From contig JAWRIT010000020.1 of the NCBI GenBank assembly GCA_040268355.1, forward strand, positions 470 to 64,469: a DNA stretch of 64,000 nucleotides. The letters run 5' to 3'. How positions within the stretch are numbered: position 1 is the first letter of the stretch; the number at the start of each line of letters is the position of its first letter. Origin of the DNA: Atopobiaceae bacterium (GTDB taxonomy: Bacteria > Actinomycetota > Coriobacteriia > Coriobacteriales > Atopobiaceae). Below are positions 1 to 64,000 of this stretch, piece after piece. Under the pieces are notes generated by a model. It searched no databases, was not told where the DNA came from, and worked only from the letters and a program-made list of their open reading frames with translations. A program made the position numbers and the translations under genes.

Positions 1-1
1 C

Positions 2-892
2 CAGATCGCTTACCAGAGCGCGTTCAGGGGCTTCGAGGTCACCATCTGGCTGCGCAGCGAGGGCTCCATCGACCGCTGTCAGCCCAGGCTCGACCGCCTG
101 CACGGCATCTACGTGGCGAGCCTCACCGCCATGAAGACCGACAAGTCCAAGTGGGCGCCTGGCTTCTGCGCCTCGCCCGACGTGACCGCCGCCGAGATCG
201 ACACGCTCATCGCTGACGCCAACGCCGCCTACGCCAACCTCAAGCTCACCACCGACTGGGACGAGGCCTTCGCCGACGCCGACCTCGTGATCGAGGCCGT
301 CGCCGAGGTGCCACAGCAGAAGATCGACTTCTACACCGAGCTGGCCAAGCACGTCCCCGAGAAGACCATCGTGGTCACCAATTCCTCCACCCTGCTGCCG
401 AGCTTATTTGCCGAGGCCACCGGTCGCCCTGAGAAGTTCCTGGGATACCACTTTGCCAACAACATCTGGATCGGCAACACCGCCGAGATCATGCCGCACC
501 CCGGCACCAGCCAGGAGGCCTACGACGCGCTCGTGCAGTACTCCCGCGACATCCTCATGGTGCCCATCGAGCTGCACAAGGAGCAGCCGGGCTACGTTCT
601 CAACTCCATGCTCGTGCCGTTCCTCGGTGCCGCGCAGCGGCTCTGGGCCAACGACGTGGCAAGCCCGCAGGACATCGACCGCGTGTGGGAGATCGCCACA
701 GGCGCACCGCATGGCCCGTTCCGCATCATCGACGTCGTCGGCCTCGCCACCGTGCTCAACATCGAGAAGATGCACGTAACCAGCGACGACCCCGAGGACG
801 TGCACAACAAGCTCATCGCCAAACTCGAGACCATGATCGAGGAGGGCAAGACGGGCATCGGCGCGGGCGAGGGCTTCTACACCTACCGATAG
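2..892 (+). CDS. 3-hydroxyacyl-CoA dehydrogenase family protein (5' end outside window)
   Basis: ORF track gives 113..892, but the frame stays open back to nt 2 (QIAYQSAFRGFEVTIWLRSEG...), so the start lies upstream of the window. The C-terminal half has 3HCDH-like stretches (NSSTLLPS, PGYVLNSMLVPFL, GPFRIIDVVGL). Confidence 0.8.
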   Translation, partial: QIAYQSAFRGFEVTIWLRSEGSIDRCQPRLDRLHGIYVASLTAMKTDKSKWAPGFCASPDVTAAEIDTLIADANAAYANLKLTTDWDEAFADADLVIEAVAEVPQQKIDFYTELAKHVPEKTIVVTNSSTLLPSLFAEATGRPEKFLGYHFANNIWIGNTAEIMPHPGTSQEAYDALVQYSRDILMVPIELHKEQPGYVLNSMLVPFLGAAQRLWANDVASPQDIDRVWEIATGAPHGPFRIIDVVGLATVLNIEKMHVTSDDPEDVHNKLIAKLETMIEEGKTGIGAGEGFYTYR

Positions 893-1038
893 GCCCCACT
901 CCCCTGTCCGACGCTTTGCAACGAGACCGACCCGATGTCGCAGCTGTGGCATCGGGTCGGCCGCTCAGGGAACGTGGGGCGTGGGGGACGCGTACGGAAC
1001 GGCCCCGACCGAAACGCCCGCCAGTCAGGAGTGGAGCC

Positions 1039-1797
1039 TCACGTGCCGCGCGCGTCGGGCTTCCTGAGAAAGACGTAGGTGCCCTCGTCCGAGCGCGCGG
1101 GGTCGAAGCCATATCCCAAGGCCGAAAAACCCTGCATCTCCTCGGGAGCCTGCGCCTTGCGCTCGGCGAGATAGCGCACCATCTCGCCGCGTGCCATCTT
1201 GGCATAGGTGCCCTTCTGCACCACCTTCGAGCCCACAAGCTCGCCAAAGACCGCCGTCACAAAGCGGTCGCCTGGTGCCAGGTGGCGCTCGATCGCGCGG
1301 CTGTACTCGGCGGATGCCAGGTTCACGATCATGCGGTCCTTGGGCACGACCTCCTCATAGAGCGCGCTGCCCCAGAAGTCATAGAGATTGCGTACGTGCC
1401 CCACCTGCACCTTCGCGCCCATCTCCAGGCGATAGGGCACCACGCCGTCCAGGGGCCTGAGCACGCCATAGAAGCCCGAGAGGATCCGCAGGTGCTCCTG
1501 CAGGTAGTCGTAGGACTCCCCTTCGAGCACCCCCGCCGCCATGTACTGGTACTGGATGCCCTCGAAGGCGAGCAGTGCCGGCGTGAGGTCGCGCCGCAGG
1601 TCCATCTCGTGAAAGCGTTCGTAGTTGAGCTGCGCAAGGCGCGCGTTGCAGCCCCAGAGCCGCTGGCACTCCTCGAAGCTGAGCTTACAGACCCACGCGC
1701 GCAGAACCTCGGTACGCTCGAGCAGCGCTGGCAGGTCGCTCCAGGCCAGCACGTCATCGCGCACCATCTTCTTTGCGGGAGAAATGATGATCCTCAC
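1039..1797 (-). CDS. yaaA: YaaA-family peroxide stress protein (DUF328)
   Basis: 252-aa ORF beginning MRIIISPAKKM, the hallmark N-terminus of the YaaA family. It lies directly downstream of a peroxiredoxin gene on the same strand. Confidence 0.85.
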   Translation of the reverse strand: MRIIISPAKKMVRDDVLAWSDLPALLERTEVLRAWVCKLSFEECQRLWGCNARLAQLNYERFHEMDLRRDLTPALLAFEGIQYQYMAAGVLEGESYDYLQEHLRILSGFYGVLRPLDGVVPYRLEMGAKVQVGHVRNLYDFWGSALYEEVVPKDRMIVNLASAEYSRAIERHLAPGDRFVTAVFGELVGSKVVQKGTYAKMARGEMVRYLAERKAQAPEEMQGFSALGYGFDPARSDEGTYVFLRKPDARGT

Positions 1798-1809
1798 GGT
1801 AGCTCCTGC

Positions 1810-2262
1810 CTACAGCGCGTCGAGCATGTCCTGGGGATTGTCCGCAGCCTTGACCTTGCCTGAGGCCTGCAGGATCGTGCCCCGCTCGTCAATGAGGTAG
1901 GTCGTGCGTATGGTGCCCACGCTCACCTTGCCGAAGCTCTTCTTCTCGCCCCAGGCTCCGTAGGCCTCGAGCACCTCGTGCTCAGGATCCGAGAGCAGCG
2001 TGAAGGGCAGGCCGTGCTTCTCCTCGAAGCGCTTGTGCGACGCCACCGTGTCCTTGCTCACACCCAGCACCACGGCGCCCCGCTCCTGGATCTGCGGGTA
2101 GCGCTCGGCGAAGCCGCAGGCCTGCTTGGTGCAGCCAGGGGTGTTGTCGCGCGGATAGAAGTACAGGATGACCTTGGTGCCGCGATAGTCCGAGAGGCTG
2201 TGCGGATCGCCGTTCTGGTCGAGCAGCGTGAAGTCGGGGGCGACGCTTCCTGGGGCAAGCAT
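1810..2262 (-). CDS. bcp: thioredoxin-dependent peroxiredoxin Bcp
   Basis: Long ORF 1810..2625 trimmed to the internal ATG at 2262, which is preceded by GAGGAAGGA. Has PDFTLLDQNG and the peroxidatic-Cys motif YFYPRDNTPGCTKQAC. Confidence 0.9.
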   Translation of the reverse strand: MLAPGSVAPDFTLLDQNGDPHSLSDYRGTKVILYFYPRDNTPGCTKQACGFAERYPQIQERGAVVLGVSKDTVASHKRFEEKHGLPFTLLSDPEHEVLEAYGAWGEKKSFGKVSVGTIRTTYLIDERGTILQASGKVKAADNPQDMLDAL

Positions 2263-2464
2263 GGGAATCCTTCCTCTGAGGCCTTTGAGGCAAAACGGAG
2301 AGCTCCATCGTAGCGTGCCGCGGAGGGCGATGGGACGTGATTGGGAGGCGACGGCTCGGATTTTAGGACGAGCAGCCGACACGACGAGGCCCACCCGCCA
2401 GCTCGGCGGATGGGCCCTGCGAAACCCGCATGTTCCGCACCCCGCCCGTGCTCCAACAGTAGCG

Positions 2465-3040
2465 CTACTCGCCCCTAGGGGCAGCAGGCGTGAGGGCGGC
2501 CATCGCACGCTCTTTGCCAAAGATGGCCCCACAGATCGCCCCTCCGCCGAGCACCAGCACCGTCGCCAGCACGAGCCCGTAGCAGAAGAAGCCAAGCAGG
2601 TGGAGGGGCGTGAGGTCGGCCACACCCATAAAGATCACGAAGAATGACTCGGCCATGCCGAGGAAGAGCGAGGGGATGTTGCCGGCGATGGTGCCAGCAA
2701 GAAGCGTCTGGTGCACCGTCAGCACGCAGAAGATGACAAGCACCGTCGGCAGCAGCTGGCTCACCAGCGGGTTGCCGCCAGATATGGTGCCGAACGCATT
2801 GCTCACCAGGCCGTTCACGACGGCCCACGCCTGACCGCAGGCAAAGCCGACCACCATCGAGGGTATGACCTTGAGGTCGGCGCCAAGGGCGAAGAAGAGC
2901 AGCAGGGGCAGGAAGAGCATCCAGGTGTGCTGCGGCATCCCCAGAAGCGTCATGGCCTGCATGAGGATGGTGAGGATGATCGCCCCGCTGAGGTTGTTGA
3001 CCAGACCGATGGTGATGCGGTCATTCTTGCTGATGTTCAT
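2465..3040 (-). CDS. integral membrane protein, function unknown
   Basis: ORF 2465..3136 trimmed to ATG 3040 (GGGAGG upstream). About six hydrophobic segments; no motif I can name. Confidence 0.6.
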   Translation of the reverse strand: MNISKNDRITIGLVNNLSGAIILTILMQAMTLLGMPQHTWMLFLPLLLFFALGADLKVIPSMVVGFACGQAWAVVNGLVSNAFGTISGGNPLVSQLLPTVLVIFCVLTVHQTLLAGTIAGNIPSLFLGMAESFFVIFMGVADLTPLHLLGFFCYGLVLATVLVLGGGAICGAIFGKERAMAALTPAAPRGE

Positions 3041-3218
3041 GTGACGCCTCCCGTCCGTCCCGATGCCCATGCCTTGCCTGAAATTGACGGAATGGCCGTA
3101 CCGGTAGAGCGGCGCGGCTACCCATGTAACTACCATACCGGATACTCAAGGCGCTCGGTCATCCGCAGGCATCGCGTTGACGACGGCGCCCGTCCTGCCG
3201 CCCCAGCAACCACGCGTC

Positions 3219-5012
3219 TCACGTGAAAAGCCAGTCGAGGGCATCCTGCACGCGGTCGTAGTCATCGCGTCGCTCGAGCTGCCTTTTGGCCTCAAGCGCT
3301 ATGTCGGGATTGTCGGTGATGATCGCGTCGCAGTCCGACGTCAGGAACCGGTGGATGGACTCCTCATCGTTCACGGTCCAGACGATCATCCGTTTGCCGA
3401 CCGCATGCGCGGTCACCGTGGCCGTGCTCGTGGCGGGCAGCTCCTCCACTATGAGGTCGTCGACGTTGATGCCGGCACTTTCGCCGAACGAGAAGAAGTA
3501 CAGCAGGCCCGTGTCGAACTCCGGATACTCCCTGCTCACGTAGTCGACGAGATCGTACCTCAGCGAGATGATGCCCACCTGATCCACCATGCCCATCTCC
3601 CGCACCATGGCCACGACGTCGTCGGCCATCCGGCGGTCGGCCGTGTGACCCTTCAGCTCTATGTACAGCATCAGATTGCCGCGCGACACCTCCAGCATCT
3701 CGCGCAGCGTGGGCACCTGCGCCTGCTGGACTTTTCCATCCGGCGCCGTCCAGCTCATGCGCAGCTGCTTCACCTCTTCGAGCGTCATCTCCTCGGGCGA
3801 TCGGTCGTCTCCCGCCACGCGCGAGAAGTCGGAGTCGTGGTTGATGATGTAGTGGCCATCGGCCGTGCGCTGGACGTCTATCTCGCTTCCGGAGCATCCG
3901 AGCGCGATGGCCGCTTGCAGGCCCTCGAGGCTGTTCTCGGGACCAACGTTGCCGCCGCCTCGATGCGCGACGATCTCCACGTTGCTCTCGGCGGGAAAGA
4001 GCGCGTCGAAGTTCGCGGCCAGCGGATAGCTCCCCGCAAACGCAACTACCAGGACACCAGCCAGCGCGACCGGCACCCAACGGCCCCGACTGCCAGAGCC
4101 CGCGATCTGCGTGGGTTCGTCCGTGCCGTCGGCCACGTCATGGTATGCGACCGTGACGCCCAACACGATGGCGCATCCCAAGAAGGCCGTCGAGACAGGA
4201 CCCCACAGGTTGTCCAGGATGGAGAAGGCCAGCAACAGGTAGCGGCCCAACAGCTGCTTTTCCTGCGCTACGGAGACGCTGAGGGCGACGAAGGTCAGCG
4301 CGAAATGGATGGCCACAATCACCGCGACGGCAGCAACAATGAGCAGGCCGTAAATCGCATACCGCTTGACCAGCATGCGAAAATTCGCCCTCATCTGCCC
4401 AGGCGAGACCCGAATAGCCTGGCACGACGTGAGCCCACCGATGATCATGTTGTGAATGGTGAAGATCCACAAGAGGGCCGCGAGTGTCAGGGCGACCAGC
4501 ACGACGATATAGGGCACCGCCAAAAACGGATTGTCGAAGATGGCCGACTCGATGAAATTCGGGACCGCCAGCCTCTTGGTGGCCGAGATGGCCGCGAACA
4601 GCCCCAGGATCGGGAACAGGATGGCGACAAAGAGCGTGACCAGCACGCCGGCCGGATTCATGAAGCGCCTGATGCTGCGAAGCGCCTCCCCCACGATACG
4701 CCATACGCCCTTGCCCGTAGGAGCTATGCACTCCTCGGCAACCATGATGAGTCCGCTCAGGTCGAAGGCGACGTACACCATGAGGGTCATAAGCCCGATG
4801 AGCAGGATGCACCAGCCCTGCCACGAGGTGAACAGAAAGCCGAAGTCGCCGCTGGTCAAAGCGCCGCGGCCTGTGGACGCCAGCAAGATGCGCGCCAGCA
4901 TCGAGAACACAAACGCAACAATGGTCAAGATGGCCTTGGACACCACCTGGTATTCCACCATGCGGTAGAGAGACGACCACACTATTCGGATGTGCGCGCG
5001 GCTGAAAGCCAT
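3219..5012 (-). CDS. membrane-anchored glycerophosphodiester phosphodiesterase (GDPD domain)
   Basis: Multi-TM N-terminal half, then a GDPD signature (VEIVAHRGGGNVGPENSLEG, SGSEIDVQRTADGHYIINHD). Start is ATG 5012 or 5024 (GAGG-like sequence upstream); the Arg-rich upstream part of ORF 3219..5201 was discarded. Confidence 0.8.
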   Translation of the reverse strand: MAFSRAHIRIVWSSLYRMVEYQVVSKAILTIVAFVFSMLARILLASTGRGALTSGDFGFLFTSWQGWCILLIGLMTLMVYVAFDLSGLIMVAEECIAPTGKGVWRIVGEALRSIRRFMNPAGVLVTLFVAILFPILGLFAAISATKRLAVPNFIESAIFDNPFLAVPYIVVLVALTLAALLWIFTIHNMIIGGLTSCQAIRVSPGQMRANFRMLVKRYAIYGLLIVAAVAVIVAIHFALTFVALSVSVAQEKQLLGRYLLLAFSILDNLWGPVSTAFLGCAIVLGVTVAYHDVADGTDEPTQIAGSGSRGRWVPVALAGVLVVAFAGSYPLAANFDALFPAESNVEIVAHRGGGNVGPENSLEGLQAAIALGCSGSEIDVQRTADGHYIINHDSDFSRVAGDDRSPEEMTLEEVKQLRMSWTAPDGKVQQAQVPTLREMLEVSRGNLMLYIELKGHTADRRMADDVVAMVREMGMVDQVGIISLRYDLVDYVSREYPEFDTGLLYFFSFGESAGINVDDLIVEELPATSTATVTAHAVGKRMIVWTVNDEESIHRFLTSDCDAIITDNPDIALEAKRQLERRDDYDRVQDALDWLFT

Positions 5013-6005
5013 GCCCCACCTCATTCCTCTGCCAGAGCAGGCCCGTGGCGGGCCGCTTGAACGGCGGCGCGAACGCCGATGCGTCGATGTCGCACTCCTT
5101 TGCGGTGGCGGCTCGCCCCGCAGATCGACAACAGCCGACGGGCCACCGTCAAGGCTCTCGAACAATCCCCTCATGCGAGCAACATGCCCCTCGCGACGCA
5201 TCCCCGTCTCCGATAGCTCCTACTGCCGCGAAATCGGGTGTCGGCGCGACGCGCGGCAGCGACAGGGCACCTGTCGAGGTCGGAATGCAGACGCCATTGT
5301 AGAACAGTGTCTGGAGCAGGCGTTACTTTACATTTCGTAAGGTAGCGCGCATGCGGACGGACGATGCCCGTTTCAAGGGGAGCCTCACGCGCAACCGCAC
5401 GATGCCCGTGCCGCGCCGATGACAGGCCCCAAGAGGAGCGGGGAGCTGCACGAATGCGCCCTCTCGAACCGCAATGCCGCCTGGTCCGCACCACGAACGT
5501 CGGCACGAACCGCGCAGGTTTTCACCGACGCATAGGAGGCGATTTACGGCCCTCCGGGCGGTGCATGCGACAAATCATGCGTCGGGAGGGCCTCTCGGGC
5601 CCAGTGGCGCCTCTCAGACGTTTACCCAGCTAGCTGGCCCGTTTTGAGCAGGGCAGTACACGGGACCCGGGCATGGCTCCCCACGGTGGGGAAATGAGAC
5701 CAGAAAAGGCGCAGGTCAGAGGCCCTGAAATCCAGTGCCATTCCTCCACGGGCGGCGTACGGAGTCGCCACGCACCCTCTCTCACCTCGCCCTTTGTGGA
5801 CGCCTGTAGCGCCTATGAAAGGGATCGGTCCGCAAAAAAACGGCCCGTTATCGTCTTTTTAGTTTAGAGTTTTATTTTGAACCCTGCGGTTTTGCGAACA
5901 GGTCGAGAGATATGGGGCCGAAAAATGAGACCCTATCCATCTCCTGAGGGGCAGGGCCAAGTGGCCATCACGGCCGCCTCGCAAAAGAGGCGACCGCGCT
6001 GGCTG

Positions 6006-7637
6006 TCATTGGGTGCGCGAGGAGGCCGATTGCCCGCGCGCGTAATGCGCGGGATACCATCTTTGGAACCATGCCGTGAAGACGCCCATCAGCGCCGGGA
6101 GCACGGAGTTGACGAGCCCGACGTAGCTGGCGATCGAGCTGTGCATGAAGAAGTAGGTCCAGATGGGAGTCAGCAGATATAGCACGCCCCAACAGCAGCT
6201 CAGGATGCGATTCGTGGACATGAACAGAGGGTTCGAAAGCGCCTTCTCGTACCCGTATTCGTTCATCGAGTAATGCGCCGACAGCGGGAGCTTCGCAAAG
6301 ACGCTGGAGAGCCACATGATGCCAAAGGCGAAATACGACGCTGGTACCACCATGGTCGTCGGCACGCCCAGAAGCGCGGCCAGCCCCACCATCGTCACGA
6401 CGGCAACGGTGACGCACTCATAGGGAGTTGGCTTCCACCTCAGGAACGCGAGCGGCGTTATGCCTGCCGCGAGAATGCTCGCGATGCCGCCGACCTGCGC
6501 GTCGATGGGCACGACGGTGAAGCATGCGATCCAAGCGAGCAGCATGACGCCCATGTTCGTGCGGCGGGTGTCGCCGTCCCGTTGCGCTTGGGCCCCGTCG
6601 TGGGCGCCCTCGTTTTGCGCCGTCGATCCCCCGGCACCGAACAGGTCATCCCAACGCAGCATCGTGTCAAAGTCGCCCTCGACGGTATACAGACGGTCCA
6701 TCATGGCCTGCGTCCCCGACATCTCGCCGCGGGCGATTGCCTGCCACACGGAAAGCGGCGTTCGAATGCGGGTCGTGCAGGGCAGAAAGTCCTCTGTGAT
6801 GACGCGCTGTCCGTCCTTGGTCAGGACGATCTGCGCGCTTACGCCCTCGTCGGTGTAATCCATCTGCAGGATGATGTCATGCTCCCAAGCAGCAGGGTCG
6901 TACAGGGCCGCCATCTGCCGCGTGAAGGCGATGGCCTGCGAAGATGGCGCCGCACCATCGTCCGAGACGCCCCAGCTGGCATCGGCCATCTGCTCGAAGG
7001 TCTCGCGCGGATACAGCAGCTCATCGAGCCGTGTCCGACCTGCCTGCGTAATGGCCCCATGCGCAAACTCGGACCCAGCCACGCGCACGGCATCCAGGTA
7101 CTGCGACGTACGGCTGGAAAGCTCCTTCACGCGAAAGAGCTCGCCTTGTCCGCAATAGATCCGCTCGAAGTCGCCATAGAGCCGCCCGAACAGCGCGTCC
7201 ACGACGTCGTAGTTTCCCTGCGCCGTGTAAAACCCGCAGGTCGAGATCACGACGTAGCGCTTGCCCTCCATGTCATAGCGGCTGGGATGGCCTCCGCTCG
7301 CGTCATCCGTCATGAACGGCAGGCTCATCGGCAGCAGGCGATCCATCACCATCTTCACGCGCGAGGGCAGCGAGAAGTAATACAGCGGGAAGCTCCAGAT
7401 GACCACGTCAGCCGCCACGATCCTCTCGATGACGCCTACCATGTCGTCGTGGATCACGCAGGTGCCCGGCGTCTTGCTCCAGCAGGCGAAGCAGCCTCGA
7501 CACTCGTGCACGTCCAGCTTGTAGAGGTCCAGAACCTCCGCCTCGTCGGGTGCCAGCCCATCCAGAAACGCCCTGGTCAGCTGTAAGGTGTTTGACGAGG
7601 CGCCCTTGGGGCTGCCGTGCAGGACCAGCGCCTTCAT
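6006..7637 (-). CDS. flavodoxin-like NAD(P)H oxidoreductase fused to an SCP2-like domain and a C-terminal multi-TM domain
   Basis: ORF 6006..7934 trimmed to ATG 7637 (GGAGGGA upstream; ATGA overlap with the padR stop). N-terminus MKALVLHGSPKG...CRGCFACW...VVIWSFPLYYF resembles iron-sulfur flavoprotein / NADPH-FMN reductase. The middle (VWQAIARGEMSGTQAMMDRLYTVEGD) looks SCP2-like. The last ~190 aa are hydrophobic helices. Confidence 0.75.
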   Translation of the reverse strand: MKALVLHGSPKGASSNTLQLTRAFLDGLAPDEAEVLDLYKLDVHECRGCFACWSKTPGTCVIHDDMVGVIERIVAADVVIWSFPLYYFSLPSRVKMVMDRLLPMSLPFMTDDASGGHPSRYDMEGKRYVVISTCGFYTAQGNYDVVDALFGRLYGDFERIYCGQGELFRVKELSSRTSQYLDAVRVAGSEFAHGAITQAGRTRLDELLYPRETFEQMADASWGVSDDGAAPSSQAIAFTRQMAALYDPAAWEHDIILQMDYTDEGVSAQIVLTKDGQRVITEDFLPCTTRIRTPLSVWQAIARGEMSGTQAMMDRLYTVEGDFDTMLRWDDLFGAGGSTAQNEGAHDGAQAQRDGDTRRTNMGVMLLAWIACFTVVPIDAQVGGIASILAAGITPLAFLRWKPTPYECVTVAVVTMVGLAALLGVPTTMVVPASYFAFGIMWLSSVFAKLPLSAHYSMNEYGYEKALSNPLFMSTNRILSCCWGVLYLLTPIWTYFFMHSSIASYVGLVNSVLPALMGVFTAWFQRWYPAHYARGQSASSRTQ

Positions 7638-8176
7638 CGCAGTCCCTCCAGCCTCTCGATGGAGTCCTGCGCCCACTCGACGCACATCCGCATGTAACGT
7701 GCGCCAAAGTCCGCCACGAGCTCCCAGTACGGGGGATTGGCATCGGGGACGAGCGGGCCATAGAACTCGATGGACTGTGGAATCTGTCGCATGTCGGCGG
7801 AGTACGCCTCGCAGTCGTCGATGAACTCCCGCAGATGCCCTATCGTCTGATCGGGAGTCAGGTTTCCCGAGAAGAAGAGCTTCATCAGCAGCGTGCTCTT
7901 GAAGTCGACGTCGCCCGCGCCGTGTGCGAGCCACGTCAGAAACTCCGAGCGTCCCTCATCGGTTATGGCATAGAGCTTCTTATTCGGCCGCCCGTCCTGC
8001 ACGACGCGCTCGTACGTCACGAGGCCCTGCCGCTCGAGCCTGTCCAGCGTTTGGTAGATCTGCGCCTTCTGGGCGTGCCAAAAGAAGCGCACCGAGGAAT
8101 CGAACGCCTTCGCCAGATCGTAGCCGGACATGTCCCCATAGGCGAGAAACCCGAGGATCCCCTTTGCCAGCGACAT
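7634..8176 (-). CDS. PadR family transcriptional regulator
   Basis: MSLAKGILGFLAYGDMSGYDLAKAF...QIYQTLDRLERQGLV...KKLYAITDEGR is the canonical PadR winged HTH. Confidence 0.9.
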   Translation of the reverse strand: MSLAKGILGFLAYGDMSGYDLAKAFDSSVRFFWHAQKAQIYQTLDRLERQGLVTYERVVQDGRPNKKLYAITDEGRSEFLTWLAHGAGDVDFKSTLLMKLFFSGNLTPDQTIGHLREFIDDCEAYSADMRQIPQSIEFYGPLVPDANPPYWELVADFGARYMRMCVEWAQDSIERLEGLR

Positions 8177-8203
8177 CGCATCCCCTCCATAGCAGACCCG
8201 TAG

Positions 8204-8227
8204 GAATAGTATACTTATATACTATTC
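8204..8227. promoter_or_regulatory. perfect 10-bp inverted repeat (GAATAGTATA-CTTA-TATACTATTC), candidate PadR operator
   Basis: Read directly from the sequence, 28 nt upstream of the padR start codon, in an AT-rich patch that would hold the promoter. Confidence 0.5.
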
Positions 8228-8406
8228 TAGCCTGATCCTATAGAGCGTGCAGACGTCAAGTCGCAGGTATTCATCCGGAGCCCGCTTCGGCCTTTCGCCG
8301 ATCATGGTGGTCGCGCTCTGCGCCTGTCCAGGCGAGCTCGCCCTCGGTCTGCGGGTACGAGGTGCCTGGCTCGTCAAACCATCCGACCACTCCCACCTGT
8401 CACGCA

Positions 8407-9096
8407 TCAGAACAGGTACGAGCCCGTCACAAGGTACACGATGGGATCAACGATCAGCAGGAGCGCCACGACAAGCAGCACCATGTTGACGACCTTTGTG
8501 AACCTGTCGCCGATCATTCCGCGAACGCCCTCAACGAGGGCGGTGAGTCGCTCCGTGGCGCCCAACAGCACGGCCACGCAGGTCGCTAGGAAACCAAACT
8601 GGCTGATGACGAACCACAGCAGCATGAGGAGCGCCGCCATGACGGGGCTTCCGCTCTTGCCGCCGAGCAGAACCACGCCGTAGCAGGTGGGATCAGTGAA
8701 CGATGTGACTCCGAAGAAGGCGCCAAGTGCCACGAACTTCAGGATGGAACCTTCGGCCGTGCGCTGTCCCTCGCCCTCGTCCTCTCTCCCCTTCTTGCCA
8801 CACACGCGACGCGCCATCCACGCGAGGACGACAACACCGATGCCGAGTTCGACAATCGCCCAGAGGGGGCTGTCGTCCGCCGGGATGAGGCCCTGGATGA
8901 TACGGGAGGCGGCGGTCCCGAGCGCCACGGCGAGCACCGTGCCTATGCCCACGGTCACAACCGCGAACGTAACGAGGAGCGCGGCGACGTTGGCCTTCCT
9001 CTCGCCACGTGCTCCCATGGAGAGCGCCACGGCGGCGGCCATGAAGTCTATGCCGAGGACGCCGAGCCCCAGCGTCTCGAGTATCTGATGGAGCAA
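8407..9096 (-). CDS. integral membrane protein, function unknown
   Basis: ORF 8407..9147. I prefer the TTG start at 9096 (AAGAGG 7 nt upstream). Hydrophobic helices throughout plus a charged central loop (KKGREDEGEGQ). Confidence 0.55.
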   Translation of the reverse strand: MLHQILETLGLGVLGIDFMAAAVALSMGARGERKANVAALLVTFAVVTVGIGTVLAVALGTAASRIIQGLIPADDSPLWAIVELGIGVVVLAWMARRVCGKKGREDEGEGQRTAEGSILKFVALGAFFGVTSFTDPTCYGVVLLGGKSGSPVMAALLMLLWFVISQFGFLATCVAVLLGATERLTALVEGVRGMIGDRFTKVVNMVLLVVALLLIVDPIVYLVTGSYLF

Positions 9097-9252
9097 GGTG
9101 GGACCTCTTTCGTCATCTGGACACTGTCGCACGTCGCGAATTTGCACATGATACCGTAATCCATCCAGATCGGTACGAGCCCTAGATACTAGCCAGCCGC
9201 GCCACCTCGGCGGCCTTGAGCACCCTGCTTGTAGCTCAGGCGCACGCGTGAC

Positions 9253-9295
9253 AAGGACCCTGCGGTGCCCCTTGCCCGGGTGTCGCAGGGTCCTT
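9253..9295. terminator. 12-bp perfect stem hairpin (AAGGACCCTGCG ... CGCAGGGTCCTT, 19-nt loop)
   Basis: Read directly. Lies between convergently arranged neighbours. No clear U-tract, so its function as a terminator is uncertain. Confidence 0.35.
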
Positions 9296-9312
9296 TCTAG
9301 CTTGCTGAGGGG

Positions 9313-9516
9313 TCAAATGCTCTTCCGTAGGTAGACCATGTCGACAAGCTGCACAGCACCTCGGTCCTCCCGAAGATGGTATCGCGCGCGAGGTCGGAGA
9401 AGCTCTTGCTCGAGCGACGCGACCCTCTCGGCCAACTCGACGCCGATCTCGGACATCCTCAGTGTCATCGCCACCATGCTCGTCCCTTTCTCTCGGCACA
9501 GGCACAGCGCGTCCAC
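9313..9516 (-). pseudogene. possible remnant: C-terminal tail of a GNAT acetyltransferase
   Basis: The last residues (AVQLVDMVYLRKSI-stop) mirror the C-terminus of the intact GNAT at 48094..48618 (GVRLVDMVYLQKRL-stop). The rest has no GNAT core. Confidence 0.25.
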
Positions 9517-9657
9517 CCGAAAAGGGACTCTCCAGGAAACAATTGGTTGCTACCACATTCGGGGAAGCAACCGTAGGATGTACCTTGTACGTGCACGATC
9601 GCTCCACCCGAGTTTCGGTTTGGACGCGTGACGGATGAGATGAAAGAGGAGGACCCC

Positions 9658-10290
9658 ATGGCATTCGACTTCAAGAAGGAATACAAGGAGTTCTACCTAC
9701 CGAAGCGCAAACCCTCCATCGTGGAGGTCCCGGCGATGAACTACGTCGCGGTCCGCGGACAGGGTGACCCCAACGCGGAGGATGGCGAGTACAAGGCCTC
9801 CATCGAGCTGCTCTACGGCATCGCCTACACCATCAAGATGAGCAGGAAGGGCGACCGCCGGATAGACGGCTACTTCGACTTCGTCGTGCCCCCGCTCGAG
9901 GGCTTCTGGTGGCAGGAGAGCGTGGAGGGCGTCGACTACGCGCGCAAGGAGGGCTTCAAGTTTGTCTCCGTGATTCGTCTGCCCGACTTCGTGTCGAGGG
10001 AGGACTTCGCCTGGGCCGTCGACGAGGCGACCCGGAAGAAGAGGCGGGACTTCTCGAAGGTGGAATTCTTGACGGTAGATGAGGGGCTGTGCGTCCAGTG
10101 TATGCACGTCGGCTCCTACGACGACGAACCTGCGACGGTCGCGCTCATGCACGAGTACCTGGAAGACCAGGGCTACGTCCTCGACATCACGGACGAGCGC
10201 CTGCATCACGAGATCTACCTCAACGATGCGAGGAAGGTCGCCCCGGAGAAGCTGAAGACCGTCATCCGCCATCCGATACGCAAAAGGTAG
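9658..10290 (+). CDS. GyrI-like small-molecule-binding domain protein
   Basis: Start moved to ATG 9658 (GAGGAGG upstream). MAFDFKKEYKEFYLPKRKP...VEVPAMNYVAVRGQGDPN...PPLEGFWW is the typical signature of this family. Confidence 0.85.
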   Translation: MAFDFKKEYKEFYLPKRKPSIVEVPAMNYVAVRGQGDPNAEDGEYKASIELLYGIAYTIKMSRKGDRRIDGYFDFVVPPLEGFWWQESVEGVDYARKEGFKFVSVIRLPDFVSREDFAWAVDEATRKKRRDFSKVEFLTVDEGLCVQCMHVGSYDDEPATVALMHEYLEDQGYVLDITDERLHHEIYLNDARKVAPEKLKTVIRHPIRKR

Positions 10291-10338
10291 GACCGCACAA
10301 TCTCGATCGCTCGTGACACGTCCTCAAGCACGCCCGAT

Positions 10339-10713
10339 CTACCCCGCGCCCTCATAGCCACCCACGACCCCAAGCCTCTGCAGGGTGGCGTGACCATGCG
10401 GAGAGCGGAGGAACCCCTCCGTCTGGTCACGTCCCGCCGTAAGCCCATGATGCTCGCCGTCCTCCCAGGTGTCCGTGACGTCGTACACGATGCCGTTCAC
10501 GGCCACGTAGGCGGGGCGCCCGTCCTTCCCGTCAAACTCGGCCAGGGTCTCTGGCGTGAATACGTTCTCCTCGACGATCGTCTGCTCCTCGGACGTCAGC
10601 TCGCGGGCAAGCTTCTCCTCGTCGCTCTCGGGGCTTCCCGAGAGGAGCGCAAGGCACCCAACAACGACTGCAACCACCACGACGATGCCAATGACCTTCA
10701 GCTTCCCGCCCAT
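10339..10713 (-). CDS. membrane-anchored cytochrome b5-like heme/steroid-binding domain protein
   Basis: N-terminal TM helix, then FTPETLAEFDGKDGRPAYVAVNGIVYDVT...HHG, the cyt-b5-like pattern. Confidence 0.8.
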   Translation of the reverse strand: MGGKLKVIGIVVVVAVVVGCLALLSGSPESDEEKLARELTSEEQTIVEENVFTPETLAEFDGKDGRPAYVAVNGIVYDVTDTWEDGEHHGLTAGRDQTEGFLRSPHGHATLQRLGVVGGYEGAG

Positions 10714-10715
10714 CG

Positions 10716-10958
10716 CTATGCCTCCCTTGTGCGGTGCAAGCCCTTGATGAACATGTCTTCATCAGCACAGGACACGAACCTTCCGTCGACGAGCCCGAAG
10801 GACAGGCCGACAAGCTCCGGGTGCCGCTGCCGGCACTTGCCTATGCAGCCCACCTTGACCCTGAATCCCTCTTGCTTGGCGCAGGCTTTGAGCCGCGCTA
10901 CGTCAACGCTCGAGCAGTGCCGACAGACCTTCACCGTCATCTTCTTCGCAGGCCACAT
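10716..10958 (-). CDS. small Cys-rich protein (DUF1450-like)
   Basis: 80 aa (CRHC...GCIGKC...). Start at ATG 10958 after GGAAGGGGGAG. A 2-nt gap separates it from the next gene. The upstream part of ORF 10716..11369 was rejected. Confidence 0.55.
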   Translation of the reverse strand: MWPAKKMTVKVCRHCSSVDVARLKACAKQEGFRVKVGCIGKCRQRHPELVGLSFGLVDGRFVSCADEDMFIKGLHRTREA

Positions 10959-10972
10959 GTCTCCCCCTTCCG

Positions 10973-11335
10973 CTAGTTCCAGAGCCTGGTTGTCAGCCAA
11001 ACCGTGAGGGCGACGAGGGGCACGAGGCCGATGAGCCCCACGACCGGATCCAGACTGGACAGGCTCCAGAGATAGATGCCTCCCGCGATCGCCGCCAGCC
11101 AGACACCCGCGACGCGGACGATGGGCGGCAGGCTCGCCACCAAGCACAGCCCAACGGCCAGCAGCACCGCGCCTCCCATCACGAAGGACATGAAGTTGGG
11201 GTCCGTCGGACTCGCCGGGAACAGCGTCGCTCCCCAGACCGCGACCAGGACTCCGACGATTACCAACGCGATTCCGAACACACCGAGATCGCCCAAGGCC
11301 TTCACTCCCCTTTTCTCGTCTTTCTGCCGGTCCAT
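10973..11335 (-). CDS. small integral membrane protein
   Basis: 120 aa with four hydrophobic helices. First gene of a three-gene string downstream of tetR. Confidence 0.6.
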   Translation of the reverse strand: MDRQKDEKRGVKALGDLGVFGIALVIVGVLVAVWGATLFPASPTDPNFMSFVMGGAVLLAVGLCLVASLPPIVRVAGVWLAAIAGGIYLWSLSSLDPVVGLIGLVPLVALTVWLTTRLWN

Positions 11336-11351
11336 CTCGTTCCATCCCTTC

Positions 11352-11379
11352 TGAATGAACTATTTCCAATATTCATTCA
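11352..11379. promoter_or_regulatory. TGAATGAA-N12-TTCATTCA palindrome, copy 1 (candidate TetR operator)
   Basis: Read directly, in the 86-nt gap between the tetR stop (11422) and the start of the membrane-protein operon (11335). Confidence 0.5.
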
Positions 11380-11421
11380 TTTCGTTGCCGCAGAAGAGGG
11401 CGCATTGCGCCCCACCTCCTG

Positions 11422-12042
11422 TCACTCTTGTTCGAACAGTCCCCTGACAAAGCAAGTGGCCAGGGTTTCCATCGCCTCAGCATAGCCGGGGAAGTCCCGC
11501 TCGCTCACGCGCATGTCCACGAAGTAGAGCAGCTCATAGGCCCGCATCGCGCGGTCGATCTTCTCCTTGGGAAAACCTGCCTCGGCCATCCTGCGCGCAA
11601 ACACTTCGACGAGGAACTGGTAGAAGGGATAGCCTCGCTGCCCCTCAGCCGACAGGAAGTGCGCGTGGAGCTTGTCGGCTATGGCCGGATTCTCCCACTC
11701 CGAGATGATCCTGTTGCTCGAGATGAGTCTGAAGGTGCAATCGAACAACTGCCCGACCACGACGACCGGCTCTGCCGACCAATCGACCTCGTCCATGATC
11801 CGCTGCCGCATGCGGTTGTTCTCCTCGATGAAGACGTCCAAGAAAACCTCGTCCTTCGAGGCATAGTAGTTGTAGAAGCTACCAACGGCGACGCCAGCCT
11901 TCCGGGCGATCTCGGCGATGCTCGCCGCCTTGTAGCCCTTGGATGTGAACACCTGCCGTGCGGCCAGCGCCAAAACCTGCTTCTTGTCCTGTTCCACCGG
12001 TCCCCCCGCGAAATGAATGAATTTGAACGATCGTTCATTCAT
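11422..12042 (-). CDS. TetR/AcrR family transcriptional regulator
   Basis: The N-terminal HTH FTSKGYKAASIAEIARKAGVAVGSFYNYYASKDEVF is canonical TetR_N. Confidence 0.9.
   Translation of the reverse strand: MNERSFKFIHFAGGPVEQDKKQVLALAARQVFTSKGYKAASIAEIARKAGVAVGSFYNYYASKDEVFLDVFIEENNRMRQRIMDEVDWSAEPVVVVGQLFDCTFRLISSNRIISEWENPAIADKLHAHFLSAEGQRGYPFYQFLVEVFARRMAEAGFPKEKIDRAMRAYELLYFVDMRVSERDFPGYAEAMETLATCFVRGLFEQE
12014..12041. promoter_or_regulatory. TGAATGAA-N12-TTCATTCA palindrome, copy 2, overlapping the tetR start codon
   Basis: Same 8-bp arms and same 12-nt spacing as copy 1. The spacer overlaps a second perfect palindrome, GAACGATCGTTC (12025-12036). Confidence 0.45.
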
Positions 12043-12278
12043 ACCCTATCACAGGCCGAAAGCGCACGTCAAGGCCTACTGCGCACCAACGGCGACGTGC
12101 GACGTGAGCCTGCTCGAGCCGGGGTCGAGGCCCGGAGGGATGGGCACATGACAACCCTTTAGTTTCAGTTGCCTTGCTGTCGCAGGGCACGAGGTATCGC
12201 CTGCCGGCATCGGCAAGATACTGCGTAAATATAGTGTATAATGAGAAAGAAAATTGCCGATAGGAAAGACATACGAAG

Positions 12279-13178
12279 ATGCAGGACTTCATTTCGGTGA
12301 AACAGGCCGCTGGCAAGTGGGGCGTATCGGAGCGGTCGGTGCGCAACTACTGTGCGCAAGGACGCGTACCCGGAGCCTTCATCTCCGGCAAGACCTGGAA
12401 TATCCCTGCCGACGCGGAGAAGCCAGGCAGGAGGACGGCGGCAAAACCCAGGCAGCGGAAGCTACTGCAGATATTGCGCGACGAGAAGGACGCGAGGATG
12501 CCTGGCGGCATCTACCACCGCCTGCAGATAGACCTCACCTATAACTCCAATCACATCGAGGGCAGCAGTCTCACGCGCGACCAGACGCGCCTCATATTCG
12601 AGACCCGGACCATCGGCCCGCAGGAGGGCGCGGTGAACGTCGACGATGTGATAGAGACGGTGAACCACTTCAACTGCATCGACTACGTTATCGACACGGC
12701 AGGCAGGCGGCTGACTCAGGCATATGTCAAACGGCTCCATCTCATGTTGAAGACCGGCACCAACGACGCCATGCGCGAATGGTTCACCGTAGGCGACTAC
12801 AAGCAGCTCCCCAACGAGGTCGGCGGCGTCATGACCGCCGAGCCTGAGGAAGTGGAGGGGGCAATGACCGATCTTTTGGACTGGTACGAGGCCCGGGAGC
12901 AAATCGGCATGAACGACATCCTGGAGTTCCACTGGCGCTTCGAGCGCATCCATCCCTTCCAGGACGGAAACGGACGCGTCGGCAGGCTCATCATGCTGAA
13001 GGAGTGCCTCAAGCACGACGTAGTGCCCTTCGTCATCACCGACGAGATCAAGGCATTCTACTACCGAGGCCTCGCGGAATACCGCCGTGAGCCGGGATAC
13101 CTCGAAGGCACGGCACTCAGCGCCCAAGACCGCTTCAAAAAGGTGTTGGACCAGTTCAGAATTCCGTACGAAGATTAG
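12279..13178 (+). CDS. Fic family protein with N-terminal HTH
   Basis: Active-site motif HPFQDGNGRVGR. The N-terminus (VKQAAGKWGVSERSVRNYCAQGRVPGA) is an excisionase/MerR-type HTH. SNHIEG fits the (S/T)xxxE(G/N) inhibitory-helix motif. Confidence 0.9.
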   Translation: MQDFISVKQAAGKWGVSERSVRNYCAQGRVPGAFISGKTWNIPADAEKPGRRTAAKPRQRKLLQILRDEKDARMPGGIYHRLQIDLTYNSNHIEGSSLTRDQTRLIFETRTIGPQEGAVNVDDVIETVNHFNCIDYVIDTAGRRLTQAYVKRLHLMLKTGTNDAMREWFTVGDYKQLPNEVGGVMTAEPEEVEGAMTDLLDWYEAREQIGMNDILEFHWRFERIHPFQDGNGRVGRLIMLKECLKHDVVPFVITDEIKAFYYRGLAEYRREPGYLEGTALSAQDRFKKVLDQFRIPYED

Positions 13179-13341
13179 TCGCGCCGTTGCATGGGACCGA
13201 CTGCCACCTAACCCTTCGGACCACAAGCGCCCAGCTCCCGAGTCTGAGCGGACCTCGCGGACCTCGCTCAGAGGTCGAGCGATTCGAAGGCCCTGATCGA
13301 GCTCCGGAGCGAGGCGAGCCCGCGCACCTCCAACGCGCGGC

Positions 13342-13797
13342 TCATCGCTCGCTCCCTTTGCCGCCGCGAAGCGTGCCGGCACCCATCGCGTCTGCCAGCC
13401 GCTGCATCCTCGTGAGGAAGTCGTCCGTCTTCATGAGCGCGATGCCCTGCTCGTCATCGCCCAAGCACAGCAGCTCGTCGCCCGGTTCGATGCCGAAGAC
13501 CTCGCGGGCCTTCTTGGGAATCACCATCTGACCGCGCTCGCCGACCTTCACCACGCCGAAGATGTGCCTGCCGCGCGGCGGCGGGGCCTCGCCCATGTCA
13601 GTGGGCTCATAGTTCGTCAAGTCATCGAGCGTCACGCCCAGCGCACGCGCCAGCGCGTCGCTGTTGGCCAAGTCGGGCACGCTCTCGCCGGACTCCCACT
13701 TTGCGACGGTCTGGCGCGACACGCCGACCTTCTCGGCAAGCTGCTCCTGCGTGAGGCCCTGCATCTTGCGCAGTGTTTGGACGTTATGACTGATCAC
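13342..13797 (-). CDS. XRE-family HTH regulator fused to an AbrB/SpoVT-type domain
   Basis: NVQTLRKMQGLTQEQLAEKVGVSRQTVAKWESG (XRE HTH), then VKVGERGQMVIPKKAREVFGIEPGDEL (SpoVT/AbrB swapped hairpin). I prefer the GTG start at 13797 (GGAGGAGGAAAGC upstream). The alternative is ATG 13821. Confidence 0.8.
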   Translation of the reverse strand: MISHNVQTLRKMQGLTQEQLAEKVGVSRQTVAKWESGESVPDLANSDALARALGVTLDDLTNYEPTDMGEAPPPRGRHIFGVVKVGERGQMVIPKKAREVFGIEPGDELLCLGDDEQGIALMKTDDFLTRMQRLADAMGAGTLRGGKGSER

Positions 13798-13817
13798 GCT
13801 TTCCTCCTCCGCGCTTG

Positions 13818-14921
13818 TCATACCTGCGATGCCGCGTCGTCGACGGCCGAGATGAAGAAGTCCGGATGCTCCACGTGGATGTCGTGGCCGGACTTGATGG
13901 TGCGCATCTCGCAATCCGGCACGGCCCTCCTCACGCGTTCCGCGTCCTCGTCAGTGTTCGCGGCGTAGAGGACGCCATCATCCCCGTAGTCCGTCTCTGC
14001 CTTGAGGTATATGGCAGGGCATTCGACGCCCGCCAGGATCTGCGCCTGGTCCGCACCGTCGAAGAAGGAGCCGGTGTAGAAACTATCGCCGAAAGCGGGA
14101 TCGAAGTCATCCATGAAGTGCAGGCCCCTCGTCCAGGCACGCGGGATCCAGGCGTTGACCACGTGCTCATCGGGGTGCGCGGCGCACCACTCCCGCGTGT
14201 CGCGTGCCAACTTGTCCTGCAGGTCGCCGAACAGCGAGAACAGGTAGCTGCGCTCGGCGTAGTACGCCGCATAGGGCATGGCCTCGCCGCTCGTGACGTA
14301 TTCGTGCGCAGGAATGTAACCGTCGTAGTAGGCGAACGCGCCGGCGCCCTCCGTGACCTCCTCGGGGAGCACGCTGAAGAACGGCGGGTCCTCCAGCACG
14401 CATGCGGCGACGTGGTCGGGGTCGTTCGCAGCGACGTAGGCAACGATGATGCCGCCCGAGGAGTGACCCGAGACGATGTAGCGGTCGCCGGTCACCTCGC
14501 GGGCGAAGCCGATGAGCGCGGTGCCCTGGGTCTCGAGCGTGTAGAGGTCCCGGTCATGGGAGGACTCCCCGTGCCCGAAGCAGTCGACGGCGAACACGTG
14601 GTAGCGCTTTGCGAGCTCTGGCAGGACGGAGGCGTAGTCCTCCCACTCCATGCCCTGGCCGTGGACGAGCAGCAGCGCAGGGCCATTGTCGGGACCCTCC
14701 GCGTAGTTGATGGTGGCACCGTCGACCTCGACCTGCCTCTCGACCATCCCGGCATCGAAGGCCTTGGCGATGGTCCTCTCCTCTCCGTGCAGGTTGTCGT
14801 CTCGATAGATCGTCAAGGCGATGCCCGCCGCGACGACGAGCGCCGAGACGACGATGAGTGCGACTCTTTTGCGGTTCCCCCGCCTACCCGATTGAGCAAT
14901 CTGACTAATCATGCAAATCAC
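13818..14921 (-). CDS. alpha/beta hydrolase with N-terminal membrane anchor
   Basis: LLLVHGQGMEWEDY (oxyanion region) and the nucleophile elbow VSGHSSGG. Confidence 0.85.
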   Translation of the reverse strand: MICMISQIAQSGRRGNRKRVALIVVSALVVAAGIALTIYRDDNLHGEERTIAKAFDAGMVERQVEVDGATINYAEGPDNGPALLLVHGQGMEWEDYASVLPELAKRYHVFAVDCFGHGESSHDRDLYTLETQGTALIGFAREVTGDRYIVSGHSSGGIIVAYVAANDPDHVAACVLEDPPFFSVLPEEVTEGAGAFAYYDGYIPAHEYVTSGEAMPYAAYYAERSYLFSLFGDLQDKLARDTREWCAAHPDEHVVNAWIPRAWTRGLHFMDDFDPAFGDSFYTGSFFDGADQAQILAGVECPAIYLKAETDYGDDGVLYAANTDEDAERVRRAVPDCEMRTIKSGHDIHVEHPDFFISAVDDAASQV

Positions 14922-15266
14922 CTTCCGTCAGATAGCTTCGCACGTGCCGAGCAGCCTGACCACCAACCGAAGGTGGAATTCATCGGCTTAGTCTGTCAAG
15001 GACGGTTGGCAAAGCGCCTTGCATGAGTTCGTTCTATGGCTGCTGCCCGTGACGGCTGCGGGGCAGCGGGGAGCAACCGGCAGCAGCAGCCAAGCGATGG
15101 CCAGCTGCTTGCAATCGACTTCGGAAAAGGCGGTGGGGCTCGCGTGAGTCCGGCGGTATCGTATGGGTTGATTTTGTCGTGCAAAGTCAACAGCAAATCC
15201 CTTGCTCGGCCAAGAACCCCCTCGTATCCTCGAATCGAAGCCAAGCGGTTGTCGAGGAGGATTCGC

Positions 15267-16376
15267 ATGCAGACCGACATCGCCATCTCCCAAAACATAG
15301 CACGGATGCGCAAGGAGCAGGGATTCACCCAAGAAGACCTCGCCACGTTCCTCGGCGTGACGAAGGCGTCGGTCTCGAAATGGGAATGCGGGCAGAGCTT
15401 CCCCGACATAGCGCTGCTCCCCAGAATCGCCACGTACTTTGGCGTGAGCATCGACGAGCTGATGGGCTACGCACCGCAGATGACCAAGGCCCAAGTGCGC
15501 GCCACGTACCTGAAGCTCCGAGACGTGTTTGCGAGCGAGCCCTTCGATGACGCCCACGACGCATGTCGCGAAATCGCGAAGAAGTACTGGTCCTGTCCGC
15601 CGCTGCTCGTGCAGCTGGCGGTCCTGTACCTCAACCATGCCGCCGAGGCTCCCACCGAGGCAAAGCGAGACGCATTCCTGAAGGAGGCCGAGGGGTACTG
15701 CCGAAGGACGATGGATTTGGACTCCGACTCGACCACCATCCGTCACGCGAACGCGCTCTTGGCCGCCCTCCTGCTCGCCCAGAACAGGCCCGAAGAGGCC
15801 GTAGAGCGGCTCGAAGGCGCACTGGATCCGGCCCTTGGGGAGCGGTCCCTGCTCGCGCAGGCCTACCTCGCCCAGGGGATGGCGGAAGAGGCCGAACGCT
15901 GCACGCAGGTGAGCATATTCGAGAGCCTCGTCGCCCTGATGAACGGCCTGCCGATGCTGGCAAGTCTGTGCGCATCCGACGCTGGGCGCCTGGAGGAGGC
16001 GTACGTTCGCACACTCGCCGTCATCGAAGCGTTCGAGTTCGAGGAGGCGTGGGCGAATTGCCCGGCGGTGTACGCCACCTTTGCGGCGACCTTCGCCGCG
16101 GGCGGCAATACGGAGCGCGCATACGAGTGCCTCGAGCACTACGTACGTGTCGTGGGAAAGATGCAGTTCCCACCGAGACTGCACGGGGACGAGTTCTTCG
16201 ACAAAGTGGACGATTACCTGGAAGATCTCGACCTGGGAGGCAACGCGTCGCGCAACGAAGAGCTGATCAAGAGGTCGGCGATCTCCGGCATCGAGCACAA
16301 CCCCGCGTTTGCGGGCATAGCCGACGAGCCGCGCTTTAGGCAGCTGGTCGCTGACCTACGTGGGAGGCTGCAATGA
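15267..16376 (+). CDS. XRE-family HTH regulator with helical-repeat C-terminal domain
   Basis: Start at ATG 15267 (GAGGAGGA upstream). IARMRKEQGFTQEDLATFLGVTKASVSKWECGQSFP, then a ~280-aa TPR-like helical region. Confidence 0.8.
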   Translation: MQTDIAISQNIARMRKEQGFTQEDLATFLGVTKASVSKWECGQSFPDIALLPRIATYFGVSIDELMGYAPQMTKAQVRATYLKLRDVFASEPFDDAHDACREIAKKYWSCPPLLVQLAVLYLNHAAEAPTEAKRDAFLKEAEGYCRRTMDLDSDSTTIRHANALLAALLLAQNRPEEAVERLEGALDPALGERSLLAQAYLAQGMAEEAERCTQVSIFESLVALMNGLPMLASLCASDAGRLEEAYVRTLAVIEAFEFEEAWANCPAVYATFAATFAAGGNTERAYECLEHYVRVVGKMQFPPRLHGDEFFDKVDDYLEDLDLGGNASRNEELIKRSAISGIEHNPAFAGIADEPRFRQLVADLRGRLQ

Positions 16377-17281
16377 ACACGCAGGCCGCCAGGAAGCGCG
16401 TGCTCGTCTTTTTGGCGATCACGTTCGGCATCAGTTGGACCTTGCTGATCGCCGGTGGCATCGCGACCGGCTCCTTCGAGGCGGGAGAATCCGCATCGCC
16501 CGTCATGCTCGGCATGCTCGTGCTCACGATGTTCACGCCGCTCGTTGGCGCGCTGCTGGCCAACGCCATCGTGGGGAAGGACGCTCGCATCGACCTCGCG
16601 CTTCGACCACGCATCAAGGGAAACGTCAAGCATTACCTACTCGCGTGGTTCGGCCCGGCCGTGGTGGTGGTCGCAGGGACCGCCGTGTTCTTCACCGCAT
16701 TCCCGAGCTGGTTCGACCCACGCGCCGGCTCGCTCGCCACGTCGCAGCTCGCAGCCGACGCCGGCCAGGTGACGGAGGGCAGGGCTCCCCTGGTCGCGGC
16801 GGCGACGGTGGCTTCCGCCGTGCTGGTGGCGCCGCTCATCAACATGGTCCCCGCATTCGGCGAGGAGGCCGGCTGGCGTGGCATGCTGTTCCCGTCGCTG
16901 TGCGAGCGCTTCTCCCCGCGAGATGCTGCGGTTGTCTCGGGGATCATCTGGGGAGTCTGGCATGCCCCCGCCATCTGCATGGGGCACAACTACGGAATGG
17001 CGTACCCGGGCTTCCCCGTGGCGGGCATCCTCGTGATGGTCCTGCTCTGCACGGCGTTTGGCGCTTGTCTCTGCCGGCTGAGGATGCGTTCGGAAAGTGT
17101 CTGGCCGTGCGCGCTCGCTCACGGCGCCTTCAACGCCGTGGCGAACATAGGCATCGTGCTCTGCGCCGTCGATCCGACCCCGCTCGGGCCGTCCCCGCTG
17201 GGTCTTGTCGCAGGCATACCGGTCATCTTCCTGGGGCTCTGGTGCTTGGTGCGCCTGAGGGATCTGCCAGCGCAGTCATAG
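16373..17281 (+). CDS. CPBP family intramembrane glutamic endopeptidase (CAAX/Abi-type)
   Basis: Motifs FGEEAGWRG and IIWGVWH in a polytopic membrane protein. ATGA overlap with the upstream XRE gene. Confidence 0.85.
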   Translation: MNTQAARKRVLVFLAITFGISWTLLIAGGIATGSFEAGESASPVMLGMLVLTMFTPLVGALLANAIVGKDARIDLALRPRIKGNVKHYLLAWFGPAVVVVAGTAVFFTAFPSWFDPRAGSLATSQLAADAGQVTEGRAPLVAAATVASAVLVAPLINMVPAFGEEAGWRGMLFPSLCERFSPRDAAVVSGIIWGVWHAPAICMGHNYGMAYPGFPVAGILVMVLLCTAFGACLCRLRMRSESVWPCALAHGAFNAVANIGIVLCAVDPTPLGPSPLGLVAGIPVIFLGLWCLVRLRDLPAQS

Positions 17282-17331
17282 CTGGCCTCAGACGTCCGAG
17301 ACCGCGGATCAGTCCGTCGAGGACGCCCCTA

Positions 17332-17573
17332 TCACCACAAAACGATCGAGGGTCCTGTCGTATACACTCCACATCCCGGTACCCCACCATTCTTTCCCGA
17401 ACTCGAATTGAGTACGAAGTCGGCGTCGGGATCGCTAAACACACGGCAGAGTAGCCTGTGGAAGTAGAACCCGGCAATCGCCCTGTTGGTGTCCAAGGCG
17501 ATTCCTTGGCGGCCTGCTTGACCGCCATCTCCAGCGCGGCAGGCGTCCTGTACCGCATGCTCACCACTTCCAA
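17332..17573 (-). pseudogene. AbiEii/AbiGii nucleotidyltransferase toxin, N-terminal fragment, frameshifted
   Basis: MRYRTPAALEMAVKQAAKESP in one frame continues in another as DTNRAIAGFYFHRLLCRVFSDPDADFVLNSS, then stops. The catalytic part is missing. Confidence 0.6.
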
Positions 17574-18028
17574 TCCAGCCCTGCGTCGGCCATGAGCCAG
17601 AAGAACGCATCAGCGGCCCTCTGCTCGCCCATCGCGTCGCGCAGAATGTCCTTGAACCTATCAACGTCGAAGCCCCGCGCCGCGGTTGCGGCATCGGCGA
17701 GGGCGCCGGCGATGAGCGATGGGTCCTCGTGGTCGAGGCGAAGGTCGGCCACCGTCCGCTCGGCCCGGGTGAAGGGGACCCCTCGAAGAAGGAGGTGTCG
17801 TTTCGCGAGACGCTACGAACTCCGAACCTGGCAACCGGGTTCCTCGTGTTGAAGTGTCGGGGGGGCAAGCAGCCTGTAGGGTGAGAGGTGGAAATCACCG
17901 AGGCCAAGGATGCTTGCGGCGGTGGTCCCTGCGACCGCGACTCCGTCCCATGCGGCAGGAAGGATCCTCTCGTGCGAGAGCTTCTCGGGCGCGGTGAGCT
18001 TCCATGAGCCACTACGTCGCAATTGCAC
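17561..18028 (-). pseudogene. AbiEi-type antitoxin, broken by at least two frameshifts
   Basis: Pieces occur in three frames: ILPAAWDGVAVAGTTAASILGLGDF, then VRSVSRNDTSFFEG, then RTVADLRLDHEDPSLIAGALADAA... Confidence 0.55.
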
Positions 18029-18036
18029 AGACGGTA

Positions 18037-18984
18037 TCAGTGAAGGTCGAGTCGCAGGTCGACGAGGACGCGGGACAGGTCACCCTGCACGACAAAGGAG
18101 CGGTTGCCGAGCTGCGCGGGAGCTGATCCCTTCGCCAGATTCACCACGCCTAGGCGGGTATTCTCGTGTGCCTGAGCCATGCGCCAGAACGGCAGCGTGA
18201 TCACTGCGGGCGTCATATCGCCCACACCCAGGCTCAGGAGCAGCACACGCTTGCCCGACGCCAAGCGCTCACGCACGAAGTCCTGGTAACGACCTAACTC
18301 CCCTTGCCAGGCTTCGCCCTGCAGGAAGGTGTCATCGCGAATCCAAGGCATCATCTGCCAGCCACATTCGGGACAGCGCGGCACCAGATCGCTCGGAACG
18401 CGCTGGTCACCGTCTGTTGCGGCAACCATAGCATTCACCAGCTCCTGGCTGGGGTAGAGATGGTCGTGGCAAGGCTGACTGCACTGGAAGTAGCCCGCAT
18501 CGCCCTGGAAGCGCGCCACGCGCTCCATGGGGAAGCCAGCGCGCTCGAACTGTCCGTCCACGTTGGTGGTGATGATGAAGTAGTCCTTCTCCTCCAGCAC
18601 GGCAAGCAGGTCCCGATAGGCCTGGCCTGCGGGTGCCTGCTGCATAAACTGCAGGTAGCGCGCGTAATAGGCCCACTGCGACTCAAGCGAGGGATACAGG
18701 TAGTAGTAACCCTCCCCCATCGAACGAAAGCCGTACTTCTTCTTGAAGGCGGCGAACTCGAGATCGAAGACAGGTACGTCGTGGTAGTGGTTGTTGCCGT
18801 CAGCGCTCGAGAGGCCTGAACCCGCACCCACCACGACGGCGTCGGCCTCTGCGATCTCCTGAGCGAGGCGCTGCACCTGCGAGCGGTACGCTTCGCTGCC
18901 CGTTGTCTCTCGACCCCGTGCCGCTTCTTCGGCATTGGGCTGGAAGAAGCAGAAGCTCTCGGGACGTCCCCCTGCCTTACCCAT
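18037..18984 (-). CDS. SIR2-like protein, paralogue 1
   Basis: GAGSGLS (NAD-binding Gly-rich), TTNVDG, and a zinc ribbon CSQPC...CPECG. The position of the catalytic His of sirtuins reads FQGD. Start at ATG 18984 (GAAGGAG upstream), overlapping the tetR stop by 8 nt. Confidence 0.75.
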   Translation of the reverse strand: MGKAGGRPESFCFFQPNAEEAARGRETTGSEAYRSQVQRLAQEIAEADAVVVGAGSGLSSADGNNHYHDVPVFDLEFAAFKKKYGFRSMGEGYYYLYPSLESQWAYYARYLQFMQQAPAGQAYRDLLAVLEEKDYFIITTNVDGQFERAGFPMERVARFQGDAGYFQCSQPCHDHLYPSQELVNAMVAATDGDQRVPSDLVPRCPECGWQMMPWIRDDTFLQGEAWQGELGRYQDFVRERLASGKRVLLLSLGVGDMTPAVITLPFWRMAQAHENTRLGVVNLAKGSAPAQLGNRSFVVQGDLSRVLVDLRLDLH

Positions 18985-19522
18985 GACGAACTCCTTCGTA
19001 TCCGGCGGCAATGAAGTCGCGGATAAGCGCCTGAGCCTGCAAGAACTCTTGCCCGCGCCTCCAGCCCAAAGCCTGGTTCACGGCGAGATTGCCATTGGCG
19101 GTAAAGGCAAAGAGGGTCTGCGCATCCCGTTCGGACAGGCCCGTGCGCTCCATGATGCTGGACACGCCCTCGGCCTCACCGCGCGCCACCACACGCCGTG
19201 CGACAAAGGGATAGAGTTCGCGGTCGGTGTAGAGCAGGCGATAGTCCTCGTTGACCGGAACTCGCTGGCACATGCTCACGGGCGTCGTGCCGTCAAGCAT
19301 CGGCTCGGCATCAATCGCCTCGTCGACGACCTCCTCGAGCAGCGCATACTTGTCCTCGTAGTGCAGGTAGAAGGTCCCGCGGTTGATCTCGGCGCGCTTG
19401 CAGACCTCAGCCACACTCGTCTTGCCAAAGCCTCGCTCGTGCAGCAGCTCAAAAAAGGCCTGCTTGATGACCTGCTTGGTATAACGCGTGCGCCGGTCTT
19501 CGCGCCTGGGCTTCCCCGCCAT
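18977..19522 (-). CDS. TetR/AcrR family transcriptional regulator
   Basis: FFELLHERGFGKTSVAEVCKRAEINRGTFYLHYEDKYAL. Start at ATG 19522 (GGGGAG upstream). Confidence 0.9.
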   Translation of the reverse strand: MAGKPRREDRRTRYTKQVIKQAFFELLHERGFGKTSVAEVCKRAEINRGTFYLHYEDKYALLEEVVDEAIDAEPMLDGTTPVSMCQRVPVNEDYRLLYTDRELYPFVARRVVARGEAEGVSSIMERTGLSERDAQTLFAFTANGNLAVNQALGWRRGQEFLQAQALIRDFIAAGYEGVRHG

Positions 19523-19559
19523 GACCACTCCCCATATCGACTCTGATCTTGGCTTGATT

Positions 19560-19812
19560 ATAGACAGATGTTCAGATTCCATCAATCTGTTGATCTAAAG
19601 ACAGAAAGGGTCACCATGCCAGGGAAAGCAAGCCCAGACACTCGCAGCTGTTCGCAATGCTCTTCCTACGTCACGCAATGAACAGGGGCGTACATCCGTT
19701 GAGGATTTAACAGCTCCGCATCGCTGTCCATTTCTGAACAATCCTGAGCAATTGCCTGTTGTGAGCGTCAGTCTTCCTGGGAATATCTATGCATAGACAC
19801 TTGTTCAGCTTC
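19560..19812. promoter_or_regulatory. divergent tetR / SIR2-2 control region with repeated TGTTCAG-containing motifs
   Basis: ATAGACAGATGTTCAGATTC (19560-19579) and ATAGACACTTGTTCAGCTTC (19793-19812) are identical at 16/20 positions. An inverted copy, TCTGAACAAT, lies at 19733-19742. Confidence 0.4.
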
Positions 19813-19867
19813 TTTCATTCTGTTGAGTAAAATATGACCGCTTCACCTGGGCCATCAAGGAGGAGAC

Positions 19868-20842
19868 ATGCCACAGGGACAAACCCTTTACGAGGAGCTC
19901 GTCAACATGGCGGGCTACAACTACAGCCGCTACTATCAGTACTACGCGCAGGGCGGCGTGCCGGTGGAGCTCTCCACGCGCGAGGAGCCCTACAAGGAGC
20001 AGATCGCCAAGCTTGCCACCCAGATCCAAGAGGCGGACGTGATTGTCGTTGGCGCGGCAGCGGGCCTTTCCGCAGCCGGGGGCGGCGACTTCTATTACGG
20101 TGACTCCCCCTCATGGCGCGAGCATTTCGGCAAGTACACCAAAAGGTTCGGCTTCGAGGGTGCCTTCGTGGGCATGCGGCATCGCTGGAAGTCGCCCGAG
20201 GAGCGCTGGGGCTTCCTGGCGACCTTCCTGCACACCACACAGTCCGCACCGCTACGCAAGCCCTACCTCGACCTGGACGTTCTTGTGCAGGGCAAGGACT
20301 CCTTCATGCTCACCACCAACCAGGACACTCAGCTCGTGAAGCTCTACCCCGAGGACAAGGTCGCGCAGATCCAGGGCGATCACCGTTACTTCCAATGCTC
20401 CAAGCCCTGCTGCGACCATCTCTGGGATGCCGTGGAGCCCGTGAACCAGATGTTTGAGGCCATGGGCGATGGCTTCGAGGTGCCCACCGAACTCATTCCC
20501 CGCTGTCCGCATTGCGGTGCCGAGGCCTTCCCTTGGGTGCGTGGCTACGGCAACCTGCTGGAGGGCGAGCGCTACCACGCCGAGTACGCCAAGGCCGGCA
20601 CCTTCATCGAGGCACAGCGCGACCGCAAGGCGCTCCTCCTCGAAATCGGCGTGGGTCGCATGACCCCCATGTTCATCCAGGAACCTTTCTGGAACCTCAC
20701 GCTCGCCTACCCCCACGCGCGCTACGTCACCATCAACAGCGAGCACGCCCTCCTCCCCCGGCAAATCGAGGACAAGGGCATGGCCATCAAAGCCGACATC
20801 GCGCAGACGCTGATCGACACGCGCAAGGCATTGGGGAGGTAA
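19868..20842 (+). CDS. SIR2-like protein, paralogue 2
   Basis: GAAAGLS, TTNQD, IQGD at the catalytic-His position, CSKPC...CPHCG. Collinear with paralogue 1 over the full length. Confidence 0.75.
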   Translation: MPQGQTLYEELVNMAGYNYSRYYQYYAQGGVPVELSTREEPYKEQIAKLATQIQEADVIVVGAAAGLSAAGGGDFYYGDSPSWREHFGKYTKRFGFEGAFVGMRHRWKSPEERWGFLATFLHTTQSAPLRKPYLDLDVLVQGKDSFMLTTNQDTQLVKLYPEDKVAQIQGDHRYFQCSKPCCDHLWDAVEPVNQMFEAMGDGFEVPTELIPRCPHCGAEAFPWVRGYGNLLEGERYHAEYAKAGTFIEAQRDRKALLLEIGVGRMTPMFIQEPFWNLTLAYPHARYVTINSEHALLPRQIEDKGMAIKADIAQTLIDTRKALGR

Positions 20843-20844
20843 GC

Positions 20845-21759
20845 ATGGGCAAGACAGACCTGCTTAGCGGCGGCATGACAGCCGAGAAGGTCACACGCAT
20901 CCGCGAGGTGCTAGACGCCGCCGACCTGGTGATCGTGACCGCAAGCAACGGCCTCGACATGAGCGAGGGACTCAATATATTCCGCCCTGACCAGCATTTT
21001 ATTGAGACATACGGCGACCTTGCAACGGCCACCGGCGCCATGAGCATCCTGCAGGGCATGGCCTCACCAGGGATTGCCCCAGAACAGCGCTGGGCCTGGT
21101 TTGCCCGCTTCGCCCAGGTGGAGTGGCTTAGCTACGAACCCACGCCCCTCATGCGCACGGTGCGTGAGCTCGTGGGCGAGAAGGACCACATGGTCGTGAC
21201 GTGCAACATTGATGGCCGCCTTGCCAAGGTGTTCGACGAGCAGCGCATCGTTGAGACCGAAGGATCCGTTCGCCAGCTCACCTGCTCTGCACACTGCTGT
21301 GACGAGCGCCTTGATGCGACTGAGGCCATGCGCGCCGCCAATGCAAGGATTGAAGACGGCCGCGTACCCACCGAGCTCATCCCCCGCTGTCCCCACTGCG
21401 GTGCCATGCTTACGCCCGCAACAGACGAGATGCTTCTCGCCCACCCCGACGGAGAGCTCAGAGAGCGCCTCGCCCTTCTCAACCAGAAGATCGAGCGGGC
21501 GCATGGCAAGAATATCGTGGTGCTTGAGCTGGGCATCGGCGCACGCAACCAAGCCATCAAGGTCCCGACGATGGACCTCGTTGCCACAGAGGAACGTGCC
21601 ACGTACATCACGTTCAACTACAACGAGGTCTTCATCCCCAAAACCATAGCCGACCGCTCCATCGGCATCTCCGGCGACCTGGGACACGCCCTCGCCCAGC
21701 AGCGCAGACACCCCGATGATGGAAAGCGCAGAGGACGACGCCCTCTCCATCATGGGTGA
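20845..21759 (+). CDS. SIR2-like protein, paralogue 3 (most divergent)
   Basis: Internal ATG 20845 of ORF 20512..21759 (GGGGAGG upstream, 2 nt after the paralogue-2 stop). TASNGLDMS, TCNIDG, TEGS at the catalytic-His position, CSAHC...CPHCG. Confidence 0.7.
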   Translation: MGKTDLLSGGMTAEKVTRIREVLDAADLVIVTASNGLDMSEGLNIFRPDQHFIETYGDLATATGAMSILQGMASPGIAPEQRWAWFARFAQVEWLSYEPTPLMRTVRELVGEKDHMVVTCNIDGRLAKVFDEQRIVETEGSVRQLTCSAHCCDERLDATEAMRAANARIEDGRVPTELIPRCPHCGAMLTPATDEMLLAHPDGELRERLALLNQKIERAHGKNIVVLELGIGARNQAIKVPTMDLVATEERATYITFNYNEVFIPKTIADRSIGISGDLGHALAQQRRHPDDGKRRGRRPLHHG

Positions 21760-22147
21760 AAGGGCGAAGCTGTGGCAGCCTAAGGTCCAGCTCATCGCAT
21801 CGGCTGATCCAACAATGCCCAAGGGGCTTGACCTCTTGAGCATTTTTCACCCAAACATATCCCCTCACCTGCCTGCGACTCTGCTGCAACGAAGCGATGG
21901 CACCGTGGGCCTTCCCCTGGGGAGGTCATAACGACTGCCACGCCATGGCGAGGCTTGGAGCCGGACGTCGCAGCAAGCCTCTCGCCGCTGTCGTATCATG
22001 TGTCGCGACCACAGAAGGAAAGTCGAGGCCTCGTGGTTTGAGCGCAGGTGTCCGCTCCTGCGGCTTCCCGGCCATCGGGGCGGCGCACTCTATGCGCGGC
22101 GCGCATGCCGGTCTTGCAGCCGGACACGATGGAGGGGCAACCAGAAC

Positions 22148-23119
22148 ATGAAAGATTGCGCGGACATCCTCAGATCCGTGTGCGCCCAGCTTGGCTTGAG
22201 GAAGGCCGATGCGAACCCCTACGAATGCGGAGAATACCTCGTGGGAAACGGCATCGACGTCACGGGCTACTTCTGGTTCCTCCCCTATGAGCGGCATATC
22301 GCCATCTCCACGTGCGATTTCTCATTTTGTCGGGACGTGGTCGCCAATTTTCCGGAAAAGACCCGCTACATAGCGCTCCGGCTCGAATATGCGAAGCACC
22401 TTCCCTCCGGCAGGATCATCGCCTTTCTGGAGGAGAGCGGCGGCAGCGTGAACGCCCACATGAGACGCGGTATGCGGGTGGCCTACACCGAGGTCATGTA
22501 CCTTCCGTCGTTCTACCATCAGCACCTTTCCGAATGCTTCAGCGGATACCCGGAAGAACCGTCGAAGATCCTGCGGGACATGGGCGGCGAGCACAACTGG
22601 CCCGCCTCAATGATGACGGTCCTCAATGACATCCGCAAAAGCCAGCTCAGCGGCACGGCAAAGGAGCTCTACGTTGTGGCGAAGGCATATGAGCTCATGG
22701 CCGTGCTCCTCAAGATGGGCAGCGACCGCCTTCCAGCTCGAAGCGCCGACTTCGAGAGCGTCACCTCAGCCGTGGAATACATAAACGAGAACTACACGGG
22801 AAGCATCGAGCAACGGGACCTCGTCCGCATGGCGAACATGAGCGCCACCAAGCTCAAGCGCCTCTTCAAGTTGGTCACCGGACTCACCATCACTCAGTAC
22901 GTCGTGGAGCGCAAGACCGACCTGGCAATGCACCTCCTTGCCGACACCGACCTGCCTGTTGCCGACATCGCGCGAAAGTCCGGGTTCAAGACACCGAGCG
23001 GCTTCGCGACGTCCTTCAAGCGACAGGTGGGCATGACGCCCAGGGAATACCGCCTCTCCATGCGTGCGGGCGTCCTGCACAACCCCTCTTCCATCGGCAG
23101 CCTCACATTTGACTCGTGA
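22148..23119 (+). CDS. AraC family transcriptional regulator
   Basis: C-terminal double HTH (LVRMANMSATKLKRLFKLVTG...IARKSGFKTPSGFATSFKRQVGMTPREYR). Start at ATG 22148 (GGAGGGG upstream). Confidence 0.9.
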   Translation: MKDCADILRSVCAQLGLRKADANPYECGEYLVGNGIDVTGYFWFLPYERHIAISTCDFSFCRDVVANFPEKTRYIALRLEYAKHLPSGRIIAFLEESGGSVNAHMRRGMRVAYTEVMYLPSFYHQHLSECFSGYPEEPSKILRDMGGEHNWPASMMTVLNDIRKSQLSGTAKELYVVAKAYELMAVLLKMGSDRLPARSADFESVTSAVEYINENYTGSIEQRDLVRMANMSATKLKRLFKLVTGLTITQYVVERKTDLAMHLLADTDLPVADIARKSGFKTPSGFATSFKRQVGMTPREYRLSMRAGVLHNPSSIGSLTFDS

Positions 23120-24836
23120 GCAGCTCGACGTAGCGAGCGTAGACACCGCCGCGCCTTCTGAGCGCTTCGTCGGTGCCGCGCTCGGCGATCTCGCCATCCT
23201 TGATGACGAGAATCTGGTCGGCGTTGCGGACCGTCGCGAGCCGATGCGCGATGACCAGCAGGGTCTTCCCGCGGACGAGCTCCCCGATGGCCGCCTGGAT
23301 GTAGCTCTCGTTATCCGGGTCGACGCTCGCCGTCGCCTCGTCGAGGATGACCACCGGTGCGTCTTTGAGTATGCACCTCGCGATGGAGATCCGCTGCCGC
23401 TCGCCACCCGACAGGTTCGCGCCGCCCTCGCCGACCAGGGTGTCGAACCCGTCTGGCATCTCCTCGATGAAATCGAGGCAGCGCGCCTTGCGTGCCGCCT
23501 CGACGACCTCCTCCCGGGTCGCGTCGGGCCTGCCGAGCGCGATGTTGTTGTACACCGTGTCTCGAAACAGGTAGACCCGTTGGAAGACCATGCCGACATG
23601 CTCCATGAGCTCGGAGAGGGGCACATCGCGCACGTCGACCCCCCGGACGCGAAGGCTGCCGCCGGTCACGTCCCAGAAGCGCGTCAGCAGCTGCGCCACC
23701 GTCGACTTTCCCGAACCCGACGGCCCGACAAGGGCGGTCATGGTGTCCTTTCGCATGCTCAGCGAGATGCCGTGCAGGACCTCTTCGTCGGCGTACGCGA
23801 ACCGCACGTCGTCGTACTCTACCTCGGGGGCATCGCCTCCCCTCTCGGGCGGGATGTGGGAGCACCCCTCGTCGGGGAGCTCGATCTCGGCAAAAAGGGC
23901 GTCCATGCGATCGAGCGCCGCGTTCATGATCGTGAGCTGGGCGCTCTGGTTGTAGAGGGCCCTGAACGGCCCGAACAGGTCGAAGACGAACAGGAGCACT
24001 CCCAAAAGGGCGGTGGCCGCGAGCGTGCCCTGGGAATGGAGGAAGAACGACAGGGCCAGCACGGCGACCGAGCCAAGCCCGTAGAGCAGGTTCAGGGCCA
24101 CGAACCATGGGTTGTAGCGCTTCTCGAACCCTATGCTCGTCCGGCGACTTTGGGCGAAGCTCTCCGTCAGCTCGGCGGCCCGCTCTCCGAGGAGGTTGTA
24201 CGTCTTTGCGATGCCTATGCCCTCTGCGAAGTCGAGCACCGACTGGGTGAGCCTCTCACTCTGCTCCTGCCGTTTTACGGACTCGTCCAGCGCGGTGCCC
24301 TTCATGCCGCGGGCCACGAGCAGAATCAGCGCCGAGACGAACACGGCGGCCAGGCCAAGCCAGGGGGAGAGCAGCATGAGCAGGGCGAGCATGACGATCT
24401 CCGAGAAGATGTAGTTCATCATGTTCGCGATGTCACCCATGCAGCTCTGCTCGACGTAGACCATGTCCACCGATAGGATCGAGCTGATCCGCCCAATGTT
24501 GCCTTCGGTGTAGAAGCCCATCGGCAGCCTCAGCAAATGCCGGCCAAGCTCGAGCCGCTTCTCGGCGAAGATCTCGTACCCAGCTCCCGACTGCAACCGG
24601 TCCGTGACGTTCTGGAGCACCATCTGCGCCGCCACGCAGACGAGGAATATCGTCCCGATCAACAGGCACGTTCGCGCCGTGATGGTGCCGTTGTAGAAAG
24701 ACGCGAGGGCGAGGAAGGAAAGGACTATCGGGGCCTTCGACAGCATCGACTTGACGAAGGCGAGCACGAACGCGGTTCGTATCGCAGCGCGCTTGGCACC
24801 TGCGAGGGAGAGGATCCTCCTGATGAGCGGAATCAT
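23103..24836 (-). CDS. ABC exporter, fused permease/ATPase half-transporter
   Basis: Six-TM domain, then GPSGSGKST, LSGGERQ, VVILDEAT. Confidence 0.9.
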   Translation of the reverse strand: MIPLIRRILSLAGAKRAAIRTAFVLAFVKSMLSKAPIVLSFLALASFYNGTITARTCLLIGTIFLVCVAAQMVLQNVTDRLQSGAGYEIFAEKRLELGRHLLRLPMGFYTEGNIGRISSILSVDMVYVEQSCMGDIANMMNYIFSEIVMLALLMLLSPWLGLAAVFVSALILLVARGMKGTALDESVKRQEQSERLTQSVLDFAEGIGIAKTYNLLGERAAELTESFAQSRRTSIGFEKRYNPWFVALNLLYGLGSVAVLALSFFLHSQGTLAATALLGVLLFVFDLFGPFRALYNQSAQLTIMNAALDRMDALFAEIELPDEGCSHIPPERGGDAPEVEYDDVRFAYADEEVLHGISLSMRKDTMTALVGPSGSGKSTVAQLLTRFWDVTGGSLRVRGVDVRDVPLSELMEHVGMVFQRVYLFRDTVYNNIALGRPDATREEVVEAARKARCLDFIEEMPDGFDTLVGEGGANLSGGERQRISIARCILKDAPVVILDEATASVDPDNESYIQAAIGELVRGKTLLVIAHRLATVRNADQILVIKDGEIAERGTDEALRRRGGVYARYVELLTSQM

Positions 24837-27800
24837 TTGACACCCCTTTCGACCAGGACGGCGTCCCGCTTGTTGTCAACGCCCCAGCAGGCACTTTCTA
24901 CGGCTGCTTGCCAGAGCTTCGAATACCGGTCGCTCGAGGCCAGGAGCTGCTCATGTGTTCCTGTGGCTTCCACGCGTCCGCCGTCCATCACGACGATCTG
25001 GTCCGAGTCCTTGACCGACGGCAACTTGTGCGCGATCACCACGACGGTTTTGCCCCGGATGATGCCCGCGATGGCGGCCCGCATCTTCCGTTCGTTTTCG
25101 GGGTCGATGAAGGCCGTCGCCTCGTCCAGCACGACTATGGGCGCATCCTTGAGCAACGCCCGTGCGAGCGCTATGCGCTGCCGCTCGCCGCCCGACAGCT
25201 TGGCCCCTCCCGCGCCGGCGTTCGTACGGATGCCGTCTGCCAGCCGTGCGAGGAACTCCCCGCATTGCGCCTGCTTTGCGGCAGCCTCCACCTCCTCGTC
25301 CGTTGCCTCGGGCCTGCCGATGCGGATGTTCTCGAGGATGCTCGTGTTGAAGAGGTAGAGGTCCTGCGAGACGTAGGAGATCAGGCCGTTCAAGGACGCG
25401 AGGCTCATGTCCCCCACGTCCTGGCCGCCGATGCGGACACGTCCCCCGGACACGTCGTAGTAGTGCACCAGCAGTTTGGCGAGCGTGGACTTCCCGCTGC
25501 CCGATTCGCCCACTATCGCGGTCGTGGTGCCGTCGGCAATGTCCAGGCTGACGCCCTTTAAGACCTCGACGTCCCCGTAGGAGAACCTGACGTCGGTGAA
25601 GGCTATGGAGTGTCCCTCGCCCGCAAACGGCCCATCGCCCTGCTGCAGGGATTCCGCCGAGAACACCTGCTCCAGGGCATCTATCTTGAAGTTGATCTGC
25701 GGCACGCTCCCCATGAAGTTCACCGCGCGTATGAGCGGCGTGCCCGCCGCTATGCACATGCAGAGCGCGAGGACGAGGTCGGGGACGGTGGAGATGCCCA
25801 TCGTCACGAACCATGCCCCTATGGGCAGCGTGAACAGGCACACACAGGGGATTATGCTGCCGTACACCGCCATCCACGGCCAGCAGACCTTGTACCACGC
25901 CAGCGTGAAATCGCGGTAGTCCGCTACCGAGGCCTGGTAGCGCTCGTAGGACTGCCCACCCTTGTTGAAGACCTTCGCGACTTCCATTCCGTTCACGTAT
26001 TCGATGATGGTGTCGTTCATCCTCTGGCCTGCGGCGTAATACGCGCCCATGCGCGCCATGCCCGCCTTGTACATCCTCCCCATGGCGAACAGGCCTATTG
26101 GCAACGTGAGCAATGAGAGCAGCGCGAGCTTCCAGTCGACGAAGAACAGTGCTGCGAAGATGACGACCGGGACGAGGGTGGTCGCGAACCCCTCGGGGAG
26201 CGCGTGCGCGATCATCGTCTCGAGGGAGTCGATGTCGTCCACGAACATCTTCTTGATCGATCCTGTCCCCATGTCCTGAACGGCCCCCAGGGGCTGCCTC
26301 TCCAGCTTGCCCTGAAGCGACCTGCGCAGGTTCTCGAGCGTGTGGTAAGCGCCCTTGTGCGAAAGGTCCAGCCCCCATGCGTAGAGCACGGCATAGAGGA
26401 GCGCGCAGAGGGCCATGCCTCCCAGCCGCGTTGCGAGGAACGCGGGCTCGATCGGCCCTTTGGCGAGCACCGCCACGACGAGCTCGTAGCTAACGTAGAA
26501 CGGGATGACGTTTGCGAGCGTCGCCAAGACCAGCACGGCCGCCGCGGCGTACGTGTACCTCTTGTGCGGGCCCGCGTACTCTAATAGTTTGGAGAACATG
26601 CTCCTGCCCCCTTCCTCTTCGTGTCGATGCTTTCTCCTGGATGCGCGCTGGCCGTCGTGCAGCCGCGTTGCCCGGTCGGCCGCATCGTCGATGAAGTACT
26701 GCCTCACGCGCTCCCTGCCCTCTGCGTCAAGCGCGTAGAAGGACCTCACATGTCCGTTTTCCATGTGGAGCACGTGCGTGGAGCATCCCAGGATGAGCTC
26801 TAGGTCGTGGGTGATGACCGCGATGACCCTGCCCGCGCCTCTGGCCGACTCCATGAGCTGGAAGTAGCGCTCCATGTTCTCGCGGTCGAGGCCCGACGTG
26901 GGCTCGTCGCAGAAAAGGAGCTCTTTGTTCGAGTAGAGCGCGGATGCGATTGCCAGACGCTGCTTCTGCCCGCCGGACAGCGTGCTCGGGTGCCGGTCCG
27001 AGAGATCGGCCAGGCTCAGGCACTCGAGCAGCCTGCGCCTCTCGCCGGCGTCGTCTCGGGAGCTGCCCATCGCCACCTCATCGGCCACCGATGGTGCGAA
27101 GAGCTGTCGGTTGACGTCCTGCATGACCACGAAGCTCAGGTCGCTGAGTTCGCCCCTCTGCCGAACGGCCCCTTCGAACTGCACGGTCCCGCTACATTCG
27201 AGCAGACCCGACAGGCATCCGACCAGCGTGCTCTTGCCAGCGCCGTTCTCCCCGACGACGGCGACGATGCTGTCATCGGGGATCTCGAGGTGGGGTATGG
27301 AGAGCACGGTCTTGCCGTCGCGCCTGCAGGTCAGGTCTCGCACGGCAAGAGCACACCCCGTCCGGCGGCCCGACCGCTCCCGGCGCTCGCGGCCCCGCGG
27401 TTCGAGATTCCGAAGGTCCGTGCTCCGAAGGCCCAGCCCCTCAAGCTCCCCGTCCTTGAGGTGGACGAGCTCCTCGGGAGTGAAGGCGCAGGTCGCCCTG
27501 CCACCTTCCATGCACACGAACCTGTCTGCAAGGCCTGTCAGATAATGGAGCCTGTGCTCCGCCACGACGATGGTCTTGCCCGCGGACTTGAGCTCTTGGA
27601 GCGCACGGGTAAGACGCACTATCGAGGATATGTCCATGTTCGAAGCCGGTTCGTCCAGCACGAGGACGTCGGGTCCGGTGGCGTGGACCGACCCGACGGC
27701 TATCTGCTGCCTCTCGCCGCCCGACAGCTTGAAGATATCCCTGTCGACCAGGTGCTGCAGCCTGAGGTCGGCTACTGCGCGCCCAACCCGATCCACGATT

Positions 27801-28153
27801 TCCTCTCTGGGCAGCGCCTGGTTCTCGCATCCGAAGGCGAGCTCGCCGGTTGTGTCGAGGTTGAAGAACTGGCTCCTTGGGTTCTGGAACACGCTCCCCA
27901 CGACCCTCGAGATGTCGGACAGCTCGGAGTTGGCGATGTCGAGCTCGCCCACCCACACGTTTCCTGAGAGCTCGCCTTCGTAGTAGTGCGGGACGAGCCC
28001 GTTGATCGCCCTGGTGACCGTCGTCTTCCCACACCCGCTCTTCCCGCAGAGCACCACGAACTCACCCTCGCCGATATCGATGCTGAAGTCGTCGAGGCTC
28101 TTCTCTCCGTTGGCATTGGGATAGCTGCAGCTCACATGTTCCAGCGTGATCAT
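24833..28153 (-). CDS. fusion of a duplicated ECF-type ATPase (two NBDs) with an ABC exporter half-transporter (TMD plus third NBD)
   Basis: One uninterrupted 1106-aa frame. NBD1: GKSGCGKTT / LSGGERQ / VLVLDEP. NBD2: GENGAGKST / LSGGQKQ / LLFCDEP. A TM domain follows, then NBD3: GESGSGKST / LSGGERQ / IVVLDEAT. The internal ATG at 26599 is preceded by GGAAGGGGGCAGGAG. Confidence 0.8.
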   Translation of the reverse strand: MITLEHVSCSYPNANGEKSLDDFSIDIGEGEFVVLCGKSGCGKTTVTRAINGLVPHYYEGELSGNVWVGELDIANSELSDISRVVGSVFQNPRSQFFNLDTTGELAFGCENQALPREEIVDRVGRAVADLRLQHLVDRDIFKLSGGERQQIAVGSVHATGPDVLVLDEPASNMDISSIVRLTRALQELKSAGKTIVVAEHRLHYLTGLADRFVCMEGGRATCAFTPEELVHLKDGELEGLGLRSTDLRNLEPRGRERRERSGRRTGCALAVRDLTCRRDGKTVLSIPHLEIPDDSIVAVVGENGAGKSTLVGCLSGLLECSGTVQFEGAVRQRGELSDLSFVVMQDVNRQLFAPSVADEVAMGSSRDDAGERRRLLECLSLADLSDRHPSTLSGGQKQRLAIASALYSNKELLFCDEPTSGLDRENMERYFQLMESARGAGRVIAVITHDLELILGCSTHVLHMENGHVRSFYALDAEGRERVRQYFIDDAADRATRLHDGQRASRRKHRHEEEGGRSMFSKLLEYAGPHKRYTYAAAAVLVLATLANVIPFYVSYELVVAVLAKGPIEPAFLATRLGGMALCALLYAVLYAWGLDLSHKGAYHTLENLRRSLQGKLERQPLGAVQDMGTGSIKKMFVDDIDSLETMIAHALPEGFATTLVPVVIFAALFFVDWKLALLSLLTLPIGLFAMGRMYKAGMARMGAYYAAGQRMNDTIIEYVNGMEVAKVFNKGGQSYERYQASVADYRDFTLAWYKVCWPWMAVYGSIIPCVCLFTLPIGAWFVTMGISTVPDLVLALCMCIAAGTPLIRAVNFMGSVPQINFKIDALEQVFSAESLQQGDGPFAGEGHSIAFTDVRFSYGDVEVLKGVSLDIADGTTTAIVGESGSGKSTLAKLLVHYYDVSGGRVRIGGQDVGDMSLASLNGLISYVSQDLYLFNTSILENIRIGRPEATDEEVEAAAKQAQCGEFLARLADGIRTNAGAGGAKLSGGERQRIALARALLKDAPIVVLDEATAFIDPENERKMRAAIAGIIRGKTVVVIAHKLPSVKDSDQIVVMDGGRVEATGTHEQLLASSDRYSKLWQAAVESACWGVDNKRDAVLVERGVK

Positions 28154-28848
28154 GCGAACCCTCCGCGGGCGAGGACGTACAGGCAGACTGCGCCTGCGAT
28201 GAAGGCCCAGTCGATATGCCCCATCCGGACGTCGGCGATGGAGGTCCGTCGCCGGGTGCTGTCAAGACCGCGCGCCATCGCCGCGGATGCGAGCTCGTCC
28301 ATGGCCGTCATCGAGCTGAACAGCAGGGGCACGAGGATTCGCTCGATCGTGAGCGCCGGATGGCGCAGCACGCTTCTCCACGTGACGCGCATGCCGCGGA
28401 ACGACATCGCCTGCATCACGCCCTCGTACTCCTCGCGCACCGTGGGAACGAATCGAAAGACCGTCGCGATGGGGATCACGAGGGCCATGGGCAGGCGCAT
28501 CTCCTGCATCGCCGCCATGAACTCGCCCACGTCGGTGGTGCGCCCGACGTAGTTGAACGCCATGATGACGAGCATCATGATCCGCACGATGACGGCGAGC
28601 GACATGACCACGACGAGCGCTGCCTCCGGTTCGGACGACCTGAGGGTTGCCTCGAGCAACAGCACCGCCACGAATGCGACGAGGCTGCGCAACGCAAAGC
28701 GTCGCTGCCCCTCGCAGGCGAGCAGGAACGCGATCAGGCAGGCGAAGAGCAGGTTGGGCGCAAGCGCTGACGAGCGTATCGCCAGCAGGTCGACGACGAT
28801 GAAGAGGACGAGCCTTGCGCGGGGGTCGAGGCGCAACCCGGGCAGCAT
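28150..28848 (-). CDS. ECF transporter transmembrane (T) component, CbiQ/EcfT family
   Basis: 232-aa polytopic protein taken from the internal ATG 28848 of ORF 28150..29349. C-terminal AMxARG-type motif (ELASAAMARGLD). ATGA overlaps on both sides. Confidence 0.75.
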   Translation of the reverse strand: MLPGLRLDPRARLVLFIVVDLLAIRSSALAPNLLFACLIAFLLACEGQRRFALRSLVAFVAVLLLEATLRSSEPEAALVVVMSLAVIVRIMMLVIMAFNYVGRTTDVGEFMAAMQEMRLPMALVIPIATVFRFVPTVREEYEGVMQAMSFRGMRVTWRSVLRHPALTIERILVPLLFSSMTAMDELASAAMARGLDSTRRRTSIADVRMGHIDWAFIAGAVCLYVLARGGFA

Positions 28849-29426
28849 CAGGCGATCCCGTCCCTCTCGAAGTGCTTCTTGAACAGCTTTGCGGCAATGA
28901 AGGCTCCCACGAGCGCCCCGACGACGGCCTCCACGACGAGCGCCGCGAGAATCCAGTCGGGCACGAGGGTCTGCAGGGTCTGCACGTACTCCTGCCCGTA
29001 ATAGTTCGCGGCGATGGAGAGGAACTGGTCCTTGGCGAACACAAGCATGAGGAACGGGCCGACCATGTTCAGGTTGAAGACGACGTAGGACAGGCGGAAC
29101 AGCTTCATGGACTCGTAGCTGCCCGCACGTGCGATGAGTTCGGCGGCGATGGCGGCCACCGCCGCCCAAGCCATGGCATACGGGGAGCTCGTGCACGCAA
29201 GAAGGATGAACAGCACGCCCAGGATGAGGATGGCGCCGGGCTTGCGGATGCGGGTGACACACAACAGGTAGACGGTCGCACCGACCAGGCCCACGAACAA
29301 GGGGGCCATCAGGTAGAGCACCGGGACCGCCGCGAGCGCCACGACACACACCAGCACGACGACGAGGTAGATGGCGCCAAAGGCACCGGCAAAGATCAGG
29401 TCCTTCGTGTTCATCTTTCGTTTCAT
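28848..29426 (-). CDS. MptD-family (Trep_Strep) putative ECF transporter S component
   Basis: 192-aa six-helix protein (MNTKDLIFAGAFGAIYLVV...) at the head of the T / ATPase / exporter string, the context I remember for this family. Confidence 0.65.
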   Translation of the reverse strand: MKRKMNTKDLIFAGAFGAIYLVVVLVCVVALAAVPVLYLMAPLFVGLVGATVYLLCVTRIRKPGAILILGVLFILLACTSSPYAMAWAAVAAIAAELIARAGSYESMKLFRLSYVVFNLNMVGPFLMLVFAKDQFLSIAANYYGQEYVQTLQTLVPDWILAALVVEAVVGALVGAFIAAKLFKKHFERDGIA

Positions 29427-29770
29427 ACCGGTCCTTTCGATAAAGTAACCATGTAGTTAGTTATGACTAACTGGAAGCATAGCCAGACGTATGTGCTTCA
29501 TTGCGACGCTTGGCCAATTAGACCTGCGCGAAAAAGATAGATGTCCGACAGATAAAGTAGTGTGATTGAACGTGGCATCAGAGAGACGCCTGTTGCCGAC
29601 AAGGGCCATCCCCACCCCGCCGCTCCACATGGCCTTCCACCTTGCGAGGGTCTAAGCGGGGGTCACGCGCAATCGAGTTCGACGCTCCGAAGCGATCGAC
29701 GGTTTGGATGGAATCGGAAACCAGCTGTCAAAAGAAGGGCGTGATGGCAACCGGAAGCCGACATGAGAGT

Positions 29771-29797
29771 GCCCTCCGGAACGCTTTTCCGGAGGGC
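29771..29797. terminator. perfect 11-bp stem hairpin GCCCTCCGGAA-cgctt-TTCCGGAGGGC
   Basis: Read directly, 35 nt downstream of the yoeB stop on the minus strand. No strong U-tract. Confidence 0.45.
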
Positions 29798-29831
29798 ATC
29801 CCTGGGCATCCCCTAGTATCTTGGTCGGAGG

Positions 29832-30098
29832 CTAGTGCTCCCCATAGTGCGACTTGCAGGAAGCGATCTCCAGGTTCACTCCCACGATGCGGTAGACGAG
29901 GCGGTTCTGATCGTCTATCCGGCACGACCAGAAGCCCGCTAGATCCCCGCGCAACGGCTCCGGCTTGCCCACGCCCTCGAACGGGTCGCCGCGATCGATG
30001 TCCTTTATGAGGGCGTTGATGCGCCTGAGCGTCTTGCGGTCCTGCGCTTGCCACCAGACGTAGTCCTCCCACGCCTCCGGGGCCCAGACTTTATTCAT
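29832..30098 (-). CDS. yoeB: YoeB/Txe family type II toxin
   Basis: WEDYVWWQAQDRKTLRRINALIKDIDRGDPFEGVGKPEPLRGDLAGFWSCRIDDQNRLVYRI is the YoeB signature. Confidence 0.9.
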   Translation of the reverse strand: MNKVWAPEAWEDYVWWQAQDRKTLRRINALIKDIDRGDPFEGVGKPEPLRGDLAGFWSCRIDDQNRLVYRIVGVNLEIASCKSHYGEH

Positions 30099-30351
30099 CG
30101 TCGTCGGCTAGCTCGTGGGCGACACCGTGACCGGCGTTGAGGTCGGCAACCGAGCGGCGCAGATGGGCGAGGTTCTCAGCGCTGTAGAACGGGTCGACCG
30201 AAACCTCGAACGGGATGCGACGCTCGCGGCCCATCTTCTTCGCGAAGATGGTGAATGCGGTGGTCATGCTCATCCCGAGCTCCCGGCAGACCGCCTCCAT
30301 GTCCCTTTTGACATCCTGGTCCATGCGTATGTTCACCATTGCGGTTGCCAT
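30091..30351 (-). CDS. RelB/DinJ-type antitoxin paired with YoeB
   Basis: VNIRMDQDVKRDMEAVCRELGMSMTTAFTIFAKKM is an RHH of the DinJ type. 8-nt overlap with yoeB. Confidence 0.8.
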   Translation of the reverse strand: MATAMVNIRMDQDVKRDMEAVCRELGMSMTTAFTIFAKKMGRERRIPFEVSVDPFYSAENLAHLRRSVADLNAGHGVAHELADDDE

Positions 30352-30414
30352 GAGTAGGCTCCTTCCTGTCTGAGAAGAAGTCTATCATGACTCTTCAGAT
30401 ACGTAAAGCGAATG

Positions 30415-30424
30415 TATAGCTATA
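30415..30424. promoter_or_regulatory. TATAGCTATA palindrome flanked by GTAAAGC / GCTTTAC arms, candidate antitoxin operator
   Basis: Read directly, ~65 nt upstream of the antitoxin start in an AT-rich stretch. Confidence 0.35.
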
Positions 30425-31116
30425 TGCTTTACATATTCTCCCCTGCGTAACCGTTCACTCATTGTGCGGAAGGCGTCACGCGCAACGCAGAAGTATCTCC
30501 TGATGTCATTTCTCAGTGCTCCCCTTGTAGGGCAGCAACAACATGAGCGGACGGCTCACGCGGTCGCTGACGTCGTTGAAGGGGTTGATGCGCGTGAGGT
30601 CGAGCACGTTGCGGGAGGCGGCTATCCCCTCCTCGTCGAGGCTCCGCAAGGTCGGCCTTGTCGGCCATAGTCTCTTTGAGGCGTCTGCCGCTGACGCGGA
30701 AACCCTCAATGCCAGGGCCTTCCCGCCCCATGCTATCGGTTTATTTTTTGATGCGGCAAATACAAGGATGATGTAGCAAAACTATCTTGAATGGGTTCTT
30801 CTGCGCGAATTCATCTGCTTGTGAGGTCGTCATCGGGGGCGCCCATGAAGCCATGTGCGGAAAACCATGGGAGGATAGCTCCGGACACGTACCCGGCTTC
30901 GCTTTCGGCAATTGGTCTTTCCATCCGCGCGCATGCGGATAGGAAGGCACGCATGAGACGCTTGTCTTGCGAATGGCTGGCCGGGTTTCGTGAGATCGGG
31001 ATCGACCAGCAGCGCTGCCTGCTGGCCCTCTGGCTGACCCTTCTCATCGCCCTGGCGTGCACGGGATGATTGGTCCTTCTCGGCACCCTCACCATGAAAG
31101 CGAAAGTGCCTATCGC

Positions 31117-31434
31117 TTAACGATTCGAAAGCTCACGCAGGTGGCCGAGATGGATTCCGATGTGGCCGATCCCGAGTATCACGGCGGCCAGAATGATGGG
31201 TGGCGACTGGCACCAGACGCCGAGCAGGGCCAGAGCGGCGACGGGCAATGTGGCAAGCGGCACGGGAACGAGACCCAAGGGCGCATACATGGCTGTGAGC
31301 TCTCCCCCTCCCTTGAAATAGCGCGCCCAGGCAAGCTCGTCGTAGCCAAGTGGCTGGTTCTTCGCCCATTTGATGTTCGGCGCGAACAACATGAGCAGGA
31401 ACACGACGCCCGCAATTGAGAAGCCAAGCTGCAT
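31117..31434 (-). CDS. small membrane protein, function unknown
   Basis: 105 aa from the internal ATG 31434 (GAAGGTG upstream) of ORF 31117..31599. Three hydrophobic helices. Confidence 0.45.
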   Translation of the reverse strand: MQLGFSIAGVVFLLMLFAPNIKWAKNQPLGYDELAWARYFKGGGELTAMYAPLGLVPVPLATLPVAALALLGVWCQSPPIILAAVILGIGHIGIHLGHLRELSNR

Positions 31435-31681
31435 CTTCACCTTCTTGCCCCGCCAAAGCTCTTGGCGACATTTTAAGGCACGGGCGGGATTGTGGCGTGC
31501 GCGGATGCTCCACCTTGCATATCGGCACGATTGATGGAGGTGCGCATGAGCACGAGTACGATGGACGAGTGCTGGGTGTCGGAGCACGTGAAGGAACACC
31601 TGCGGGAGTTCGGCCTCACGCTTCCCCGGAGGACATGACGGGCCGCATCAGGACCTGGGAACGGGTGCCTTCGCACTGTGG

Positions 31682-32810
31682 GTGGGCCTCAACAAGCGAA
31701 AGGTTCGCATCCGACATTACGACGCACGCATGGTGATCCCGCTCACGTGGGATGAGGACGGGGTGATGGAGTGCGCCTTCGCCACGCGCGCCTTTTCCCG
31801 TGGCAAGGCCGTCGACCAGCTACAGATGCACCTGCTGGGCGGCATGGGATTCTCGGCAATGGATTTGCCCTTCTTGCCTTCACAATACGCAACCGTAGAG
31901 AACGATTCGCCTTCCGAACTTTCGACTCACACAGCACAAAACGCAACGGACGCGAACGCTCTTATCGACATGGAGAGCGATCCCACGTATCGCATCGTCA
32001 TCGTTTGCTTCGACCATGAGGGAAACGAGCCTACACCCGTAGGTATCCTCCCGCTCTACGAAATGGGCAGCACCTTCCCGACTATCTCGATAGTCAAACC
32101 CGCCATCACCAACACGCACGTAGACATCTCGCCATAGAGCCAGAGCGTGCTCGCAGGCACCATAGATGCAATGCAAACGGTTGGACCTCACCTTCGATGC
32201 CTTGATTAACAAGGTTGACCTGAGCAAGATGCGCGTGTTCCCCTCGGACATGATGTTCGACAAAGAGAGCTCCAACGGCGAGGGCATCACCATCCCGTTC
32301 GGCAAGCAGGGCCGCACCGTCTTCCGCAAGGTCATGAGCACGGAGGACATGACCCACGAGTTCACGCCCGCACTTCGCACTAACGCGCAAAGCGGGGCCT
32401 TCCGTATCGCCCTGCAGATGCTCGGCGACCTCACCGGCTTTCGGCCTCACGTACTTCGGCTTCGACACCACCGAATACGTGAAGACGGCCACGGAGGTGT
32501 CGAGCGACAACTCGGCTCTCATGCGCAGAATCAAGCGGCACGAAAACCTTCTGCAGGGCTCTCTGGCCAACATCACACACGCTGTCATGGCCGTGTCGCG
32601 TCACTTAGGCGAGGTCGGCCCCGATGAGGGAGTCATCCGTATCCGTTTCGACGGCTCCATCATCCAGGACACGGATGCGGAGAAACAAAGAGACATGCGC
32701 GAGGTGGCGTCACCATGGCCGCCTGGGAGTACCGCATGAAGTGGTGAGGCGAGGACGAGAGCACGGCTAAGGCACGCGCACGCGAACTTGGTGCTGGATC
32801 CTCTAGGAGC
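31682..32810 (+). pseudogene. phage portal protein (SPP1 Gp6-like), N-terminally truncated, frameshifted, with an in-frame stop
   Basis: Portal-like pieces in three frames. The C-terminal block is KTATEVSSDNSALMRRIKRHENLLQGSL...IRIRFDGSIIQDTDAEKQRDM, then AAWEYRMKW-TGA-GEDESTAKARA. Confidence 0.6.
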
Positions 32811-32864
32811 GGTAGCAACGCCATCGGATAAAATGGGGGCGACCAGATCAGGAAGGACCGTCCC

Positions 32865-33173
32865 ATGGCATCAAGCAGCGAATACCTCGATTACGCGCTG
32901 GACCTCCTGGCAGACGTGCCGGAGGTCACCGTCCGCAAGATGATGGGCGAATGCCTGCTTTACGCATCCGGGAAGCTGTTCGGGGGTGTCTACGACGACC
33001 GCTTCTTGGTGAAGGACACAGCAGCCTCTCGCGCCGTGCTGTCGGCTGAGGAGATTCCCTACGAGGGCGCGTCTGCGATGCTCCTGGTGGACGTGGAGGA
33101 CGCCGAGGCCGTCGGCGCTATGGTAACGGCCATGCTCCCTGAGCTACCCGCGCCCAAGAAGCGTCGCAAGTAG
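32865..33173 (+). CDS. TfoX N-terminal domain protein
   Basis: YLDYALDLLADVPEVTVRKMMGECLLYASGKLFGGVYDDRFLVK matches the TfoX_N pattern. Confidence 0.75.
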   Translation: MASSSEYLDYALDLLADVPEVTVRKMMGECLLYASGKLFGGVYDDRFLVKDTAASRAVLSAEEIPYEGASAMLLVDVEDAEAVGAMVTAMLPELPAPKKRRK

Positions 33174-33558
33174 GTCGCTGACGGGCTGCTGCGAGCCCGT
33201 GTGGAGCCGTTGGTGGCGCTGCGCCGGCTGGACTGCTGCCCGGGTGCCCCGAGCTGGGATGCGCCTGCGGCTGACACGAACACTGTGCTGCCTGCGCCTG
33301 GACGATGGACCGGGCGGCCGTGCTGCTGGAGTGGACGCCGACGACGCACCGCGCGACCGGGCCAGCGGCCAGGACTGGCGGCACAGATAAACACGAGAAC
33401 GTGAGACTCGCCGGTTCGGTCGACTCTCTGCAAAGTCAACCGTCTAGATCCGTCGGAGTAGATAGATATACCAGCTCATGACTTTTCTCTTCTCATCCGC
33501 TCTCTGCATTTCAGCAGTTAATCAGGCGTGATGAGCAACAAAACACAACAGAAATCCC

Positions 33559-33592
33559 ATGCAATGGTAGAGTGTACGCGAAGTTATTGCAT
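33559..33592. promoter_or_regulatory. ATGCAAT-N20-ATTGCAT inverted repeat upstream of the RHH gene
   Basis: Read directly, 26 nt upstream of the ATG at 33618. Candidate operator for the RHH protein. Confidence 0.3.
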
Positions 33593-33617
33593 TTGTCAGC
33601 TCAGCGACAGGAGGGTC

Positions 33618-33821
33618 ATGAAGTACTCCGAGCTCCTGGAAAGCGGTGCAACGGCTGCTCAGCGACAGGACTTTCTCACTGAGGGCGACCAAACACCTAT
33701 CACTCTCCGGGTTCCCAAGAACCTCAAGGATGCGGCTGCTGAGGCTGCCAAACTCCGCGGCATCAGCTTCTCCGCCTTCATCCGCAACTGCATCATCAAC
33801 GAGCTTGCGGGGAGGGCATAG
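33618..33821 (+). CDS. ribbon-helix-helix (CopG-like) protein, possible controller of the downstream operon
   Basis: Start at ATG 33618 (AGGAGGG upstream). ITLRVPKNLKDAAAEAAKLRGISFSAFIRNCIINEL has a beta-strand plus two-helix RHH pattern. Confidence 0.65.
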   Translation: MKYSELLESGATAAQRQDFLTEGDQTPITLRVPKNLKDAAAEAAKLRGISFSAFIRNCIINELAGRA

Positions 33822-33822
33822 C

Positions 33823-34521
33823 GTGGCATCGCAGGTTAAGTCGCGTCAGAGAGTACAAGACCACGGCGAAGTGTTCACCAACGAGCGCGAGGTGAACGCC
33901 ATGCTGGACATGGTGAAGCAGGAGACCGAGCGCATCGACTCCCGCTTCCTCGAACCCGCCTGCGGCGACGGCAACTTCCTCGCGGAGGTTCTGCGGCGCA
34001 AGCTTGCCGTCGTCAACAGCCGCTACCGCCGCTCGCTTTCCGAGTATGAGAAGTACACGTTCGTGGCCGTCGGCAGCATCTACGGCGTGGAGCTGCTTCA
34101 CGACAACGCCGTCGCCTGTCGCGACCGCCTTTATGGCATCGTGGAGGCAGACTATATGCGCGTGTGCAAGAAGTCGCCGACGCCCGGCTACCTTGACGCC
34201 ATCCGCTTCGTCTTGGAGCGCAACATCTTGAACGGCAACGCCCTCAGCCTCAAGGCTGTGGACGAATCAGGCTCGGACACTGATGAGCCGATCATCTTCT
34301 CGGAGTGGTCCATCGTTACCGGCGACCGAGTTAAGCGCAGGGACTTTCGCCTGGACGAGATGCTAGAGGGCAGCGCCGATCAGGCTCAATTCTCTCTTTT
34401 CGGATCTAGCGGTACCCCGACATCCGAGTGGGAGTTCGACGAGGAGACCGGAGCACTGATTCCCAAACCCATCTGGGAATACCCGTTGATTAGGCTGTAT
34501 GAGGTGCAGAACGATGAGTAA
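33823..34521 (+). CDS. SAM-binding DNA-methyltransferase-like protein lacking the NPPY catalytic motif
   Basis: GTG start at 33823 (GGGGAGGG upstream, 1 nt after the RHH stop). GEVFTNEREVNAMLDMV and motif I FLEPACGDGNFL are present, as are YGVELLHDNAVACRDRL and ILNGNAL. No (N/D)PP(Y/F) anywhere in the 232 aa. Confidence 0.7.
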   Translation: MASQVKSRQRVQDHGEVFTNEREVNAMLDMVKQETERIDSRFLEPACGDGNFLAEVLRRKLAVVNSRYRRSLSEYEKYTFVAVGSIYGVELLHDNAVACRDRLYGIVEADYMRVCKKSPTPGYLDAIRFVLERNILNGNALSLKAVDESGSDTDEPIIFSEWSIVTGDRVKRRDFRLDEMLEGSADQAQFSLFGSSGTPTSEWEFDEETGALIPKPIWEYPLIRLYEVQNDE

Positions 34522-35965
34522 CCTATTCGAGGCGACATACAACCCTGACGTGTTGAGCTGTATCGCCAACCTCAGCAATGACGAGGTCTTTACGCCACCC
34601 GAGCTTGCAAACCAGATACTTGAGTTGTTGCCTGATGGCATATGGAGCGACCCGAACGTCACTTTCTTGGACCCCGCAAGTAAGTCAGGAATCTTCCTGC
34701 GTGAGATAGCTAAGCGCCTTATTGACGGACTTGAGGACGAGCTCTCCGACCTAGAGGAGAGACTTGACCACATCTATCGAAAGCAGCTGTTCGGCGTTGC
34801 GATAACCGAGCTTACAAGCCTGCTTTCGCGGCGCAGCGTCTATTGCTCAAAGTACCCGAACAGTATCTACTCCGTCGTCAGGTTCGACGACGCAGCCGGC
34901 AACATACGCTTCAAGAACACTGAGCATGTTTGGTCAGGCGGACGCTGCGTCTACTGCGGCGCAACACAGAAGGAATACGACCGCGACAAAACGCTTGAAC
35001 AGTACGCATACGAATTCATACACCTGGATGACCCAGAAGAGGTTCTGCCCATGAAGTTTGACGTTATCGTCGGCAATCCGCCATATCAGCTCAGCGATGG
35101 CGGCAACAACGCTTCCGCCATGCCCATTTACCAGAAGTTCGTGGAGCAGGCAAAGAAGCTTAACCCGCGCTACCTGGTCATGATTACGCCCTCGCGGTGG
35201 TTCTCAGGCGGCCGAGGGCTTGACGCATATCGAGCAACAATGCTCGGCGACCGACGCATCAGGAAGCTTGTCGACTTCGAGGACGCCAACGATTGCTTCC
35301 CCGGCGTGGATATGTCGGGCGGCGTGTCGTACTTCCTGTGGGACCGAAATTACGATGGTAACTGCACTGTCGTGAACATGAAGAACGGGGTCGGAACCGA
35401 GCAACAGCGTGACCTGCGCAGATACGATATCCTTATCCGTTCGAACGAGGCCGTTTCCATCGTGGATAAAGTGCTCAGCCACACGTCGGCGTTCCTCAGC
35501 AAATACGTCAGCAGCCAACGGCCTTTCGGTTTGAGGACGTTTGCAAAGCCTTCCAAGAAGGGTGATTTGACCCTCAGGTGGCGCGAGGGCAAAGGCCCTA
35601 TAAGCAGCAGCGAGATTACTATCGGCAAGGAGTGGATAAACAAGTGGAAGGTCATCGTATCCCGTGTCGTATACGAACATGCCGGTGGAACCGACGCACA
35701 GGGCATGCGCCGCATCCTCTCTATCCTCGAGGTGCTTGGTCCGAAGGAGGTCTGCACCGAAACCTACATCGTCATCAAGACCTTTGACACCCAGGAGGAG
35801 GCGCAGAACTGTTACGAATACCTCTCGTTGAAGTTCCCCCGTTTCCTTATCAGCCAGGTCGCATCTGCCCAGATGGTCAACAAGAAGTCCTTCACCTTTG
35901 TGCCAGACGTAGACTTCACGAGAAGCTGGACGGAAGGAGCTTTACGACGAATTCGGGCTCGATGA
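34514..35965 (+). CDS. N6-adenine DNA methyltransferase (Eco57I-like, gamma class), C-terminal tail frameshifted
   Basis: ATG 34514 overlaps the upstream stop (ATGAGTAA). DEVFTPPELANQILELLP, motif I FLDPASKSGIFL, motif IV IVGNPPYQ. After ...SWTE the family-typical tail ELYDEFGLDEEEIAYIESHIKKMN continues in another frame to the TAA at 36030-36032. Confidence 0.85.
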   Translation: MSNLFEATYNPDVLSCIANLSNDEVFTPPELANQILELLPDGIWSDPNVTFLDPASKSGIFLREIAKRLIDGLEDELSDLEERLDHIYRKQLFGVAITELTSLLSRRSVYCSKYPNSIYSVVRFDDAAGNIRFKNTEHVWSGGRCVYCGATQKEYDRDKTLEQYAYEFIHLDDPEEVLPMKFDVIVGNPPYQLSDGGNNASAMPIYQKFVEQAKKLNPRYLVMITPSRWFSGGRGLDAYRATMLGDRRIRKLVDFEDANDCFPGVDMSGGVSYFLWDRNYDGNCTVVNMKNGVGTEQQRDLRRYDILIRSNEAVSIVDKVLSHTSAFLSKYVSSQRPFGLRTFAKPSKKGDLTLRWREGKGPISSSEITIGKEWINKWKVIVSRVVYEHAGGTDAQGMRRILSILEVLGPKEVCTETYIVIKTFDTQEEAQNCYEYLSLKFPRFLISQVASAQMVNKKSFTFVPDVDFTRSWTEGALRRIRAR

Positions 35966-36021
35966 GGAGGAGATCGCCTACATCGAAAGCCACATCAAAA
36001 AGATGAACACGGGTGACGGCG

Positions 36022-38988
36022 ATGCCAAGTAAAGAATTCTTTCCGCCACGGCCGGATGCGCAGCCGATTATCTACGCCTTCTGCGAACCCAATAATCGCG
36101 ATGTCAAGGGCATGCTCAAGGTCGGCTATACGGCCCGCACTTTAGAGGAGCGCATGCACGAGCACTATCCGACGTTAAAGCCTGGGCCAGTGCCCTACGA
36201 GGTCGTGTTCGTCGCCCCTGCCATGCGCACCGACGGCACGACGTTCATGGACCACGAGATCCACGAGAACCTTGCGCTGAACGGATTCAAGAAGCAGCGT
36301 GATCACGACGGCAAGAAGACCGAGTGGTTCCGCTGCACGCTCGATGACGTGAAGGCTGCATACATCGCCGTTCGTGACCGGGCCGAAAACGTCGAGCGAC
36401 GCACCCGCGACTTCAAGATGCGACCCGAGCAGGAGACCGCCGTACACAAGACTGAGGCATACTTCCACTCCGTCGAGAACGAGGGCGGCGCTCTCACGCC
36501 GAAGTTCCTGTGGAACGCCAAGATGCGGTTCGGCAAGACGTTCGCCACCTACGAGCTTGCCAAGCGCATGGGCTTCAAGCGAGTGCTGATCCTGACCTTC
36601 AAGCTCGCCGTGCTGGCGGCGTGGGAGGAAGACCTGAACACGCACGTTGACTTCGAGGGCTGGCAGTTCGTGAGCCGGCCGAAGGACCCGACCAGGCCCG
36701 ACATCGCCCAGCAGTACGCCAAGGCCGACAAGAGCAGGCCGATCGTATGCTTCGGCAGCTTCCAGGACTTCCTTGGGCGTGAGGCTCGTACGGGACGCAT
36801 CAAGGCCCACCACGAGTGGGTGCGCGAGGAGGACTGGGACCTCGTCGTGTTCGACGAGTACCACTTCGGCGCGTGGAACGACAACTCCAAGAAGCTTTTC
36901 GAGCAGGAGGAAGAGGACGAGCGCGACACCACCGAGGTCACCGACACGCGGCTCGGCAAGGTGAACACCGGCAACGAGGTGAACGAGGGCGACCTGCCCA
37001 TCGTGACGCGCTACTACCTGTTCCTCTCCGGCACGCCCTTCCGGGCGCTCAACAGCGGCGAGTTCATTGAGGAGCAGATCTACAACTGGACCTACTCCGA
37101 CGAGCAGGCGGCCAAGGAGGCCTGGCCCGCCGAGCATCCCGGCAAGCCCAACCCGTACGCGTCGCTGCCGCGCATGGTGATGCTCGCCTACCAGATGCCC
37201 GACGAGATAAAGAACGTGGCGCTGGGTGGCGAGTACAACAGCTTCGACCTGAACGCCTTCTTCGAGGCGACCGGCGAGGGCGACAGCGCGGAGTTCGTGC
37301 TCAAGGACTCGGTCCAGAAGTGGCTCGACCTTATACGCGGCTCCTACAAGCCCTCTGCCGTGGACGACCTCAAGCTGGGCGCCGAGAAACCAGCTCTTCC
37401 ATACGCCGACACGCGCCTGCTGCGGGTGCTCAATCACACGCTCTGGTACCTGCCGCGCGTGAACAGCTGCTACGCGATGCGCAACCTCCTGCGCGAACCG
37501 CAGAACGTGTTCTTCCACGACTACACAATCAACGTATGTGCGGGCACCGAGGCCGGCATCGGCATGGTCGCGCTCGACAAGGTGCGCGAGACCATGGAGG
37601 ACCCGCTGCACTCCCAAACCATCACGCTGACCTGTGGCAAGCTGACCACGGGCGTGACCGTTAAGCCGTGGTGCGGGATATTCATGCTCGCCAACATGCG
37701 CAGCCCCGAAACCTACTTCCAGGCCGCCTTCCGCGTGCAGTCGCCATGGACCGTAGAAAACGACGCCAGCAAGATGGAGATCGTGAAGCAGGAATGCTAC
37801 GTTTTCGACTTCGCTCTAGACCGGTCGCTCCGTATGGTCTCCGACTACTCATGCCGCCTGAAGGTGGACGGGAATGTGGGTCCCGAGCAGAAGGTCGGCG
37901 AGTTCATCAACTTCCTTCCCGTGCTTGCCTATGACGGCAGCGCCATGCGTCCCGTGAGCGCGGCTGACATCCTCGACATCGCCATGGCTGGCACATCCGC
38001 GACGCTGCTTGCAAGGCGCTGGGAATCCGCTCTGCTTGTCAACGTGGACAACGACACGCTTCGCCGCATCCTCAACAACGAGGACGCGCTCAACGCCCTC
38101 ATGAGCATCGAGGGCTTCCGCTCGCTCAACGCCGACATCGAGACCATCATCAATCGGTCCGAGGCCATCAAGAAGGTCAAGCGTGGGAAGGAAGAGATGA
38201 CCCCCAAGGAGAAGAAGCAGATCTCCGAGGAGGAGAAGGAGCTCAAGAGCAAGCGCAAGCAGATCCAGGAGAAGCTGATCAAGTTCGCCACGCGCATACC
38301 GGTCTTCATGTACCTGACCGACTACCGCGAGGAGACCCTGAAGGACGTTATCACGCAGCTTGAGCCAGGGCTCTTCAAGAAGGTGACCGGCCTCACCGTC
38401 GCTGACTTCGAGCTGCTGGTATCTCTCGGCGTCTTCAACGACGCGTTGATGAACGATGCCGTTTACAAGTTCCGCCGCTACGAGGACTCCTCGTTGCGCT
38501 ACACCGGCATCGACCGACACGCTGGCGAGCGCGTCGGCTTGTTCGACACGTCGCTCAGCGAGTTCGAGTACATGGCCATGGCCCAAGAGGAGTCGATGGT
38601 TGCGCCGAACGGTCTTGCGAGGCCCGTCGGGCGTGCGACCGGCGCGAGCGCGAAGGTACCCACACGCAAACTGGCTGCTGCCAGCAAGCCTGCAGGCGGC
38701 GGCGACACGCGCACGGCCAAGGCCACCGTGCCCGTGGCAAAGCCCACGCCCAAGAAGGCCGAGAGCCGCAGGATCGAGCGCGGCGACGCCCGCACGGCCG
38801 CCAAGCCCTCCCAGAATGCAGCGAGGCGTGACTGGATCGTTGAGGCGCTGGAAGACGCCGGGCTCAAGTACCTGGACAAGCGCGGCAACTCTGGCTGCCT
38901 GTGGGTCATCGGCGCGAGCGAACTCTCTGGCCGCATGAAGGAGCTTGAGCTGCGCGGGGCGCGGTTCAGGTTCAGCTCGACGACCTAG
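36022..38988 (+). CDS. T5orf172/GIY-YIG nuclease domain fused to an SF2 (DExH, type III Res-like) helicase
   Basis: N-terminus: IIYAFCEP...MLKVGYTARTLEERMHEH...TEWFRCTLDDV (T5orf172-type GIY-YIG). Helicase motif I MRFGKTF, motif II VVFDEYHFG, motif III FLSGTPF. Lys/Glu-rich coiled segment near aa 700-750. Confidence 0.8.
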   Translation: MPSKEFFPPRPDAQPIIYAFCEPNNRDVKGMLKVGYTARTLEERMHEHYPTLKPGPVPYEVVFVAPAMRTDGTTFMDHEIHENLALNGFKKQRDHDGKKTEWFRCTLDDVKAAYIAVRDRAENVERRTRDFKMRPEQETAVHKTEAYFHSVENEGGALTPKFLWNAKMRFGKTFATYELAKRMGFKRVLILTFKLAVLAAWEEDLNTHVDFEGWQFVSRPKDPTRPDIAQQYAKADKSRPIVCFGSFQDFLGREARTGRIKAHHEWVREEDWDLVVFDEYHFGAWNDNSKKLFEQEEEDERDTTEVTDTRLGKVNTGNEVNEGDLPIVTRYYLFLSGTPFRALNSGEFIEEQIYNWTYSDEQAAKEAWPAEHPGKPNPYASLPRMVMLAYQMPDEIKNVALGGEYNSFDLNAFFEATGEGDSAEFVLKDSVQKWLDLIRGSYKPSAVDDLKLGAEKPALPYADTRLLRVLNHTLWYLPRVNSCYAMRNLLREPQNVFFHDYTINVCAGTEAGIGMVALDKVRETMEDPLHSQTITLTCGKLTTGVTVKPWCGIFMLANMRSPETYFQAAFRVQSPWTVENDASKMEIVKQECYVFDFALDRSLRMVSDYSCRLKVDGNVGPEQKVGEFINFLPVLAYDGSAMRPVSAADILDIAMAGTSATLLARRWESALLVNVDNDTLRRILNNEDALNALMSIEGFRSLNADIETIINRSEAIKKVKRGKEEMTPKEKKQISEEEKELKSKRKQIQEKLIKFATRIPVFMYLTDYREETLKDVITQLEPGLFKKVTGLTVADFELLVSLGVFNDALMNDAVYKFRRYEDSSLRYTGIDRHAGERVGLFDTSLSEFEYMAMAQEESMVAPNGLARPVGRATGASAKVPTRKLAAASKPAGGGDTRTAKATVPVAKPTPKKAESRRIERGDARTAAKPSQNAARRDWIVEALEDAGLKYLDKRGNSGCLWVIGASELSGRMKELELRGARFRFSSTT

Positions 38989-39002
38989 AGCCGGGTGACA
39001 CT

Positions 39003-39155
39003 GTGCTTCACAAGGCCTTCGGATACGGGCGGATCATCGACATCGATGAGTCCTACGTGGAAGTCACGTTCGACTCGGACAACAAGAAGAAGAAATCGTC
39101 TCGCAAGTTCATCTTCCCTGGGGCGTTCCACCAGGGGCTGCTGCAGATTGGGTAG
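39003..39155 (+). CDS. 50-aa ORF resembling the small beta-barrel tail found at the C-terminus of UvrD-like helicases
   Basis: Not in the ORF track (<60 aa). The frame opens at 38949 and reads LEPGDTVLHKAFGYGRIIDIDESYVEVTFDSDNKKKKSSRKFIFPGAFHQGLLQIG-stop. The only canonical start is GTG 39003. It may instead be the frameshifted tail of the helicase. Confidence 0.35.
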   Translation: MLHKAFGYGRIIDIDESYVEVTFDSDNKKKKSSRKFIFPGAFHQGLLQIG

Positions 39156-39162
39156 GTGTGTC

Positions 39163-42100
39163 TTGGGAATATTCGATAAGTTCAACAATCAGAGCTTGAG
39201 CAATCAGGATGCTTTCGAGGAACTGTGCTGCCAGCTCTTCGAGACATGGGGTGTGCATTCAAGGGGCTTTGATAGCGGTTGGGATTATCGAGACATCCGA
39301 GGTGCCGGTGGCGACGGGGGCATTGAGGCCTATTGGTATAACCAGAATGACGACCAGTACATCGGTATTCAGGCGAAGTGGTTCCCAAAGACCATCACAG
39401 ACAATCAATATGGGCAGGTAAGAGGCTCAATCAAAACGGCGGTGGAACTACGACCGACCTTGTCCACATACATCATCTGCATACCGCATAATCTTACATC
39501 CGTGCATGTTGGAAGGGGTAAGATCGTAACACCCGGAGAAGAAGCGTCATGGAAGTCGTTCGTGGACGAGATCGCTGAGGATTATCCCAAGGTCAAGTTC
39601 TTGCTCTGGGACGAGCATCACATCGAAAACCTGCTGCAAGATCCTGCGAATGAAGGTCGCCTACGGTTTTGGTTCAAAAAGTCTGCGGTTAACCCAGCTA
39701 CCGTAAAGCTTGCCTTGAACGAAGCAATCCAAAGCCTTAATGATCGTTATGTGCCTGAGATCACCGATGATGGCGGCCTTGCTACTTTTCTTGACAACTT
39801 CTTTGGCACGATTGAAAGTAGAAAGCTCACGGTCAAGGACATCGATGCCTGCCTGGATGTCTGCCACAGCCTTGAATACGTCACCGATTCTTTCATTGGC
39901 GTAGGGGACAAGATATCGGATGAGCTCAAGTCTTCGACCATCCGATGCCACGATGCCATTTGTGCGTATGCCGATGCCCTATCCCAGTGGCGCTCCGCGC
40001 TCATTGCGGAGCCGCGTGGGCTGATTAATGTTGCAAGCATGACTGTCGATTACGGTGCAATCGAAGAGTTCGAATCCGACATCCAGGACCTGAAGGACAA
40101 ATACAAGCTTACCGGACATGCGGATGAGCTGATTAAGCTGATCGATAAGTTCAGAGGGCTGCCTGGCGAATATGAGATTCGACAGGCAATGCACTATGCT
40201 TTCAGCTCCCCTCACTGTCTTGTTGTCGGCGAGCAAGGAACCGGTAAGACCTGTGGGTTCGCAAGCGAAGCTACCGGCTACCTCAACAACGGGAAGCATT
40301 TACCCATCCTTTTGAGAGCCGGCGACATCAGCGAGCATGACGGTTGGAGGCAGATAATCACGAGCGCCCTTGGCCTTACCGACTGGACGGAAGCTCAGCT
40401 ATGGCAAGCGTTGAGTGCGTCCGCTGCCATGTACGACAAGCGTGAGGATGATATTACCGTCAGGGCAAAAGTTGCGATCTTTGTTGATGGGCTGGATGAA
40501 AAGCAGCCTGCGTCACGATGGACGACACTCATCAGGCAAGGCGATGCAATCGCAAAGGAATACCCGAGAATGAGATTCGCTTATTCCACGCGTCCTCACG
40601 GTGTTGAACGTGACGGTGCCGATGATTTGTGGGACTGCTGGTACCGTATCGATAAAAACGGTGATGTTCCTGCATGGAAGCTTTTCGACCGTTATATTGA
40701 GCACTACTCAATAGATCTGGATGGCAATACCCGTTATAAGTGGCTGCTCAAAACGCCCATGGAGTTGCACATGTTCTGCACCGCTTATGGCGGAAGACCA
40801 ATCGACAGGGAGGTTTCAACCTGCCTGACCTCTCTCGTTAGGGCCGAGGTCAAGAGGCTTGATGAAGAGTATGCCGCACGTAACGCGAAATCGAATGGTA
40901 TCCACGAAACACCAGTCTGGTCCACGCTCGCCGCACTTGCGAACTCGTTCCTGCTGGATGATAGCCCTCGGGATCGCGCAATAATTGGCGGTTTGATAGG
41001 GGTGACTGGGATTCAACGTGAAGATATTGGCTTGATGCTCGACTTTCTCGAAATGTACGGGATTCTTACTACCGTACGAAATCTTGGTCCTACGAGTGTG
41101 TCTCCTCCCGTATTCACATATCAGCCCGGTTCACGTCATTTGTGGGACTACTTCATGGCTGTAATGCTCATGAATACCGATGACGGAATGGCCGCCGAAC
41201 TCCTCTCCAAACATAAAGACACTGCTCGCATGTACGCGATATTGCTGGTTGAAAAATGCGGCACCCTGCCCCTTGAGAGCAATGCTCTCGTCAACGCCCT
41301 TGGAACCGGCGGAGCTCGCCGGGTGACCATAGATGCTCTGGCAAGCGCGGAGAAGGGTGCTGCCGGCAAATTCAGGCAGTGGGCGCTTGGCGAGATGGCA
41401 AAGGGCAGAGAATCACTCTCTGAGATCGTCAATGGCATAGTCGTTCAAGTAGCGTGCGAGCAGGATCACCCTCTTGGGCCTCTGATGTTCGATGAGTACA
41501 TGAGAACATTCCCAACGCCAATCGAACGAGATCGGGTATGGGCGACACCAAGGGAGATGTCAAACGGCTACGGACTGTCGATGTACTACGAGCGAGATGC
41601 CGTGCGACACTTGCCTCGGCTACACGAGAACGATCACTGGAATCAAATGCCGCTCTTATTGGCCTGGTGCCTGATTGCAGTCAGCAACCTGCAACGGCGT
41701 CACTGCAGAAACGAGCTAGTGCAGTGGGCAATGACCAATCCCGACGAGTATGCCGAGCTGTTTGCACGGTTTGTCAATTGCGATGACCCTCAAGTCCGTG
41801 AAGACATGTTTGCCATCGCAGAGGAGGTAGTCTGTCAAGGAGAGGCAGACTTGAGCGTCAAGAAACGTTTTGCTGACATCGTTCTCGAGGCCTTATTCAA
41901 GAATCCTGACAAACCAGGAAACAGGGACGCCTCGCTGCGCCATTACGGAAGGATGCTTGTCGAGCATTGTGGCGAGAAAGGACTTGTCGGCCAGAAAGAC
42001 ATCGAACTGTGCAGGCCGCCTTACGCAGTTGAAGACAGATCGATTGCACTGCCCATTTACGCCGCCGCTGCCGAATCGGAACGAATGGGCGGTTACGAGA

Positions 42101-43557
42101 CCATCCACTACGACCTGGCCCGCTATGTGCTCGTAGACAAGCTTGAAAGCGCGTTCGGTATTTCTCGTTTCCATGGCAACGGCGACCACGACTTCGACGA
42201 TGCGCTGCAAATCGTCAAAAGGTCTGCTGATGCAGCGGGCATCGACGTGCCGAAGTTTGAGGGATGGGTTATTTCCGCCGCTTACCAGTACCTCGTTGAC
42301 CATGGTTACGATACAGACGCTTTCGTCGGCCCCCTCGATGACGAAGGCTATCGCCATGGAGGCATCGACTATAAGATATCTGGTGCATTCGGAAGCGCCG
42401 ACCATGGTTCAAGAAGCACGGTCATGACAGTCGCTGAGAAGTACGCCTGGTGCGCAAGGGCTGAAATCTGCGGTTTCATGGCAGACAGGGTGCCAATGTA
42501 TAGGAGCGCCTGGCAGAACGGTAATACCAACGAATCCTATGAGCTTGTCCACGACTACTCAGACCTGCTCAGTTATCAAAGCCCCCTTTTCGAGGCAACT
42601 GTGAACAGACTGACGGTGGAACGGGAGGGCATCACACCGGTTTTCCCACCCGCTTTCACGTGCGAGGACGGCGATCAGTTATGTTCGGAGCAAGAGCTCA
42701 ATGATTGGATCGGGGCGGGTGACGCCGAGTCCCTTGTTTCGCTCATCGAGCATGTGCCCGACGTTGATTTCTCGATTGATGGATCCACCGTTCCCGTTGC
42801 GCTATATGCAAGCGACTGGGGGATTTGCGGCAAGCAGGCCCGCGCTTGGATCTACGCTGGAGCCATGGCTTCCAGCGAACTTTCCAAGCTTTCGGAATTC
42901 GGGACGGTGGCAATAGCAGGCTACGACCATGCCTCCGCATTTGCTACGGGCATTGCTTGCGAAGCAACCTATATCTCGCCAGTCGAATACTTGTCAGCTC
43001 CTTGGCTTACCGAATACGACGAGGACCACGAGAGGGCTAAGATAGCCGATGTCCATGTCGAGGCATCACCTCTATCAGGAAGCGGTGTTGACAGCCTTAC
43101 TGACATTGGAGATTGCTGGTATCGATTCCCCTCAAAGCTTGCGATGGACCTGTGTGGAGTAACGCGCACCGACGGCGTACGCTACTTCGATACGAATGGC
43201 ATGGTCGCGTTTGAGGATATTGAGTATGGTGAGCCTTACAGGAAACATTACCAGGCTTTGCTTGCAAGCAGAGACAGACTTTATGGAGCCCTTGACGAGA
43301 GAGACTTGCATCCCGTTTGGTATGTCACTCTCCAAAGAGATGGCAACAGGCTTGCTGATGAACGGTTGCGTCAGGTCGATGCGCGCACCGAAACTTCTTG
43401 GCTGATTTGGATAGGGGCAGACGACAAGTACTGTTCGTGTCTCATGTCGGATGAGTATCCCGTGCCAGAACGGACTTATGAACCATCAGGGCTAATTGCA
43501 GAATTCCTTGAAAAGTATGCCGCTCATGATGACGAGGGCGAGGAAACAAGCGACTAG
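39163..43557 (+). CDS. Mrr-like PD-(D/E)xK nuclease - NACHT/STAND NTPase - large uncharacterised C-terminal domain
   Basis: Preferred start is TTG 39163 (GGGTAGGTG upstream; alternative TTG 39148). Nuclease core GAGGDGGIEAYW...IGIQAKW (39301-39381). Walker A VVGEQGTGKT (~40228-40251). Walker B AIFVDGLDE (~40474-40500). About 950 further aa have no repeat periodicity I can see. Confidence 0.8.
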   Translation: MGIFDKFNNQSLSNQDAFEELCCQLFETWGVHSRGFDSGWDYRDIRGAGGDGGIEAYWYNQNDDQYIGIQAKWFPKTITDNQYGQVRGSIKTAVELRPTLSTYIICIPHNLTSVHVGRGKIVTPGEEASWKSFVDEIAEDYPKVKFLLWDEHHIENLLQDPANEGRLRFWFKKSAVNPATVKLALNEAIQSLNDRYVPEITDDGGLATFLDNFFGTIESRKLTVKDIDACLDVCHSLEYVTDSFIGVGDKISDELKSSTIRCHDAICAYADALSQWRSALIAEPRGLINVASMTVDYGAIEEFESDIQDLKDKYKLTGHADELIKLIDKFRGLPGEYEIRQAMHYAFSSPHCLVVGEQGTGKTCGFASEATGYLNNGKHLPILLRAGDISEHDGWRQIITSALGLTDWTEAQLWQALSASAAMYDKREDDITVRAKVAIFVDGLDEKQPASRWTTLIRQGDAIAKEYPRMRFAYSTRPHGVERDGADDLWDCWYRIDKNGDVPAWKLFDRYIEHYSIDLDGNTRYKWLLKTPMELHMFCTAYGGRPIDREVSTCLTSLVRAEVKRLDEEYAARNAKSNGIHETPVWSTLAALANSFLLDDSPRDRAIIGGLIGVTGIQREDIGLMLDFLEMYGILTTVRNLGPTSVSPPVFTYQPGSRHLWDYFMAVMLMNTDDGMAAELLSKHKDTARMYAILLVEKCGTLPLESNALVNALGTGGARRVTIDALASAEKGAAGKFRQWALGEMAKGRESLSEIVNGIVVQVACEQDHPLGPLMFDEYMRTFPTPIERDRVWATPREMSNGYGLSMYYERDAVRHLPRLHENDHWNQMPLLLAWCLIAVSNLQRRHCRNELVQWAMTNPDEYAELFARFVNCDDPQVREDMFAIAEEVVCQGEADLSVKKRFADIVLEALFKNPDKPGNRDASLRHYGRMLVEHCGEKGLVGQKDIELCRPPYAVEDRSIALPIYAAAAESERMGGYETIHYDLARYVLVDKLESAFGISRFHGNGDHDFDDALQIVKRSADAAGIDVPKFEGWVISAAYQYLVDHGYDTDAFVGPLDDEGYRHGGIDYKISGAFGSADHGSRSTVMTVAEKYAWCARAEICGFMADRVPMYRSAWQNGNTNESYELVHDYSDLLSYQSPLFEATVNRLTVEREGITPVFPPAFTCEDGDQLCSEQELNDWIGAGDAESLVSLIEHVPDVDFSIDGSTVPVALYASDWGICGKQARAWIYAGAMASSELSKLSEFGTVAIAGYDHASAFATGIACEATYISPVEYLSAPWLTEYDEDHERAKIADVHVEASPLSGSGVDSLTDIGDCWYRFPSKLAMDLCGVTRTDGVRYFDTNGMVAFEDIEYGEPYRKHYQALLASRDRLYGALDERDLHPVWYVTLQRDGNRLADERLRQVDARTETSWLIWIGADDKYCSCLMSDEYPVPERTYEPSGLIAEFLEKYAAHDDEGEETSD

Positions 43558-43586
43558 CACATACTCCGTTCCCTCGCACCTTGTGA

Positions 43587-43620
43587 CAGCCCCTTAACCT
43601 CATCGCAGGTTAAGGGGCTG
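43587..43620 (+). terminator. intrinsic terminator: 13-bp perfect stem CAGCCCCTTAACC / GGTTAAGGGGCTG, 8-nt loop, then CCGCTTTCTCT
   Basis: Read directly, 30 nt after the stop of the NACHT gene. Confidence 0.7.
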
Positions 43621-43668
43621 CCGCTTTCTCTGGCCGCCCAAAGTCTTAAACGGAAGGCAGGACAGAGC

Positions 43669-44202
43669 ATGGACGGTGAGCAGAATGGCACGCAAGAGGG
43701 CACGCAGAACGCGCAGGAGCAAGGGCAGCAGCAGCTCCAGCAGACGGCGTCAGTACAGGTAGACAACGGGGGCAACGAATCTGGAAACGCACCCGCCCCC
43801 GACTACGAACGACAGATCGCCGAGCGCGACGAGAAGATCGCATCCCTTGAGGCGCGGATCGCCGAGGCTGCCAAGAGCGCCGAGCAGGCGGAGAAACTCT
43901 CCGCCGAGATCGCCGAGCTTAAACAGGCAAGCGCAGACGAGCGTATCGACTTCTTCCTGCAGCTCGCGGGGTGCCGCAACGTGAAGGCTGCCCGTGCCGT
44001 CCTGGACGACTACGACGGCGGCATCGACAAGATGAGGGAGGCCGAGCCCTGGCTCTTCGCCAAACACATGGGCGGCGACAACTCCGGCGGCCAGACCGGA
44101 AAGACAGGGCTTCCCAACGCGGGCGCGGCATCCAACGAGGGCAAGACGATGGCCCACCGGCGCGAGATCGCCGGGCTCGCCGACGACAAGGACAAGGAAT
44201 AG
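43669..44202 (+). CDS. phage scaffolding protein
   Basis: Gln-rich N-terminus, a long coiled coil (ERDEKIASLEARIAEAAKSAEQAEKLSAEIAELK) and ...REAEPWLFAK, directly upstream of a capsid gene. Confidence 0.7.
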   Translation: MDGEQNGTQEGTQNAQEQGQQQLQQTASVQVDNGGNESGNAPAPDYERQIAERDEKIASLEARIAEAAKSAEQAEKLSAEIAELKQASADERIDFFLQLAGCRNVKAARAVLDDYDGGIDKMREAEPWLFAKHMGGDNSGGQTGKTGLPNAGAASNEGKTMAHRREIAGLADDKDKE

Positions 44203-44235
44203 GCCGGCACGCCCGGTAGGAAGTGAGGAACCACC

Positions 44236-44900
44236 ATGCCTAACAGCATCGCATTCGTGAAGAACTACACCAGCCTGATCGACGAGGTCTACCAGCGCGC
44301 GGCCGTATCGACCGTGCTCAACTCCGGGCGCCGCATGGTGCGTGCCGGCCACAACGCCAAGGAGATCATGATTCCGAAGATCAGCGTCACCGGCCTTGGC
44401 GACTACACCCGAAACGTCGGCTACAAGACCGGCACCATCACCTACGAGTTCGAAACCAAGACGTTCAACTACGACCGCGGCATCCGCCTGCTCGCCGACG
44501 TCATGGACGTGGAGGAGGCCGGCGTCCTGGATTGCTTCGTTGGAGGTGGGCGCCGAGCTGCAGCGCACGCAGGTGGCGCCCGAGGCCGACGCCTTCACCT
44601 TCAGCCAGATCGCCTCCCACGACGGCGTGGCCATGACGAGCGAGGACCTGTCTGCCGCCTCCGCGACCGACATCCTGGCGTCGCTGCGCGAGGTCACGAG
44701 CGACATGGACGAGAAGCAGGTCTCCACGGGGTCGCGCATCCTGTTCATCACACTGACGCTCAAGGGCGTGCTGGACGACTTCTCCTACGCGAGCCCGACG
44801 CGCTCCAACCGCATGCTCGAACGCTTCAGCCGCGTGGTGGAGGCGCCGCAGGTGCGCTTCTGCGCGGCGATCGACCTGCTTTCCGGCGGCGATCTCACAG
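44236..44900 (+). pseudogene. phage major capsid protein, frameshifted and 3'-truncated
   Basis: IAFVKNYTSLIDEVYQRAAVSTVLN...VTGLGDYTRNVGYKTGTITYEFETKTFNYDRGIRLLADVMDVEEAG, then a frame change near 44540 to EVGAELQRTQVAPEADAFTFSQIA... The normal C-terminus is lost near 44900. Confidence 0.65.
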
Positions 44901-44909
44901 CGATTCGAG

Positions 44910-45809
44910 GTGGATGCGTCCGGCTACTCGTCGGGTTCCGCGCAGCCCTGGGACGGCGTCAAGTCTCAGGTCACGCGCGTCGTCTTCGATTCCGCCTTCG
45001 CTGACGCAGACATGACGAACCTGGCCTACTTCTGCATGTCCTTTTCCAACTGCACGGAGGTCGTGGGCCTCCAGTACCGCGCTGGCGTGACCGACGTGAA
45101 GCAGATGTTCTCGAGCTACAACAGCCTGGAGGCCATCTACGCCATGACGTTCGACAACTCGACCATCACGAGCTACAGCACGGTCCTCTACGGGTGCAAC
45201 CGGCTTGTGGGCAGCACGGACGGCTTCGTGCCCACGAGCACGAGCGGCAAGACCGTGCTCAAGGTTAGTTCCGGCGGCGCGCCGACGGACCTGGGCAGCG
45301 ACGCCCGCACGTGGTTCCACGCCTTCTACTACGCCGACGACGCCGGCGTGCTCTCGGCGAGTTCTGCGGCGGACTCCACAAAGGAGCTCATCGCCACGAA
45401 CCGGATCTGCGCCATCGGCAAGTACCAGGGGCTGGGCTTCACGCCGTAGGACGGCAACACAGGCGCGACGCACCGCGAGCACCTTGCCAGCGCGAGCTTC
45501 GCGGCCGACATGGCCACGTTCGCGTACCTGAACCTGAACCACCTGTTCTACAGCTGCACGAACCTTGCTGCTGTTTCTGGCCTGGACAACTTGGCGAACG
45601 TCTAATACATGCGCTTCGCGTTCGCCTCGTCGGCGGTGACGGAACTGGACTTCCGAGGCTTCAACCCATCTAAGCTGAAGGACGTGGCCTACCTCTTCTC
45701 GAGCAGCCTGGTTGGCGGCAACGGGACTGCCTACGCGAGCTCCAAGGCCAGCTACAACCACTTCCGCATCGACACGGCGAGCACGCCCGGATACCTGACA
45801 GCAGCCTAG
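44910..45809 (+). pseudogene. BspA/DUF285-type leucine-rich-repeat protein with two in-frame stop codons
   Basis: Repeats of the xMFxxCxxL type (MSFSNCTEVVGL, KQMFSSYNSLEAI, VLYGCNRLVG, HLFYSCTNLAAVSGL, YMRFAFASSAVTELD). A single frame is interrupted by TAG 45447-45449 and TAA 45603-45605. Confidence 0.55.
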
Positions 45810-45873
45810 CGCTTGGGGATAAACTTGACGTCATCCTCTGCAATCGGTAAGGCCTTATCCTTCACGATAGGGC

Positions 45874-46035
45874 CTATCTTGTCCCTTGCAAAACGACAGC
45901 GCCTCCGCCTAAAACCAGGGCGCCTAGTCCAACTTTCTTCGCACGTTCGGCGGCGACGCCTTTGTGGTACTCGCAAACCGGCAGCTTAGATCCTTCTGGA
46001 AGCTCCTTTTTACAGATGATGCATTTGGCAGCCAT
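45874..46035 (-). CDS. 53-aa zinc-finger-like protein with Gly-rich hydrophobic tail
   Basis: Not in the ORF track. Translated by hand: MAAKCIICKKELPEGSKLPVCEYHKGVAAERAKKVGLGALVLGGGAVVLQGTR. The ATG overlaps the upstream TAA (TAATG), with AGGGA 5 nt upstream. Confidence 0.5.
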   Translation of the reverse strand: MAAKCIICKKELPEGSKLPVCEYHKGVAAERAKKVGLGALVLGGGAVVLQGTR

Positions 46036-47168
46036 TATTGTCCCTGGCTTTCTTCGTCGTCTTCCTCCGGTCCTTCTTCGTCAATCACGATGGAACCATC
46101 ACCCAACAACCCTGCCGGCTCTTCTGAGCTTTCAATTTGCAAGCTTACTACCGAACTCGATATCTCCACGAAACCCCTGACGATGTCTTCGCGGTTGCCC
46201 TTGCTGTAAGAATTGAGCAGGCGTAGCGTCTCTGGGTTTTCTAGCTTGTTTTCCAAGATGAACTGTTTGAACTGCCCAAGCGCGGCGTTGGCAGCTTCCG
46301 GCTCCTCGAGGACGCGATAAGCCGCGTATTCCGTCTTGGCCATGAGCGCAACTACCGTAAGGTCGACCATTGCGGTGTTGGCCGCCTTGCCCCAATCTTT
46401 CGCTTTGCCTTGTTTTCCCATGGCCAGCAATAGTTCAGCTTTGAAGTTCCCTTGCAGTGTGCATCTTGCCTGAGTTGCTGACGAGGCGATATCGAGGATC
46501 TTTATTTCGCGAAGGCGTGAATCCTCGATGAGCATGGCTTGTTGTAGTTGCTGCCAGGCGCTTTCCGCCAGGGCTATCCTGTCCGCCTGGTTCTCGATCC
46601 GAAGCGCCTCGACGTTGGCGGCTACGGCTTCGATCGCATCCATGATGTTCGCCATCATCACCTGCATCTGGATATCAACGACCGACTGCGTCATGTCCTG
46701 CGGCATCTGCTCCGCCTTGAGCCTTGCCTGCTCGACAACATGGCCTGTCTTCTTGCTCCTCAATGTCGGCAGCAGGGCGCCTGTCTTCTTCTCGACGCTC
46801 AGCACGAGCTCGCCGTTTTTCATCATCTCCTCGGCTGCTGCGGTGAAGTCCGCCACATACTTGATGTCTCCACGGCCCACGAGCTTCTTGATGATGTCGT
46901 AGATTGCCGGAGCGAATCGAGCCATGTTGTCGGCATCGGCCAGGAACTTTACGAGCGATTCGTTGTTCTTGGCAGGAATAAGGCTCATGCCATTGTCGAA
47001 GACAGAGGCTTCGAGCACCGTCACTCTGGGCGTGACCGTAGCGGGAGGCAGCGAACTTATCGGGACGATATCTGTTCCTTCGCTCTTTGCGGTGAATCCG
47101 CAGTGAGGGCAAGTGGTCGCGCTAGAAGATATCTTCGCATGGCATTCGGGGCAGAAGATCAATGACAC
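46035..47168 (-). CDS. zinc-ribbon protein with long helical C-terminal domain, function unknown
   Basis: N-terminus MSLIFCPECHAKISSSATTCPHCG (zinc ribbon), then ~330 aa of predicted helices and an acidic tail (EEGPEEDDEESQGQ). No enzymatic motif recognised. Confidence 0.7.
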   Translation of the reverse strand: MSLIFCPECHAKISSSATTCPHCGFTAKSEGTDIVPISSLPPATVTPRVTVLEASVFDNGMSLIPAKNNESLVKFLADADNMARFAPAIYDIIKKLVGRGDIKYVADFTAAAEEMMKNGELVLSVEKKTGALLPTLRSKKTGHVVEQARLKAEQMPQDMTQSVVDIQMQVMMANIMDAIEAVAANVEALRIENQADRIALAESAWQQLQQAMLIEDSRLREIKILDIASSATQARCTLQGNFKAELLLAMGKQGKAKDWGKAANTAMVDLTVVALMAKTEYAAYRVLEEPEAANAALGQFKQFILENKLENPETLRLLNSYSKGNREDIVRGFVEISSSVVSLQIESSEEPAGLLGDGSIVIDEEGPEEDDEESQGQ

Positions 47169-47334
47169 GAGTTCACTCCTTCTCGTTATTTCACTTAACT
47201 TTCCATTATCGACGTTTTCTCCTGGACTGTCATTAGCTCGAAGCCTGCTAGTTGCGGTTGTAGCGACCTTGTGACATGAGCCGACGCTCTCAGCAGCTGG
47301 GGTATCGGTCTATTCCTATGTCACGGAGGTCTGG

Positions 47335-47835
47335 ATGGAGTCAATTGTCGTCGCGATCATCACGGGCGTCGTGACGCTGGCAGGCACCATCCTCTCCAGC
47401 CCGAAGATCCGTGTCGTCATGGAGGTCAAGCTGGACGCCCCACGGCGAAGGTCGAGAAGCTCGGAGCAGGTCCTGAAGCGCACCCACAAGCTCGAGCGGG
47501 ACATGGCCGTTGCGAAGAGCGACATAGCAGACCCCCGAGAGGAAGGTGGCCTGACATGGACGAGTCCCCTGCAAGCAGCGACTGGAAGTGGCACCCGCTG
47601 CGCACGGTGGTGCAGGACGTGCTGGGCGTGGTGGTCACGACCCTGGACCTACTCCATGCACGCTCGCGTGAACGAGATCCTGGGCGGAGGCTCCGGCAGC
47701 GCAATGCTCTTCACCTACAAGCCGCAGGTCTTGGCTGCGTCGTCTGCTCGAGGAGCCGAGCCTGCACCTTCTCCCTGCCGGCACAAGGTTCTGTCCCCTT
47801 CGCGCCGGGGCTCCCCGTCACCCATCATGTCGTGA
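47335..47835 (+). CDS. hypothetical protein with N-terminal TM helix (possibly a decayed phage gene)
   Basis: MESIVVAIITGVVTLAGTILSS looks genuine. The Arg/Ser/Pro-rich remainder looks like out-of-frame read-through. Confidence 0.25.
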   Translation: MESIVVAIITGVVTLAGTILSSPKIRVVMEVKLDAPRRRSRSSEQVLKRTHKLERDMAVAKSDIADPREEGGLTWTSPLQAATGSGTRCARWCRTCWAWWSRPWTYSMHARVNEILGGGSGSAMLFTYKPQVLAASSARGAEPAPSPCRHKVLSPSRRGSPSPIMS

Positions 47836-48093
47836 CGAAGCGCCTCCAGCCGCTCACGGCAGCAGGTCGTGCTGTGCTGGCGGAGCTGTCCGAATGCATG
47901 CGGAACGTCTGTCACAGCGATGAGTGACCTGCCTCTTTGTCCTTGCCGGCTGGAAGCTAAATCCAGAGTATGTCGAACTCCGTCCTGAGCTCCGAGACAT
48001 AGATACGTGGGGATTTGCACCCCGCCTCGTGACCCCTACCGCTTGCACCAACATGCGGAAGGGTCACAGAAGAGTCGTCCTCGCCACAGTGGT

Positions 48094-48618
48094 TTAGAGC
48101 CTCTTCTGCAGGTACACCATGTCCACAAGCCGCACGCCGTCCTCCCAGATGGGGTGGTCGTAGTTGTCGGTGAAGAAGTCCGGTACCACATGGTGCCGCA
48201 CGAAGCCGCACTGCTCGTAGAAGGGCACGGTGAGGGGGCTGTCTCCCGTCCCCACCTGCAGCGCATGGAAGCCCCGATCCGCGCAGGCGCGTGCCGCGAA
48301 GTCAAGCAGGGCGCGGCCGTAGCCCCTCCCCTGGAAGCGCGGGTCCACCGCGAGGCTCTTGACCTCGGCCAGGCCACCGTCCTCATCGGTGACCAGGACC
48401 TCCCCCACCATACCCGAATCCTCAAGCACCCACATGGTTCCGCTGCCCAAGTAGCGCTCAACCATGTCCCGCTGCTCGTCAGCAAGCAGGAGCAGAGGGA
48501 GGTAGGCCCTGCGGTCACCCGTCACCTCGCGGATCCTCACGGCATCCATGGCGATGCAAGCGTCTTTTCGTTCATACTTGTGCTGCTCCTCAACTGGGCA
48601 GATTATGTCCGTCTCCAT
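48094..48618 (-). CDS. GNAT family N-acetyltransferase
   Basis: Acetyl-CoA motif LAVDPRFQGRGYGRALLDFA. The start is uncertain (ATG 48618 or 48549). Confidence 0.85.
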   Translation of the reverse strand: METDIICPVEEQHKYERKDACIAMDAVRIREVTGDRRAYLPLLLLADEQRDMVERYLGSGTMWVLEDSGMVGEVLVTDEDGGLAEVKSLAVDPRFQGRGYGRALLDFAARACADRGFHALQVGTGDSPLTVPFYEQCGFVRHHVVPDFFTDNYDHPIWEDGVRLVDMVYLQKRL

Positions 48619-48923
48619 TCAGTTTACAGAGATTGCAGGGTGCCTTTGAGGTCGAGGCTAGTCCCGAAGGCATCCGATGGGGACAACGAGCACGCTGTCG
48701 CCCCGCCTGTACCCATACTTCGCACCAATGACCACCAGATCCGGCGGCTTAATGAGACATGTAGACAAGCGCCTCTACGAGGGTGAGTCGGTGCTGACAT
48801 CCCGAAAGGGTTCGCTGAACAACGTCACGTATCTTAACGAAGCATTTTGAACTGCGGACACGATGCTTTTCACGGCACCCGCCTGCGCTGGCGCGGCGAA
48901 ATAGACGTGTCTCAAGTTGACGC

Positions 48924-49208
48924 TTAGGCAGGTAGGGCGACATCCAGCTTGTAGCCAAGTGCCCGAACGACCTTTTGCACGGTGTTGAAAGACGGATTGC
49001 CCGTGGGCGAGAGCGCCTTGTAGAGGCCATCGCGGGTGATGCCGGTGTCCTTCGCCAGCTGCGTCATGCCCCTCGCGCGGGCGATGTCGCCGAGGGCGGC
49101 GGACACGAGCGAGGGGTCGCCGTCTTCGAGTGCGGCGTTCAGATATGCGACGATATCCTCGTCGGTCTCAAGGAATTCGGCCGCATCGTATGTGGTTGCC
49201 TGTTTCAT
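48924..49208 (-). CDS. higA: HigA-type addiction-module antidote protein (HTH)
   Basis: Start at ATG 49208 (GAGGTGAAGCG upstream). AAEFLETDEDIVAYLNAALEDGD...IARARGMTQLAKDTGITRDGLYKALS. Confidence 0.8.
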   Translation of the reverse strand: MKQATTYDAAEFLETDEDIVAYLNAALEDGDPSLVSAALGDIARARGMTQLAKDTGITRDGLYKALSPTGNPSFNTVQKVVRALGYKLDVALPA

Positions 49209-49224
49209 CGCTTCACCTCGCATC

Positions 49225-49521
49225 TCACTCGTATTCCCGGTTCAGTTTCTTCGCCTTTTCTATATCGCGCTGCTGCGACGATTTGTCACCACCTACGAGC
49301 AGCAGGACTATCTCGCCTCCGCGGTTCGCGAAGTACAATCGGCATCCCGGACCATAGTCGATACGCAACTCAAATACACCATCGCCCACCGGCTTCGAAT
49401 CGCCTAGGTTGCCCGTCAAAGAAATCCGGCGAATTCGCAAGTTGATGCGCGACTTGGCACTCGAATCTTTCAGGCGCTTCAGCCACTTCGCGAACTCGTC
49501 TGTTCTCCTGACCTCTATCAT
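49225..49521 (-). CDS. higB: RelE/ParE-superfamily addiction-module killer protein (HigB-like)
   Basis: MIEVRRTDEFAKWLKRLKD...GDSKPVGDGVFELRIDYGPGCRLYFANRGGEIVLLLVGGDKSSQQRDIEKAK. Confidence 0.8.
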   Translation of the reverse strand: MIEVRRTDEFAKWLKRLKDSSAKSRINLRIRRISLTGNLGDSKPVGDGVFELRIDYGPGCRLYFANRGGEIVLLLVGGDKSSQQRDIEKAKKLNREYE

Positions 49522-49809
49522 GCACTGATTGTATATCACAGTATACGTTTAGACAATGGGTAACGTTGCCTAAAACCCCTGATTCCCAAGTTCATCGAAA
49601 CGCTTCCAAGGCTCAACAGAACATGTTGCGATGGGCCATAAAGGCGAGGCTTTCACCATGGCCCCGGAATGGGCCGGGGCAACGGTGAAAGGAGGCCGAC
49701 AGCGGTCAGGAGAAAGAGGGGCGAGCGCCCCGGCGTGTCTTTGGCCTCGCCCTGACCGACAACGGAAGTCGCGTACCGGAGTCGCGTACCGTACACCTTT
49801 TTGACTCAA

Positions 49810-50309
49810 CCTTCTATGCAAGAAAGACCATCCTCAAAGGGGGCTGACCCGACCCCATCCTCGACGGCCCGCAGCTCATGGAAGCGGTTAGATACGTCCA
49901 CCAGAACCCTAGTGAGGCAATGATCTGCAGCTACAACCGATACCGTTGGAGCAGCTACGCGGCGTATGTCGAGGGGGGTGAGGCTGCCTTCCCTCCCCTG
50001 CCAATCCACAGCGTTACCGAATTCGTCTTAGATGTCTTCGGCGGGATGGACGGACTAGTCAGGTTTCACTCTGAGGAGGGCGACTTCGACCTCACAAGAC
50101 AGGCAGCCAGAGTCCCCGTAGCGCTCTCCGAAGCAGCCTCGAGAGCACTTGCGAAGGAGCTCCTGGGAGCGGAGCGCCTCGCCGCACTCCCCTCCCTAAG
50201 AAAGGCAGAACGAGATGTGAACCTAGCCACGCTCAAGAAGGCGGGCCTGTCCGTACGACAGATCGAGCGGATTACTGGAATCGGGAGAAACATCATCCAG
50301 CGAGCGTGA
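49810..50309 (+). pseudogene. IS200/RayT-like (Y1) transposase remnant lacking the catalytic N-terminus
   Basis: VRYVHQNPSEAMICSYNRYRWSSYAAY and the C-terminal HTH GLSVRQIERITGIGRNIIQRA are present. The HUH/Tyr part is absent, and there is an in-frame TGA at 49845-49847. Confidence 0.55.
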
Positions 50310-50410
50310 GTCAAAATGGTGTACGGGATTTGACTCGTGACTCGCTTGACTCCGATTATTTGCCTTTGTTACTTGCTGCGCAAAACTTCCGCCGGGAAGT
50401 CTCCTCCCCC

Positions 50411-51643
50411 TCAGAAAGTCCTTCCTTCTTGTATGAACTCGGGGATGTTCGCATGAATGATGCCGTCCCTTTGCTGAATGGGATCGCTTCGCGTTAACAG
50501 GTACTTCGGATAGTTGTCCCTGACCTGGGCGAAGGGGCGGTACTCTCGTTCCTCGGTGGCCTGATCAGCCATGATGGTCATGGCAACTTGGATGTAGACA
50601 TAGCCCATCTGGGGACTCCTCAAGATGAAGTCGCATTCTAACTTTCCGATCCGTCCAACGCTGATCTTGCAGCCCTGCGCACGGGCGTAGGAATAGACGA
50701 TGTTCTCCAGCACTGGTCCGTAGTTGATGCGATTGTCGGTGTTGAGTGCGAAGTAGAAGCCCAGGTCTGCCAGGTAGTACTTTTGCTCGCCTTGCAGGGA
50801 CTTGCGAGACTTCAGATCGAATCGGGTGCACTTGCTGATGATCTTCGCATCCTCGAGGATCTGGAGATAGCGCGCGAGGGTCTCCCTCTTAATCTTCAGA
50901 CCTTGCCTTCCTTCGAGGTCAGATTGGATGTTGCTAAGCGACACGGTGGCGCCGAAGTTGTTGATGACGTAGTCGCGCACCTGGTTGAACACCGAGACGT
51001 TCTTCACCTTCACACGCTTGCGAATGTCCTTCTGGAAGATCTCCTCGACGACTGCGGTGACATAGGCGCGCTTGTCCGCAAGCTGGGGATAATCCAGCGC
51101 CTTGGGAAAGCCTCCCTCGAGAATATACGAGTCGAACTCCGCGACGGGGTTTGGATTGACGGAGACTCCGAGGAAGCGTTTCATCTGGCAGTACTCACCG
51201 AAGTCCAGTGTCTGCATTTCGAACTCGATGTAGCGGCCGGTAAGCTTCGTGGCCAACTCGCCTGAGAGCAGGTAGGAGTTTGATCCGGTAATGAAGATGG
51301 AGAAGCCGCCCTCAGTGCGGAACTCGTTGAGCACCTCCTCGAAGCCTTCGACGTTTTGGATCTCATCGATGAAGAGGTACTTCATCCCTGCAATGTCGAG
51401 CATCGGCTCGATGAGGGCCTCGAGTTGCTCCGGGGCTTCTACGGAGCGATATCCGTATCTGTCGAGATCGAAATACGCAATGTGGTCGTCGGCGATGCCT
51501 TCATCCCTCAGCTCCTCTACGATGTACTTCATGAGGCAGGACTTGCCGCAGCGTCGAACGCCAGTGATGACTTTGATCATCCCGTCATCATGATAGAACC
51601 CACGAATCTTCTTCAGGTAGTTTTCTCGGGGGAACAGACGCAT
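50411..51643 (-). CDS. AAA-type ATPase with DUF4143-like C-terminal domain
   Basis: Start at ATG 51643. Walker A ITGVRRCGKS, Walker B YLFIDEIQ, then the ...KYYLADLGF... segment typical of this family. Confidence 0.8.
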   Translation of the reverse strand: MRLFPRENYLKKIRGFYHDDGMIKVITGVRRCGKSCLMKYIVEELRDEGIADDHIAYFDLDRYGYRSVEAPEQLEALIEPMLDIAGMKYLFIDEIQNVEGFEEVLNEFRTEGGFSIFITGSNSYLLSGELATKLTGRYIEFEMQTLDFGEYCQMKRFLGVSVNPNPVAEFDSYILEGGFPKALDYPQLADKRAYVTAVVEEIFQKDIRKRVKVKNVSVFNQVRDYVINNFGATVSLSNIQSDLEGRQGLKIKRETLARYLQILEDAKIISKCTRFDLKSRKSLQGEQKYYLADLGFYFALNTDNRINYGPVLENIVYSYARAQGCKISVGRIGKLECDFILRSPQMGYVYIQVAMTIMADQATEEREYRPFAQVRDNYPKYLLTRSDPIQQRDGIIHANIPEFIQEGRTF

Positions 51644-51744
51644 TATGGCTCCAATCTTCACTGGAGCCATACTACCAAATCACGCGATTATGGGGGTATT
51701 TTTCATCAAGTAAGCGATTTATACCCCAATAACTAAGGAATTTG

Positions 51745-52728
51745 CTACTCCCACTCGACCGTGGCGATCGGCTTCGGGCTCAGCTCGTAGCACACGCGGC
51801 AGATGCCGGGAACCTCGGCCAGGATGCGGTCGCACATGCGATGCAGCAGCGCCCAGTCGAGCTCGGGGACCTCTGCCGTCATGACGTCCACCGTGTTGAT
51901 GCAGCGGATGATACAGGGCCACTCGTAGGCACGCTTGTCGTCGCGCACGCCAGTGGCGCGGTAGTCGGGCACCACGCAGAAGTACTGCCAGATGTCGAGA
52001 CCCGCCGCGTCGATCTCCTCGCGCACGATGGCGTCGGCCTCACGCAGCGCCTCCAGGCGGTCGCGCGTGATGGCGCCGGTGCAGCGCACGCCCAGCCCCG
52101 GTCCGGGGAACGGCTGGCGGTACACCATGTCGTCAGGCAGCCCCAGCTGCTTGCCCACCACGCGCACCTCGTCCTTGAAGAGCAGCTTCACCGGCTCGAC
52201 GAGCTCCCAGTTGAGCTCGGCGGGAAGCCCTCCCACGTTGTGGTGGGCCTTCACGCCGGAGGCGGACTCAAGGATGTCGGGGTAGATGGTGCCCTGCCCC
52301 AGAAAGCCGATGCCGTCGAGCTTGGCGGCCTCCTCGTCAAAGACCTTGATGAACTCCTCGCCGATGACGTGGCGCTTGGCCTCGGGGTCGGCGACGCCCG
52401 CCAGCTTGTCGAGGAAGCGGTCGGTCGCGTCCACATAGACGAGGTCGGCCCCCATCTGGTTGCGGAACACCTCGACGACCTGCTCGGACTCTCCCTTGCG
52501 CATGAGGCCATGGTTGACGTGCACGCACACGAGCTGCTTGCCGATCGCCTTGATGAGCAGCGCGGCCACCACGGAGGAGTCAACGCCACCCGAGAGGGCC
52601 AAGAGCACTCGACCGTCCCCCACCTGGGCCCTCATGGCGCCAACGGCCTCATCTATGAAGGCGTCCGCCAGTTCGGGCGTGGTGATGCGGGCCATGTCGT
52701 CAGGACGGTGATTGCTCGTGAAGTCCAT
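51745..52728 (-). CDS. guaA: GMP synthase ATP-pyrophosphatase/dimerisation part only (no glutamine amidotransferase domain)
   Basis: PP-loop LALSGGVDSSV, then GQGTIYPDILES, HHNVGGLP and a C-terminus ...PKPIATVEWE. The ORF begins exactly where the ATP-PPase domain starts. Confidence 0.85.
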   Translation of the reverse strand: MDFTSNHRPDDMARITTPELADAFIDEAVGAMRAQVGDGRVLLALSGGVDSSVVAALLIKAIGKQLVCVHVNHGLMRKGESEQVVEVFRNQMGADLVYVDATDRFLDKLAGVADPEAKRHVIGEEFIKVFDEEAAKLDGIGFLGQGTIYPDILESASGVKAHHNVGGLPAELNWELVEPVKLLFKDEVRVVGKQLGLPDDMVYRQPFPGPGLGVRCTGAITRDRLEALREADAIVREEIDAAGLDIWQYFCVVPDYRATGVRDDKRAYEWPCIIRCINTVDVMTAEVPELDWALLHRMCDRILAEVPGICRVCYELSPKPIATVEWE

Positions 52729-52913
52729 GGGTTCTCCTTCGCACGATGGGGCCTCGACAGCAGACGAGTATAGCGAAGCGCGCTCTCCGCACGCCGAGCG
52801 TCGCGAGAACTCACGGAAGACACGCCCTTGCGCCTAACCAAACGCTCCCGGCCCGTGCACGTCTCGGCCCGAAGGCGTCCCGCGCGTCCAAGCCCGCCCA
52901 AAGAGCGACTCCC

Positions 52914-53852
52914 TCAGAGCAGGCCACGGGTCTCGTCGAGCCCGAGCGCGATGTTCATGTTCTGCACGGCCGCACCCGAGGCGCCCTTGCCCAGGTTGTC
53001 AAAAAGCGCGGTCACGGTCGTGCGGCCGCCTCCCCCGCAGACTGAGATGCGCAGCCGATCGGTGCCGGCGAGCTCGTTGGCGTACAGGGTGGGCGCGTCT
53101 GAACCAAGGGTGGAGACCTCCACGAGCCGCTGGTCCGCATAGTGGGCGCTCAGGCAGGCGTGGACCTCGCGCATGGTCGCCGTGCCCGCGAGCAGGTCGT
53201 CATGCAGCATGATGGTGGTGGCCATGCCCTTGTAGTAGTCGTCGACCACCGGCACGAAGACGGGAGGGCGCGTCAGGCCGCAGGCTTGCTGCATCTCGGG
53301 CAGGTGCTTGTGGGATTGTCCCAGCCCGTAGAGGCCAGGCGCATCGAGCTCCCCCGCGCGTGCGGGCGCCTCGTAGTCGGCGATCATGCGCTTGCCGCCG
53401 CCCGAGTAGCCCGTGAGCGAGAAGCAGGTGAGCGGGTAGTCTGCAGGGAGCAGGCCCGCCTGCACGAGTGGCGCCACGAGCGTGACGAACCCGGTGGCAT
53501 GGCAGCCCGGATTGGCGATGCGGGCGCTTGCGGCGATGGCCGCGCGTTGGGTGGCGCCCAGCTCGGGCAGCCCGTAGGTCCACCCTTCGGCCGTGCGGTG
53601 CGCCGTCGAGGCGTCGATGATGCGCACCGCGGGGTTCTCGACCAGCGCGACCGCCTCGCGGGCGCCCTCGTCGGGCAGGCACAGGAACACGAGGTCGGCG
53701 GCGTTCAGAAGGCGGCGGCGCTCCTCGGTGTCGTGGCGTTTGTCCTCGTCGATGCGCAGCAGCTCCAGGTCGTCGCGGGAGCCAATGCGCCCGAAGATCT
53801 GCAGGCCCGTCGTTCCGCTCTGTCCGTCGATGTACACCCGTGCCTTGACCAT
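52914..53852 (-). CDS. argC: N-acetyl-gamma-glutamyl-phosphate reductase
   Basis: Start at ATG 53852 (GGGGGAG upstream). IDGQSGTTGLQI and the active-site region IANPGCHATG. Confidence 0.9.
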   Translation of the reverse strand: MVKARVYIDGQSGTTGLQIFGRIGSRDDLELLRIDEDKRHDTEERRRLLNAADLVFLCLPDEGAREAVALVENPAVRIIDASTAHRTAEGWTYGLPELGATQRAAIAASARIANPGCHATGFVTLVAPLVQAGLLPADYPLTCFSLTGYSGGGKRMIADYEAPARAGELDAPGLYGLGQSHKHLPEMQQACGLTRPPVFVPVVDDYYKGMATTIMLHDDLLAGTATMREVHACLSAHYADQRLVEVSTLGSDAPTLYANELAGTDRLRISVCGGGGRTTVTALFDNLGKGASGAAVQNMNIALGLDETRGLL

Positions 53853-53922
53853 GCTCGTCTCCCCCGTCCCCCGTGCGCTTAGGCGTCTATGAGTCACCTT
53901 GCGAACAATTCGCCGTTCACGC

Positions 53923-53950
53923 TTGACTCAGCTCACGCATGTGGTATGTT
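53923..53950 (+). promoter_or_regulatory. candidate sigma-70 type promoter for argJBD (TTGACT - 16 nt - TATGTT)
   Basis: Read directly in the argC/argJ divergent intergenic region. Confidence 0.45.
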
Positions 53951-53973
53951 CACCCTCGAAAAACGCACGCTTT

Positions 53974-53997
53974 TGCATATCAAATTATCGATATGCA
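53974..53997. promoter_or_regulatory. candidate ArgR operator: TGCATATC-AAATTATC-GATATGCA
   Basis: 8-bp perfect inverted arms just downstream of the putative -10. TGCATA-type half sites are what I recall for actinobacterial ARG boxes. Confidence 0.45.
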
Positions 53998-54142
53998 GGC
54001 TTGGAGCAGAATCATTGGGTCATATATTTACGCATACGAAACAGGCGCCACCGTCCGACGACGATGACGCGACCCCGACCGGCCCCTCACACCCGTGTGC
54101 GACCGGCACCCTGTGATGCCCATCCCCAGCGAAAGAGGTTCC

Positions 54143-55432
54143 ATGTCCAGCGTCGCTCCCATTCCCATCCCCCCCACCATGACCGATCCCGCCTCCCTCG
54201 GCCTTTCCCCCTGCGAAGGCGGCGTCTGCTGCGCGGAAGGCATCAGCGCGGCGGGCGTGCACGCCGGCTTTCGCGATGACGCGTCCCGGCGCGACCTCGC
54301 CCTCGTCGCCGCCGATGAGACCTGCGTCGTCGCGGCGACCTTCACGCAGAACCGCTTCTGCGCGGCACCCGTGCAGGTGTCGCGTCCCCGTGCGGCATCA
54401 GGGCGCGGACGTGCCGTGATCCTCAACTCGGGCAACGCCAACGCCTCCACTGGCGAGCCCGGCGTGCGCGCGGCGGAGGCCACGACGGCCCTGGTGGCCC
54501 AGGCGCTGGGCTGCGCGGAGCAGGAGGTGCTCGTGGCTTCCACGGGCGTCATCGGCACCCCGCTGCCGCTGGCGCCCTTCGAGCGAAGCGTGCCCGCCGC
54601 CGTCTCGGCGCTCGACCACTCCCCCGCCGCCGCGCACGATGCGGCCCGCGCCGTCATGACCACCGACACCGTGCCCAAGGAGGTCTCGCTCGCCGCGACG
54701 CTGCCCCATGACGCCGCCGGGAGGGCACGCACGGTGCACGTGGGAGGTTTCGCCAAGGGCTCGGGCATGATCATGCCGAACATGGCCACGATGCTCTGCG
54801 TGCTCGCCACCGACGCGCCCCTCACGGCCGAGGCCGCCCGTGCGGCGCTGCGATCGGCCGTGGGGACGAGCTTCAACAAGGTGACGGTCGACTCGGACAC
54901 CTCCACCAACGACTCGTGCTTCCTGTTTGCCACCGGCCAGGCGGGCGGCGATCCCATCACGGAGGGCACGGAGGCCTACGAGGTCATCGCCTCGGCCGTG
55001 CGCGCTGCCTGCGAGCAGCTCGCCCGCAAGATCGCCGCCGATGGCGAGGGAGCCACCAAGCTCGTCACGGTCGACGTGGTGGGCGCCGCGACCGATACGG
55101 ACGCCGACACCGTGGCGCGCGCCATCGCCAACTCTCCGCTCGTGAAGACCGCCATCTTCGGCCACGACGCGAACTGGGGCCGCGTGGCGGTCGCCGCCGG
55201 CAAGTGCGGGGTGGCGTTCGACCAATACGACGTGGACATCGACTTTCTGGGCCTGCCCGTGTTGCGCGCAGGGCTGCCGCTGCCCCCCGACGAGGACGAG
55301 ATGCTGCGGCGCTTCGAGCAGGACGAGGTCGCGATCGCCGTCCGGCTCGGCACGGGCACAGGCTGCGCCCGCATCTGGACCTGCGACCTCACGCACGACT
55401 ATGTGGCCATCAACGGCGACTACCGGACCTAG
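54143..55432 (+). CDS. argJ: bifunctional glutamate N-acetyltransferase / amino-acid acetyltransferase
   Basis: Start at ATG 54143 (AAGAGG upstream). GVHAGF, NSGNANA and the autocleavage region PNMATMLCVLATDA. Confidence 0.9.
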   Translation: MSSVAPIPIPPTMTDPASLGLSPCEGGVCCAEGISAAGVHAGFRDDASRRDLALVAADETCVVAATFTQNRFCAAPVQVSRPRAASGRGRAVILNSGNANASTGEPGVRAAEATTALVAQALGCAEQEVLVASTGVIGTPLPLAPFERSVPAAVSALDHSPAAAHDAARAVMTTDTVPKEVSLAATLPHDAAGRARTVHVGGFAKGSGMIMPNMATMLCVLATDAPLTAEAARAALRSAVGTSFNKVTVDSDTSTNDSCFLFATGQAGGDPITEGTEAYEVIASAVRAACEQLARKIAADGEGATKLVTVDVVGAATDTDADTVARAIANSPLVKTAIFGHDANWGRVAVAAGKCGVAFDQYDVDIDFLGLPVLRAGLPLPPDEDEMLRRFEQDEVAIAVRLGTGTGCARIWTCDLTHDYVAINGDYRT

Positions 55433-55521
55433 CGGCGCCTGCGGCGAGCCGGCTTCGCCCAGCCGCAGGCCAAGCGTCCCCACCCCCGCCCACCGCAACG
55501 ATCCCCAGCAGGGAGGACCCC

Positions 55522-56406
55522 ATGAAACGACGCGACGCACGTGAGCGCGAGAAGGCGCTCGACAAAGCGAAGATCCTGACCGAGGCGTTGCCCTGGATCC
55601 ACCGCCACAACGGCGAGACCATCGTCGTCAAGTACGGCGGCGCGGCCATGGAGGACGAGGCGCTCATGGAGCAGGTGGTCGCAGACCTCGAGCTGCTCAA
55701 GCTCATGGGCATGCGCGTCGTGCTCGTCCATGGCGGCGGCAAGGCCATCAACAAGCTGCTCGGCGCCCTCGAGCTGCCCGCCACCTTCAAGGACGGCCTG
55801 CGCGTGACCGATGACGCCACCATGGAGGCCGTGCAGATGGTGCTCGTGGGCAAGGTCAACCAGCAGCTCGTCTGGGCGCTCAACGGCTTCGGCGAGAACG
55901 CCGTGGGCATTTCGGGCGCGGACGGCAAGACCTTCCGGTGCCGCGCGGTCGACCCCGCACTCGGACGCGTGGGTGAGATCGTCTCGGTCAACACGCATCT
56001 CATCGAGGCGGTGCTCGACGACGGCTACGTGCCGGTCATCGCGAGCGTGGGATCGGGCCCCGACGGCTTCTACAACATCAACGCCGACATCGCATCGAGC
56101 GAGGTGGCCCAGGCCCTGCACGCCGACACGCTCGTCTACCTCACCGACGTGGACGGCTTCTACCGCGACTTTGACGATGACGAGAGCCTTATCGCGCGCA
56201 TGACCGCCGCCGAGGCCCACGAGCTGCTCGAGAGCGGTACCCTTACCTCGGGGATGATCCCCAAGATCCGCTCCATCGTGGAGGCGCTCGACGCCGGGGT
56301 GCAGGACGTGCGCATCCTGAACGGGACCTTCCCCCACGCGTTGCTGCTCGAGATCTTCACCGACGCCGGCATCGGCACCATGTTCACCCAGGGAGAGGAG
56401 CGTTAG
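55522..56406 (+). CDS. argB: acetylglutamate kinase
   Basis: Internal ATG 55522 of ORF 54916..56406 (GGGAGGA upstream). IVVKYGGAAM, VLVHGGG, NINADIAS. Confidence 0.9.
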   Translation: MKRRDAREREKALDKAKILTEALPWIHRHNGETIVVKYGGAAMEDEALMEQVVADLELLKLMGMRVVLVHGGGKAINKLLGALELPATFKDGLRVTDDATMEAVQMVLVGKVNQQLVWALNGFGENAVGISGADGKTFRCRAVDPALGRVGEIVSVNTHLIEAVLDDGYVPVIASVGSGPDGFYNINADIASSEVAQALHADTLVYLTDVDGFYRDFDDDESLIARMTAAEAHELLESGTLTSGMIPKIRSIVEALDAGVQDVRILNGTFPHALLLEIFTDAGIGTMFTQGEER

Positions 56407-56408
56407 CC

Positions 56409-57659
56409 ATGACCGAACACGCCACGGACGCCACCTTCGAGGAGTTGCGCGCCCTCGACGACGCCTACGTCATGCACACCTACCCCCGCCTACCCGTCGC
56501 GTTCGTATCGGGCGAGGGGGCGACCCTCACCGACACGGACGGCAAGGTCTACCTCGACTTCCTTGGAGGCATCGGCTGCGCGAGCCTGGGCCATGCCAAC
56601 CAGGTCGTGGCCGAGGCCCTGCGCGAGCAGACAGGGCGCGTCTGGCAGGTGGGCAACTACTTCCACGTCACGCAGCGCGGCGAGCTCGCCCGCGCCCTCT
56701 CCGAGCTGCTCTCGGCCATCACCGACGAGCAGGGCCACGTGCACGGCTCGACGGGGACCTCTTGGAAGACCTTCTTTGCCAACACCGGCGCCGAGGCCAA
56801 CGAGGGCGCGTTCAAGGTCGCCCGTCGCTGGGGCGAGCGGCATCTCGGCGGCGCGTCGGGCATCATCACCGCACGCCAGAGCTTCCACGGCCGCACGCTC
56901 GCGGCGCTCGCGGCCACCGGGCAGGACTCCTTCCAACGAAGCTTCGGGCCGCTGCCCGCAGGCTTCTCGTCGGTACCCTTGAACGACATCGACGCCCTCA
57001 AAGACGCCGTCTCCGAGGGCGGGACCTGTGCCGTCATGCTGGAGTGCGTGCAGGGCGAGGGAGGCGTCTGGCCGGCGGAGCTCGACTACCTGCAAGACGT
57101 GCGCGCCCTCTGCGACGAGCGGGGCCTGGCCCTCATCATCGACGAGGTGCAGACCGGCTTCTTCCGGTGCGGGGCGCCCTTCGCCTACCAGTTGGCGGGC
57201 ATCGAGCCCGACATCGTGAGCATGGCCAAGGGCATCGCCGACGGCTTCCCCATGGGGGCCGTCGCAGCCCGCTCGGAGCTGGCCAACCTCATGGTGCCGG
57301 GCGATCACGGCTCGACCTTCGGCGGCAACGCGCTGGCGGCGGCGGCCGGCCTGGCGACCGTCACCGAGCTCGTCGAGCGGGAGGTGGGCGAGCATGTCAT
57401 CGCCACCGGGGCCCATCTCGCCAACCGGCTCGCAGCGCTGCCCCACGTGCAGGAAGTGCGCGGACGCGGACTCATGCGCGGCGCGCAGTTCGATGTGCCC
57501 ATCGCGGGCGAGCTGGTGCGTCGGGGGCTCGACGCCGGACTCGTGCTGAACCGCATCGGTGACACCATCCTGCGCTTCCTGCCGCCCTTGGTGGTGAGCG
57601 CCGAGCAGATCGACGCCATGGCCGAGCGGCTAGGAGCGCTCATCACCGAGCTCGCGTAG
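56409..57659 (+). CDS. argD: acetylornithine aminotransferase
   Basis: Class III aminotransferase: FANTGAEANEGAFK, IIDEVQTGFFRCG, and the PLP-lysine context SMAKGIADG. Confidence 0.9.
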   Translation: MTEHATDATFEELRALDDAYVMHTYPRLPVAFVSGEGATLTDTDGKVYLDFLGGIGCASLGHANQVVAEALREQTGRVWQVGNYFHVTQRGELARALSELLSAITDEQGHVHGSTGTSWKTFFANTGAEANEGAFKVARRWGERHLGGASGIITARQSFHGRTLAALAATGQDSFQRSFGPLPAGFSSVPLNDIDALKDAVSEGGTCAVMLECVQGEGGVWPAELDYLQDVRALCDERGLALIIDEVQTGFFRCGAPFAYQLAGIEPDIVSMAKGIADGFPMGAVAARSELANLMVPGDHGSTFGGNALAAAAGLATVTELVEREVGEHVIATGAHLANRLAALPHVQEVRGRGLMRGAQFDVPIAGELVRRGLDAGLVLNRIGDTILRFLPPLVVSAEQIDAMAERLGALITELA

Positions 57660-57763
57660 CGCCGCGCGGCGCCTCGACCCAGACGCGCGGGGCGGTCGCC
57701 GGCGGGCACGTTGTGAGATAATGCGGCACTACCTAGACATCCGCAACACCTGGGAGCGCCCCT

Positions 57764-59779
57764 ATGCCCACCTTCGACCGTCCCGCCTTTCCCGCGCGTG
57801 CCGTCATCACCGGCGGCATGCCCTATGGCAATAAGAGCCTGCACTTTGGTCACGTCGGCGGCGTCTTTGTGCCCGCCGACTTCTTTGCGCGCTTCCTGCG
57901 CGACCGCATCGGCGCCGCGAACGTCATCTTCGTCTCGGGCACCGACTGCTACGGCTCGCCCATCATGGAGGGCTTCCGCAAGAAGGTGGAGCAGGAGGGC
58001 TACACGGGCAGCATCACCGACTACGTGCGCGCCAACCACGAGGACCAGCGTCGCTCGCTCGAGCGCTACGGCATCTCCCTCGACCTCTACGGGGGCTCCG
58101 GCCTGGAGCCGGCGGGACCCTTCCATGCGGCCCTCTCCGACGAGCTGATTCGCCGCCTGCACGAGCAGGGCGCCCTGCGCAAGCTCTCAACCAGGCAGTT
58201 CTTTGACGTGGAGGCGGGCCAGTTCCTGAACGGACGGCAGGTCCACGGGCGCTGCCCCGTGCGCGGCTGCAAGAGCGAGAAGGCCTATGCGGACGAGTGC
58301 GACCAGGGGCACCAGTTCGACCCCGAGGAGCTCATCGCTCCCGTCTCACAGCTCACCGGCACCACCCCCGAGCTGCGTCCGGTGCACAACTGGTACTTTG
58401 ACCTGCCCGCCTATCGGGACACGCTCGAGCGGCTCATGGACAAGTGGGACGACGACCCCCAGGTGCGCGAGGTCGTGACCAAGACGGTGCGCGAGTCGCT
58501 CGTCGAGCCGGTCATCTTCGTACAGAACAAGTTCCGCGAGGCCTTCGACGGGCTGGCAGGGCAGCTTCCCTCCCACGAGCTGCGCGAGGCGGAGGGCAAC
58601 CAGCAGTCCTTCTCCGTCGCCTTCGCCGACTGGGAGGCCCGCGACGCGGCGCGATCGGTGCTCGAGGAGGCGGGTGTGCGCTTCCGCACGGGCAAGACGC
58701 TTCTGCCCTTCCGCATCACCGGCAACATCGACTGGGGCGTGCCCGCCCCCGACCTCGAGGACACCCACGACCTCACGGTGTGGTGCTGGCCCGAGAGCCT
58801 GTGGGCGCCGATCTCCTTCGTGCAGACGGTGCTCGATCGCGCCCCCGAGGGGCGCTACAGCTCGGTGGACTGGCGTGACTGGTGGTGTTCCGACGACGCC
58901 CGCGTGTACCAGTTCATTGGCCAGGACAACATCTACTTCTACTGCGTCGCGCAGCCCGCGATGTGGGAGGCGCTGGGATGGGGCCTCATCCAGGACACGC
59001 CCGTCGCCAACTACCACATCCTGTTCATGAACAAGAAGGCGTCAAGCTCGGGCGCGATCGCCCCGCCCATGGCCGAGGAGCTGCTCGAGGCCTACACCGC
59101 CGGGCAGCTACGCTGCCACTGGCTCTCGCTGGGGCTCGACCAGAGGGCCGTGAGCTTCGCTCCCAAGGCCTTCGACACCAGCGTCAGCCACAAGAACAAG
59201 AAGACGGGCGAGGAGGTGCTGGTGCGCGACGACCCGCGCGTGGTCGATCCCGCCCTCAAGGAGAGCGCGTTTCTCACCAACATCTTCAACCGGCTGGCCC
59301 GCAGCTGCTTCTATGGGGCGGCCAAGGCCTGCGCCAGCCACCTGCCTCGCGTGGAGCCGGACGCCGAGGTGGTGGAGGCCTGCCGGGAGGCGACGCTCGC
59401 CTTCGAGCGTGCGGCCCATGGCTTTGACGCGCACGGGGCGCTCGCCGTCGCGGAGCAGTTCTGCCGAGCCGCCAACAAGCGCTGGGGAGACGAGTCGAAG
59501 GCCGCCAAGGGCGACGACGCGGCCACCGAGCACGCCCTGGCCAACGCCTTCGCCGCCCTCAGGACGGTAACGCTGCTCATGCACCCGGCGGTGCCCGAGG
59601 GCTGCGAGCTTATCGCCGAGCGTCTGGGCTTTGACGCGGACACCTTCTTCTCGTGGAACCACGCCTTCGAGGGCGTGGGCGAGCTGGCGGCGCTCGCCGG
59701 GCAGACGCCCGCCGAGCATGCCATCGCGGAGCTGCCCCCGCGCTTCGACTTCTTCGAGAAGCACCCCAGCCAGCGCTAG
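57764..59779 (+). CDS. methionyl-tRNA-synthetase-like class I aminoacyl-tRNA ligase
   Basis: HIGH motif as LHFGH, a zinc-knuckle region CPVRGCKSEKAYADECDQGH, and NKKASSSG where KMSKS is expected. Confidence 0.7.
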   Translation: MPTFDRPAFPARAVITGGMPYGNKSLHFGHVGGVFVPADFFARFLRDRIGAANVIFVSGTDCYGSPIMEGFRKKVEQEGYTGSITDYVRANHEDQRRSLERYGISLDLYGGSGLEPAGPFHAALSDELIRRLHEQGALRKLSTRQFFDVEAGQFLNGRQVHGRCPVRGCKSEKAYADECDQGHQFDPEELIAPVSQLTGTTPELRPVHNWYFDLPAYRDTLERLMDKWDDDPQVREVVTKTVRESLVEPVIFVQNKFREAFDGLAGQLPSHELREAEGNQQSFSVAFADWEARDAARSVLEEAGVRFRTGKTLLPFRITGNIDWGVPAPDLEDTHDLTVWCWPESLWAPISFVQTVLDRAPEGRYSSVDWRDWWCSDDARVYQFIGQDNIYFYCVAQPAMWEALGWGLIQDTPVANYHILFMNKKASSSGAIAPPMAEELLEAYTAGQLRCHWLSLGLDQRAVSFAPKAFDTSVSHKNKKTGEEVLVRDDPRVVDPALKESAFLTNIFNRLARSCFYGAAKACASHLPRVEPDAEVVEACREATLAFERAAHGFDAHGALAVAEQFCRAANKRWGDESKAAKGDDAATEHALANAFAALRTVTLLMHPAVPEGCELIAERLGFDADTFFSWNHAFEGVGELAALAGQTPAEHAIAELPPRFDFFEKHPSQR

Positions 59780-59795
59780 GGTCGAGGAGCCCGTC

Positions 59796-60704
59796 ATGGA
59801 ACCATCTTGCAACCGTGCCGCCGCAGGCGCCGCCCCAGAGGGCCTATCCACACCGCCCGCGCCGCCTGCGCCGCACTTTCCCAGCCCGTACGCACCGCCG
59901 AGCCAGGCACCCACGCAGTGCCGGATGGTCACGATGGCCGATGGCGTGGGCGTTGCCACCTTCGTCTACGGCGACGCGCGGTCCCCGCTGGCCCCCGTGC
60001 TCATGCTGCACGGCAATGGCGAGGAGCACCGCATCTTTGGCCCCATCGTCGATGCCGTGGTCGAGAGCGGCCGCCCCGTGGTGGCCATCGACACGCGCGG
60101 CCAGGGGAAGAGCGAGTGGGGCGAGGCGACCCTCAGCTACGAGCTGTTTGCCAGCGATGCCCTCGCCGTGCTCGACGCCTACGAGATTCCCGCAGCGCAC
60201 GTGCTCGGCTTCTCGGACGGCGGGATCGAGGCGCTGCTTATGGCGCGCGACCATCCGGACCGCGTGGCGAGCCTCACGGTCCTGGGAGCCAACCTCACGC
60301 CCGAGGGCGTGATCGAGGACGACGAGTGGGACATCGCGGGCGCCGTCGCGGCCAACCGAGCCTGGGCCTCCTTCTGGGAAGAGTCCACCTCGCCTGTGAG
60401 GGCCGAGCTGCTCTCCCCCACCCCCACCGAGGCCGCCCGGACGGCCGACCTGCTGGACCTCATGCTGCGCGAGCCGCACATCCCGGCCGAGAGCCTCTCT
60501 GCCATCAGCTGCCCCACCACCATCATGGTGGGCGAGTTCGACTGCATCGACGCGGCGCAGACCGAGGCCATCTGTGCGGCCATCGCCGGCTCGCGCCTGG
60601 TCGTCGTGGACGAGATCGGCCACAACCTGCCCAAGCAGGCGCCCGACGCGGTGAGCTCCGAGCTGCTTGCCACCATCGCGGCATCCCATCAGAAGTCCGA
60701 CTGA
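59796..60704 (+). CDS. alpha/beta hydrolase
   Basis: Start at ATG 59796 (GAGGAG upstream). VLMLHGNGEEH and the nucleophile elbow LGFSDGG. Confidence 0.8.
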   Translation: MEPSCNRAAAGAAPEGLSTPPAPPAPHFPSPYAPPSQAPTQCRMVTMADGVGVATFVYGDARSPLAPVLMLHGNGEEHRIFGPIVDAVVESGRPVVAIDTRGQGKSEWGEATLSYELFASDALAVLDAYEIPAAHVLGFSDGGIEALLMARDHPDRVASLTVLGANLTPEGVIEDDEWDIAGAVAANRAWASFWEESTSPVRAELLSPTPTEAARTADLLDLMLREPHIPAESLSAISCPTTIMVGEFDCIDAAQTEAICAAIAGSRLVVVDEIGHNLPKQAPDAVSSELLATIAASHQKSD

Positions 60705-60738
60705 GCAAGCGAGCGTCCCTGCCGAAAGGAGGTGGCCC

Positions 60739-61314
60739 ATGCCGCGCCGCCCGATACGTGTGCGCATGTCAGAGATAGGCGCCCGCCGAAAGGGCAGGCG
60801 CCGTGCGCCCGACACGCCGCCGAAAGGTGGCCTGCCGCGTTTTCTGCGCTTCGCGGGAGCCTCGGTGAGCTGCACGTTTCTCGACCAGCTGCTCGCGGGG
60901 GTGCTCTTCTCGGTGCTCAGGACGCCGCTTCACGGGGCTGGGTTCCTGCGCATCACGGTGGCAAACGTGCTGGCACGCTGCGTGTCGCTCTCGCTCAACT
61001 ACGCCCTCAACCACCGCCTGGTCTTCACGCTCGACATGGACGACCACGACGACCCCCAGTGGCGACGCAGCGCCCGACGCGAGAGCCTGCCGCGCTTCCT
61101 CGCGCTTTCGGCGTTCGTCCTGGCTTGCTCGACGACAGGCGTCTACGTGGCCCACACCTTCTTCGGGGCGGTCGAATGGAAGGCGAAGCTCCTCATCGAC
61201 CTGGCCCTGTTCTTCCTCAACTACAACGTGCAGCGCACCTGGGTGTTCCGCGACGAGGTCACCGTGAGCCCGCCCCGCACGAAAAGGACGCCGCGCGAGC
61301 GAGCCGGAAGCTAG
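60739..61314 (+). CDS. GtrA family membrane protein
   Basis: Start at ATG 60739 (AAAGGAGGTGG upstream). FLRFAGASVSCTFLDQLL...SLNYALNHRLVF...FFLNYNVQRTWVF. Confidence 0.8.
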   Translation: MPRRPIRVRMSEIGARRKGRRRAPDTPPKGGLPRFLRFAGASVSCTFLDQLLAGVLFSVLRTPLHGAGFLRITVANVLARCVSLSLNYALNHRLVFTLDMDDHDDPQWRRSARRESLPRFLALSAFVLACSTTGVYVAHTFFGAVEWKAKLLIDLALFFLNYNVQRTWVFRDEVTVSPPRTKRTPRERAGS

Positions 61315-61394
61315 GGGGTGATCGCCGGCGCCACCACAGGGATGCGGCACGGACGCTGGCGCATGGCACGACGGCCATCCTGCGCCGACCGCCC

Positions 61395-62789
61395 TCAGCC
61401 CGAAAAGCTCACCGTCACGGTCGTCCCCTCGCCCAGCTCGCTCTCCAGCGAGACCGTGGCCCCGTGCAGCGTCGCGGCGTGCTTGACGATGGCCAGCCCC
61501 AGGCCCGTGCCACCGCTCTCACGCGAGCGCGACGCCTCCACCCGGAAGAAGCGCTCGAACACCTTGGCCTGCGCCTCCTGAGGGATGCCGATGCCGGTGT
61601 CTGTGACCTCGAGCGTCGGGCGGCCGTCACGCATCCCGACCCAGATGCGCACCGAGCCGCCCGGCCGATTGTAGCGGACGGCGTTGCTGCAGAGGTTCCC
61701 GACCAGCTCGTCGAGCATGTGCGGAAAGCCGCTCACCACCGTCGAGGTTCCCTCGACCGTGATGGTCACCTCAAGGTGGTCGGCCCGACCCGAGAGGCGC
61801 TCGCGCACGTCGCGCGCCAGCACGAGCAGGTCCACGGGCTCGACCGCCCCAAAGGTCTCCTGGCTGCGGAAGCGTTCCGACTCGTCGAGCCGCGAGAGGG
61901 TCAGGATGTCGTTGACGAGCGCGGCCAGGCGCTGGGCCTCGTCGTTGATGCGCGCCGCAAAGCCAGGGATGTCCTCGTCGAGCACGAACCCGTCACGCAG
62001 CAGCTCCGAGGCCCCCATGATGGAGGAGATGGGCGTCTTGAGCTCGTGAGTGACGTTGGCCGTGAACTCCCGGCGCGCCGCGTCGGCGTTGCGCAGCTCC
62101 TCCATCTGCTCCACGAGCGCGCGCTGCTGCTCGTCGAGCCGATCGGTCAAGGGGCGCAGCTCCTCGTAGGGCGTGCGCTGCGCCAGGCTGGCGTCGTCGA
62201 TCCCAATGATCGGGCTCACGAGCCACGACGCAAGAAAGCGCGAGGCGGCATAGGAGACGACGACCAGCACGGCGAGCAGGGTCGCCAGAATGCCCAGGTC
62301 ATCCATCAGGATCGCCGAGATGCCCGCACGGTCGACCGTGAGGCGGATGGCATTGCCCGAGGCGAGCACGCGCGTCTGGGAGAGGCTCATGTTGCCGGGC
62401 GCGTCTGCCGCCCGAACGGGAGAACCGTCCCCCTCGACCGAAGCGCCTCCCTCCCCTGAGTCCGCCACGTGACCGTCGGCTTTGCCGGTATCGGCCTCGC
62501 TGTCAAAGAGCACCTCACCGAGCGGGCTCACCAGGGTCGCCCGCACCTCTCCAAGGTCGATCGAGGCGAGCTCCGCGACCTCGTCGGCCGCCCCATCGAG
62601 CGCCGAGGCCACCATGTCGCACTCGTTGTCCAGCTCCACCCGGGCCGCGTTCATGATGACCCGCTGGTGGAGCAGCGCCGACGCCACCGTGGCGACGGCG
62701 GCCGAGCCCACCGAGATGGCGAGCAGCGTCGCGAAGATCCTGGTGGCCAGGCTCGCCATGCCGTGCCGAGTGCCGCGCCAAGGCCTCAT
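61395..62789 (-). CDS. sensor histidine kinase
   Basis: H-box FTANVTHELKTPISSI, N-box NAVRYNRPGG, G-boxes DTGIGI and GGTGLGLAIV. Two N-terminal TM helices. Confidence 0.9.
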   Translation of the reverse strand: MRPWRGTRHGMASLATRIFATLLAISVGSAAVATVASALLHQRVIMNAARVELDNECDMVASALDGAADEVAELASIDLGEVRATLVSPLGEVLFDSEADTGKADGHVADSGEGGASVEGDGSPVRAADAPGNMSLSQTRVLASGNAIRLTVDRAGISAILMDDLGILATLLAVLVVVSYAASRFLASWLVSPIIGIDDASLAQRTPYEELRPLTDRLDEQQRALVEQMEELRNADAARREFTANVTHELKTPISSIMGASELLRDGFVLDEDIPGFAARINDEAQRLAALVNDILTLSRLDESERFRSQETFGAVEPVDLLVLARDVRERLSGRADHLEVTITVEGTSTVVSGFPHMLDELVGNLCSNAVRYNRPGGSVRIWVGMRDGRPTLEVTDTGIGIPQEAQAKVFERFFRVEASRSRESGGTGLGLAIVKHAATLHGATVSLESELGEGTTVTVSFSG

Positions 62790-62792
62790 GCG

Positions 62793-63467
62793 CTAGTCCT
62801 TCAGGCGGTAGCCGACCCCGCGCACCGTCTGGATCAGGTCCGCATGGTCGGCGAACTTGGAGCGGATGGTCTGCACGTGCACGTCGACGGTGCGTGAGCC
62901 GCCATCGAAGTCCCATCCCCACACGCGCCGCAGCAGCGCCTCGCGGGAGAACACCTCGCCAGGGGAGCGCATCAGGAAGGCGAGCAGGTCGAACTCGCGC
63001 ATGGTGAGCGAGAGGGGCTCGCCGTCGAGGGTGGCCATGCGCCGGGAGGGCCACAGCTCGACCGGACCGACCGCAAGGCTCGCCGGCTGCTCCGCCGCCG
63101 TGCGCAGGGAGCGCCTGAGCAGCGCGCGCACGCGGCTCACCAGCTCCATCATGCCGAAGGGCTTGGCGAGGTAGTCGTCGGCGCCCCCGTCGAGCGCCCG
63201 GACGGTGTCGAGCTCGGTGTCCTTCGCTGTGAGCATCATCACGGGGACGTCGCGCAAGTCGCGGGTGCTGCGCATGCGTGCCAGGATCGCCAGTCCGTCG
63301 ATGTCGGGCAACATGATGTCGAGCAGGACCGCGTCGGGCGCGCGCTCGGCGCACGCCTGCCGAAACTCCGCGTCGTCGGCACAACCGCGGGCGTCGATGC
63401 CCGCCTGGGTGAGCGCGTAGACCGTCAGCTCGCGTATGTTGGTGTCATCCTCAACGTAGTAGACCAT
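62793..63467 (-). CDS. OmpR-family response regulator
   Basis: Internal ATG 63467 of ORF 62793..63866. VLLDIMLPDIDG, MMLTAKD, and the C-terminal wHTH TVDVHVQTIRSKF...VRGVGYRL. Confidence 0.9.
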   Translation of the reverse strand: MVYYVEDDTNIRELTVYALTQAGIDARGCADDAEFRQACAERAPDAVLLDIMLPDIDGLAILARMRSTRDLRDVPVMMLTAKDTELDTVRALDGGADDYLAKPFGMMELVSRVRALLRRSLRTAAEQPASLAVGPVELWPSRRMATLDGEPLSLTMREFDLLAFLMRSPGEVFSREALLRRVWGWDFDGGSRTVDVHVQTIRSKFADHADLIQTVRGVGYRLKD

Positions 63468-63752
63468 GCGACCCCCTTCGTGCCCCCATTGTAGCGCGGC
63501 GCCACCGACGCGACCCACCACCCGGCCGCGGTGCCCCCAAAGCGGGATTCCCTCGGTACCATGGAAGTATCTCTCGGTACCTTGACTTCTGGGGCGCATC
63601 ACGTATCGTAGAAGGCGGACACACGAGGCTCGCCCCCGCGTGGCCAGCGCGGACGCCCTTCGTGGACGGACCCGTTCACCACCATTTTCATCGCTCCGAC
63701 GGCCCTCCCGCGCATCTGCCTGCGGCGGCCTGCAAGAAAGAAGGGAATCGCG

Positions 63753-64000
63753 ATGCCAGACGCCACCGGCCAGCAGCCACCCCTTCCCCGCCGCGTGCTG
63801 CGGCTGTTCGGCTTCTTCGGCCACTACCTCCACATGCACTGGGGCGGCAGAAGCGGGCAGCAGCACGTCCTCGTCAAGCTCCGCATGAGCGGCGCACGCA
63901 TGACCCAGCGCGACCTGCAGGAGTCCGCCGGCATCTCCTCGGCGTCGATCTCCGAGGTGCTCGCCAAGCTCGAGTGCGCGGGACTCATCGAACGGACGAG
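63753..64000 (+). CDS. MarR-family transcriptional regulator (3' end outside window)
   Basis: Hand translation from ATG 63753 (GAAAGAAGGGA upstream): ...MTQRDLQESAGISSASISEVLAKLECAGLIERT, a MarR-type wHTH. The frame runs off the window. Confidence 0.6.
   Translation, partial: MPDATGQQPPLPRRVLRLFGFFGHYLHMHWGGRSGQQHVLVKLRMSGARMTQRDLQESAGISSASISEVLAKLECAGLIERT

Follow-up and report, generated by a model that had tools for sequence, protein, structure and literature searches.

A divergent Avs2-like gene, probably coding for an anti-phage sensor, within a decayed prophage head module of an Atopobiaceae bacterium

The 64,000-nucleotide stretch of Atopobiaceae DNA analysed here (the window; contig JAWRIT010000020.1, positions 470 to 64,469) bears a defence islet embedded in the decayed head module of a prophage. 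The islet contains a large gene, hereafter the Avs2-like gene, adjoined by a restriction-modification module that also lies inside the remnant of the prophage head genes. A methyltransferase gene and a helicase-like gene precede the Avs2-like gene, separated from it by a gap of 8 bases. Its neighbours are decayed, as the portal and major-head genes persist in fragments and the helicase gene upstream carries a frameshift. The Avs2-like gene is a horizontally acquired cassette, and its GC3 is 0.58 vs. about 0.85 in the neighbouring genes. The window contains no tRNA genes that could mark a site of integration, PHROGs searches of the other small ORFs near the islet returned nothing phage-like and no terminase, and scanning the surroundings of the gene for promoters and terminators yielded nothing above the shuffled expectation. 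In a tblastn comparison with 50,697 phage genomes, the Avs2-like protein remained unmatched. The gene and its parts, some of which were placed by alignment to EcAvs2 (PDB 9O4E; Evans et al., 2026, PMC13601566), are as follows:

38949..39155, + strand: frame-3 tail of the upstream helicase-like gene, outside the Avs2-like gene (codon-position GC; ORF 39003-39155; overlapped by the long ORF call)
39163..43557, + strand: complete Avs2-like gene, 1,464 aa, TTG start, stop at 43555-43557 (ORF, homologue N-termini, PADLOC)
39163..39678, + strand: predicted Mrr-like PD-(D/E)xK nuclease effector, aa 1-172 (AF2 model, Foldseek, profile matches)
39301..39378, + strand: nuclease catalytic motif GAGGDGGIE...IQAK (D51, E55, Q70, K72), invariant in 76 relatives
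39679..40197, + strand: helical extension linking the nuclease to the NTPase, aa ~173-345 (aligned by profile to EcAvs2 residues 165-~340)
40198..41232, + strand: STAND NTPase module, aa ~346-690, boundaries approximate (close-family profile against EcAvs2; Pfam matches in relatives)
40228..40251, + strand: Walker A GEQGTGKT, aa 356-363 (aligned by profile with GKAGIGKS, the P-loop of EcAvs2)
40471..40500, + strand: Walker B VAIFVDGLDE, aa 437-446, of the D[GAS]hDE type (VDGLDE at 441-446; D442 and E446 invariant)
41233..42747, + strand: TPR-like alpha-helical sensor region, aa 691-~1195 (AF2 model, hhalign, NCBIfam and PADLOC Avs2 matches)
42748..43554, + strand: beta-strand-rich C-terminal sensor domain, aa ~1196-1464 (AF2 strands, hhalign, C-terminal profile, Foldseek)

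A long ORF extends over 38995..43557 on the + strand, and initiation at the TTG codon at 39163 gives a 1,464-aa product with an intact reading frame. Homologues of 1,462-1,469 aa, sharing from 82% down to 40% identity with the Avs2-like protein, all start with M[S/G]IF[D/E]xF (M[S/G]IFDKFN) in alignment with this very TTG. Likewise, blastn places the onset of DNA homology with a locus of Olsenella sp. oral taxon 809 (L001) precisely at 39163, in agreement with the gene start called in L001. GC contents by codon position in 38995-39162 are 0.32/0.80/0.52 in the frame of the long ORF vs. 0.52/0.31/0.83 in frame 3, and the latter pattern matches that of the upstream gene (0.60/0.41/0.87); the 56 extra codons (168 bases) are therefore the out-of-frame tail of the upstream gene. 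These three lines of evidence confirm the initial annotation, which had preferred the TTG at 39163 to the GTG at 38995 and had described the 56 upstream codons as overlapping another reading frame. In the NCBI entry for the identical protein (P0001, 1,453 aa), the start lies 11 codons downstream and conserved residues are lost; the deposited start appears to be 11 residues too short. An ORF of 1,464 codons with full-length homologues far exceeds what could arise by chance.

The N-terminus is predicted to be an Mrr-type PD-(D/E)xK nuclease, as had been proposed from two stretches, GAGGDGGIEAYW (aa 47-58) and IGIQAKW (aa 67-73), both of which are found in the Avs2-like protein. The D...(D/E)xK motif reads D51/E55...Q70-A-K72 where it had been located, and residues D51, G53, E55, Q70, and K72 are invariant in an alignment of 76 relatives. 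The fold is borne out by the AF2 model (pLDDT 90.7), which displays an alpha-beta-beta-beta-alpha-beta core composed of the elements H14-33, E40-44, E56-60, E65-71, H80-96, and E100-106. The best and sole significant Foldseek match of this model is the N-terminal nuclease of EcAvs4 (8dgf_A; E = 1.7e-4, TMq 0.55), and the lower, non-significant matches are mostly PD-(D/E)xK nucleases, EcoO109I, NucS, Hjc, Can2, and DdmD among them. The N-terminal sequence profile also matches EcAvs4 (5-96), together with the N-terminal DTGVD...IQAKFY motif of LlaBIII (71-107). The Pfam family Mrr_cat matched neither the Avs2-like protein nor 32 of its relatives. Mrr-like dsDNA nucleases are the effector of most Avs2 homologues (PMC13601566), and substitution K71A in KpAvs2, affecting the lysine equivalent to the catalytic lysine found here, abolishes toxicity (Bechon et al., 2024, PMC11564622).

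Beyond the nuclease lies the helical extension, a region in which a helical bundle touches terminase or Avap2 in EcAvs2 and KpAvs2 (PMC13601566, PMC11564622). [quoted passage not shown] The NACHT label given to this domain in the initial annotation is borne out at the level of the motif. D[GAS]hDE is the Walker B signature of NACHT (Kibby et al., preprint), and D442-G-L-D-E446 has this form. Pfam, however, assigned no family to the Avs2-like protein at E<=0.1, and in 32 relatives all of its matches were weak and of a generic P-loop nature, i.e., NPHP3_N (10/32), AAA_22 (8/32), AAA_16 (7/32), and NACHT itself (2/32). By convention, the Avs2 family is classed as Avs2/STAND and not as bNACHT.

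The remaining ~950 aa had been regarded as a possibly new sensor, devoid of TPR-like periodicity by eye. The idea of a new sensor is not supported by modelling and profile comparison: the sensor is an Avs2 sensor, in which a solenoid of TPR-like helices is joined to a C-terminal domain rich in beta-strands, and is not new. The AF2 model of the C-terminal 774 aa (pLDDT 92) is all-helical to model residue ~505 and has strands at model residues 519-738. In a Foldseek library extending to April 2026 and devoid of 9O4E, its sole significant matches are terminase-bound SeAvs3 (8dgc). The Avs2 models of NCBIfam and PADLOC match aa 737-955, and the C-terminal profile matches 9o4e 935-1449 (E = 4.8e-33), while identity to the sensors of EcAvs2-like proteins is about 15-20%.

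Similarity to Avs2 emerges from profiles. On the one hand, a single-sequence phmmer search against the PDB gave no match at E<=1, and the NCBIfam Avs2 equivalog scored 51.6 bits vs. a cut-off of 1000. On the other hand, six Avs2 models of PADLOC match the protein, the best (E = 4.7e-60) over aa 4-477 only and the others over aa 832-955; besides these, PADLOC returned one weak LmuA model, no other Avs type and no bNACHT model. A profile built from 76 relatives matches EcAvs2 (9o4e_A) over profile positions 173-1437 (E = 1.8e-215), and a profile restricted to close relatives (>=39% identity) still matches it over positions 185-956, equivalent to EcAvs2 174-947 (E = 1.8e-18). A distant relative with the same N-terminal nuclease (P0089) matches 9o4e at E = 1.8e-237. 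When the query group and the EcAvs2-like group of P0089 were re-aligned separately and compared using hhalign, probabilities reached 99.7% for aa 700-1100 and 97.2% for aa 1100-1464; for aa 1195-1464, the query and the EcAvs2-like group matched with 96.7% probability (E = 4.4e-10). Homology to EcAvs2 in the family profiles hence runs from the helical extension to the C-terminus, and the AF2 models, set against the description of EcAvs2, display the tripartite layout with helical extension, TPR-like solenoid and beta-rich C-terminal sensor. The arrangement of effector, STAND NTPase and sensor noted initially as that of Avs proteins is thereby borne out by the nuclease model, the Walker motifs and the Avs2-type sensor. 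Homologues are found on mobile elements or next to restriction-modification systems, GmrSD and AbiE. The gene probably codes for a divergent Avs2 (AVAST type 2), a single-protein anti-phage sensor of the commonest architecture that would be triggered by terminase.

By analogy with EcAvs2, KpAvs2, and SeAvs3, the protein likely acts by terminase sensing, tetramerisation and DNA degradation. In an infected cell, the large terminase subunit of the phage would insert its ATPase domain into a pocket that helical extension, solenoid and C-terminal sensor build together; in some subfamilies, the ligand may instead be another small phage protein. Docking would free the ATP-bound STAND module to form a tetramer, which would gather four N-terminal nuclease domains, and the activated nuclease would degrade DNA indiscriminately, so that the infected cell would die ahead of phage release (abortive infection). 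EcAvs2 binds the ATPase domain of terminase and tetramerises (PMC13601566). Alternative activators of Avs2 exist, such as Ksap1/2 or vs.8 with EcAvs2/KpAvs2 (PMC13601566, PMC11564622). KpAvs2 requires accessory genes against some phages. Accessory genes of the KpAvs2 kind are not evident at the Avs2-like locus.

The residues with which EcAvs2 handles its ligand bear on what the Avs2-like protein would sense. In the profile alignment, the invariant D984 is the counterpart of EcAvs2 D981, a residue in contact with the bridging ATP-Mg. EcAvs2 residues T1128, R1130, and R1132, which participate in the bridging ATP, lie opposite G/G/A in an unreliable part of this alignment (~16% identity), and E1362 and E1364 lie opposite S/V with the same low confidence. 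An invariant, subfamily-specific motif, ADHGxRS, adjoins the G/G/A. What triggers the protein, or what the bridging ATP does in it, may therefore differ. Tentatively, and at a low probability, the Atopobiaceae-centred clade could form a distinct Avs2 sub-lineage with a remodelled pocket, in which the ADHGxRS loop stands in place of the arginine loop of EcAvs2 and which would therefore sense terminase without a bridging ATP, or a different phage protein; its gene would be a fixed element of an islet in a domesticated prophage head module, next to which restriction-modification cassettes are swapped. A related but unlikely explanation retains the architecture and the nuclease output and posits an Avs2-fold sensor retuned to read a non-terminase phage protein or to work without the bridging ATP. 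The sensor shares only about 15-19% identity with EcAvs2-like sensors, the bridging-ATP arginines are not visibly conserved where ADHGxRS is found, and the literature offers the alternative activators mentioned above. However, the entire sensor is kept, with the beta-rich C-terminal domain common to terminase-sensing Avs2 and Avs3, the counterpart of D981 is invariant, and terminase recognition by Avs2 is shape-based, tolerating <10% identity among terminases (PMC13601566).

Far less probable is an NTP-dependent restriction endonuclease that would act with the upstream methyltransferase and helicase and recognize DNA instead of protein. One homologue is annotated as a restriction endonuclease, the restriction enzyme LlaBIII has an N-terminal nuclease motif to which the nuclease domain is similar, and the gene follows its two upstream neighbours at a gap of 8 bases. 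Yet the upstream cassette is not conserved, consisting of an XamI REase and a methyltransferase in L001 and of MmeI and GmrSD in three other homologue loci (L002-L004), and the DNA homology with L001 begins at the start codon. Moreover, the 1,290 residues past the nuclease are homologous to protein-sensing Avs2 and to no DNA-recognition module. The variable cassette and this homology led to the rejection of the restriction enzyme. Least probable of all is a non-functional relic in a decaying prophage remnant, an idea suggested by the fragmented head genes and the frameshifted helicase gene and rejected in view of an intact ORF of 1,464 codons equal in length to its homologues, the retention of all invariant catalytic residues, and full-length 82% identity to the homologue P0002 without truncation.

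In public records, the Avs2-like protein and its homologues are unnamed or listed as “hypothetical protein” or “restriction endonuclease,” and the Avs2 model of NCBI misses them. Within the well-studied Avs2 family, the gene ranks as a divergent member, and its recognition extends this terminase-sensing family to high-GC oral and gut Actinobacteria (Olsenella and relatives). All component parts are already known and no new biological principle is added; a sensor this divergent is useful for asking what the Avs2 pocket cannot do without.

Among characterized systems, KpAvs2 has the same three-domain layout as the Avs2-like protein: its N-terminus is likewise an Mrr-family endonuclease (catalytic lysine K71 vs. 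K72 here), followed by a helical bundle, the STAND NTPase and an extended Avs2 sensor at the C-terminus; its output is non-specific DNA degradation and abortive infection (PMC11564622). The KpAvs2 operon also includes Avap2 and a radical-SAM gene, neither of which is seen here, and similarity between the two proteins is detectable by profiles only. EcAvs2 has a homologous extension, STAND ATPase, solenoid and beta-rich sensor, but its N-terminal effector is uncharacterised and not a nuclease, its Walker B reads DAINE vs. DGLDE, and its residues T1128, R1130, R1132, E1362, and E1364 are not visibly conserved in the low-confidence alignment. SeAvs3 (PDB 8DGC) and EcAvs4 (PDB 8DGF; Gao et al., 2022), both tetramerising nuclease-STAND-sensor proteins, provide the sole significant structural match of the sensor model (the SeAvs3-terminase complex) and, in both structure and sequence, the best match of the effector (the EcAvs4 nuclease), respectively. 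They nonetheless belong to other Avs families: the Avs2-like protein matches no Avs3 or Avs4 model of PADLOC, TM-scores are low (0.25) because the solenoids differ, and EcAvs4 senses the portal protein and not terminase. Finally, bNACHT proteins (Kibby et al., 2023) have the same tripartite effector-NTPase-sensor layout, and DGLDE fits their D[GAS]hDE; they are set apart from the Avs2-like protein by the lack of a PADLOC bNACHT match, by the weak Pfam NACHT matches in 2/32 relatives and by its sensor, which is of the Avs2 type.

The gene at 39163-43557 (+ strand), whose product of 1,464 aa starts at a TTG codon, is a new, divergent member of the known and intensively studied Avs2 family. Six Avs2 models of PADLOC match the protein, the best over aa 4-477 (E=4.7e-60) and the others over aa 832-955, and no other Avs model and no bNACHT model of PADLOC does so. 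The NCBIfam Avs2 equivalog reaches 51.6 bits over aa 737-955 against a cut-off of 1000, Pfam returned no match to the protein, and a single-sequence phmmer search against the PDB returned none either, all of which mark it as a strongly diverged relative. A profile of 76 relatives matches 9o4e_A, the solved EcAvs2 annotated as Avs2, at E=1.8e-215 over profile positions 173 to 1437, and a profile limited to relatives of at least 39% identity still does so over 185-956 (E=1.8e-18). The last 500 residues were linked to 9o4e via intermediates. One of these, P0089, a distant relative that carries the same N-terminal nuclease, matches 9o4e end to end (E=1.8e-237), and hhalign comparison of the profiles of the query group and the P0089 group, from alignments rebuilt independently, gave probabilities of 99.7% (aa 700-1100), 97.2% (aa 1100-1464) and 96.7% (aa 1195-1464). 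The Avs-like effector-STAND-sensor layout proposed in the initial annotation is right.

The nuclease and Walker motifs quoted in that annotation are all present, and their key residues are invariant in the 76 relatives: D51, G53, E55, Q70 and K72 in the N-terminal nuclease, G356, G359, G361 and K362 in Walker A, and D442 and E446 in Walker B. In the AF2 model of aa 1-185 (pLDDT 90.7), helix 14-33 is followed by strands 40-44, 56-60 and 65-71, helix 80-96 and strand 100-106; D51/E55 lie ahead of the second strand and at its beginning, and Q70-A-K72 closes the third. Both the predicted order of elements and the placement of these residues are those of a PD-(D/E)xK core. The sole Foldseek hit of this model in the PDB at E<=0.001 was the EcAvs4 nuclease (8dgf_A, E=1.7e-4, TMq 0.55), the lower-ranked hits above that value including EcoO109I, DdmD, R.BspD6I, NucS/EndoMS, Can2, Hjc and PaqCI. 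The N-terminal sequence profile likewise matches EcAvs4 residues 5-96 (E=2e-4), as well as the part of the restriction enzyme LlaBIII around DTGVD...IQAKFY (residues 71-107, E=4.4e-3), a region that is its Mrr-family nuclease domain. The proposed nuclease is upheld, and so is the STAND NTPase in the centre, where Walker A and B are intact. The NACHT label fares less evenly: the signature D[GAS]hDE in Walker B defines NACHT modules (Kibby et al. preprint) and DGLDE fits it, whereas Pfam matches among 32 relatives are weak throughout (NPHP3_N in 10/32, AAA_22 in 8/32, AAA_16 in 7/32 and NACHT in 2/32). On these grounds the centre is called an Avs2-clade STAND NTPase whose Walker B is of the NACHT type.

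The suggestion that the sensor might be new did not hold. The AF2 model of aa 691-1464 (pLDDT 92, pTM 0.91) consists of a helical solenoid to about aa 1195 and a beta-rich domain at about aa 1209-1428, in agreement with the description of EcAvs2, where a TPR domain precedes a "C-terminal sensor" rich in beta-strands that SeAvs3 also has (PMC13601566). In a Foldseek library that predates 9O4E, only the two SeAvs3 chains in 8DGC, a complex with terminase, gave significant hits (E=5.7e-8 and 2.4e-7). When the sensor alone was searched against 1.84 billion representative proteins, 293 relatives reached E<=1e-3. Among the 150 listed, most measure about 1,400-1,600 aa and match in the same place, and the shorter ones look like fragments. 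On this evidence the sensor is of a known type.

The gene is surrounded by the following features:

31592-32627, further upstream: two portal fragments, two ORFs matching different parts of portal protein phrog_533
33646-34521 and 34499-35965, upstream: Eco57I-like methyltransferase region
36013-38988, upstream: T5orf172 and ResIII helicase-like gene
43669-44202, downstream: phage scaffold-like gene
44236-45449, downstream: fragmented major-head pieces in two frames (phrog_422, phrog_29123)

The defence genes are placed between portal and scaffold, and a scan of ORFs to the left and right of them yielded no terminase or further phage gene. The region is therefore a defence islet set in a decayed prophage head module. 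Within the methyltransferase region, the 488-aa ORF at 34499-35965 is a complete Eco57I-like N6-adenine methyltransferase, and the 291-aa ORF overlapping it (33646-34521) has N-terminal MTase motifs only, with weak MmeI_Mtase and MAD2-like matches, and may be a remnant of another enzyme. The L001 locus of Olsenella sp. oral taxon 809 shares the portal fragment, Avs2, scaffold and head start, with a XamI-type restriction-modification cassette in between instead: the split methyltransferase and T5orf172-helicase gene (window 33400-39162) are replaced by a XamI-type REase and a 488-aa methyltransferase (L001 7100-10000), and the flanks are 72-75% identical. This swap suggests a small hotspot of defence-gene exchange. 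In other cases MmeI and GmrSD precede the homologue, on an element that also carries a relaxase, an integrase and AbiE. As the cassette beside Avs2 differs between genomes, the gene is a self-contained unit travelling among defence islands; it is much poorer in GC (0.53; GC3 0.58) than the DNA around it.

Immediately to the left of the prophage remnant, the segment 29832-30381 (- strand) codes for a YoeB-family toxin (E=8.6e-34) and, upstream of and overlapping it, an antitoxin-like ORF. Further left (23103-29426, - strand), a 1,106-aa ABC protein with ABC_tran in three stretches and one transmembrane region, a second ABC transporter of 577 aa and a Trep_Strep membrane protein are ordinary host cargo, unrelated to the Avs2-like gene. 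To the right (~50400-52800) lies an AAA_14/DUF4143 ATPase gene (50411-51670, - strand), and a counterpart of it is also found downstream of the Olsenella homologue. Near 52 kb, GC then steps up from ~0.55 to ~0.69, probably at the right edge of the acquired region.

The reading frame is open from 38995 to 43557 (+) as one long ORF, and three independent lines fix the start of the gene at TTG 39163, as proposed in the initial annotation. In homologues of 1,462-1,469 aa that range from 82% to 40% identity, the N-terminus is always M[S/G]IF[D/E]xF, aligned residue-for-residue with LGIFDKFNNQ. In blastn, a 5.5-kb block of 72% identity with L001 has its left edge at exactly 39163, the called gene start in L001. 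Over 38995-39162, the long-ORF frame has a codon-position GC of 0.32/0.80/0.52 and frame 3 one of 0.52/0.31/0.83; the latter is the pattern of the upstream gene, which is rich in GC3 (0.60/0.41/0.87), against a GC3 of 0.58 in the gene proper. P0001, the 1,453-aa database copy of the protein, starts 11 codons too late and loses conserved residues. The helicase-like gene itself stops at TAG 38986-38988, and frame 3 stays open over 38949-39155, coding for about 65 further aa (...LEPGDTVLHKAFGYGRIIDIDESYVEVTFD...LLQIG and a stop, 8 bases before the TTG). This extension has the same GC3 (0.83) as that gene, which points to a frameshift in the G/C run at ~38950-38965, whether through programmed slippage, a real mutation or an error of assembly. 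The motif in this tail is presumably similar to the Tudor-like domain at the C-terminus of UvrD/PcrA helicases.

The protein has the architecture described above, intact catalytic motifs, and homology to the terminase-sensing Avs2 and Avs3. Most Avs2 homologues use Mrr-like dsDNA nucleases; in EcAvs2, the helical extension, TPR domain and C-terminal sensor form the pocket for the terminase ATPase domain, and binding yields a C4 tetramer with bound ATP, in which the N-termini come together (PMC13601566). KpAvs2 degrades DNA on activation and aborts infection (PMC11564622). From this literature, terminase would be expected to trigger tetramerisation of the present protein, which, once activated, would degrade DNA non-specifically. 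A profile alignment at ~16% identity, and hence not reliable, sets EcAvs2 D981 (bridging ATP-Mg) opposite the invariant D984, T1128, R1130 and R1132 opposite G/G/A beside ADHGxRS, and E1362 and E1364 opposite S/V. ADHGxRS (aa 1079-1085, window 42397-42417), which varies little if at all within the close family, falls in that ~16%-identity alignment on the EcAvs2 loop T1128-G-R1130-G-R1132 that coordinates the bridging ATP. At this place THGSKS is seen in more distant relatives, and R-rich loops followed by ERIGKKYQW in EcAvs2-like ones. Such differences leave room for a ligand pocket or trigger that may have changed relative to EcAvs2.

The importance of the gene is low to moderate and lies mainly in annotation, as NCBI's Avs2 model fails to detect the family and its members go under hypothetical or restriction endonuclease; a second point of interest is that the ATP-bridging loop may have been remodelled. 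The closest known proteins are KpAvs2 and EcAvs2. KpAvs2 has the same nuclease-STAND-sensor architecture, and its K71, whose change to alanine (K71A) inactivates it (PMC11564622), corresponds to K72. EcAvs2 is the homologue with a solved structure but bears a different effector. The nearest solved nuclease domain is that of EcAvs4, and the nearest solved sensor in the Foldseek library, which lacks 9O4E, is that of SeAvs3.
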